A stretch of 55,573 nt of DNA, counting the filler, from Bipalium vagum (Eukaryota), in NCBI GenBank assembly GCA_037834085.1. It is 3 parts of 3 records of this genome, joined end to end, with 100 filler letters (N's around TTAATTAATTAA, not from the genome) between each part and the next. Parts side by side here need not be neighbours in the genome. Positions count along the whole stretch, not along the records: positions 1 to 19,937 come from JBBMKC010263435.1; 2 more parts are not named here. One strand, 5' to 3'. The notes beneath the pieces are model-generated. The model saw only the letters and a list, made by a program, of their open reading frames with translations, was not told the origin of the DNA and made no database searches. Shown here piece by piece: positions 1 to 55,573 of this stretch (the stretch's first letter is position 1; every line of letters begins with the position of its first letter). The translations under genes and the position numbers were made by a program.

Positions 1-330
1 AAACTACCATTTCTAGATGTTATCATTAAAAAGGAGAAATTGAATAATAAATTAAAGATTAATATATTTAGAAAAGAAACGAATACAGGACTATATACGT
101 CAAACAATAGTTTCTGTGAAGAAAGATATAAAAGTGGATTAATCAAAGGGTTTATTCGTGGAGTATGGTTTTTAACATCAGATTATAAAGAGATAGATAA
201 AGAACTGGGTATTATAAAAGGTTGAGAAGAAAGAATACATACCCAGATAGAAAAGATAATCAACAGAATAATTAGCAGATTAATAACTGAAAAAGAAATA
301 ATAACTAAAAGAAGAAGGAAAAACTTTAAA
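1..330 (+). mobile_element. Penelope-like retroelement relic (RT C-terminal/thumb region), truncated by the window edge
   Basis: Frame 1 reads KLPFLDVIIK...INIFRKETNTGLY...SFCEERYKSGLIKGFIRGVW.LTSD...DKELGIIK, then a stop. This matches the PLE pattern LPFLD...YRKxTxTGxY...YKxxLI...EL. Confidence 0.75.
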
Positions 331-2299
331 GCTAAGCAGAACTAAGCTGTCTAAAACAATAAGGTACATTGATGGGAATATCTACCATTAGAATTCACAG
401 GGGTATATAGTGCTATTTATACTTGATAAGACGGTTTTCTCTTTTAAGTTTTGTGCCTACTATACACCGACTTAATTTTCTAAAGAATGTTGACATCTCA
501 AATAACATTAATAAAAACTGCTTCTATGCATAGCATGTTCAGTACAAAAATCTTCATAACTTGCAGACCTATGCCTCGGGTATCTACGTTCATCACAACA
601 ATAGGTCTTTTATTATTATAGCCACATGAGCCACACATGGTGGTAGTTTGGTAATTATTTTTCTAAATAATAACAATATGCCATCTTCAATATAAATCTG
701 AAATTATCTTAAATAAATTTAGAATATATATGTTATATATATTAATATATACTATTAATATATTGGTATATCAAAATTAATTGTTTAATGTAACTTTTTC
801 CTTTTCTTCATATTTCTTAGCCGACTATTTAATTTGAATAATACTTATATCCTTATTAAGAATAGTTATTTAGATAAATAAGTTTTTTATAAAATTCGAA
901 TCTCAGTTTTAATTTTTAAATAAAATTCATATTATTCGATATATGAATAAAGTTTTTTGTTTAAATAATATTATTTTAGATTAGAGTTTGGAAGCTTTTT
1001 TAAAGAACTAATGAGTTTCTCGTTTTTCGTGCCACTAGAATAAAATTAAGATTTATAATTAATTATTTTTATTAAAATATTGTTTCAGAACTTTGAATAT
1101 GCAGAGATTCAAAACTATATGAATATTTATGTAAAAGTTAATACAGATTATTTCTAAGCATTTGTATTAAAATACTTGACTGAGTGATGAAAAATAGTTT
1201 TTCACAGAATCTTTTTTTACAAATGTTTATTTTTCATTTTTAACGTGAGTCAAATATTATCTAAGAAAAATGTGGATTTTTGAATTATTGGTTGTTTTCC
1301 TTAAAAACCAACCGTCCAAAATCGTTTTCTGTTATTCGTCCAAAAATAATTATAAGAATTCTAAACTCAACAATTATAGATAGTCGTTTAGTCAATTTAA
1401 TATGAAAATATTTTAAAAGATGGTTCATTTGGCTCTCTTGGCTTCATTCCCTATTACTATCATCCGGTTCAGTAGCTTGCTTAATTCTAACTTCACAGTC
1501 AACTTGTCCATTTGTCTTTCTGCTATTTCCTGAGTTATTCCACTGATGACTACTCTGTCGCTACATAGCGCGAGGAGTTATTAAAGAGCAAAAGTGGACA
1601 TTTTTTCGGCTATCTGATATGATGCATATGATAGACCATTCTACTCATAAAAATTGGCACGACTATTTTGACGTCCAACATTGCTACTTGGTTTATAACT
1701 GGCTTGGCCAACCATTTTCTATCTGCGTACGATTGCTTCTTTATCCAATCCTCTGGTGGAATAACGTCCCATTCTGGTTTCACCTTTCTTGTTGGGCTTA
1801 ATTCTTCCTTCTTGTGACTGGTAGACCGGATTGGGATTTAACATCTTTTCCGTTTATCTTGATGAATCATCATCATACAATTCTTCATTTCTACTAATAA
1901 CCTTTTCATGATAAAGAAACGGTCATAAATTGCACTGACACTTTAAACAGATGCATCTAGAAGAATATGTCCTGAAAACATCATTCAAAAGAGACCGTTC
2001 CTTTTTAAAGACGACTCACTTGTTTACATATTAACCAGATTTAAAGTCGCTGGCTTAATTTACATTGTCCATCTTAAGGAACATCCATTTCTTGGCTGCA
2101 CATTAATAAAAAACATTTTTTGTTTAATAACACTAGCTTGTCAATCTACATTATCATCATCTCCTGTTTAGTTTCTATAGTTCGATATTCATTTGCCACT
2201 TATGAAATTGGGTTGAATATGCTGCCAACTACCGCTAGTGATGAAAATATACAACACAATTAGTGTATAAAATTACAGAATACATTGTGTAATCATATT

Positions 2300-2520
2300 G
2301 AAGAAAATGCGTTAAAAAAATTTCGAGACGGAATGAATTTGTAGATATTTTGATTCTAGGGTAATTCATTGTATTGTTGATGAGATTAAATCTAGAAAAT
2401 CAGGGTGTGCTAAGAAAGAGGTGAATTTTGATGACTGTAAGAGAAAGTTGTTCAAATCAGACGTAGAAAACTCAATGATTTCAAGAATCGATTCAGTGAA
2501 AAGAAAGGTGTCTTGATATA
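2300..2520 (+). pseudogene. Protein-primed family B DNA polymerase C-terminal fragment (Polinton/adintovirus-like), degenerate
   Basis: Reads LKKFRDGMN...SGCAKKEVNFDDCKRKLF...MISRIDSVKRKV, resembling the GKFKDE...KG..K..+TFDDY..CLF...IRS tail of pPolB. Confidence 0.5.
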
Positions 2521-2639
2521 CAAAAATTTCCTAAGGATTTGTCCATTGATAAATCAATCTTGCTCAGTTCAACCTAAGTGATCGGTGCTGTTGGACATAT
2601 TTTGAATTATTCGAATACTTATATTTAATATTGATAAAA

Positions 2640-3470
2640 GTAAATATATATTTGAAGAGAGATATAAAGTAGTGCATTAAAATCATTATTGAAAATATCC
2701 TATTGGTTAAAGCTGTTTATTGAATTTAATATAGAAAAGAGATTGAGATATCTTTGAAGATTTCTTTTTCAAATTAATAAATAATGCATCTCATGGAAAA
2801 TCATTAGAAAATTTTAGGAAGCGACAAAATATTCGTTTAAAAAAAATTCGTTAGCGATTTTAAAATATTTAATTATCTGCTTCTAAATTAACATTTGAAA
2901 AATCAATAATATTTTCAGAAAATATTCTTGTATGTCGCATTAAAAAAATTTATACAAAATTTGATAGATTAATTATGTAGGATTTTTTGTCCTTAAATAT
3001 TCTAAATTAATAGTTTTGTGTATAATTATTTAGAAAGAATTTTTTTTAATTTTATCTGGAAAATATAAAATTCATTTTGGTGATACATATTCTTTATTTA
3101 TTGAATTTTAATTAGATATAAATGAAACTCTTAAGGATATAGAAAATATACGATCAAATTATTTAGGAAATGAATTATTTAAATTTACAGATGAGAAAGT
3201 AATTGTTACATTTCAAGAAGCCTATTTTATAAAATCTAAATCTTATGGTTATGAAGTAATAGATAATAAAACTTAAGAAATATTTTTTGATAAAAGAATA
3301 AAAGTTTTAAATAATAGTTAAAACAGATTTAAATGATTATGAAAAAGCATTAAACGGAGAAATAATTAGGTAAAGAAATCATGGAAAAAAATCCAAGAAA
3401 TCACTTGATAAAAAAACGTTTGATTGATGATAATGGAATAAATACTTTTCTACATGAATATACAATTTAA
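2640..3470 (+). pseudogene. Protein-primed PolB relic (Polinton/Maverick or adintovirus-like), polymerase motifs B and C, frameshifted
   Basis: WLKLFIEFNIEKR; FFKLINNASHGKSLENFRKRQNIRL (motif B, ~2768-2840); YVGFFVLKYSKL; HFGDTYSLFIE (degenerate YGDTDS, ~3075-3105); FKFTDEK; KSKSYGY. Multiple stops and frameshifts. Confidence 0.8.
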
Positions 3471-5425
3471 TTTAATAATAGTAATAATTGAGTTTATATA
3501 TTTGACTTTATCTCAGAAAATTGATGTTGCAACAGGAACATAAATTAATAAAAAAATTACAAATGTTGATAATCCTATCAGAATATCAGTTAAGATTACT
3601 AAAATTCCTCCAATAAAAATACTTTCTAAATGAATGAAAATTAATTAAATAAAAATCTACAGAAGTATATATAAATTTTAATTTTTTGTAATGTTTTAAT
3701 AAAGCCCTCTAAAACTTTCTAATTTACAAATTTTATCTTTTTATTTTGAAGCAATCTGTAATAGTGTTATTGATGAAAAAATAATTATAAAATTGTAAAA
3801 TTTGTATAATCTAAAATTATAATTATGAACTTCATAAAATTAAAGAACTTAAAACCAAATTGGTTTTATTTGATAAAATGTATTTGATATTCAAAGAAAT
3901 CATAAAATTCATGAAATTTAGAAAACTTTAAACCAAATTGGGCTTATTTGATATTCGATATTGGAAATTGAAAAAACATCGGCTGCAAAGTTGAAAGGGC
4001 CTTGGGACATTGATAAAAATCAAAACCAAGGTTGTGAGGTTTTGGTGTTGGTGTGCCGTTGCCAACCTAAAAAGGAAACAATTAAAACAAATTTGACCTT
4101 GTTTTGCACTGAAAGCCGTAACAAATCTTGGCGTTTCTGACAAATCAATTTGTTAATACTCTTGATTCAGATCAATTCAAAAGGTTTCTAGAATTGTATC
4201 AAAGATTACAGAAAGAAAAATGAAACAATGGAAATGTAATAACATTGAGAGGTAAAACTCTTAAGACTATTCATGCAAGATTTGTTTGTTTTAAGTAGAG
4301 AAAATACATAGATAAAGTAAATCTTCGTTCTGAGGGACATTGGGAAAGTTAAGAAATAATATTTAAGTCATTGCTTTAGAGAATTCATTGTTTTTTCAAC
4401 TACACACCTTTTTTAACTATTAAAATAAAATTCCATATTTTCAGAGGAAAGGCTTTATCAATATGAAATAAGTGGATTACATTAATACACGTAGGTTGCA
4501 TGTATAAAGAATCGTTTTCAATTGGTGCATTTTTGGATTTAATGTTATTTCTCTTATTTTTATAAATCATGAAATCATAATATATCAATGGTTGCTATTA
4601 TTACACGACATTCAATGACAATTGTAATGCTAAAAACAGTTCCGTTTGCATTCTTCCTTAATCCAGTCCTCAACATATAATAGAAAACATTATCGTTCAA
4701 TAATATTATATAGCAAATCATTCAGGACAGTCAAAATTAACATACAAAGTGTGTCATTATAACACCAACTTTGAATAAATAAATGAAAGTAAAATCCGAA
4801 GGGTTTCAAGCCTAGATTATGAGAAAATACAAAATTAACGTTTAACATTAATTTACAAAAAGAGTGTTAGGATTATTTAGGAAATATTGTATGGAATCAT
4901 AACATTCAGAGGACCCCATTTTTTTCACCGTGGATCTAAAGTAGGAAAGAAATTGGTCCAGTTTGTAGCTAAAAAGTTTTGGTCCTATTAAAATTTGCAT
5001 TTAATATTGATTTAATGTTCGAAATTTCAATAAATGAAAACCAATGGGAAAAACTTTGCTTTGCATTTTTTATAAAACTAAAAAAATATAAAACCAGAAT
5101 GATAAAGTCTACACAATTTATTGCTTGATAAATTATGTTAAATCAAATTAATTAATAATAATTAATTAAATCAAAATTTTAATTTATTTAATTTTGAGGT
5201 GTCAAAAATATGAGAATTTTAAAAGTACTTTTGAAAATTTAAAAAAACGAAATAATCAAAAGTACCATATAATCTTCTGAATCGAAGAAAAACCTCTTTA
5301 TTTTTGAGCCTTCGATATGCTCGAGGTGGGACTCTTTAAAGAGTGTCGAAACATTTCTCAATTTGAATTTACTTTTATTATTTTTTTTATATTAATAATT
5401 ATTTTTTTATTAGTATTATTTATTA

Positions 5426-5429
<4 letters not shown>

Positions 5430-5473
<44 letters not shown>
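5430..5473. repeat. (ATT)n microsatellite
   Basis: Uninterrupted attattatt... run. Confidence 0.95.
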
Positions 5474-5474
<1 letters not shown>

Positions 5475-6100
5475 ATTGTAGTTATTAGTACATTGTAGTT
5501 TTAAACCATTTCAAAAAAAGATATATATATTTATATATTGCTTATCTTTTATATTTCTTTTCTTTTGCACTAATGCTCAGATCACATTTAAATACAAAAC
5601 AAAAATTTTCATTTCTCAATTTTCTGTCACATTTATTTACAAAGATAAAACATTAAACAGATAAAAATAACAAACTTTGTTTTGGCATAACTTTCATAAA
5701 AATAAAATCAGATGACAAACTACTTTTTTTAGTAAAATCGCAACCATGTACCATTTTTCTTGTATGATCCTAGCAAAGAGCTGTCGGTATAAATAAATAG
5801 TACATAGGACAGATATGTGGAGGACAAGAAATAAAACGATTTGCAAAATGAGATTTCGAGACATCTGAAGGAAAAAAATAATTATGATTACTGTAAAAAT
5901 AAAAAGAAGACTTTGTAGCACAATCAATTTTCGTTGTGTATCGATATTCTTCGTAACAATGACTGTTACTATCCTGTTACTATACTAATATTGAAAATGT
6001 TTGAATAGCTTCGCCTAAAAAGTTTTGATTTAATGTTTTCTTTCTTATTCTTTTGATAAACACAAGTAGAATTATGCTATAATCCATATTATTTTCGATT

Positions 6101-6179
6101 TATTAGGTTGTCCAGTATGAAATGTCGTTTTTTTTTGGTGCTACTAAAAATACGAAATTTCATACTGGACAACCTAATA
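6101..6179. mobile_element. Ultra-short mariner-type MITE (75 bp between TA target duplications)
   Basis: The left end tattaggttgtccagtatgaaatgtcgt and the reverse complement of the right end (acgaaatttcatactggacaacctaata) match at 27/28. TA lies at both ends, and the TTAGG start is typical of mariner TIRs. Confidence 0.85.
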
Positions 6180-6722
6180 TCACGATTTTCTCACGCAGAT
6201 TCACTTCCACCCAACAATTAGATATTCTTCATTTCACTTCCATCTGCTTCCATCCATCCTGCCTTAGACGTTTTTCTTTCGTTATCGTTAATTCCTGTGT
6301 AATACCAACTTTTCATATGTAGCCTAGAACGAATATTTTTTTATTTCTTTCGAAAGAACAAATCCAGCTTTCCTCTCCGTACACATTTTACACGTCTCAC
6401 AAAATAATCCCTCTATTTTATTTACAAACATACAAGTGCCTTTAAACAAAGAAAAAGTCTCCGGGTGTAATAAATGGACTTTGTAAACGAGATGGAAAAT
6501 ATAAATTAAAATTTGAAACCAGTCCATGATGAAATGAAACAATTTCTTGGTGTCTTAACTTTTAAATCTTCTACTTTCAAATGAATAAATAAACAACCAA
6601 TATAGTAAAGTCACGTATAAATTTTCTTTCGTGTTGGTAAGCATTTTATTATTTTTGTTTTCTTCAATAAAGTACGTATTATATGTTTCAAAATTTAGTT
6701 TATTTTTGGAAATTATAATTAA

Positions 6723-7290
6723 TACAGTGTGTTCAAAAAATATGTATTCCCACTTACAAAAGAATGAATAATTTCATCTACTGATTTATTCTTTTATTTA
6801 TTTATATAAATCTAAGTATATAACACATTTCGGAATCTAATCATATATTACATGATTAACTTTTATTTTTTAAAATCGAATTTGTTTACTGTTAAAAAAA
6901 CATCAAGTCGTTCAAAACGTATATTCCCGTTTACATTTAGTACAAATAATTTAGGAATTTCTTTTTATCAATCAATGTATCAACAATTCTTCTGATGCAA
7001 ATCAAAACTTAATTGGACATACCTAAGATAAACTTCTGAAAAAGCTCCATATCAATTTCATACCAAGCTTTTGATATTACCTCTTTAAGTTCAGAAATGT
7101 TATAGAATTGTCTATTTTCTGAATTTACTTTCCTAACCAAAGCATCCCCACGTTTTCAGATCGGGAATTCTTGGTGCCTAAATCTATTGCGGTAATTTTA
7201 TTTTCTTTAAATTACATTTTGTTGCTCTAGAATCGTAGCATTTTGCAAACTCTTGCTGAAATATAATGGGTCCATTTGGTAGTAAACCAA
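6723..7290 (-). mobile_element. Tc1-family transposon 3' remnant with IR-DR-type terminus
   Basis: TA|CAGTG terminus at 6723. The direct repeat gttcaaaa..t.tattccc occurs at ~6731 and ~6910. The minus strand reads LVRKVNSENRQFYNISELKEVISKAWYEIDMELFQKFILGM (Tc1 C-terminus). Confidence 0.7.
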
Positions 7291-7429
7291 TAAATAATAG
7301 ATTTAATAATAATATCTTTAAAAATAATATCTGTATCCAAAGCAACCAAAAACATAATCAAGTCTACTCTATATTGCCTTTTAGAGACCTACAACGGTTG
7401 CTTTCACAGGTCGTGCCAATAGTTAGCCT

Positions 7430-8030
7430 AACCATTGGACAATCCAGGATAAAGAATAAATTTTATTGTGTAATTGAAGGAAGGATGTTAGATTGGTATT
7501 TAGACCATGGAATGAAATTAATTAAAATTCATAGAAAATTGAAATATTAAAAATCTAGTTGGGTAAAATCTTTCATTGAATTTAATATTGAAAAAAGAAC
7601 TGTGGCAAAGAAAAGTAAAGATGAATTTGGAAAAAAATTTAATAAATTAATGAACAATGGAAAAAATTAGAAAATTTTAGAAATAGATAAAATGTGAAAA
7701 TAGTTTATGAATCTATAAGATTTAAATGGATTGTATGAAAACCTAATTATAAATATTGCACTACTTAATGAAGATATTGTTGCTATTTAATGTGTTGGAA
7801 ATAATGTTAAACATGATAAATTTAATTTTAAAAGATTTACAATATTAAAATTATCTAAATTATTAATGTATCAATTTATTTATGATAAAAGATTAAATGA
7901 GTAGAAAATTCATTATGGAGATACTGATTCAATATTTTAAGAATTACAAATTCCATTCAATTCTAGTTTAGAAAATGAAGTACGGAATTTTAAAGAATAT
8001 ATTCATTCAACAGATTTGAGTAAATTTGTG
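7430..8030 (+). pseudogene. Second, divergent protein-primed PolB relic
   Basis: LDWYLDHGMKLIKIHRKLKY; SWVKSFIEFNIEKR; KFNKLMNN(..)GK (~7640-7665); HYGDTDSIF (intact motif C, ~7911-7937). Confidence 0.85.
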
Positions 8031-10439
8031 GGGACTGCTCCCAGGCAAAATTTGAGATGAAAAACATTTTTTGTGTGATTTTGTGTAACTCAAAAATATT
8101 CCGGATCCATTCAACCTTTTGTGTGATCTTTTGCATGAAAAAATTTTCTTGTATAAAGTTTAATATTGTAAAGTGAAAATTTTATGCATGTGTATAATAT
8201 ATATGTAAATTATTATTGATAAATCCCGAAAACTATAAATTATGAAAAATATAAAATATAATTAATATTCATAGAAATATTATATAAATTAAAATAATCC
8301 TAAATTTAGAGAGTTCAATAAAAATAATTACTAAAAATCAAAATAATAACGAAATAACAAAATAATAATAAAAATTAAATATAGCAAATCTATATTTACT
8401 ATAAATAATTATAAGGTAAAAATTATAATATAAATTAAGTTGCTTTTTAATTAAAACTGGCAAAAAAAACAAAAGAGAAATCGAACAAAAAACAACAACA
8501 ATCATCCTCGAGTTAGAAATTGGATATTACCACGACACCAGTAATTAGAAACGACAATAATATTCTCGCATTGAAGACGACTGCCTCAACTTCAAGATTC
8601 TCAAGTTTCATACCAGCTGTCAACTCGTCAACAAGATATATTGAGAATCGCTACGATCGAAGAGAGAGGAGAGAAAAACCAAGGAGAAAACCAGATTTCG
8701 AGTTAAATAGCAAAGCCAAGTATATTTCGATTTCGAAATATTAAATCCAGTAAACCATGAATCTTCAAAGAACCAGATAATATTCATATTCCGATTCAGG
8801 AATATTTAGAATAATAAAATCGTCAGATTGTCAATCCAAAAGTAATTAATTTTATTTGTATTTAAATCATAAATATCAATTTGATTACAAATTGAATATT
8901 GTGATTAGATTATTATAACTTTTAAATTGCTCAGAATTAAACAGTTGAATAGATCCCCAATATTTTTTCCAAAATCAAAATCATTTTTTTTTGTTCTTAT
9001 TATTTTTTTTGCTTTCTCAACTTCAAGTAGGGCGGAGAAGCGCTTTTTACTTTCGAGGGCTCTTGAGGCTAGGATAGCGAAGAGCATAAACTAAACATTT
9101 CAATTTTTCTCTGGGACTTATCATTAATAATAATACTAATAATGGTGTTAATAATTATATTTTATATTGTTCAACAAAGTTTGATATTTGAATAAAAACT
9201 ATAATATTTAAATAACTCTTGATTTGACTTAGTGATCGATTTTTATTTATCGAAGTATCTTAAATTAAAAAGTCTCATTCACATCTGTTTCAGTAATCAA
9301 ATCAATTAATAATCATCGATTACTTGCACGCAATTTATAGTCACCCAGTCGATTAAAAAATTAAATCAATAAACGCAATAAAACGAACGAGACACACTCT
9401 AAATCCTTCTGATCAACAATAAATTACGTTAATTTTTGGAAAGATATTTAGTGTATTACAGTATTACAACTGAAAACGCAACTGTTCGAATGAAAGGAAT
9501 AACAAGGGTAACAGAAAAGAGATATAATTATGAACACTTTGATAGTTAACAATGAGTTAACAAAACTGTAATATAAAACTATATACAGTTTCAATGTTAA
9601 CAATGATAACACCGAATAAAAAATGTACAAATAAAAAAATAATTCAGTGGACATCTGAATGTGAATAAAAAGACCTAATGTGTATGAGTTCGTCAAAATC
9701 CTGCCGCAATATCCCAGTGACATGATATTACCAAATATTGGCAATATTGATATTTTTATAAGGCTATTGATCTCCAATAGGTTATTATTAATTGGTGAAC
9801 TGTGCCTAATGAACCAATTATACATGTTTGCAGCTCTATTGTGTAATCAGGTTTCAATTTATGAAGTCGATTACATAAATCTGTATATTTTGTTAAATTG
9901 CATTCATTTGATTAGTTAACAAATCTCAAGTAATAATGACCAAGTTTACAATGTTCAACTTAATTATCGATTATTTTATTAATTTGATGAAGTCGTTAAA
10001 CAAACAAAACTAATATTACGCTAAAATACTTTGTAAAGATGTAATATTATTTTTATAATATTATATTATATATATTTTATAATTATTCATATATTTTAGA
10101 TTTATTCATATTTACAAATGAAAACCGATTTAACAGTAACATTTGCAATTATATTAATATTATTGTAAGTATATTAATATGATTATTACTATTGATCTTA
10201 GAACATTCAAGGGATTCTGGTATTTTATATTACCATCATTAATAACGTTTGATCATTGTAAACTTTTGGAAATAGTTTAAAGTAATTATTTTCTGAAGAC
10301 TCATGTTTGTATTAAATGGTTGATATATTACAAGATTTACTGTTTTATTGAAATGGAGTAAATAATGTTACAATTTCGATCAAAGAAAAATATATTAAAA
10401 ATATAAAGTAAAAGGTGACTCCATAATAATTTCTACTTA

Positions 10440-11235
10440 TACAGTACCCTCCAAAATTTTATTCGCCCCTGTAATATATTTACTAATAATTTACTAAACT
10501 AAGTAATTTGTGTTTTAATAAATTAAATTTTAATTATTATTGACTGCATTGTTTAAATAATATTGATGTATGTTAATTATTGAAAATTTTATAATTCTTA
10601 TAGCGTTTATTTCTGTTACTGAATGGCAAGAAAAATATCCAAATATAATAGAAATGTCATAGTTTTACTTAAGAAGAGTAGGAAAACCTGGAATGAAATT
10701 CAATTAGATTTCAGAATCAATATTTCACCACTGTATTTAGACGTGGAATGCAAAAGATTTGGCAAATTTTTTTAAGAACAAACTAAACGAAAGACTTAAC
10801 TCGCATTGGAAGACCCCGAAAGGTAGCAATTAGAATTGAAAAATTACTCATAAGAATTTCAACAGCAAACAATAACCTTTCCATAGCACGAGCATCAATG
10901 ACTTCTTATCTCAAAGCAGTACAACAATATCATCGAGTACCGTAAGAAGAATCCTCAAAAATATGACATTCATGGTAACAGAAGCATAAGGAAACCTTTC
11001 CTATCAATAAGACTAGGACAAAAAAGAATGTTATGGGCCAACAAGCATAAGGACTGGGATTTTAATAAGTGGAAAAATGATGTCTTCAGTGAAGAAAGCA
11101 TTTTCCAGTGTTATAGTCAGTATGGGAAACATTGGGTTTTACGGACAACAAATGACAAAGGCAAACCAGGAAATATGCACCAAACTATGAGTAACGGACC
11201 CAAAATACATGTATGGGGATGCATTATCAGTTATT
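10440..11235 (+). mobile_element. Tc1-family transposon, 5' two-thirds, degenerate
   Basis: TA|CAGT terminus. ATG at ~10623 (MARKISKYNRNVIV), followed by GRPRK, STVRRIL, WANKHKDW...WKNDVFSEESIF and KIHVWGCI. Confidence 0.85.
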
Positions 11236-14200
11236 TTTACTGAATAATTTGGCCTGCTCATATAGATCAAATGAATAGTACGTACCCATATAAAACAAAT
11301 CTGTATTAACTTATCCTTAAATTTTTTGTATGAATTAAAAAAAACTTTTTTGACAAATTTATTTATTAGTTAAGTTAAGAGTTATTGTTCTCATGAGATA
11401 TTTAACGTTTCGCAATCAATAGAAGAAACTTTTAATAGTAATATAGACAAACTATACAGAAAAAAATTTGATTAATATTAAAATTTGTAAAAGGATGACA
11501 AACAGTTATTTGTATTAAAGGAAATTACAACTAAAGTAAATTTGTTTATAAAATTTATAAACCTAAATATATTTTAGACTAATTTATAACTCAAAGATAA
11601 TATTTAGCTACTAAAAACTGGTCAATCTTGACCAATAAAGTTTGAAATATTGAATAAACTAAAAAAATATAAATAATAAATAATATAATAAATTGAAAGT
11701 TTAATATGATTAAGATTCATATTAAAAATATTTTACTTGTTTTAATAATTTTTAAAACTTCAGATTTATAATTTTAATAATAATAAATAAAAATATTCAA
11801 TAATGACAATTTCTTTAAAATGTACATATATATATCGAAGATGTAATTATTACCAATCATTGTCAAAGTGAAATTTAGACCACACGCCATCATTTTTGTA
11901 TGAGAGTGGCAGGAATGCATCACTATAAATCGATATGACATGACATTTTACCTGATGCCAAGAAACAAAACGATTTGCCAAAAGGAGACCGAAAACAAAA
12001 AGTAAGCCTCTTATTATGTAAAAAAATGTAAGTTTCACTCAACTCCGAAAAAGGAATCAAGCACACTATTAGCGGACACTTAATAAATAATCTTATATAA
12101 GAAAAAGGAAGAATAATTAAAAATGCAGTGATAAATAGAAGTGACAATAAAAGTTACTTGAAAAATAGACAAAAACATTTGTTTAGTTTTAGTCCATAAA
12201 TAATTAGATAATCATTATAGAGGTAATTATGAAGGCTTTGGTAACAGAATTAATTATTAATTAAAGTGTATTAATTATACTTTTCTTAATAAATTCCGTG
12301 GCCTAAAATGAAAGATACTCAATTTTTATGGTAATAATTTTTTTAATAGAACGAAATTATTTATTATACCTGTAGCAAAATATGTCCCTCTCAATTTTTT
12401 AATGCATTCGAAAGTGCATTTTAAATTATGTTGAAATGAAAAATATTTTTGAAATCGATCGATTAGATTTTAAGATATTTCAATTTTTATAAAGATTTTC
12501 ACACATTATTTTGTTTAAATTAACATATTAAACATAATAGTAAACTTTTCAAATTGAAATATTTAGATAAAGGTGCAATTTAAAAGGTATATATTTAGTG
12601 TTGTCATGAAATATTTTAATCATTTATAAACTGTTTTAGGTGTCATGAACACAACAAACCATAAAATTAATCCGGACAAGTCCTAAAGAAAATATACTCA
12701 AACCTCTATTGAATAACGTAAATAATAACTATAACCCATAAGTAAGAAGAATATGACAGTTTTTCTAATAACACTTGACGAAATATTAAAGGTCTAAGAA
12801 AAACATTACATGCATTTCTTCTCCTTCATTTCAATTAATAAATAAAGTTGAAAAATAATTATTTATTATAACTCCGTTGGTGTGTACAAGGTATAGGTTG
12901 ATGTTCCAGTGTATTTAATTTTGTAATAATAATAATATTATCATTTCAAGGAAACAATGGTTCCATTGTTCTTCATATTCAATGACATAAAACTGTGATA
13001 CCCATTTTTTAAACGAAAAAATTGCTTAACTTTTATTGTCTATTTAATTTAAATTACAATATAGGTTAATCGATATGTTCTTATATAAAATGGAATATTT
13101 AAATAATATTAATATTATAATAATAACAATAATGTCTTCAAAAAATTTCAAAATTTTAAATTTTCTAAGTAATATTAAATTATTACAAAAGTAACTTTCA
13201 TATTGAATTTTTTATTAAAAAATGATTACTTAATTGTAAAGCGCTCTTTACCAAATCATTCGTGTAATATAAGAACATAACCAATACTTTTTAAAACTAT
13301 TTCTGTCTATTGAGCTTGGACGTTATCTGATTAGACATTATTTTGTTATCATAAATTTTATAATTATGAAACTTTGGCATCAAATCAATACGAGTGTTTC
13401 AAATTGATGTCAGTTGTTCCGATTTAATAATAAATGAAATTATTTTTGAAAAATTAGTCAAATTTGAGTGGATTATTGTTTATATTATGTTGATTTTAAA
13501 ATTGTTTATTGTTACTCTGATTTCTGGTTACCATGGTTTTGATATTTTATTACGGATTTTAGTTACCTTGGGGCTTAACACAAGCATACTGGTAGATTAT
13601 ATTTTTGTACATATGTGTTGTTAAATACATATTGTTCAATGTCGACTTGACCACAATGTGGATAATAATGAAAAACCTTTTGATAAATTAATAGAAAAAT
13701 GTAAGTTTCTATTAACTTGTTTCGAACAAAATTTAAGTTTACAGGTTTTAAAATGTTATAGTTTCTAAAGTTTTAAATAATTATAAGAGGTATTATAATA
13801 ATTTAACATCAGGTTTTTATGTTTATAGAACATCGAATTCCTTTTTTATCCAACCAGATACAAAGCATGACCTTTTGGCTTTGCCACGGTTAATGGGGTC
13901 TCAGAACGTTTTGTCTATAATTGTTTTAATTTTATGGTTATTTTAAGATGATAAGAAAACCGTAGTCTTCATATCATTATCATCAAGTTTTTGAAAGGTT
14001 TACTGTATATGTATTTATTCCGAAACTATATATTTGATATTTCAATCGTTTTTCAATCGAATTTAAATAGAAAATCGTAAACATGTGCGATCTGATAATG
14101 TGGTTTAAGCGAAATTATTATTTATCATTAGAAATTATAATATAGAAAGTTAACTGAATAAATCTGTTTCAGAATTAGCTAACATATTTAATTACTAACA

Positions 14201-15184
14201 TTATAAGTTGAGGACCATTGCAAAAGAATGTGGAAGAAATCAAGGCAACTAGAATGAATGTGTATAAATTGATGGAAGAAGTTAACAGAATTTTATCTGG
14301 TTAAGATAATTTGTTAAATATCAATAGAATTTTTTCTGTATATATTCTGTATAAATAAATAGTTTTATTAAAATACCTTTGTCTTATAATTTTATATTAC
14401 TTTTATAGCGACAACCTTCTTTCATCTTTTTTTAAAATAAAAATAAAATATTTAAGGAAATTGTTCACACACCATTTTTTCAACATCATTCATTGATAAT
14501 CAATCTTTTGTGATTTCTGGTCTATTTGATTTTTTAAAATTTTCTAAAATATTAGATTCTCCTTCTATCTGATAACTTTGTGGGTTTTGTAAATTTTGAT
14601 TATTTTGTGAATATTGATATTTAAGAAAAAAAGTTAAAATAGAAAAGTGAACAATTTTAAACGAATTTGAACGAATATGAGAAAAGAACCAATAAAAGTT
14701 TAATGATTCTCCTGTTTAAGAAAAATTGGAATAATTGAAGGTTTTTAGATTTATTATATATTTCTTTTTAATCTTAATCCAAGTTTAATTGATAATTTCT
14801 AATAATTTCAAATTAAAGTACTAAATTACCAATTGCATTAATATTCTTTTTACCATTTGATGTAAATTAATATTATTTACCACTTTTATAATAGACAATT
14901 ATAATTCACGAATTTTATTAAAAAGGTAAAAGAAATTGATTTAAGAAATCTAAAATTTTATTAAAAATAATTATTTAAATAGTTAAAATATTTGTTTAAA
15001 TAAATTAATATAAGATTTTCATTTTTAAATATTGCAATGGATGATGAGGAAAAGGTATTATCTAAAGCTATGAAAGCTGTATTTAATGAAACTGCTAATC
15101 TTCGAACTCAAATAGCAGCCTTGAATGCGTATATATATAATAAATAAATAAAAGGAATAAAAAATAATCACTTAATCAGTTTGA

Positions 15185-15342
15185 CCATGTCTTACAGCAC
15201 TGGTGCGAAGCCCGGCTTTTGTCTTGAACACGAATCTGGCAACCAAAGTAATCATATTAACACCTTTTAACTGCAGTGTTATTTCCTTACACTGCTGTCT
15301 TGTCATAAATCCACATATGTAACAAAAAAAATTTGAATTCAT
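15185..15342 (-). mobile_element. Cys-rich N-terminal relic of a DNA transposase (FCYICG...YFG...QDKxWAPH type; possibly Sola-group)
   Basis: The minus strand reads NSNFFCYICG...KEIT..LK / YDYFGCQIRVQDKSRASHQCCKT with one frameshift. The superfamily label is from memory and uncertain. Confidence 0.55.
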
Positions 15343-15747
15343 ACTCAACTTCTCTCGTTTACTTATTGTAAACTTTGATCCACGATTCTTACAGACATTC
15401 TTCTTTACATAACTGCATAAACAAATTGCTAAGTTAATTGCTATTTTTATAATATCTGGTGGATTTGATCGTAACTTAATTCATCTTCCTTAAAACCGAG
15501 GTTTGAGTTGTTTACGCCAAAATTTTTATTTAATTGGTAAAATTTAAAAACATTTCATGCAAAGATAACAAATAATTAGATAACGCTTAAAAAATATTAT
15601 GAAATGCATAATAATAATTGAAAAATTATGCTTTAATTTAAAATTTATACTTTAACACAATCGTTATTTATATTATTTAAACAATTAATATTTCTAATGT
15701 AATGAAATATATTACTTGGAATGTACAATATCGTTGAATCTGACATT

Positions 15748-15817
15748 ATAGATAAATAAAGTGGTCAGAGCAGTCCATGCGCATGTGAAGGTCCGGGTTC
15801 GAATCCCAGTATCTCCG
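15748..15817 (+). pseudogene. tRNA-Ala-like sequence (degenerate; CGC at the anticodon position)
   Basis: AGTGGTCAGAGC (D-loop/A box part), CGCATGTG, GGTCCGGGTTCGAATCCCAG (T arm/B box), and TATCTCC 3' acceptor strand pairing with agata. The 5' D-stem strand is not intact, so this is not a functional tRNA. Confidence 0.7.
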
Positions 15818-15835
15818 ATTAATTTTCAACTAACA

Positions 15836-15853
15836 TGGCGACCGCACCAGGAC
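15836..15853 (+). mobile_element. LTR-retrotransposon primer-binding site (tRNA-Arg-like) directly after ...TAACA
   Basis: TGGCGACCGCACCAGGAC is the reverse complement of GTCCTGGTGCGGTCG-CCA. That has tRNA position 59-76 geometry (Y60, C61, G73, CCA), and a CA LTR-type end precedes it. Confidence 0.65.
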
Positions 15854-18372
15854 ACCAACCAGGGGACGATATCTCGAAAGTGCAAAAGTAAAGGAATGGA
15901 ATGGAAATTGAAGTAAAGAGACTATGTTTAACCAATGTCTTTGTTTTAATTAGGTAAACTTATTCTTAACCTTTGGCCTCATTTACAAGGAATAACTCAC
16001 GGAAATGAGATTTTCTTGAACCAAGGAACAAATGTATCACGATTTCCAATTAGTATTTCATCTATTGTCATAACATTTATTTTTAAATGTCATTACGTTT
16101 TAAGGAAATTTCTGTGAGATACTTCAGAAGAATTCAAAAGAATTTCATATATAAATTGTCTATAAAAGGATTTAAATCTATGAAGATTTGAAGACCAATT
16201 TATCAATTTTGACATGGTCCTTGAAAGATTATATTCAGTTCGCTTAATCAAATTTTTATAACAGATGAATAGTTTCAATATGGAAAGAAAACCATACAAT
16301 TTAACTACAATCGTGAATTCTCAACCAACATTAAGAGTATTATTAATCATTGTTACTCAATACTGAATGGGGATAAAATCAGATTAGATATTAATTGTCA
16401 TAAAAACAAATATGAATGATTATTGTGTAATAAAGGTTTTGAGGACTATGATAATACATAATTGCAAATAAAATCGAGTGAAAGGAACGGTATATTTTTA
16501 TTAGTTTTACGCTCCAATCTGTTGCCAATTGTTACTCAAAATAATACCTTGCAAAGATAATTAAAACCTTATGATTAACCATTTCTTTACCTTCAATTTG
16601 ACTTAATTTATGCAAAAGTAATTTCAGAGAATAATTGACCTTATTTGAGAGTTCCATATTTTCATGATGGCACTCTTTCAATTAATAGAAAATTACTATG
16701 AGATCATACACAATCAATTAAGGTCAAGTTGAATGACAAAAGACTTTTGTAGACAATTAGATACTTTAAACTCGATTTTGACAAAAATATCCGGAATCTA
16801 TCAATAAAAAAAGACCTTATATTAACTTAAATATCTCAGTTTCATTTTTTGAGATTTATTACTGCTATCACTATATCAGGTGTAAAAATTTAGTTTTTTA
16901 ATAAAATAAAATATAAATCAGTAAAAAAAATATCTAAGTTAGGTATATCAAAAAATAATAAATTTTTAAAACCGGAAGTAATTACTACCCTACCCTGACA
17001 ATTCGAAAAAGAAAAGAAGTTCTTAACTCCGTTGGGACAGGATTAGGAAGATGATTAATAAATACATATACATTAAGCAAAAAAGTACGAAACATTGTTC
17101 CATTAACTGTCCGTGTTGGTTAAAAAATAAAATTGTAGAGCTGCTACTAATATTAGGAAAGGTGAATTAGATTTTATTGCTGAATGAATTGATAATAAAA
17201 TGGATTGTCGTTTGCTGAGATTGTCTAAAAGCTATTTTGGTCCATTTGTATGCAATTGGTAAATTATAAACTGACCAAGTGGGTCCGATATTCAATAATA
17301 AAGGAGAACAAGTTTCACCAACTAACACTATGTTCTTCTCATCTTTTACGACATGATGTAACAACATTTGTTGACTTGTAAAAATATGAATTTACTTCAT
17401 TTAATAACAAGCGAAAATATCATTGGTTGTCACCAAAATGGTAGAATGTAATATAAATCATTCACTACGAGTTTTTCGGCAAGAGTAAAACCACCAATTC
17501 TGGTTTGTATTAAAAACAACTTCATAGAGTAAAAGATTTACTGCTTCAACAAAAAGGCCCAAAAACAAATCACAAATAAATTTATTATCACACGATAAAT
17601 CAAACGCATATCGCAAAACTATAGCAGATCGACAAAATTCTCTGCATTTTTCTAGGCTTAACTAGACATAATTTCGTTACCGATTCATTCTTTACGTCTA
17701 CCAGTGAATGGACAAAGGAATGATAAGCCCCTGTTTTAAAGACGTTGGGGAATAAATAACCATTTTCATGGTGATAAATGTCAAAAAATGTATAAAATAA
17801 TTAGGTATTTTAAAATATATTCACCAAATTTATATCACATATAAATTTTCAAATATATAATTATAGAAAATTATATTTCAGACTGGATTATGTAATTTTT
17901 ATCAAAATTTAAAGTTTATGATTGTTAGTTACTAAGACGTTATCCACTGTTTCAGAATTCAAAAAACTCAAGATTTTGTAACATTTTTATTTGAAGAAAA
18001 TAATTTTATAGGTTTAATAAGTGCTCTCTTTTTATTCTTTGTTTAAACAAATTAATTATCTAAAACTATTTAAAATTAATTTTTTAAAAAACTTAGGTGG
18101 TATCGCCAAGAAATTAAGTAATTGGTAGAAAAAAAGATGGCATCGAATTATAGAAACTGGTGAACTATATTTCGAGGATTATTGTGATCTGTGTTTAAAA
18201 ATTGTAAATTAAGTATTTGCTTAAAACATTAATAACTTCTAACTCAACCTAATAATATCCTTTGGTTTGTCGTGGAAAATGTGCAAGCAGAAGATAAATA
18301 TTCGAAGATAACTGCTATTATATTCAAATTCAAAAATAGATAGTATTTTTTGTGACACTTTGATCAATAATC

Positions 18373-19455
18373 TATTAGGCTGTCCGGAAATTCTTCGGTT
18401 TTTGTTAATAACAGTTGGGAAGATGTTAATAATTTTATTGTATGTATGAGTCCAATAAACAGTTAATAACTTTTTTATTATAGAATATACTACAAAAATT
18501 TTAATTTGTTTATATACATACATTTTATACGGCCCAGTTTTGAAAATGCAAAATCAAAATAAACATTTTAGATATATTGTACGTTATTACTTTAAAAAAG
18601 GCAAACCAGCTGTAGACGTACATCGAAAATTATCTGTGACAAAAATGGGATAATAAATTTCTGAAATTTCTCGATTTAAGATTTCTATTAGGTCATTTAT
18701 CATAATGAATGCCGATTAATTATCAAAAACGACAAACATATTACCGTTCGTGAGACAGCAAAGAAGTTGAATTTTCGAAAAATATTGATGATAATTTAAG
18801 AAATCTGCTTTTTTAAAAAAGGCTTGATATTTGGGTAAACATAAACTGGAAGAAAATCAATTAACTAAACCTATAAATATTTGTTCCATGCTTCTTTAAC
18901 AAAATGAAACCAATCTATTTTTGAAAAACCTGATAACCGGTGACGAAAAATAAATTATATACAATAATGTCATCCGCAAAAGATCATGATCAAAGGCCGA
19001 TGAGACCAACTAGAGAATATCAAAATCCTGAAACCCACCAAAAAAGGTTATGTAATCCATATGGTGTGATTACAAGGATATTATGTACTTTAAGCTCTTA
19101 CTATTTAACAAAACAATTGATTCAAATGTATACTGCCAAAAACTATCAAAAGTAAACGATTGTTTGACGCAGAAACGTCCAGAATTAGTAAATCGACCAC
19201 ATGTGTTTCATCAGGACAATTCACATCCCCACACTTCTTTGGTCACTCGCGGTTGAAATGTTCTGCCATATATATCATATAGCAGTACCATTGCACTAAC
19301 AGATTGCTATCTTTTTCTCTCTTTACAAAATTCTTTGGCTGGGAAAATATTTCAATCAAATAACATTATTAAAACTTAGCTCGACGATTTATTCGCTAGA
19401 AAAGATCCCAAAACGTATGAAGCTGGAATACTGAAATTAACTGAGAGATGGAACT
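18373..19455 (+). mobile_element. mariner transposon, degenerate, 3' TIR not seen
   Basis: TA|TTAGGCTGTCC TIR; MQNQNKHFRYIVRYYFKKG; FLKNLITGDEK*IIYNN; HQDNSHPH; DCYLFLSLQN; GILKLTERW. Confidence 0.9.
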
Positions 19456-19865
19456 TTTCATAGTCAGTTGATAAATAATTGGATTAATATAATTTGCATT
19501 TAATTACTGGGAAGATAAAAACCTCATTGTGCTCAATATTATTTGAGTGGTTCTTTCAAATCAGTTTTGCATTTTTGATCGATCAATAATTTAACTATTT
19601 CAAAGTAACCCTATTAACTATTCCTATGAATTAGTTTCAATCCATTTATCAAACAATCTGCAAACATTAGGATTTTCTTTCGGACAGAAATCATTACATT
19701 TGTTCTTTATTGACATTAAAATCGAATCTAGTCTCATTTCATGTCGAAGACTAATCAAAATTAAACTTATGAAATAAAGCCACTAATAAACATTCTGGAA
19801 TTATCAGAGTAAAATATTAAAGAATAACTTAGAAGATAATTCAAAATATATATATAATTTTTATT

Positions 19866-19869
<4 letters not shown>

Positions 19870-19937
<68 letters not shown>
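19870..19937. repeat. (ATT)n microsatellite running into an assembly gap
   Basis: Pure ATT run. Confidence 0.95.
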
Positions 19938-20037
19938 NNNNNNNNNNNNNNNNNNNNNNNNNNNNNNNNNNNNNNNNNNNNTTAATTAATTAANNNNNNN
20001 NNNNNNNNNNNNNNNNNNNNNNNNNNNNNNNNNNNNN
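19938..20037. other. Assembly gap with artificial TTAATTAATTAA linker
   Basis: 44 N + ttaattaattaa + 44 N; the same layout occurs at 39483. Confidence 0.95.
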
Positions 20038-22360
20038 AAAACAAAATGAGTTTTCTAGACCTATAAATAGTGAGAATTAATCATGCCAAATTTTATTGAA
20101 ATATAAATATTTTTACGGCTTCATTCTAAGGACTTATCAGCCCAACCATGTATCATTACTTTTTATATAAATCCATTTTATTTTATTAGTAACTTTGTGC
20201 TACTAACTCACAGTATTACTAATTTATTATCAATATAATTATAATAATTTTATATTTTTAGAAATTTATTAATGTTTCTTATATTATATTTTATAATTTT
20301 TATATTATATATAATTTTTTAATAAAGAGAAGCAATAAAAAGGAATATTTACATTTTTATCTTTTATTGGTTCATCCTTTGACAAATAAAATAGATTAAA
20401 AGAAAATTTCACTTTTGTACATAAAATTAAGATTTTACAAAGTTGATGCACATGTAAAAGTAAATAAAAAGATGGATCACAAATGGTTAATATTGTTTTT
20501 TGCAATTTTGCAATTAATCTTTTTTGATTTGGAGAGTCGCGCATTAAAAAAAATCAAGGAAGTCATTACTTAATTTGTGGTTAACATAATCAAAAGTAAT
20601 AATAAATCACAAATTAAGTATATCTTAAAATATAATAAAATGTAAAAGTGCATAATTAAACAATAACGATTTATTTTATCTTTGTATAGATCCTAATCGA
20701 AGATAAAAGATTTTACACATCAGTTTCTTTTAAAATGATTTTTCTGGTAAAATTAAATTATAATTTAATACAAATGACTGCAACCTCTTAAAACAGATAA
20801 TAAATTTTCAAATTTTTGTAGATGCTTAAAGTTGCAAAAACCACATGGTCTTTCCTCAAAGTGGACAGATTTGGCTCTAGTTCCACGAAGTTTTTTCGGT
20901 CTTATTACAAAATCCGTTAACCTTCAAAGATCGACAGGGATTCGAACACAGTTCCTGATAAAATAAAACATGAATTTACTGAAGAATTCATAGATGTTTT
21001 CCTCACAATTCAGTGTTTATTAATGAAAGGAAAGTTGAGCTTGCAAGTACTCTTTTTAATTTACAAATTCAGACAGAATGAAGAAAATATTAATTTGCAC
21101 TACCCCGGGAAAAATGAGTATATGCTTCTCTGCTGTCACTCAAACAAAGAGGAAATAATTCATCTCGTAGTCCTTCATGAACAACTAAAACAATTTGAAG
21201 CAGCTATTGCTGCAAATAATATTTTATCTTTTTTATTCTTTACATAATTATTATTATTAATATTATTATCTTTATTATTTTTATCTACCTTGATAATAAA
21301 TCTTAAAAGTTTAAAATCAAAGTGAATAAAATCTCAGAGTGGATCAAGTATGTATCCTTTTATTAAAAATAAAGGAAATATTTCCATGATTTTTGACGAA
21401 TGAGACAAACCAGATATATTATTGATATTTACCATAATCATTTAAAAACTTGTATTACTCAATAACTGAAAGAAGTAAAGATAGCGTTGATAATATTTAG
21501 ATTTCCAAAATCAAAAATTTAAATTTCACAGAGATGTTAGTCAAAAAGTTCCAATCTCATCTTCATCACCAGACTTGTCAGTTACAGAGAATTTCCAGAA
21601 ATTAATTTCGTAAAAAAGAATAATAAAAGTTCAGAAATTATCATTTTTCCATTAAATGTCAAACGACTTTCACATTAAAAATATATATCAACCAATAGGG
21701 TTTAATTTTCTTAATAAGAAATATAAAAATCCGAATATTTGTCCTAGTGTTCGATTTTATTAGAATAAATAAAATTATTAACTGTTCTAAGCAATAATAA
21801 TTACGATCGCACCTTAATCAAAAAATTTCATTCCAAAGGTTCTTATTAATAGAAATAATTATAATTTTTAATCATGGTCGACAAAAAGTTATTTTTCTTT
21901 TTTTAACTAATAATTTATTTGTACATAATTGATTTACTTTTTGTTATAAACTTATTTCAGCCTATAATTATTTGAAAAAATAAAATAAATTAAAAATATT
22001 CTGCCGAAATGCAGAAATGTAAAGATATGATTCACTTTCACAGTTAATTAAAGAAAACCAGTTCAGTATTAGAATCGAGGTACTGAATTTTATATGATGA
22101 GAGAAAACGATCTTGGAACTCACTCCTAAATGCTGAATTCAAAATGAAAGAAAATACCACTGGCAAAAAATAAAATATATGAAGGTAAAAATATAAAATA
22201 GAAACGACATTGATATAATGGTTGATGTAAAATGTATTGAAAACATTTAAACTAAATAGTTAAATTGTAAAATGTAATTCCATGCAGTACTATATGGACA
22301 TTTGGCTAAGACTGATTTTGGCACAGTGTTTTCTGAAAAATATTCTCAATGAAAAACCAT

Positions 22361-23139
22361 CTATTTGTTGAAAACAACCTTATTTTGATAAACGACTAAA
22401 TTATCACTCAGGGTTTCCAACAATGGTAATTGATCCATAGATACTGACACAATATTTTCATCTAGGATATTTGAAAAGTTGTCATCAGACATAGGAAAAG
22501 TGCAATTGGATTGTGTATTGGGATTAAAGGAACCGGTTGATAAGGAAGAACACAAAGAAGGAGGAGGTCTGCTATTACAAAAGCCATTTGTAATAATTCC
22601 AGGCCGATGACAGCAACATGGGTTATTGTTGGTTGAGGACGATGTTCCGGAAGAACCATAATAAGAATTATAGTGATATAAATGACAAGGGGGACAGAAT
22701 ACTGTATTATATCCATTGCATTGATGTGGTCCATCATAATAAATTTGATGTTGATGGGAATATGGGATATTGGGGTTAAAATAAACCGGGGTGTGATCTT
22801 GTAACACATTTGTTGGTGTTTGACAATTCATCGCATTAAACGAGTTGTTTCCAGAATTCATACAAGGGGCATTATAAGAGGGATTATAAAAAGGTGGTAG
22901 TTGAGATTTTGTTTGATCTGGGGGTATTGAGGGGCTTTGAGAATGTGAAAAATAATGTTCAAGTTTAACTGCTGCAGTTTTCGATAACGAAGAATAATTG
23001 TTCTGGTTAAGTTGATTAGGATTCTGTTCACCATTTATTTGTGTATTACTTTTGGCTGAAGTAAGAGAACCAATTCCAGAACTGACTTCAGAAAGAGCTC
23101 CAATCACAGATGAGATCTCATTGTATTTTGAATCTTCTT
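22361..23139 (-). CDS. gli: Gli/Ci transcription factor, terminal exon (Ser/Asn/Pro-rich activation region, stop TAG)
   Basis: Acceptor tattcag| is phase 1, matching the upstream exon. The frame is open for 259 codons, with an acidic/hydrophobic tail DDNFSNILDENIVSVSMDQLPLLETLSD. Confidence 0.8.
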
Positions 23140-24556
23140 CTGAATAGATAAATAAAATAAGATAATTTTCCTTAAACAAGCAAAGATTTTAGAAAAACAA
23201 ATTATAGTATCAGGCCTTCAAAAATGTATGCTTGTTTGCAAATACCCTAAAAATATTAATTTTTATTAATAAAACATAGTCACTTATACATAACAAGAAT
23301 TATGATTATAGAAAAGCATTGTTATTTTGTTTAAATATATTAGTTTAAAAATTAAGGTACACAAATAAGCAAAAAAATTAAACATGTTACAGTTTTGTTT
23401 AAATCTGGTGAAAACACTATTAAAATTCATCAACATCTATGCAATTTAAACCAAAATGAGACAATTGATGTCAGCAGCGTTAGAATATGGATAAATCGAT
23501 TAAAAACGAAGATGTAAATATATTAGACAAGTCAGACATTTAACTTAAATGAAACCATTAAAATGCTGTAAAACGAAGGTACAAAAGCCAAGATAAGCAG
23601 TTTTAAGAGGTTGCTTTTACCAATTTAAGTGAATTAGACAATTAAAGATGAACAAAGTATCGTGTGGGCATACAAAAGAATTTATTTTGGTTACGAGAAA
23701 ATACAAGATGAGAAAACACTGATATCAATGACAAAAAACATGTTAAAGAAACCTTTAAGGTTGTATAACCTCATCAAATAGTAAAAAATATTATAAAAAA
23801 TAAATAATAATAAGATACAAAATTATAAATATAATTCTAAAAATTCAGTCTTTTAAGTTTTTAAAAACTTTCACATTGAAGTTCGCACAATGATCTGTTA
23901 GGTACCATCTTAAAAAGTTATGAAAAATATAACAATAAAAGATATTATTATTTTAAACTTGAATATTTTTGAGAAGGTATATTATAAGCTTTCAACAGCC
24001 TTTTTATCCGTAAAAGAAAAGAAACAGACTTGAATTACTGTTCTTTGAGGAATCCTAACGATTCGCTAAAATCCCGCTAATCTTTGTCATTTTTTATCCA
24101 ACTTATATTATTACGGGTTTCAATTTTCTATTATTTATGTAATCAAATTTATGATAATCAAATTCCATTTCTGACTCTTCATTGTGTCACATTAATTAAT
24201 AAAGTTAGAATAAATTCTAGAAGTTATTGTACGTTTTGAGTCATCAACTAAAGTTCAATTATTACAATTAAACAGTAACCGATAAATCCTCAAGTGAAAT
24301 GTAACTAAATACAATCATAAGATAAAGATTATTAAAAAGCATCATGGGGAAGGTAGAAGAAACTATTGAAGACAATCTTCTACTGATCCAGACAGTTTAT
24401 TGAAATTTCTACGACTTAAGAATAAAAATATATAAATAAGATGGTAATCACAGATAACTTTTAATTAAACAAGTGATCACTATAAAAATGTGTGACTGGA
24501 GAATTATTATTATTATCTTTAAAATATATGATTGATATAATAAAATAATAATTTAC

Positions 24557-24683
24557 CCAACTTATTGATCATTTCAGTGGTCAAATTGCTGCTATCAGAA
24601 ATTAATTCTGTTTTGACATTCAGCCGGTTTGTCATGCACTGATTAGACGTATTTGATCTGACAGCAATGACTTGACCATTATT
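24557..24683 (-). CDS. gli: Gli internal exon (127 nt)
   Basis: ttttatcag|AAT...TTG G|gtaaat. Open frame NNGQVIAVRS...EMINKL; phase 0 in and phase 1 out join both neighbours. Confidence 0.75.
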
Positions 24684-25673
24684 CTGATAAAATTACATAT
24701 ATATTAAAATAATTACATTTCATGAAGTTAAGATAACTCTAAGATACTATAACTACAAGACATTTGAATAATGTAGGATTAAATTAACCAAAAAGATAAG
24801 GCTAAGGAAATGTTAGATAATGAAAATCTATAATGAGAATAAATTGGATTTTTCAACTTTTCGTGAACATAATCTAAATTGTCCATCTTGATATTATAAT
24901 ATCTTTATTCCTTGAAATATAACACAAAACGACAATGAAGATAATTAAAACTCTTATCAGCTTTTTCTTAATAAAAATAAAAATAATTGTTTTATTAAAC
25001 AAGGTTTACAAAGTTTTTAATTCATATTACACTTAAGAATAACGTCACAAAAAAATTTAAAGAATCTAAAAACAGTATTAAATGTTTTTTGAAGTGAAAT
25101 TTACTAATTATTGATTTTAATTAAAATAAATAATAATAACAATAAAAATAATAATAAAAATAAAAATAATAAAAATAATAAGTTATGGTATACCTAATTT
25201 GACAAAATGAATGCAATAATATTTATTTATGCAGAAAATAGTTTCATTTTGAAGAATTTTATCGTAAACAGGACAGGAAAGAAATTAATTAAACCCAGTA
25301 AGAGGAGCAGCTGGTCAAAGTAACAAATATTTTGTAACTAAAAATACAGGCTGCGATCTTGAAATTTAACTTGTATCAGATTTCTTCTATAGAGTATATT
25401 TGAGGTTTTATAAATTTAATGAAGTTGGCAAATTAATTGGATTCATTGATTCTAAGTGAGAAAACAGGAATTATTATAGATTTTCAATCACATGGTAAAT
25501 TTTTTTCTGAAACCATTTTTTTCGAAAGGAATGTATTTTTAATTTCATTAATGAAAAGATTAGGCCAGGACTGATCCTGAGACAGAACCAATGTAATTAG
25601 ACAGGAGAACAATTTTAAGAATTATTTTGATAAATTTTAATTATTTTTAATTCACTTATTGACATTGATGTAT

Positions 25674-25678
<5 letters not shown>

Positions 25679-25736
<58 letters not shown>
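25679..25736. repeat. (ATT)n microsatellite in Gli intron
   Basis: Pure ATT run. Confidence 0.95.
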
Positions 25737-25739
<3 letters not shown>

Positions 25740-25867
25740 TTTATTATTATTATCATCATTAAAACCATAAATCTCTAAGGTCAAACTAAATTATGGTCAA
25801 TGTTAGATTATTATATTGTTAATAACCTATAAATATCTATGTCCTTTTATATATTAATATTAAAAAT

Positions 25868-26640
25868 ACCGGTTGTATCAACACAGAGGAAAAAAGTAAA
25901 TGAGGAATAAAAGGGACAAAAAATGTTATTAATAATAAATAACATATACAGTAAATGGAATACATTTGTTTTCCCTATATATTATGTTCTCGAAATGATT
26001 TCTTTTAACAAATAACATTAACTCAATTCTTCATGGGAAGGACAATATTGGGGTTTTAAGCTTTTTGATAATAACAGGTTTCATGGTTTATTCGTTTTTC
26101 CATTTCAAGTAGATCTTTCGGTTTTTGGTAATGAAAACCTTTAATAAGAGTACCCAAAAAATAATAATTAACTAGTGTGAGGTCAAAGGCAAGACATCTT
26201 GTTTCTCTAAAGTCACAGTCCAAATTAGACCATAGTCATCTATTTTCAGTCCATGAAGCAGCTGTATTTAAGAAAATTTAATGTCTCTTCTTTTAAAATT
26301 TGTTGGACCGAGGCAGGTGGAATATTAGTTTACCGTGATAATCTTCGAATTAATGTCTTTTCTCCATATTAGCAATTGAAAATTTAATGTTGGTTTTATG
26401 TTTGTTCACCAAAGAACGCCGATAATGAGATATATTGACAACACTTCAAGTTTTCTCAAACTTCTTCACAAGTTTGGTAAATGCAGAACATGCATATAGG
26501 ACTTTAATCAAACCTCTTTGGCATTTAATTTCCCTAATTGTAGTTCTAGGGAAAGTTCCACTGCCTAAATAACATCGAGTTAATTCAATTTTCAAATCTA
26601 GATTCATACCTAAATATAAAATATTTTTCATCAGTTATTC
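25868..26640 (-). mobile_element. Highly degenerate Tc1/mariner-superfamily (maT/rosa-like) transposase relic
   Basis: The minus strand reads TKLVKKFEKT*SV...IRRLSR*TNIPPASVQQILK (paired-type HTHs). Boundaries are approximate. Confidence 0.5.
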
Positions 26641-26833
26641 ATTTAAACAAAATATATTTTTATACAAAATTGACAGTCTATTTTCTCGGTTTTGATGCAA
26701 TCGGTATGTTAAATTATTATAAAAATAATGAAATTATATACTTTAATATTTAATAAATCAAATTAAATTTAAGGTGAATATTAATCCAATTTAATTAATG
26801 AACAAATAAAATATAAAATATTTTTTCACAAAC

Positions 26834-27142
26834 CATGTCTAATGAATCGATTCCTAAAATGTCCTCATCGTCTTCATCAAAAATGAGTGAATCGTTATTA
26901 CTGAGGTTAGTTAAAATATTAAATGCTACATTGTGGGGGCTTAAATTATCACTCCAAGCATTTGTGGTATAAGCTGATGAAGGGGTATGTAAACTATTAG
27001 AGTTTGTTCGATTGAGATTTTCTGATGGGTTTTTCACTGAAGCTTGATAATCCCAATTATATTTTTCATGACCATTACCGTCTTGTTTTGTTTGACATCG
27101 ATCACTCCAACTTTCTCCTTTCATTTTCTTATCTGCATAGAT
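26834..27142 (-). CDS. gli: Gli exon after zinc finger 5 (NLS-like, acidic stretch)
   Basis: tctcatag|IYADKKMKG continues HGPQ, as in Ci HGAEFYANKKHKG. Donor ATG|gtttgt; 309 nt, phase 0/0. Confidence 0.9.
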
Positions 27143-27889
27143 CTATGAGAGATAATAAATCAAAATCTGTTTTATCTATAAAAATCCAGTAATTATATCT
27201 GTAAATGTATAATTTGTAAAATGGAAACATCGAAACTATTAAATCATTAAAACTGAAATTTCAATAATAATGTGAACTGACCAGCAATGAAATGCGGGAA
27301 TTTTTTGGTTTTTGAAATTAAATGATACAAATAAAATATTTCTTTAGCCTAACTGAAAATTTTAATTTTTTTTATATTTTCACACAATTTATTACAAATT
27401 CTAATTATTGGCAATGGATTATTTTCAGTTTTTTAAAAGTTAGGTGAGATATTTTATTTTTCATTGAGTAGACAAGGTTTTGGTGTGCCTTCAAAATAAC
27501 AGTTCCTACATTTATGATAAATTGTTTTAGGCCCATAAAAAAATAAAAAAACATATTCCTTTAGGAAAGATAACGGAAAAAATTAATATATTGATTAATT
27601 CTGTTCAAGCAATTTTATAAAATATTGAAGTTTCAGTAAAAAAATAATAAAAAATATAATAAAGCAAAATAAATACTTAACAACCAGTAAGGTTTTATAA
27701 AATAAAATTATAAAGGTCATTTTATAAATCCATGTAAGATCTTAAATTTTTTCTGAGTTGCTAAACCTTAGAACTCAATTCAGTGCTATTTAAAACAAAA
27801 ATATTGAGTTGGCAAGAACATAATTTCCGATTTTACATAAAGACAATTAACTTCAATTTACTGTTTTAAATAAAAATAATCATTGTTTA

Positions 27890-28930
27890 AATACTATCAG
27901 ATAGGAGACGGATTCAAATTAATTTAATTAAATCAATTTAATTAATTTCATAGAATGCCTTTTTTATGTCAGCTTTAGTATGGATGATCGAAACACACAT
28001 TTGGGACATATTTTTCCTATTATTGGAAAAATTGAAATGTACAGCGAGGATACATTATAAAAAAGTCAGAATTTGGTTTGAGAAATTTTAAAGGGTTGAC
28101 TTTTCATTTAATGATAAGCAACGATACGATCATTTAATAGATGTCAATGAAGACAAAATCAAAAAGTTAGTCAATGAGGATCGTCACAAAACAATATGTG
28201 GTATGCATCTAAACCTATATCAAGTATATAGACTACAAGAGAAAACTCGATTTATGAATTTTTTACAAACATAAGAAAAATCCCACTAGACAACAGTTTG
28301 AAGTCTGTGATTTGCTTATCATAAGGAACAAAAGAGTCGTTTTGAAAAAGTTGTTAAGGGGACATGAAAAGTAGATTTGCTACAATAATGTTCATCGAAA
28401 AAGGTCATGGTGCAATTCAGAGGAAGCAGCCAGACGTCCAAAACTAATAATTATTAAATTATTGATTATAATTGTTAGCAGCTATTTCAATAAAGTCACT
28501 CATAGTTTCAAAAATTTTTAAAAAAGATATTTTAAAATTAAATTAATATTTTAAAATTAACTAATACATGAATATCCATATTGGATTTTAAAAAGGACAC
28601 TTTATAAAAATTTAAAAATTCAAAAATATGTTCAAATACTCACAATAATCATCAAAAGAAAGTTATGTTATGCGTTTGGCGGGATTATCAAAGAATCATA
28701 TACTTGGAAATCCAAGTAAAACGCCAAAAATGGCAAACCTTAAAGGCATTGTTTTTCAACATGACAATGAAAAAACACACTTTTTTGATAAATCAGTAAA
28801 AATTATTGAGTGGGCCACATTCACAATATACTTTAGAACTTGCCTTTCAAAAGAAAATTAACTTAAATCCGACTTAATGCAGTTTTTACAGATGAACCTA
28901 AGAAGTTTTATAAACTAGGACTTTTAATGC
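27890..28930 (+). mobile_element. mariner relic in Gli intron (antisense to Gli), interrupted by an AT-rich insert
   Basis: WFEKF; LVNEDRHKT; GHEK*ICYNNVHRKRSWC; GIVFQHDNEKTH; MLPGRWQ. Confidence 0.8.
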
Positions 28931-28980
28931 TTCCTGGAAGATGGCAACCTCACAATTTAATAAAAATTTATTTTTTCATA

Positions 28981-30282
28981 TACAATATCTGGCAATAAAT
29001 AATAAGCCACCTTTCTAAATCTAATTTTTCTCATTCCAAGTTATTTTTATTATTTAAAAAAAAGATTTTTATAAAAAATTTATTTGAATAACAAAGCAAC
29101 ATTTTTACATTCGAATAAATGAACATTCAGTATTTAGTGTATCACCCGCGTGCTTTGATAATACTATTCATGCGACTGTGCATTAACAAATCGATTGTCG
29201 ATTGTGGAATTTCGAGCCAATAATTAACCAGAATAGTACATAAATCACTGAAATTGGTTGGTTTACTCCCTTTCATTGATTTGAAAAGGATTTTCCATAA
29301 GTTTTCAATGGAGTTCATATCTGGGCTTTGGGGTTGCCAGTTCACACTAACTCCTTTTTCTTGCAAAAAATTCGTAACTCTTTTGGCCTTATGGTACGAT
29401 ACATTGTCTTGTTGAAAAATAAAGTCATGCTGTGCACCAAAAAGGCTTTCACATGAAGGTAACATCGAGTTCTGTAAGATTTTTATTTACTGATGCTGGT
29501 TTACAGGTCCGACCCATCGATGTAATTCGACCATTCTAAATCCAGATGTGAAATTTCAAACCATTAAACTACCCATCCCATGTCTTACTGATGGAACGCA
29601 GCATTTCTTTTTAAATCTTCATCAATACGTCTTTTAACGAACCTTCTAATAGAACCAGAAAACAATTAAAAAGAACTTTCGTTACTAAATAAAACTGATT
29701 CCCAGTCATTGGCAGTCCAATTTTTATGAGTATGAGCAAACGCCAAAGGTTTTGCAACATTTACTAATGACAGTCGGAGCTTTTTAGCTACTATTCTTCC
29801 GGCTTCAAACTGGCTTCTTTCAGTCTTTTTCGAACTGTTCTTTCCGATAAATTTATACAATAGTCAGTTTTTTTCGTTGTTGTACTGTAGCTCTCGATTC
29901 TCTAGGGATGATCTGACAAGAAGACAATCTTCCAGGTTGATCATCTTTCTAGGTCTCCCAATCTTCTGAATTTCTTTTACTGAGCCAGTCGCCTTGTACC
30001 TCTTCACAATATTCTGTACAATTCCTCGACTTGTATTGAGCTTCTTTGCAATATCTCTTTCATGAATTCGGTTTTCAAATATAAATACGACGCGCAAACG
30101 CACTTTGTCTGATAATTTCCGATAATGCCTCATTTCTAAAAATGAAAATATTTGATAATACTTCCTTGATACAAAATCAAGGAAATATTGTGTATAGGAT
30201 ACACTAATAAGAACAGTATAATGAACCAAATCATGAATGCATAATATTGCTGGTGGCTTATATCTTTTTGCCAGGTATTGTT
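28981..30282 (-). mobile_element. Full-length ~1.3 kb Tc1 element with both TIRs, transposase frameshifted
   Basis: TIRs caatatctggcaataaataataagccacc (28983) and ggtggcttatatctttttgccaggtattg (ends 30280). Protein motifs: GRPRK, WESVLFSNESSF, FQQDN, WQPQSPDMNSIENLW. Confidence 0.92.
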
Positions 30283-30794
30283 GTTTCATGTCTTTGGCTT
30301 CTTCAAATAATCGGCATTTACTTTCTTCTCAAATCAATATTATGAAGCCGAAAATTAGGAAATTTTGGAAAGCTGAATTTAACATAAAATTATTTAGTGA
30401 ATAACGATTTTCTAAGAAAAATGTAACTTAAATAATAATTTTGAAAATAATTTAATGTCAAATTAAATTTTTTAGAATTAGAAAAATTAGTCGAAAAAGT
30501 AATAATTTCCAGGGAAGTGAATTTTTAAAAGAACTTTTTAAAAATTTGTTCCAGAAATTAAATGTACTCAAAAAATCAATCACAAACTTGAGCTGGGTTA
30601 ATCTAAATTAGAATTTTTCAGGTATTACAATAAGCTTTTACTTTGTTACCCGTATTTATAAATCTCTTCAATTACTCTAATAATTTTTTGACATTAAATA
30701 ATTAATAAAATTAATTTCACAACATTGATTGGTTAATAATTAATTTTACTAAAAGATTTTTATTAAAATTTAAACAATACATATTATGTTTTAC

Positions 30795-31052
30795 TTGAGG
30801 GCCATGATTAGTTTTTACATGCTTTCTCAAAGAGCTTGGATCAGTGTAGCGCTTTGCACATCCTTCAACTTTGCAAAAATACGGTTTTGTATTACTATGA
30901 GTTCTATTTTGATGCTTAGCCCGATCAGAAGCATTACTAAAAGCTTTATGGCATCCAGGAAATTCACATTCATATGGTTTTTCTCCCGTATGAGACCGTA
31001 TATGAGTCTTGAGATTTTCAAGACGAGAATATCTTTTATTGCAATTGGGAAA
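30795..31052 (-). CDS. gli: Gli zinc fingers 3-5
   Basis: [86 protein letters not shown], bounded by ag|...|gtaaaa. This frame is absent from the ORF track. Confidence 0.98.
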
Positions 31053-31538
31053 CTAAATTGAAGAATATTTATTTACTTTAAACTAAATGAAAAAAGAAAT
31101 TATTATTATTTATTTTATACAAATAATTATTTATATTCAAGGTTTACTTATTAACATGACGTCAATTGCTGTCGTCATCAACCAATCAATTTATTTTTCT
31201 ATTTCTTGATTGACCATCGCCGTGATAACATTTGACAGAAAATTAAAATAAATTACTTTTGCCTTTATGAAAATATCATCCATGATATCAAATTGCGTAA
31301 AAGGTCAATGAAAATAAATATTATATTTAATATTTAACAAACCTATTTTCAGTCATGTATTAACTTTTATCTCTTTGCATACGTAGTCGTTAAATTTTTT
31401 TGTTTAAATAAAATTCTTCTCTTCTGATAGAATATTTTTTTTACTTTATAAATGTACTGAGTAATATTTTTATGAAAAAAAATCAGTTTTATTAGTTTAA
31501 TAAATAACTTTCACTTTATTTCCAGTTAAAACATGTTG

Positions 31539-31690
31539 NNNNNNNNNNNNNNNNNNNNNNNNNNNNNNNNNNNNNNNNNNNNNNNNNNNNNNNNNNNNNN
31601 NNNNNNNNNNNNNNNNNNNNNNNNNNNNNNNNNNNNNNNNNNNNNNNNNNNNNNNNNNNNNNNNNNNNNNNNNNNNNNNNNNNNNNNNNN
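31539..31690. other. Assembly gap (152 N) in Gli intron
   Basis: N run. Confidence 0.99.
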
Positions 31691-32202
31691 ATTGATAATT
31701 TATTAATTTATTGATCAAAACAAGATAACTATTCTAATGCTTACAAAATGTTAACAAAATTTGGCAGTTACATGTAGTTTACTTAGGATTAAACAGGCAG
31801 TCACAGGTCGTCATTATCAGCAAATTGTACCATAGTTTTAGTAGATATTTCGAATATAAAATGTTGGTTAAAACTGCATAATAATAATGAAAATAAATAA
31901 TCATGATAATAATTAAATTAAAGATTTATTTGCAGGTTTCATTTTTTGGATACTGAGGGGAATAAAAGAAACAATATGAAATTTCAGTAGAAAAGAAATA
32001 GCACCTTAAGCATAAAATGATACATGTATGTATTATATTCTTCAAACATTTTAAGAAACAGAAAGTATGTTAAACTCATTAATCAAATTAATTAATTTTC
32101 TTTAATTTAAAAACGATCCATTAGTGAACAGAAAATAGAACTCAAATTAAGTTATAATAATAATTAATCAATATTAATTAGATAATATGAAAAAAGGGTT
32201 AC

Positions 32203-32355
32203 ACTGCATTGATGAGGTTTTTCACCGGTATGCCTTCTCATATGTACTACCAACATGTATTGAGCCTTAAAAGGCCGTCCAGATCTAACGCAATCTTTCC
32301 ATTGACAAACGAATGTCTGCTTACCATTTCCACTAATATGTACTGCTGAAATGTG
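32203..32355 (-). CDS. gli: Gli end of finger 1 and finger 2
   Basis: [51 protein letters not shown]|gtaacc; [19 protein letters not shown] is diagnostic of Gli. Confidence 0.98.
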
Positions 32356-32403
32356 CTTTAAAAATATTAGTAAAAAAATGATTAAGTAATCATAATTAAA
32401 AAC

Positions 32404-32660
32404 TTTGACTAATTCAGATTGTGTCTCAAATACTTTTACACAGTCATGCCAATGGCAATTAGTCTCTGTGAAGTCTGGATCTCCTTCTTGTGGTTTTGGA
32501 TAAATTTTGGAAGTATTACGAGGGTATGTGTCAACGATTTTTTCGGTTTCTGTAAATTGACAACTGTCCTGTTTCTCATGAAAACTCTCGTTTCTTGCTA
32601 GTTTTTCTGACCTTTGCGGGAACGAAAATTGATTAACTCCAGGCGGGCTGCCCATAGAAG
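32404..32660 (-). CDS. gli: Gli exon with start of finger 1
   Basis: atttag|CT...[28 protein letters not shown]|gttttt; phase 1 in, phase 0 out. Confidence 0.95.
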
Positions 32661-32711
32661 CTAAATAATAGTTTTATTTTTTTTAGTTAAAATCAGTGCA
32701 TTAAAACAAAC

Positions 32712-33087
32712 CAGCTGAAAGATGACCAATTGAACCAATACTGGATCCTGGACCACTTCTAGAATGGAAGCTTCTCACTGCTAATGAATCTTGGGACACT
32801 CTGGTAAGTGTTTGAATATCAATAAAGTCATTAATAGACGCTTGAGTTCGAGGTCTTTTCGATCGAAAATTACCATAGAAACGACTATCAGAATGACATG
32901 TAGGTCGAAATGGAACTGAATGAGGCAAGTGAAAAGACGAAATATCGATGGGCTGTGAACTTCGAGAGCCATCTATGTTCGAATTGACTAGATTATTGAA
33001 AAAGGACCGAGAGTTTGGAACAAACTCATTTGCTGGGGTTGTATTACTAAATAATAAGCTGCCTAATTCTTTGGTCACTTCATTTTT
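32712..33087 (-). CDS. gli: Gli N-terminal regulatory exon with SUFU-binding motif
   Basis: KRPR...IDIQTLTRVSQDSL (cf. DLQTMIRTSPNSL) and GSIGHLSA (cf. GSYGHLS). A 51-nt GT-AG intron (32661-32711) follows. Confidence 0.92.
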
Positions 33088-33344
33088 CTTTAAAAGATTT
33101 TAAAATAATTTTAAGGAAAAGATTCAACATTCTTAATGAATAACGCATGGGATTGACTTTAAATGTATGTGAAGAAGCACTTAATTTTATTTTCTTGTTC
33201 TGAAAATTCGATTTTTTCTTGTCATTGTTTTGATTTAATTAAAAGCGGATGGTTTTAAACCCTTAGGTCAATATTCCAACAATGAAAATGGCTACTTCGA
33301 CTTCTGGACAGTTTTTTTTATTGTATAATTTTTTATGAGTAAAT

Positions 33345-33468
33345 TTGGCGAATTTTTAGATTATCATTATGAAAACGACAGTCCTCACATAAGTGTAGTG
33401 ACATGACAGAAACTATTGGATCTTGAATGGGATATGATATATATCTAACATATTCTTCTGATTTTTAT
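33345..33468 (+). mobile_element. Short mariner catalytic-domain fragment
   Basis: YHYENDSPHISVVT*QKLLDLEWDMI...YSSD (cf. HHDNARPH...QKLLELGWE...YSPD). Confidence 0.65.
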
Positions 33469-34349
33469 AAAGGTTGTGTATCCACTGTATCCATTAGGAG
33501 ACCCAAAGAAATGAATATAGTTTTGTCCGTGATTACATAAGTTGCAGCCTTCCGCTTCACGATCTTATAAGGCAGACATTAAGCAAGGCTAAAAGACATT
33601 TTTTTACAACATATTCAGAATTATTTTTCTTTTCTTATACTGTCTGTAAGAGATATAATTAAGAGCTAAAGGTAAAGAATAATTGAAAATTTCAGATTTA
33701 TGCCGTATCCAAGCAAATTAAAAATATACCTTTATTTGAGAAAAAATACTCAGTACTAAAATGAGACTTTCTTATAAAGTGAATCATGGTTGACGATTAA
33801 TCTCGTCAATTAATAAATAATATTTTAAGGATCCATTTATATTCACAGAATACAGGGATTCACAAGTATAACTTTTATTTTAGACTTCAGACGTATTTTA
33901 GTTTTTAAGTACCACTTGAAATGTTTATCATTGGGTTGGTCATCTGTGATTGCGTTTTTCGAATAACCAAAGTCTATTTTTTATTTGAAATTGCCTTGAT
34001 TAGTTAAATACTACAATTTTTAACAATGACCTTTTATGATCTTTTCGGTACATATTTCTTTTTTCATAAAACTTTTGACTTTAAGGAAAATAGATTGTAC
34101 CCGCAGCGATTTTAAGCCATAAGTATAATTGATTTTTTTATTATTCAAGAAAATCTTGCAAAGATTGAAATATAAATTGTAACGTAAACTGACTGCGGTG
34201 AAACTATAAGTGGTGAAACTATAATAACTCTCAAAGATAAATGAAAAGTAACACCCTAAGGGTTTATCATTTCTGTTCCTTCTTAATTTCTTTAGTCATG
34301 AATATTGTAAAATGTAAAGAGTATTTGATTAAGGAAAATCCAATTATTG

Positions 34350-34735
34350 AAATGAGAGTTTGATCAGGGTCTTATTTAAAGAAATGGATTAAGCAACTGA
34401 ACGTCTCGTTCGTGTGATTTGATCTTTTTCTGTGGATATATATGTCAAATCATTGGTCTACAGCAACAGGCCAGACATTTTGGAAGTTCTCAAAACCAAT
34501 ATCGAACACATTATTGTTGGAATTTTATCTGATTTGTGTAAAAGAGTAATGGGAAATCGAATTCAACGAATTCACACCTGCAAAGTGCTCTAGGAGGACA
34601 TATGAGTGATGTTGAGTTGCATAATTAATGGTAATCTGTGTACTTTAGTTTTAAATACAAATTTTATTCATATATAAAATGCAAGTCTTTATTCAAAAAA
34701 ACAAAATGCGTCGTCTTTAATGGAACACCCCATAT
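34350..34735 (+). mobile_element. 3' remnant of a Tc3/rosa/maT-like transposon
   Basis: SRSCDL..FLW.YVKSLVYSNRP...LKTNIEHII...GGHMSDV*, ending in the TIR-like ggaacacccca|ta. Confidence 0.75.
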
Positions 34736-37700
34736 ATTTATAATATATTTTGTTGATGTATGTTTTAAGATCAGAGACAGTTTAATTATTATAATTTTTT
34801 CTCTTAATTAAATTAATAATTCACATCTAAAATTGATATTAACCATAATTACTATTCTTTTTAACATTTATTTCTATTTGGATGTTCATGTTCTTTACTG
34901 CATATTACATACAATATTTAGGTTAAGAAGATATAAATATTATATATATTTTTATATATTTGCGGCGATTATTTAAAATTTTCTTGTTAATTTAAACAAA
35001 AATAATTATGTTAAAAATCAAAATTTAAATGAAAATGAAAATAATAAATAATATTTCTAAACTTATTAATTAAAATTTTACTAAAATATAATCAAATAAT
35101 TAATTTTAAGACTAAAAAACCAAGAATTTCACCAATGAGTCCATTTTTTCCATTTTAAATTAAAAAAAAACGATAAAAAGCCATGATCAGTTTTTCATTT
35201 CTTTAATTTAAGCAAAATTCAATTACAATGGAAACACATGTTTTGTAATTTATAGAAAAAATAAGCACATATATTAATTAATTAATTACGGATTCCCAAA
35301 GTATTAAGTACTACAGTTCTTTTTGATTGATATTTTACTTTCTTATCAACATAATCAACACAGCAATTTTTTTTGATGTTTTCAATTAAGATCCGGAGAG
35401 ATGAACCAAAGTTTTAGGAATGTTAAACATGGTAAACAATTTTTTGTATTTATTTATATGCAGAAATAAAAAAAATATTTATATTATAAATTGTAGTTAG
35501 TGTTATTGATAAAAAAGTCAGAAAAAAGCGGTCATTTAAACAAGAACCAATTTTTAGGTGTCCTTATTATTCGTTTGAATGTTAAAGTGAAAATATGAAT
35601 ATATAAAATCATTTTATAATCGAAATGGGTTTGTTTGCTTAGTTGAGCAATTGGTATACAAATATTCGAGCTTTGATTTCAATATAATCAGGGTGATGAG
35701 CGAGCACAGGTAAACTTTAGCCCCGATTATTCAATATTAAAACGTAATCTAACTCGTTATTTCGTTTTTATAATCTTTATCAAGATAACCTGTAAAATCA
35801 ATTAACGTATTCATTTTCACACTGTAGCATTGGTTAATTCTCATCGACTTTTAAAATCAATTTTTACATTTATAAACGATTTCAAACTGTGGATTTGTTT
35901 AACAAATAAGTTAAAGCCTGAAGTACAATTTAATGAACCAAAACAAAATTATCACAATTACTATGGTCTTCAATATCAATGATTTCAACTGCTGCTGTGA
36001 ACATAAAACTTCCTGAATTGAAAGATTTATTTAATACTCTAAGGTCTAACTACTACTTGGTGTATGCAATCATTTACTATAAGAAAAATAAAAGATTTTG
36101 ATTATTTGGGGCTAAGTCTATACCAATTTATCTGACATCAGTAAGGGTTGGGATTCAAAATGAATGCATAAAATTTACCTAATTTTTTATGTTTTAGAGA
36201 TTTAATAAATCTGTCTTTGTTTGACCCCATAGATCAATTAAAATACTGATGAAATTAATGATGAAAATATTGAGTCCTCATTATTTATTCTTTGTTAAAT
36301 TTCATAAAAAAAGTTATTAAAGAATCAGTTTTTACTTTATAAAAAGATTTTTGGAAAAAACTAGAGAAAAGAAATTAATAAAAATCATTGTTCCAAGATC
36401 AAATAACCAAAGTTTTGGTAGTATATGCTCTTTTATTTCAATATGGCAATCAATTTTAAAATAGTTCAATAATAAAATTAATATTTACATTTAACGATTA
36501 CTTAATATTTGATTTGGAGGTCATGATATTTTTTACTAGGGAAAACCGACAAATTATTAGCGTTAGGCGCTAGGTGAGACGTGACCGTGACAGTTGTGCC
36601 TTTTTAAGTGTTGGAAGACTTATTTTATCGTACAAGAAATTGAAAGGTAAAATTTCTAAGAATTATATAATTTTTAATGTACAATTTAGACACAAAACAT
36701 AAAATGCTGTGAATACAAGACTGTATCAATAGCAAACAAACCAAGAATAAAATATCAAAACCATCATTAATATTGACAAGCCATCCATTTGAAGTGTTCA
36801 TCTGTCAAGCCTGCTGCTATGCATAATTATTGCGTTCCAGTATCCGGCAGAACGAAATGTATTACATGTATTTGTTGTGTTTTCGAATAAAAGATTAATT
36901 TGATAAAATAAATTATTATACCTTTATACATAAAAATTAAATTTTTAAGTTCATAGTCAATTTGTGGAAACTTATTTTTCGCTAAATTTACAATTGATTT
37001 TTCTTTAATATACTTTATATTATTATCATAAGGTAAGATTATAATCACTTGTGAAGTAGAGCATTCTATATTTGTAAGATTAAAGAGAAAGAAGTATCTG
37101 AGAATAAATTATTAAATTAAAATAATTAAAGATGAATATTATAATGAATCTTACGCAAACTATGTCCAAATATTACTTTTAAATATATTAAACTGATTTA
37201 AACAAAATATATTTTATATTGTAATAAATAATTATTTTCACAAGTAAATAAATTAACTAATGAAATTAATATATTTTTATAAAATCTTAAAATATATTTA
37301 TTATAATTTTTTTATTCTTAATTATAAAATAATCATAAAATATTTAAATGTCAAATAATATTGAAATTAAAACAAAAATATTTAAACAAAAATTTATTTC
37401 ACCTTCATAATTTCAATTCTTTCTCCTTTTATTTTCTGATTTAATTAATTTTAATTGAAAAAATCTCACATTTAAACAATTAAAATTGAGGAAAATAAGA
37501 TCTAAAGAATCATTTTAAAACTAATCAGTTTTCTTTTAGCATTTCCTAAGTGTTTTAACTTGTACAAATGTTAAATTATATATAAAATAATAAGCAATTT
37601 ATTATCTTTTTACAATAAAATCGTAAAATTTCAATGTTTAATTTTTATAGGCTTAATAAAATTAAATAAAATTATAAATTATATGCAAATTTAACCATGT

Positions 37701-38005
37701 CTTGTCTAGTTAAAATGTTCCAAGTCAAATTAATTGAATTGATTATAAAAATTTTACGTAGTTATTAAATGTTCACAAAATGTATTATTTTCCATGTTTT
37801 ACTTTTAAAACAATTTTTGACCTTCAAAATAATTGAATTTTCATCTGAACCTATAAAAAATCTCATTTTAAAAGTACATTTATTAAAAGTTCATTTAATT
37901 TTTCAAAAAGAATTGTTATCAAGAATTTTCTTTAAAAAAATATATAAAATTAAAAATGTAAAAGAAACATCAATAATTCCGATTTATGAAATTATTGATT
38001 AAAAA

Positions 38006-38216
38006 TACAGTCAAACCTGTTCACGTTGAATCCTTTTAACGTTAAAGATTTTTTGAAATGAAAAATTTCTAAACTTTTTTGATTGGCGTGTCTTTGCCGT
38101 AAAAGTTGCAATCTTCTTTGTTAAGTAATTTTCCCTGATTATGTTGAAAATTTTCTTATTTTAAAAATAGCGGAAAATTGGTCCAATGATGTTCAACTTA
38201 AATAGGTTTTACTGTA
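38006..38216. mobile_element. pogo/Tigger-like MITE (~210 bp)
   Basis: TA|CAGTCAAACCTGTTCACGTTGAA ... TTCAACTTAAATAGGTTTTACTG|TA, imperfect TIRs (21/25). Confidence 0.8.
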
Positions 38217-38470
38217 TAATTATTTAACATTATAGTCATAAATGCATAGGCAGGCGGATTTTTGTATTTAATGAGATTTATTAAAAATTTTTATTTATTT
38301 ATTAAAATTTTAAAAAGATAATTGCAAAATAAATAATATCACACACACACACTTCTTCTGAATAAATTATTTTAAATAAAAAGTTATATAAATTGAGATT
38401 ATTACTACTTTAAACTTTGAGATATCATATAAAGCACTAAATCTAACCCTGACAAGTAGTTTTTCATTAC

Positions 38471-38742
38471 AACATATGGAAGATGGGTGTTTGAAAGACA
38501 CTGATTTATACCACTTTCAGCAGGCACGTGTTTAAGATCGTTATTTGTCTTACAGTAATTCAAAGGAATATTGTTTTGAGCTGCACAACCTTTCTGGAAA
38601 TATGGAAAGTGATTTGGAACTAGATATTGATGTTGGAAACAATTGAAATTGTTCACAAATGCCAACTGGTCATAGTTTTGAGGATTATTGTAGTAAGGTA
38701 AATTTCTGTTGAAGTTAATACTTGATCCATTCATGTTGTCAT
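38471..38742 (-). CDS. gli: Probable 5' coding exon of Gli (Asn/Gln/Tyr-rich)
   Basis: Acceptor ttattttcag| at 38743, ATG at 38734, open frame. Donor GTT|gtaatg gives the phase 0 needed by the 33087 acceptor. No homology motif is recognised. Confidence 0.55.
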
Positions 38743-39482
38743 CTGAAAATAATAATATTAGGCTTTGGAATTAAAATAAATGTTTAATGTACTTCACACT
38801 TATAATGGTTTCATAACAATATGAATGTCTTTAGCACAGATAATTATGGTACAATAAAGATCTTTAACATAATTAATTATTAAGCTTTAACTTATTACAG
38901 ACACTTCTAAAATTTTATCTCATCAAATCTCACCAGATAAACTAAGATTTTGCTTTTTGACTTTTAGAAGAATTTTGATTGAACGGTGATGAAGAAAAAT
39001 ATTTTTTTTTAAAAAGAAGTTATCTTTAATTATAAAAAATACTATTTACTCTCCAAGATAATTTTAGTGTAATTTTTGAAAAAATATTTTTATTTTTTTG
39101 AATTTAACAAGGTTCAGATAAAATGATTTCTATTGATTGTCACTCAAAAATTGTGCGGAACATTTTTTGTTATTTTTTGGCATTTTGCACATTAGTTGCT
39201 GGAGAAAAGTAACATTTTGAAATTAAAGAAATAATAAAAAATTTTCTTTAAAACACTAAAAGATTTATAATAATCATGGCTCGGATTAATATGAATTTTC
39301 ATATTTCTTAAGTTCCGGTCATAAAGAAAAGTTTAGAAATTACTATTTTAATTTCAAAGGTAAATTTTTTAATTTTAAAGTCCTATTACAGATTATTTAA
39401 AGAATAATTAATTGTCAACAATAAATTTAAAATCATTTAAAGGATATGATTAACAAATTTGGCATGGAAATATTTTGTACTG

Positions 39483-39582
39483 NNNNNNNNNNNNNNNNNN
39501 NNNNNNNNNNNNNNNNNNNNNNNNNNTTAATTAATTAANNNNNNNNNNNNNNNNNNNNNNNNNNNNNNNNNNNNNNNNNNNN
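39483..39582. other. Assembly gap with artificial TTAATTAATTAA linker
   Basis: 44 N + linker + 44 N. Confidence 0.95.
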
Positions 39583-40079
39583 TTCCAATAATAAATCAAT
39601 TTCTTATTAAGATTCTTATTAATAATTTTCTTAATAATATTAATAAGAAGTTATTATTATCCATCCCTAATTATAATCCAATTTGTATACAGATCAAGGC
39701 CTTAGTCAGTTTGTATTACTCATAATACTTTAACTAGTTTAAATTAGCTTGTTAAACTTATTACTTTAAAATAATGTTTTTTTCATTTAAAATCTCAAAT
39801 CTAAACTAAAATCTGAAAACTAAACTTCATCAATAGACCACATAACCAACTCAATGTTGTAGACAAGATTGTAGACTCCTTACATCGGTACAATTTAAAA
39901 AGCTATCAAAATCGAATAAACTACCTGATTCCAAATGAAAATAAATAATAAAGCATATTCCACTCTATAGAAACATATATGATCATTATATATTTCCAAA
40001 CATAAATAATAAGAAACACTTTAGTCGAATCACTAGTAGAATTCAACCATATTTTCATTTCACTTTTGTTGGGTTTTAG

Positions 40080-40770
40080 AAAGAATGGTGTGGGAGTTAA
40101 GTCTGTTACAACCGACAAATTTCTACACACCAAATCTTTATTGTGATCCTGATCCCGTCTCAGACTAGGATCTCTTTTTGGTGTTCGGCAATATCTCGCT
40201 ATTTGTCTCAAACTTTGGCAATTATACAATCTTTCACACCCTTTCTCATTATTTTCACTTTTCTATCTTTCTGGCATCCTTGATCAAAATTTAGCTGATC
40301 GTTTACTACTTCTGAGGTCACAAATGATTTTTGAATTTCCCTAATACTTATTTTGGCTCTCCTGGCTTTCTGCAGTAACTTATCCAATCCTTTATAATTT
40401 ACCAAACATACAGTTATTCTCAATGATAGCAATATTCCAATAAAAATTGATCCTCAATAATCTTTCTCACCATCTCATTCCACTACTCATTGGAAAAATG
40501 AAACTCAAAACTTTATTTGAAACGCATATTCACCAACCGACCCATCTGCTTTCTGTTTCCCTTGATGAACATCTATCCATTCACGTTTTTGATATCTCTA
40601 AATATCAGGTTTCTTGTCAGTGCGATCGAGCTGAGGTACCGGTAATCTCCCGGCACTCCATTAGTAAATACGAAAAAAAGAGATAGTGACGCTTCATTAT
40701 TGAGAGATGAGAAAGAATTATTATTTAGTTATCTCAGTTGAATGAATTCAAAATGAGCTGTTGTGACATC
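40080..40770 (-). mobile_element. LTR retrotransposon gag relic with degenerate CCHC knuckle
   Basis: YNCQSLRQIARYC (cf. CYNCxxxGHIARxC), upstream LDKLLQKARRAK, and a TGTCACA LTR-like start at ~40768. Confidence 0.6.
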
Positions 40771-43521
40771 ATATTCCATTTTCCATGAACTGATAACTGC
40801 AGAATCAAACATTTTATTTTATCATAGTATTTCTCTCTAACAATGATTGATGCATTTCACCGTGTTAGGCAAATAATTTTCTCCCTGCACATCACAATTC
40901 TTATCCTTTCATTTTAAAATTCAGCAGTAAATATGGGTATTATAAATAAATAAATGAAATCAATAAAATGGTGTCTGCTGATAACGATTGTAACAGATAC
41001 AACCCACACAAACTCCTTTCTGAAACAAATATACTGATAATAAATATAATGTACAAAGCTTTTAAATTTAATAAGTAATAAATTGGACACAATCGAATGG
41101 TATCAAGATATCGGCAATATTTTTTACAATTTTGAGTGTGCTAAATGCGGATCAACAATGCTTTTCATGAAATCCAAAAACACTTTCAAATATGGAAAAA
41201 AGAAGAGCAAAATTTATAGTACAACATCTAATTCATAATAGTGACAAAGAGAAGAGAAAGGAAACTATCATTCTCTTTAATAAATGAAACCTACTCGCAT
41301 CATTTGAGCACATTTATATGTGACAAAAGATCATAACATACACAAATTCCAAAATAATGACCGAATAATTAAATTAGACGGAATCAGTCATTGAAGATGT
41401 TATCGATATAGTAAAGTTTTAGTGTTGCAGCTTTTGGACTATTGGAATCTAATTGTTTGTTCAAAATGGAGCAGATTTAGTGACAAACTTAGAGCCAGAC
41501 TGAGAAAAAAATCATAAAAAAGAATAAATGATTTAAATATGTGAATTATGAGATTTAATGAAGGTCTGGTAACGCATGTACAGATGATAATATCATTCAG
41601 AGGGCAACAAAACTAAAGATTATACACCATAAATAAAATGTTTTCGATCGAAGCACTTTCTTAAACCGTCATAGAAAGATAGATATTGTAAAAAGATACG
41701 TCAACCAATCTCTGACTGTATACGAAATTAAAAACCCAGTTACCATTTTTCTCTTTAGAGCATGATTTATTCTTAACTTAAATATTTCTGTGGAAAGGTC
41801 TATATGATAATATAAACATGGTAAATTGTTTAAGCAAAAATTCGTGTCATAAATTAAGAGGTGAGAAGATTGTGAACAATTATTAATCGTTGAGTAGAAT
41901 ATGAAGCTGTTGAAAAATTGCAGAGTCAATAAAATTTTATCTTTTGAAATTAATTTTTTTTTATTACTTATAATTTTGAAGAAGTTTCAGGTTCGTCAAA
42001 GTCCTTTATTAACAAACTATCTGTCAAGGAATCTTAGTAATGTTCCATATTTAGTATGTCAATTTCAACCTCACTGAAACTCTTAAGTTGTGCAAAATAA
42101 CAGCAATCAGTAAAGCAAAAATTTGTATTTATATCACAATATCAATAACAAAATCGAAAAATGGATCACAAGAAATAATAACTGTTAAATTTTCAATGAA
42201 AAAGTAATCAAATAAAAGTTAAATAAAAAGAAATGAATAAAATAATTTAAATTTAAAAAGAAACAAAAACAATCTTAACAGTTATATTCATTTAAAATTC
42301 CCGACTATCACTTGAACCTTTAGAGTTGCTCAGAGATGCAAAACTTAAACACAATTCCAAACAAGAGGCAAAAATAATTATTTGTAAATTAATCTTCATT
42401 GCAATAAAATCTTTTTTTCGAATAACAATACTCCTCTTCTTTGATAAAAATATTCTTCATAACAAATAACAATTTGGAAATGTCTTTCTTAAAAGCTTTG
42501 GAGTGCTAAATTATGAGGAAATTCTTTTCTTTATTAACTGATCCTGGTTATTGTTATAGCAATGGGTGAGACTAATCCTTTTATTTATTGTTTATTTTTA
42601 TTGACATTTTCAAGACATTACAATACAAACTATTAAATACTAAAATTTAGTTTAAATATAACATTATGATAATTTATTAATATTCATTCAAAGTGGTTAA
42701 AACATTTGTACAATTCTTAATCACGTTAAAAATATTATTTTATTGGAACTTTGATAATAAAAAGTCAATAAATGTAGAACTCAGTTTTTCTTAAACAGTT
42801 AAAATTTGTAAAATCACTTGCAACTTGCAAAAACTCACAATGAGATTATACATTCAAAAATTACTCCCCGACAGAGAGAGATCAGTGAAAGTAAAGCTAA
42901 ATTATCGAATGATTAATGTTGCTTGATTACCGAATGAGTGACACGAATAACATACAACATTCAACAGAAATTTAACATTAAAAATTTGATTCGCAAATAG
43001 AAAATAATAACACTATATATATATTATATATATAAATGTATCACGGAAAGAGCTGATTGGATGGAAAATAATTGCAATAATAATAGTAATAATAATAAAA
43101 TCATAATAATAGTAATGAAGGTAACTACAACAGTATCAATAAAACATAAAACCAAAACATATACCACCATAAACAAATCGATAAATAAATAACATGAGAT
43201 CAAGGTACTAGAGAAATGAATATTGAAATTGATATTGAAATTGCTACAAGTGAAAAACTGAGCCAAAATTATCATTCCATCACAAGAACAAGGTTTTATT
43301 ATATCTCCACTACAAAAAACAAATATATCAAAACCAATTTCAATCAAATGCTCATTAACGTGAATAGTTGAAACAGAAGACTCTCTAGAGAAGTAATAAT
43401 GAAGCTTGTTGAAAATATTTCAAAAAATATCATTAGTAATAATAGTAATAATAATTATAGAACTCAAAAAGTGCACTAAATTGGTTTCTGAAAACAATAG
43501 AATAATTTTTCGTCAATTTTC

Positions 43522-43839
43522 TTATAATTTCAGTTCGCTATTGATTTTTGAAACGATATTTTTAAAGCCGATAGATGAACCAGAAATTCTTTTGAATCGC
43601 ACACCATGTAACGCTAATCGAGGCAATTTGCAGATTTCAATCTCCCATTGAGTTAAAGAACCATCGCACGTTGGTTCGATATAGCTACAAATTAAAAGAT
43701 ATGGTTCCTCTTGACGAAACGTGTACAGATTGAGATGAAGCACGTCGATTACGCGTTGAACAATTTCATCAGGATGAAGGGAACTAGTTGTCTTCATATT
43801 CCAAGTGAAACGCAAACTTCGAGGTTTGACTTTACTAGT
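43522..43839 (-). CDS. par-1: MARK/Par-1 kinase terminal exon, KA1 domain
   Basis: ctttaag|[20 protein letters not shown]...[42 protein letters not shown]. Confidence 0.97.
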
Positions 43840-44555
43840 CTTAAAGGTGTATTTTTAAAGAAAATTAATGAGTGAAAATCAATAAAAACCAATTTTCCTA
43901 TGGAAATTTTTTTAATAAAATTTGAAAGAAATTAGGAAAAGTAAGATAAGAAACAATTAAAAATCGATAATAAATAAAAAATACTTTGATAAATTATTTT
44001 GTAATCAATTAATTTAATTTTAAGAAAACATGTATTAAATATGTTGAAATTCGACATAATGTCCAACACGAGCAAGAGTTGTAAAGTTGTACCGGTAGTT
44101 ATACCGGAAAGATAATTTGAATTTTAATATCTTTAAAAAATCAATAAAATATTAAAATTGTGTTCAATTTGATAGAAGTTTTATTAAGAATTTCGAAATT
44201 AAACGTAAATCTTATTTTATTAAATCAATATCAATAGACATCAAATAATATTTTCCTGTTGCACCTTTTCAAATTAAATTTTATTATTAAATATTTCTAT
44301 CGATAAATGAAGCCGTTTAGTGGGGAAAAATAATTGATTACTAAAAAAAATCAACATTATTAATTCTTTTCAATCTCATAACATTAAGCTGCTTCAAAAA
44401 GATAAAATAATAATAATCGATCAAAATGGAATTTCTATTGAAATTTATGTTTTTTCGATGAAATGGATTATATTAATAATAAAATATTTTTATTAATAAT
44501 AAAAATGAAAGTAATTTCCCAGAAAGTAAAAACGAAGAAACTCATAAACATTTAC

Positions 44556-44712
44556 ATCCAATTGATTTTTATTGATGGAATTTCGTGAAACCACGGAATC
44601 TGAATTGCTGGAATCGTATTCTTTTTCTTTCGGATTTCCGTCTGTGTTCAAATTAGATTTAGGTGCCTTTTCTGTCGGTTCAAATTGACTGTGAGGACGA
44701 TTTCCGTGCTTA
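44556..44712 (-). CDS. par-1: MARK/Par-1 spacer exon
   Basis: tttttcag|T AAG CAC...GAT|gtaaat; phase 2 in, phase 0 out; a 50-nt intron lies upstream. Confidence 0.8.
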
Positions 44713-44762
44713 CTGAAAAACATAATTCAAACAAAAAAGAAATAAATATCTTTCTATCTTAC

Positions 44763-45077
44763 GCAGATTTTGTCATTTTTGAAGCCAACTTGGACAAGAA
44801 ATTCCCATGTGGCGTATTAACAGGACTGTTAAGACACGAAGGATCGATTTCGGTCATTTGAGTGGCAGCTATACTCTGGCCTATAGGCTTCGACGGATTG
44901 AGATTCGCATCACCCAAAGTGTGGATCGTGTTTCGTTCAAGAGTAAAACGTGAAAAGTTTGGATTAGTCGACGATTCATTGACCAGATTTCTCGATTCCG
45001 GATAATGTTTCCCGGTTTGTTCAGAATTATGAGCGAAATAATTTCCCTCAACCTCATTGTAATCTGTGCCTCCCGTT
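44763..45077 (-). CDS. par-1: MARK/Par-1 spacer exon with aPKC-site-like motif and amphipathic helix
   Basis: NFSRFTLERNTIHT (cf. FPR...RSTFH) and GNFLSKLASKMTKS (cf. FSKxTSK); ttcttag|...|gtaaga. The frame differs from the ORF-track call. Confidence 0.9.
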
Positions 45078-45729
45078 CTAAGAATAACATTTTGTAATCA
45101 TAGCATGCCAGCGAAACGAAAATTTTTTTATTTCCAAATTTCTAATAATTTATGAAATGAATTTTTCTTTTTTTTGTTACCCGAACAAATAACACAAATG
45201 TATAATAAACAGGAAACCTTAGAGAAAATTTAAAACAAAATAGTTATTGTCATTTGATCTAGAAAGTAAAACCGATCAATAATTTACTTATCAAAAAAAT
45301 ATAAATAGTTATCTCCCAATATTATTTAATTCTTGAAATTTGGTTTTCACATTTATCGATTTTTAATGTGGAAAACTCTACTTTTTTAAAAACATTTTTA
45401 AAATTTTTCTTATGTTTTTTGGCTATTTACAGTAATACTGTGGAATAAGAATACTAAAACAAGAATTTTAAAAATTATCTTTTTGGGCGTGATTTTTAAA
45501 ATGGACAAAATGGAAATCTAAAATAACTAATTTAAAAAAATTTCTTTTTAATTTTCTAATTTAAGGGTCATGTATCACTTTTAAAACATATATAATATAA
45601 AACTAAATTACGTTACCTGAATGTTTTTATTTTAATTTTTTTGTTTTTCTTGTTGAACTATCATATTATATTGTCCTATAAGAAGGACCTAATTCAAGGT
45701 CTTAATTCAAAACATTCAATACAAAATTT

Positions 45730-46862
45730 TTATTTTACATCATAAAATTACGAACTAAAATACAATTTAGTCTTCCTTGTTCTTAAAGAACTTACCATAC
45801 AAGAAATGGGCCATGACGCGGAACAAGTGGAAGTCTGATTCTGCAACATAGGGCGAGTACGGGGGATCTATCTAGTAGAAACACTTAAATTCCATCAATA
45901 TTTCTTAAAGTTTCCATTGATTTTTTTAGAAGTGAGATTTTGCTTTGTCCACTTGTATTAGACCTCTTTCGTTTGATTAAAGCAACATGATTTGTTTGTG
46001 AGAATCTTGTAAAGTCGATTCAATTGAACAGAATATATATCTGAATTAATGCTTTGAGTATCTGGAAGAATTCCAAAGAATAAAGTTCCGGTTTTGTTCC
46101 AGAAAATGGAAATCATGAATTTCTTTCCAAATCTATTTACTTAAGGCCTGCCATCACGTGGTTCATTTGTTGATAACTATAATAATTGTGTTGATTATTC
46201 GTAAAAATTCACTTTTCATCCATAACAACAATTCTTTGAAAAACTGCTTGTCTAATGGATTATTCAACAACTTTTTTTACTAATTTGAAGGCTTTTATCA
46301 ACTTGCGAATCTGTCAGTTGATGTGGATCTATTCGAAGAGATCTGTATTTTTCGTCAAGACGTCGAAGGTGCCGATGAATTGTAGATTTTGCATAGGTTA
46401 TTCGGGCTGATAATTTACGAGTTGATTGAGATAAATCTGAATATACACAATCCACTATATTATCGTCTTTGACGACCGAAGGTCCTTCAAAACCTTGTGT
46501 ACAATGGAGGCTGGTATCACCAGAATTTAATTTAGAAAACCAGTGCCTTGCTGTCCTCTCACTGAGCGTATCTGGGCCTTTATTTTCTACTATTAACCTG
46601 GTGGATTCAGTGACTGACATCTGTCTTTTCCAATAATGTAGGAGAACTGCACAAATTTCTATAATTTTTTAATTTCTTTAATTTTTAGTCATTTTAATTG
46701 AGCTCTAACAGGAATATTAAAAAAATATCCATAAGGTTAATAATACTTTTTTAATAACCAAGTTATGTAAATTTTCAAACACAAATCAATTATTATTACA
46801 ATAAGTTATTTAGCTTTTATGTGGATATATCAAAAACGGTTATTTTTATGTCACTTCATAAT
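45730..46862 (-). mobile_element. mariner relic in MARK intron (same strand as MARK)
   Basis: LSERTARHWF...STRKLS...STIHRHL...DPHQLT; MISIFWN; PPYSPYVAESDFHLFRVMAHFL. Ends are approximate. Confidence 0.88.
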
Positions 46863-48201
46863 ATTATAAAAGTAACACATCAAAATGTTTTTCGGAAATC
46901 ATTATACAAAAATTTTTTTAAAATTAAGCTGTATTGTGGTATGTAAGTTTATATTCAAACGGGCAAACATTATTTGAAAAATAAGTTATAGTAATATGTT
47001 AAATAACATAATTATGTATTTAGAAAACTCGAATATGGCTCTTACGCTTATTCAATTATATGCGTTATCGAAAAATAAGGAGTAAATGTTAGAGAAATTA
47101 AATGAATATTGGTCAATGTCAAGAAATGTCCAAACTCCGGAAAAATAATGAAAATCAAAGTAACATTTTTAATTGTTTTAGATTTCTTACAACATTACTT
47201 TTCCAAAAACACAAAAAATTCCTGTTTCAATCTTAAGTAATCAAAAAGACAAAAGATAAAAAAATGTCTAATAAATATTTCTGAAATTAAAATTTTTTTC
47301 GAATTTAAAACAAAACAAAATCGATAACTAATTTTTTATCGTTACAAATATTCAAAATAAATAATTTTAAGAAAATAAAGAACTCTCGTCAAATTTCTGA
47401 CATCGACACTATGGAACAATTGAGATCAAACAATTCATCATTCTTCAATAAAAATCGGAAAAATTTAATATATAAAATGTTTTTAAAATCGAAGAAATAA
47501 AATCAATAATGCAGTGTCTGTTCTTGTGTCTGAAAATCGAATGTATTTATAGCGAAAATATTGATAATAAAAATTTTATCATTAAAATAATTCAGAAAAA
47601 AAATAGAGGCTTAATTTTTTATTTTATTTTTAAACTTATAAACAATATTGATGAACCACTCAAATCAATTTTTGATTTGTAATTCTAAATTGGTCACAAA
47701 ATAACCTTTTAAAAATCTGAGACAGTGTCCAATAATTTTAATAAAAGTTGTGACATTTTCAAAGTTAAATATGCCTTATTATGATGAGATACATTTCAGA
47801 AAGATCATCATCACAACCATTAACAAATGCAAGTACAATTAATAACGATTTTAAATATAGTTCTCATCTGCAATAATGGAAGATATTTTAATTATGGACT
47901 ATTTTTTTTTACAGATTTCCATATCGAAATCATACAGTTCACAAGATATAATCAATGATATTATTATAATTGATTTTTTAATAAGGTTTAATTGAGAACT
48001 GTAGTCTTTAGTGATTAGATTAAAAATTTCAGACAATAAATCTCTTTTATTTGTGTAGGTATATTTATAATGCTCATTGAGCCGTATATTTTATATTGAG
48101 CAACAAGTAAAATACAAGGATAGAAATATAAATCGATAATCTTTATCGATGTGAAGAGTTACCTGAAAATTATAGGAAAAACAAAAAAAACTTAAATCAA
48201 C

Positions 48202-48264
48202 CTGAGTGAATGATATATTCGATCTGGTCTTGGAAATACACTGATGCTGGTGCCGTTTTCTTCT
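48202..48264 (-). CDS. par-1: Probable MARK/Par-1 63-nt symmetric exon
   Basis: tttttcgcag|A GAA GAA...CTC AG|gttgat; open frame (EENGTSISVFPRPDRIYHSL), phase 2/2. Confidence 0.6.
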
Positions 48265-48851
48265 CTGCGAAAAACACAAAATTACTCTCACCAATAAAAG
48301 TACAATTTTAAAGATTATGAATTTTGGAAAAATTATAAAACTCGAAAATCTTAACATAAAAATAATAGAAATTAATAACAATATAACTTTCAAAAAAATC
48401 AATAGTTTATTTCTAAGATTTAAAATCATAATTTATTGATTGATACTCTTCCATGTTCTATAAAAAATTCTATTGGTTGGAAGATAAGTTCGTACGCCTT
48501 TTAATAGTGGAAATCCAACAGTATTTTTTTCAAAAGATATTTTTTGAGTTATTGTTTAAATAATAACAGTTTTGTGCGAAAATTTAATTAACAATAATTC
48601 AGACGGGAAAATGTACCTTTTCGTGGAAACAGCTTCAGTAAAATGGCTTTACAATGGTTTTTAATCTTTAATCATATTTACAAAAGTAAATAAAAAATAT
48701 TTATGGTGAAATAATAAAGAAAATATAATATTAATCAATTTCAGTGCACCTTTAAAATATTCAACATTTTTTCATAAAAATCAATAAATTATAATTAAAT
48801 AGCAAAATATTTCCACTTTTAAATTTATTTAAACAAGGTTTTTCAAAATTT

Positions 48852-50037
48852 TATTAGGCATATTAGTATGATTCCGGATTTTTTAATATAAAATACATTT
48901 TTAGAAGTTTTATTTAATAATATTTAATGAAAATATTTTCCATTTACAGACATGACCATCTTTTGGGCAACGAATGGATTCCACGAAAAAAAAATTCTGG
49001 TTCTTTTGAAGAAATCCAACTATCAATCGATTGAAGGTCTTCATTGGAACTGAACCAATTTCCAGGAAGTGCCGATTGTATCGAGCTGAACAAATGGAAA
49101 TCCGAAGGAGCAATATCTGGTGAATGTGGCGGATGATGTAAGACTTTCCTTCTAAGTAATTATTTACAATAGAATGAACATGCGGTCTGCTGTTATCATG
49201 TATTAAAATTATCTTAACATGTCTATCCGCCAATTCTTATCTGTTCTCTTTCAGAGCTCGTTTCAAACGAATTAATTGGGATGGATAATGTTTACCAGTC
49301 AACGTTTCTGGTGTTTTTAATAATTCAAAATAAATCATACTTTTTTATATCACTAGATACACAGCATCACTTTAGACCCATGGATATTCTGTTTGGGCAT
49401 TGTGTACTCCAGGCCTCACCCAAGATGCTTTGCATTTTTGGTTGTCATATCGAGTCCATGTCTCTTCTTCTGTCACAATCCTATGCAAGAAACTTTTTCT
49501 TTGTGGCCTCTGAAGATAGATATCACAAATTGTAAATACCTAATCAATCTCTGTGGGACCTATTTCCCTTAATTTCTAATCATTTCCAGACTTCTCAGAC
49601 GTTTGAAAATGCATTCTTGGTTCACATTTCACACAATGAAAAGTTCGGTTTGCATTTGACATGGTTCTTCGTGTAGTAATTGTGCCAATTCTTCATCTTC
49701 ATTCCGGAATTGGCAAAATCATTCCTTGCATGTCTTTGTGGAAGGAGTATATTTTTCGTAAACTTCTACGAACAAGCGGTGTGTTTCTGAATAGGTTTTC
49801 AAGAGTAACGTGACATTACTTCCCGCAAATGACATTTATTTGGAACAAAATTATCCATTTAAATATTATTATTATTATTAATTATTATTAGTATTATTTA
49901 AATAAAGTTATGTTCTTATTGAATTGTTAATATATGATCTTACAAATAACATATGATACCAATTTAATTTATTCATTGAACCACAAATTTTAACTCCTTT
50001 TTGTACAAGTAACGGAATCATGGTAATACACCTAATA
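48852..50037 (-). mobile_element. Full-length mariner element with both TIRs, degenerate
   Basis: Left TIR tattaggcatattagtatgattccg versus right-end reverse complement tattaggtgtattaccatgattccg. Protein motifs include ILIHDNSRPH and a YSPD-like HSPDIAPSD. Confidence 0.9.
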
Positions 50038-50162
50038 AATATCTTTTTACTAATTTAATTTTTATATATATTAAAATTCACTAAATTGGGCTCCAACAAA
50101 ATTTATTAAAATGTAAGAATATTTTAAATGTTCAAATAAATCAAAGTTTCAAAGTTTCTCAC

Positions 50163-50408
50163 TTCTGTTCAGGATTCGATAATAATTCATTCAAAGTTAC
50201 ATCCACCTGTTCCGATATTTTATCGACTACCGTGGCATCAGATTTGTCGTTTACTGACGCGTTTTCCGGCCCAGCTGGTGGTGACAAGGGAGTACGATAA
50301 CTAATGACATTTTTCTTATATCGATGGGATTGTGTTTTTTCGTTGGTCGCTTCTCCCGGTGTTGAGATTGGTATTTTTTGACTAGTAATGATTTTTGGTT
50401 TTGTTCCA
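50163..50408 (-). CDS. par-1: MARK/Par-1 spacer exon
   Basis: ttttaacag|...CAG AA|gtgaga; 246 nt open, phase 2/2. Confidence 0.8.
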
Positions 50409-50474
50409 CTGTTAAAAACAAGAAAAAATCATTATCTTTGAGAGAGAGAAAATTAGACTAGACAATTATCAAAC

Positions 50475-50604
50475 CTTTTGTTCAATGGAGAACTTTCCGT
50501 TATTGTTACAACGGGCCCCGTCGTGGGCACAACTTGATTTTTAGATTTGTCCTTATTGTCTTGGGAGGTAATGTTTTCTGAATTAGGGTTGTTCAAAGTT
50601 ACAT
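50475..50604 (-). CDS. par-1: MARK/Par-1 spacer exon
   Basis: cctttttag|AT GTA...AAA AG|gtttga; phase 1 in, phase 2 out. Confidence 0.8.
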
Positions 50605-51765
50605 CTAAAAAGGTAAAAAGTCGGTCATGTCACATTCAAGAATAAAAAGAATTATCAAAGACAAATTAACAACATAAGAATCGACCAAGAATGATTTCAT
50701 GTCTGTAGAGATCTAAAATCTGATTTGAAAAATAATTATACAGAATTTTTTAGAGATACATAACAATTAGGAGAGAGTATGTCAATTTTAAAGCAGCAGG
50801 GGCAGTTTAAAATGATTTCTTTTAAAGATTTTCAAAGTTTCTTTGAAAAATCAGGTTTTATGAAACTCAACATTAAAGGAAAATATAAAAAATAGCTGTC
50901 AACAATCTTTTTGAAAATATACAAGGTGAATCCAATGGAAAATCTTTAGTAATGTTAATGAATACATAATTCGATTAAAACATTAAAAACTGTGAGCGTT
51001 AAATATTAAAAATAGTATACAGGAGCAAAAAACCAGTCTAAATATGCAAATTTCTTGTGGAAATGTGATAAAATCTAATTAAATGAAAGCGGAATTCCAA
51101 AATCGGAATGATCTAGATGAAAAGATTTTAAAAACTAAATTTCAACAATACTGGAAAGCAATATCAATAAAGTTAATCATTATAAAAATTAAAACATGAA
51201 AAATTAATAGGTAAAGATTACTTTTAATACCATGTTATCATTATTTGTCAAATAGAGAAAAATTGAATAATAATGATAATAAGTACTCAAATGCTTTGTA
51301 AAATTAAAACAATATTACTTTTACAAAACAATATAAGAAATCCAACAATAAGAAATCAATTACGGAAACATTATTAAATTGATTATTCCATTAGTGTTGT
51401 GATGGTATGATACGTTTTTTTCCTGATACACGATTTAATTAGTGTAATTTAAAAAATAAAGATCTATTTTGAATTTAATTAATAATTATTTTAAAACCAC
51501 AATATATTGATTTTCAATTTATTATTGACATCGTTCCATTTGAGGTTATTATGGAGGAGATATTTTAAAGATATTCCTTTTTATATAGATATTTCCTATC
51601 AATTGAGAACCTTTAAAAGATTAAAGATGCTTTTTTTCGAAAATAATAAATTTCTTTCATATATCACACACTTATCAAATTTCTTTCAATACCAAAAGTA
51701 CCTGTTTCTGACAAAGGTACAATTACTTGCACTCAACATATTGAGGACTGTCAATGTCGAAAAAG

Positions 51766-51766
<1 letters not shown>

Positions 51767-51798
<32 letters not shown>
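51767..51798. repeat. (CT)n microsatellite
   Basis: ctctct... run with one interruption. Confidence 0.9.
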
Positions 51799-51799
<1 letters not shown>

Positions 51800-52565
51800 A
51801 TGAGTTCATAAGTTGACTCACAATTTTCTGAGAACTTTTCAAAGAAAAGGATATTTGTTGTTTATTCAGCAGTAACATTACCCAAACACCTAAGGTGAAT
51901 TATTAGCAATTATTAAATATTTGAATCTACTATTCGCAACATAAGAAACATGTTTAAGGTTTCTGAGGTTGTCTTAGTTTGTCAAAATTCAAGATTGTTA
52001 AAGATTGAAATATAACAAATAATTTTTTTAAATGGCTGCAGTTTTTTGTCTGCTGACTCTTGTACTCATATTTATTTATTTTAATATGATTATGATTATT
52101 ATTCCCTTTAAGAGTACTGACTAAATAGATCAGAGCTTTATTTGCCAATAATGTTAAATGAAAATTGAAAAAATCCAATTCACATTGGCTTTCAAAACTT
52201 ATTGATTAATGTGTATAATATTCAAATTCTGAAAATGTACTTTCCACGATAGTTTTCACTGGAAATTGTCCCAGTAGCCCTCAGTCAACAACAATAATCA
52301 TTGGCAGACAAGAGTCAATTAATATTAATGAACGAAATTTATTTGAGGAAAGAAAGTATGAATCACATTTCTGTACGAGCGCAATAAATAAATGACGTCA
52401 ACACTGAAATAATAAATCAATAATATAAATAAATAATCAACTGCTATTCTCAATGATTTTATGTTTCGTAAATTATTAAAAAAATTATTTAAATTTTATA
52501 AAAATAATAAAAGATTTTGCAGTGAAGCGTCGTGTTAAATTTCTATCAATAACAATAATGTTTAC

Positions 52566-52996
52566 TCAGTTTCGATTTCTTAGGAGTCAGTACGTTATCT
52601 GAAGTCTTTCTTTCCTGATTGACTGGAGTCTCAATGTTGACTTGATTCAGTCGTTCAAGAATTTGATCGAGGTCATCCTGCTGTTTAGAGTTTTTCCTAT
52701 TTACCGTTCTTTGTTCTGAATCGATCGATAAATTGAAATGAAGTTTTCTTGAATTACTTTTACTGATACTGTCGTGGTCTTCAAAAGATCGCGAGTTTTG
52801 TTTATCACCGGAACTGTCAACTGATTCTATTATGCCATTTGTTGTTGAAGGTTTCAAATTGACGGTTTTGCTAGAAGTGACTCTACTGGACCCTGAAGAA
52901 TGAGAAAGGATTTGAGCATCATGAGTGGTCTTTGTAGAAGCATCTTGAGCAATTTCCGCTGAGGTCACTGACATTGACTGATGCATGTTTGACTGC
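52566..52996 (-). CDS. par-1: MARK/Par-1 Ser/Thr-rich spacer exon
   Basis: aaatag|G CAG...CTG A|gtaaac; phase 2 in matches the UBA exon and phase 1 out matches the next exon. Confidence 0.8.
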
Positions 52997-53879
52997 CTAT
53001 TTTGTATATTACAATTATATTTCTGTCCCAAGTGACCATTGTCGTCAATTTTTTAATACACAATGCACGACATTTTTAATATTAGTTTAGAGAAAACAAT
53101 TTCCATATTGATTTCCTTTTCTCAAAATTAAACATCACATTTTATGCGATTATTTCCCATGAAATTGAATAGCGCCGTACATTATCCATTCAGACATTGC
53201 TGCAGTTTGGTGATGACTTGTTAAAATAGGTTAAATATGAAAACAATTATTTTCAGACCAGCTCCCATTTTATATCATTTTTTAATTTTGACTGGTGGTA
53301 ACATTTACCGTCTTGAAAAACGAAACAGTTCTTATTTTTAGATTATTTTACTGTAATTTTCACAATTTATCGATTGAAGAAATAGAAATATCAATTTTTA
53401 AAATTGTATATATTGATTTGAGTGTAGTGGAAATAATTTAATAAAGATTAGAGGAATCGGTAATTGAGACGAGATGTCAATTTTGACGGCATTTTATGTT
53501 GAATTTTTATTAACAAAATACTGTCTAACTTTTTAAGCAATGAGGTAACCTATTAAATTGGAAATTTATTTCAATAATACATTCATAATACATGTATAAT
53601 TCTTGACATTAATTTCAGAAAAATATTTAGTAAAGAAGTTCGAAACGTATTTCAAAGATTAGGCGATTTACGGAAAACTATGAATATTAAAAAATTTTAT
53701 TTAAAAATGGGAAAACATTTTTTTCAAACTGAAATTGTGATAGAACCTGAAATAGTTCTGAAATATAAGGTTTTAGGAATTCTTTTGAAGAAAATAACTT
53801 TTAAAATCAAAAGATTCTTAATATATACTCTGATACAGTATGATAAAGTGGGAAAATTAATAATATGTTATAAAAAATA

Positions 53880-54200
53880 CTTTATGAACCGTTTTGACAC
53901 CGGTTCTGTACGTTGAGAACAATTAAAAGTCCATTTCATGATAGAATGGTCACCTGTGACCAAAAAATGGTTTTCTATGACATTTGTAAAAGTTTCTTAA
54001 AATTTTTGGTTAGAAAAGAATTTCAAAAAATGTTTCACTTCATTTTCTTTTTCAAAGAAGTTGATGATATCAGTTTTTTCAGTATAAGAACATACATACA
54101 AAGAGTATATATACTGTCAATATACGCACTAAGTGTTGAACAACAAATTCAGAACATCATTCTGAAAGAAAAGGCTGTACATTGAGTATATTCTCTCTTG
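53880..54200 (+). mobile_element. mariner fragment
   Basis: PFHDRMVTCDQKMVFYD (cf. FLDRIVTCDEKWILYD). Confidence 0.6.
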
Positions 54201-54867
54201 AAATAAATATTTTGTTCAACCTTGACTTATGAATTCTGAAAATATCGAAAATGTTGAAGTAGTTTTAAAAAATGGTAATAATAATATTAGTACAGATGAA
54301 GTCTAGCGCTGAAGCGACCAAATGATTTTAATGATATTATATTTTTTTAAATAATCAAATAAAATAATAATAAAAAAGCAGCTTTAAGCTTTAATTAAAT
54401 AACAAATTTCAAAGGTAAGGTAAAATCAAAATTAAATGGAAACAAATCATAGAAATCAATAAATAATGATAAAAAATTAATAATAAGATAATCAGAAATA
54501 TTATTAATAATTATAATTATAATCATAATCATGATAATATATATATATATAGTTGTATCCATTTTTAATCAACCAGTAAATCATAAAAAATCAATTAAGT
54601 TAATGAAAATAATTTTTGAAAATATAGTTTAATATTGATTAAAAGTTTAATAACGAGTTCGATTTTTATAATAGCATGTTCCCGTTTAGAAAAAGCGAGT
54701 TATGATAAATGTATTAATAATCACTGTCCAATATGAAATTAAATTCATAAACCTGAATAATTTTCTTAAAAAATGGAAGTAAAAGGGAAATTTGTGTAAA
54801 TTCTGCGGTCATTTTTATCAAAAATTCATTCTCAATAGATTCTTAAAGACAAATAAAATAAAATTAC

Positions 54868-55124
54868 TGTAACGATAAATTGCTACCCACTGATGCATCA
54901 ATTGCTTCAATATTTGAGTTCTGACTGCCCAACAGGTAATATGTAGCTGTAATATTATCGAATTTTCCCGTTCTTAAAGATTTATAAATATCATCTTTGT
55001 TGAAACCCATTTTTTGCATCTTTTCAATACGAAATAAATCGTTGAAATTCAGTGGTGGTTCTTCAAAGGGAATCAATTTATTGTTTTCATATCCAATATT
55101 GACCCAAGCATCGTCCATTATCGA
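54868..55124 (-). CDS. par-1: MARK/Par-1 exon: kinase C-terminal end plus UBA domain (gene continues beyond window)
   Basis: tttcag|SIMDDAWVNIGYE...LIPFEEP...D..RIEKMQKMGF...I..SL...KFDNITATYYLLG...CA|gtaatt. Confidence 0.95.
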
Positions 55125-55573
55125 CTGAAAATAATTATAAAATATTTTTATTTATATTTTAAAGATTATTCTGAAAAAAAAGTTAATTCCAAAAGGATAT
55201 TTTCGTTTTTCCTTGACTGATTTACAGTAAAATAGTTCTGTTTTCCATATTTCGAATGAAAGACATTTTCCAATAATAGTTTGATTTCAGTAAAATTATG
55301 ACACTAATGACTTAATAATTCTATGGTGGCGCCTTTCAATCATAATACTATGAAATTCTTTTTTGTAAAATAAATTCTACTGAAATATCCCACCTGCGGC
55401 ACCACCACCTCAAAGTTGTTGTATCAATAGTTCACACTAATGTGGATTTTATTGGATAAATTTAAAAATATCTTTAATTTCTCCCATATAATATATATAT
55501 ACCAGGTTGAGTCAAAAGTTATTAGCGTTTTTTTAATAAATTGAAATTGTTTTACTGCTTCATTATTACTATA

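What the first reader, a model, noticed from the sequence alone, without database searches (positions are those of the whole stretch)
15698..15860. tRNA-derived sequence immediately 5' of an LTR end and PBS: possible LTR element carrying a Pol III (tRNA) module in its LTR
Seen: AATAAA runs into a tRNA-Ala-like body (AGTGGTCAGAGC...GGTTCGAATCC...TATCTCC, 15748-15817). An 18-nt spacer ending TAACA follows, then TGGCGACCGCACCAGGAC, an 18-mer with the geometry of a tRNA 3' end (59-76). Its acceptor strand (GCGGTCG) is Arg-like, so it is a different tRNA from the embedded one. Known: LTRs end in CA followed by a TGG-starting PBS, and plant Cassandra TRIMs carry a Pol III gene (5S) inside their LTRs. 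Inference: this is the 5' end of a retroelement whose short LTR (possible start TGTAA at 15698) has captured a tRNA A/B-box promoter, i.e. a SINE/LTR hybrid. No gag/pol or second LTR is visible here.
Basis: partly seen in the sequence, partly recalled or inferred. Interest (0 to 1): 0.7.

Follow-up and report, generated by a model that had tools for sequence, protein, structure and literature searches.

The report
Planarian tRNA-bearing mini-retrotransposon fragment
This is a broken 164-base piece of a very abundant repeat in a planarian flatworm, likely a miniature retrotransposon that would use a borrowed tRNA-gene promoter, a kind described in 2024 from other animals and fungi but not listed there for flatworms.

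Summary
The motifs are real, but this is a fragment, not an element's 5' start. The host is a triclad planarian. Contigs of a run holding this locus show 15760-15923 is a piece of a very abundant family. Summed depth over the tRNA-like unit is 133,000-160,000 against 18-24 in single-copy flanks. 217 contigs leave the window right after the CA at 15835, as LTR ends do. The PBS and short internal part are shared by many copies, and 10 contigs run from there back into a second B box. That is the two-LTR, non-coding anatomy of Helenus TRIMs (Kojima 2024), whose tables list no flatworm. This copy lacks the first half of the A box, most of a second LTR and any TSD. TGTAA at 15698 lies in a separate upstream repeat. 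The primer is likely tRNA-Arg (15 of 18 to a human Arg PBS); no host tRNA was available. The scan found this family before on other DNA, as solo LTRs (two notes in this genome, one in another planarian); this locus adds the PBS and internal part. Pol III transcription is untested. New member of a known kind.

The parts
15760..15835 (+). 3' portion of the 5' LTR: second half of the A box (15760-15771), degenerate anticodon arm, B box (15796-15806), acceptor 3' strand (15810-15816), 19-nt tail with a T4 run, ending in CA
   Evidence: Motifs. Summed contig depth 24,845 (15740-73), 133,067 and 160,080 (15774-15841) against 18-24 in flanks; 217 contigs continue behind 15835 into low-agreement AT-rich DNA. 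5' part missing: 60 contigs carry a complete tRNA 5' end before 15763.
15836..15853 (+). Primer-binding site directly behind the LTR's CA, likely for tRNA-Arg
   Evidence: 15844 reads A in 41,185 of 41,388 depth (109 contigs). The reverse complement matches the last 18 nt of a real tRNA gene at 17 of 18 (L003, a tRNA-Trp of a metagenome contig). 13 of 18 (window) and 14-15 of 18 (family variants) match the human tRNA-Arg PBS quoted in PMC11905727 (counted by hand).
15854..15886 (+). Rest of the short non-coding internal region (about 51 nt with the PBS if the 3' LTR starts at 15887)
   Evidence: Depth about 14,000 at 15850-67, falling to 3,366 at 15880-85; 6 of the 11 go-back joints leave at 15879-15887.
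15887..15923 (+). Purine-rich 37 nt, likely the first bases of the 3' LTR of one subfamily (alternative: 3' part of the internal region, just before a G-rich PPT); the copy ends here
   Evidence: 15887 reads T in 2,125 of 3,307 depth (24 contigs), which gives TG at 15887-88; depth rises again to 4,200-5,100 at 15886-15909; 5 contigs begin at 15884 with long unrelated left flanks; depth is 24 from 15928 on; 17 contigs go on behind 15923 with a G-rich stretch, and 4 joints from 15902-15923 return to the B box.

Best explanation
Window 15760-15923 is a truncated copy of a very abundant planarian repeat that is likely a miniature non-autonomous LTR retrotransposon (Helenus-type TRIM), whose tRNA-derived A and B boxes would drive RNA polymerase III transcription and whose primer-binding site would let a Gypsy helper's reverse transcriptase copy it from a host tRNA, likely tRNA-Arg. 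Shown: the repeat's abundance, its sharp CA end, the PBS behind it, a short non-coding internal part and a second B-box unit in other copies. Inferred: Pol III starts at the tRNA 5' end in the 5' LTR, reads through the weak T4 run, the PBS and the internal part, and stops in the 3' LTR; a Gypsy particle packages, copies and integrates the RNA; LTR-LTR recombination then leaves the excess of solo LTRs. This copy has lost the start of its promoter and most of its 3' LTR and is likely dead.
For:: 2149 contigs laid on 1 kb; depth 133,000-160,000 over 15774-15841 against 18-24; 217 contigs leave at 15835 with agreement 0.44 (many unrelated flanks); depth 30,568 over 15842-75, about a fifth of the LTR part, within the LTR:internal ratios of Helenus Table S3; 10 of 14 listed joints leave at 15879-15923 and return to the B box, and in the 4 contigs whose in-between letters are given these number only 25-38; 174 contigs share the internal part, which ends sharply at 15923. 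The family's tRNA 5' end and box motifs fit the Helenus description. Internal length of 51 or about 90-100 nt lies in the Helenus range (43-621 nt). No RT or Gag motif in the window (one stray D-T-G-S 38 kb away). Over 90% of planarian LTR elements are Gypsy, and animal Helenus share PBSs with Gypsy.
Against: No complete element with two matching LTRs and a TSD was seen: the tool prints only short pieces of contigs, and each joint is one contig. This copy has no TSD and no second LTR in the window. The LTR's 5' TG and the PPT are unsettled: only 9 of the 12 bases before 15887 are purines, and the stretch behind 15923 shows no TG. The contigs that share 15887-15923 go on into a different anticodon-arm variant than this copy's 5' LTR carries, so the copy may be a subfamily chimera. 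No host tRNA was checked. Summed depth is not a copy number and may include true tRNA genes. X1 may be the data set behind this assembly.
Confidence: 0.8

Rival explanations
1. The tRNA-bearing LTR belongs, at least in some copies, to a full-length autonomous Gypsy element, and the short forms are its deletion derivatives.
For: An 18-nt PBS is typical of autonomous elements, whereas many listed Helenus pair over only about 9-12 nt. The internal sequences diverge after about 15875 (depth 14,000 to 3,400), and for 7 of the 10 post-PBS joints the length in between is not given.
Against: All 4 contigs with known in-between letters reach a second B-box unit within about 120 nt of the PBS start (table 5c). 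No coding motif follows in the window. Kojima argues autonomous partners need Pol II and share no LTR sequence.
Confidence: 0.07
2. The unit now spreads as tandem LTR-internal arrays or circles, and this copy is one re-inserted, circularly permuted monomer and not a doubly trimmed element.
For: The copy starts in the A box and ends a few bases before the point where relatives enter the next tRNA-like unit, so its two ends nearly meet on a circular map; no TSD. Tandem arrays are known for LTR-11_DR and Cassandra.
Against: Two independent deletions, or a short-read misjoin, give the same picture; the anticodon-arm variant differs between the two ends' relatives; the left junction is not among the 8 listed pieces, and the right junction is covered with only 30 letters on its left (bar: 31).
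Confidence: 0.08
3. An ordinary tRNA-derived SINE or tRNA pseudogene that landed beside an unrelated PBS-like sequence.
For: About four fifths of the depth over the tRNA-like unit has no PBS behind it; flatworm tRNA-derived SINEs exist (Sm-alpha).
Against: The unit ends at a fixed CA, with no poly(A) or simple-repeat tail in the consensus; the PBS follows with zero spacing in over a hundred contigs (109 show the 15844 variant); a second unit follows the internal part.
Confidence: 0.05

Closest known systems
Helenus (tRNA-containing TRIMs, 'TRIMp3'; Kojima 2024, PMC10886601)
   Same: tRNA-like A/B-box unit near the LTR's 3' end, short T-rich tail ending in CA, PBS directly behind it for a different tRNA, short non-coding internal part, LTR excess over internal parts, several subfamilies in one genome (against 19, 21).
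   [quoted passage not shown] This PBS type is not among those of Fig. S2, whose Arg primer is the TCT isoacceptor with another 3' end. This copy is a fragment without TSD.
Cassandra and Ajax (5S rRNA-containing TRIMs)
   Same: Pol III promoter inside the LTRs of a non-autonomous element; tandem arrays known.
   Different: They carry 5S-derived, not tRNA-derived, sequence; hosts are plants and nemerteans. Only Cassandra has shown Pol III transcripts.
ta-TRIM of taeniid cestodes (Koziol 2015, PMC4558846)
   Same: Flatworm TRIM with TG...CA LTRs, PBS, PPT and many solo LTRs.
   Different: 198-bp LTRs, about 590-bp interior, Leu PBS, polyadenylated transcripts; no tRNA module is mentioned in the section read; not detected in Schmidtea.

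Membership tests
Helenus / TRIMp3 | tRNA-derived sequence with A and B boxes inside the LTR | tested here: met
   B box and second half of the A box in the window; complete tRNA 5' end in 60 contigs. The Ala label rests on recall.
Helenus / TRIMp3 | LTR ends in CA, directly followed by a PBS | tested here: met
   217 contigs leave at 15835; PBS variants in 109 contigs.
Helenus / TRIMp3 | LTR begins with TG | tested here: inconclusive
   TG at 15887-88 in 64% of depth with boundary signs; 15698 rejected; no whole LTR was seen.
Helenus / TRIMp3 | Two LTRs around a short internal part: in the family | tested here: met
   10 of 14 joints return from 15879-15923 to the B box; 4 contigs with 25-38 letters in between. 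Identity of the two LTRs within one element was not measurable.
Helenus / TRIMp3 | Two LTRs and a 4-bp TSD: in this copy | tested here: not met
   No second B box, tail or PBS in the window; no 4-, 5-, 6- or 8-bp direct repeat at the ends. The copy is filed as a fragment, not as a complete member.
Helenus / TRIMp3 | 4-bp TSD in intact or solo copies of the family | not testable with these tools
   No genome held; both flanks of other copies cannot be read. Note e1-9935073 claims 4-bp TSDs in another planarian (unchecked).
Helenus / TRIMp3 | Polypurine tract before the 3' LTR | tested here: inconclusive
   9 of 12 purines before 15887; a G-rich run behind 15923 in 17 contigs is the alternative.
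Helenus / TRIMp3 | Non-coding and under about 1.3 kb | tested here: met
   No RT or Gag motif near the site; second unit within about 120 nt of the PBS in 4 of 4 contigs with known letters.
Helenus / TRIMp3 | PBS complementary to a host tRNA 3' end | tested here: inconclusive
   tRNA 3'-end geometry shown on a non-host tRNA (17 of 18); human Arg PBS 13-15 of 18; host tRNA set unavailable.
Helenus / TRIMp3 | Transcription by RNA polymerase III; Gypsy helper with the same PBS | not testable with these tools
   Needs RNA or ChIP data and the assembled genome.
Functional tRNA gene | Complete cloverleaf | tested here: not met
   ARAGORN 0 genes; no Rfam tRNA hit; fold z +1.57.

The most novel reading that the evidence does not exclude
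Planarians carry the missing parent of Helenus: an autonomous Gypsy element whose own LTR holds the tRNA promoter cassette, from which thousands of Pol III-driven miniature copies were cut and which spread partly as tandem arrays or circles.
Probability: 0.07. Interest if true: 0.6.

Novelty: new member of a known kind. Interest (0 to 1): 0.25.

Why it matters
It extends Helenus-type TRIMs to a seventh animal phylum and supplies the PBS and internal part that earlier solo-LTR notes lacked, which moves the family from 'tRNA-like repeat' to TRIM. If copy number is in the thousands, it would inflate tRNA-gene and SINE counts in planarian annotations. Planarians allow RNAi and have well-studied piRNA pathways, so they could give a first experimental test of Pol III transcription for any Helenus; Kojima calls Cassandra the only validated TRIMp3. 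The mechanism itself is in print.

Tried and rejected
LTR start at 15698: a gapped resemblance between 15690-15765 and 15880-15930 scores 22, reached by 1054 of 4355 background windows and 906 of 2000 shuffles; depth is 164 at 15706-39, two contigs of the upstream repeat end at 15706 and 15712, and no joint links that repeat to the tRNA unit. Second LTR or nested split in the window: none. Whole-genome search: no genome held. Expression: no RNA holder listed. LTR/PBS junction in viral contigs: 0 matches. Primer isotype by pattern scan: 3 metagenome matches, 1 of 3 called as a tRNA (Trp), 1 tRNA-like but uncalled, 1 apparently chance; this shows geometry, not isotype. Host lineage by the MARK KA1 exon: unresolved, 57-66% to many animals; settled by Gli. 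Earlier findings by sequence and by relatives: nothing. A recalled precedent, Pol III transcription from the Drosophila mdg1 LTR, was not among the 4 papers listed and stays recalled.

Full report
Observation. All quoted motifs are in the window and occur once as a set: the A-box-like 12-mer at 15760, the B box at 15796, TATCTCC at 15810-15816, TAACA ending at 15835 and the 18-mer at 15836-15853. The tRNA-like body is recognisable only from 15760, not 15748. In 200 dinucleotide shuffles of the window the combined pattern never appeared, and a bare B box appeared 0.175 times per shuffle (post hoc pattern). The unit is not a tRNA gene: ARAGORN finds none, Rfam gives only a 13-nt T-loop hit, and 15746-15820 folds worse than 189 of 200 shuffles. 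No second copy of the B box and tail, the PBS or the internal part lies in the window, even with 4-10 mismatches. Six simple RT, protease and Gag patterns gave one stray hit, at 53896.

Host and setting. The window holds a Gli gene whose best matches are Dugesia japonica (224 bits, 67% over 99% of the query) and Schmidtea mediterranea (201 bits); the third hit scores 137. The host is therefore a triclad planarian, apparently neither of these species. The last Gli exon ends at 22364 on the minus strand, so the site lies about 6.5 kb downstream of it. The MARK exon did not resolve the lineage.

Copy number and boundaries. No genome is held, so I laid the contigs of the one run that holds the locus (X1, 0.84 of the words) on 15400-16400 at 80% likeness. 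2149 contigs were laid. Summed depth is 18-24 in single-copy flanks, 164 at 15706-15739, 24,845 at 15740-15773, 133,067 and 160,080 over 15774-15841, 30,568 at 15842-15875, 5,220 and 1,557 to 15943, then 24. The tool warns that this is no copy number; the order of magnitude still points to thousands of copies (inference). 217 contigs continue behind 15835 into sequence with only 0.44 agreement, the mark of an element end in many different flanks. 60 contigs carry, before 15763, a complete tRNA 5' end with the first half of the A box, which this copy lacks; that it is of Ala type is recalled, not tested. Only 6 of 182 loose ends and 8 of 2188 pieces were shown to me.

The PBS and what follows it. 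The PBS is a family feature: 109 contigs show a variant at 15844 that holds 41,185 of 41,388 depth. Of 14 listed joints, 3 are skips, 1 goes back from 15837, and 10 leave at 15879-15923 and return to 15789-15801, that is, to a second B-box unit; each is one contig. In the 4 contigs for which the letters in between are printed there are 25-38 of them, so the second unit lies within about 120 nt of the PBS start; for 7 of the 10 the length is not given. A second laying on 15838-15990 (174 contigs) shows shared sequence up to 15923 and depth 24 from 15928. 17 contigs go on behind 15923 with a G-rich stretch that leads, by the joints, into an A-box-like and then the B-box sequence. So other copies are LTR, PBS, short interior, LTR, and this copy stops at 15923 without a TSD.

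Where the 3' LTR starts. Two parses remain. In the first, the 3' LTR starts at 15887: most depth reads T there (2,125 of 3,307, 24 contigs), giving TG; depth dips to 3,366 at 15880-15885 and rises to 4,200-5,100 behind it; 5 contigs begin at 15884 with long unrelated left flanks; 6 of the 11 go-back joints and record 4 end at 15879-15887. The interior would be about 51 nt, like fish (43-48) and brachiopod (58-60) Helenus. Against it, the PPT is weak, 9 of 12 purines. In the second, the interior runs to a G-rich PPT behind 15923 (about 90-100 nt), but no TG follows. I favour the first. Either way the element is miniature.

TGTAA at 15698 is one of 103 on the + strand. A resemblance between this region and 15887-15923 is at chance level.

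Primer. The reverse complement of the 18-mer matches the last 18 nt of a real tRNA gene at 17 of 18 (L003, called Trp; 1 of 3 pattern matches), which confirms the geometry but shows that the isotype cannot be read from it alone. A human PBS that GtRNAdb assigns to tRNA-Arg (PMC11905727, passages) matches the window at 13 of 18 and the family's variants at 14-15 of 18, with the first 10-11 bases identical (hand count). Arg is likely for an animal; the host tRNA was not available. The primer differs from the embedded unit, as in Helenus.

Mechanism. Shown: abundance, fixed CA end, PBS, short interior, second unit. Inferred from Helenus and Cassandra: Pol III starts at the tRNA 5' end in the 5' LTR and reads through to the 3' LTR; a Gypsy helper supplies RT and integrase; recombination leaves solo LTRs, which explains the roughly five-fold excess of LTR over PBS depth (Helenus Table S3 shows similar ratios). 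Gypsy makes up over 90% of planarian LTR elements (bioRxiv 10.64898/2025.12.11.693146, passages). This copy, with half an A box and no complete 3' LTR, is likely inert. Its two ends nearly meet on a circular map, which leaves a permuted-monomer origin open, but double deletion or a misjoin is as simple.

Comparison with print. Kojima 2024 (PMC10886601; whole main text; supplement parts 1, 10, 11 of 11 and a term search) defines Helenus as TRIMs with tRNA-derived sequence in their LTRs and lists six animal phyla, none of them Platyhelminthes. The known flatworm TRIM, ta-TRIM (PMC4558846; abstract and one results section), differs in size and primer. Searches for Helenus, TRIMp3 and planarian TRIMs or tRNA repeats listed no report of such an element in planarians; passages of PMC13570524, PMC12859917, PMC2770079 and PMC2888827 and of the Dugesia genome preprint (0 hits for Helenus or TRIM) add none. 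That preprint's supplements, Repbase, Dfam and most subscription papers were not seen and may already hold the family.

Earlier findings. Notes e1-9171435 and e1-9202378 (this genome) and e1-9935073 (another planarian) read similar units as Helenus-like solo LTRs. I had reached the Helenus reading before seeing them; they gave me the planarian lead, which I checked. I could not check that they are the same family, nor their TSD claims.

Verdict. A real, truncated copy of an abundant tRNA-bearing TRIM family in a planarian; the family works like Helenus and meets the features that could be tested, while TSD, PPT, 5' TG and Pol III transcription remain open. New member of a known kind; interest 0.25.

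Noticed in passing
window 15470-15712: A separate moderately repeated element (summed depth 140-1,760 against about 20) with internal skips of 71 and 74 nt in other copies; it lies upstream of the transposase-like relic below and may be that transposon's end.
   Followed up: partly
window 15170-15370, minus strand: Frameshifted relic with a Cys-rich FCYICG motif that resembles, from recall, the N-terminus of a DNA-transposon transposase (Chapaev-like); no Pfam hit.
   Followed up: partly
window 22364-38746, minus strand: Gli-1 gene, six matching segments against Dugesia japonica and Schmidtea Gli.
   Followed up: yes
window 43525-55136, minus strand: MARK/PAR-1 kinase exons: KA1 domain at 43525-43839 and UBA region at 54867-55136.
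   Followed up: partly
window 29142-30328, 46264-46668, 48910-49236, 10902-11243: Tc1/mariner-type relics: DDE_3 and HTH hits at 29142-30328 (inside a Gli intron), Mos1-type HTH at 46264-46668; the other two look similar by eye but had no Pfam hit.
   Followed up: no
window 6101-6179: 79-bp element with 34-nt arms, 94% complementary, 11 nt apart; MITE-like.
   Followed up: no
window 19938-20037 and 39483-39582: Two assembly gaps written as 44 N, a 12-base AT-only linker and 44 N; an artefact of the assembly, not sequence.
   Followed up: no
window 16439-16530: Weak Rfam match to snoRNA snR60/Z15 (21.5 bits, gathering 41, E 3), with C- and D-box-like ends; probably chance.
   Followed up: no
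run X1 contigs laid on window 15763-15797: At least three anticodon-arm variants share the same B box and tail, so several subfamilies coexist; one seems to have a shortened A box.
   Followed up: partly
L001 151-262, minus strand: tRNA-like sequence with a long insert in a metagenome contig, not called by ARAGORN.
   Followed up: no
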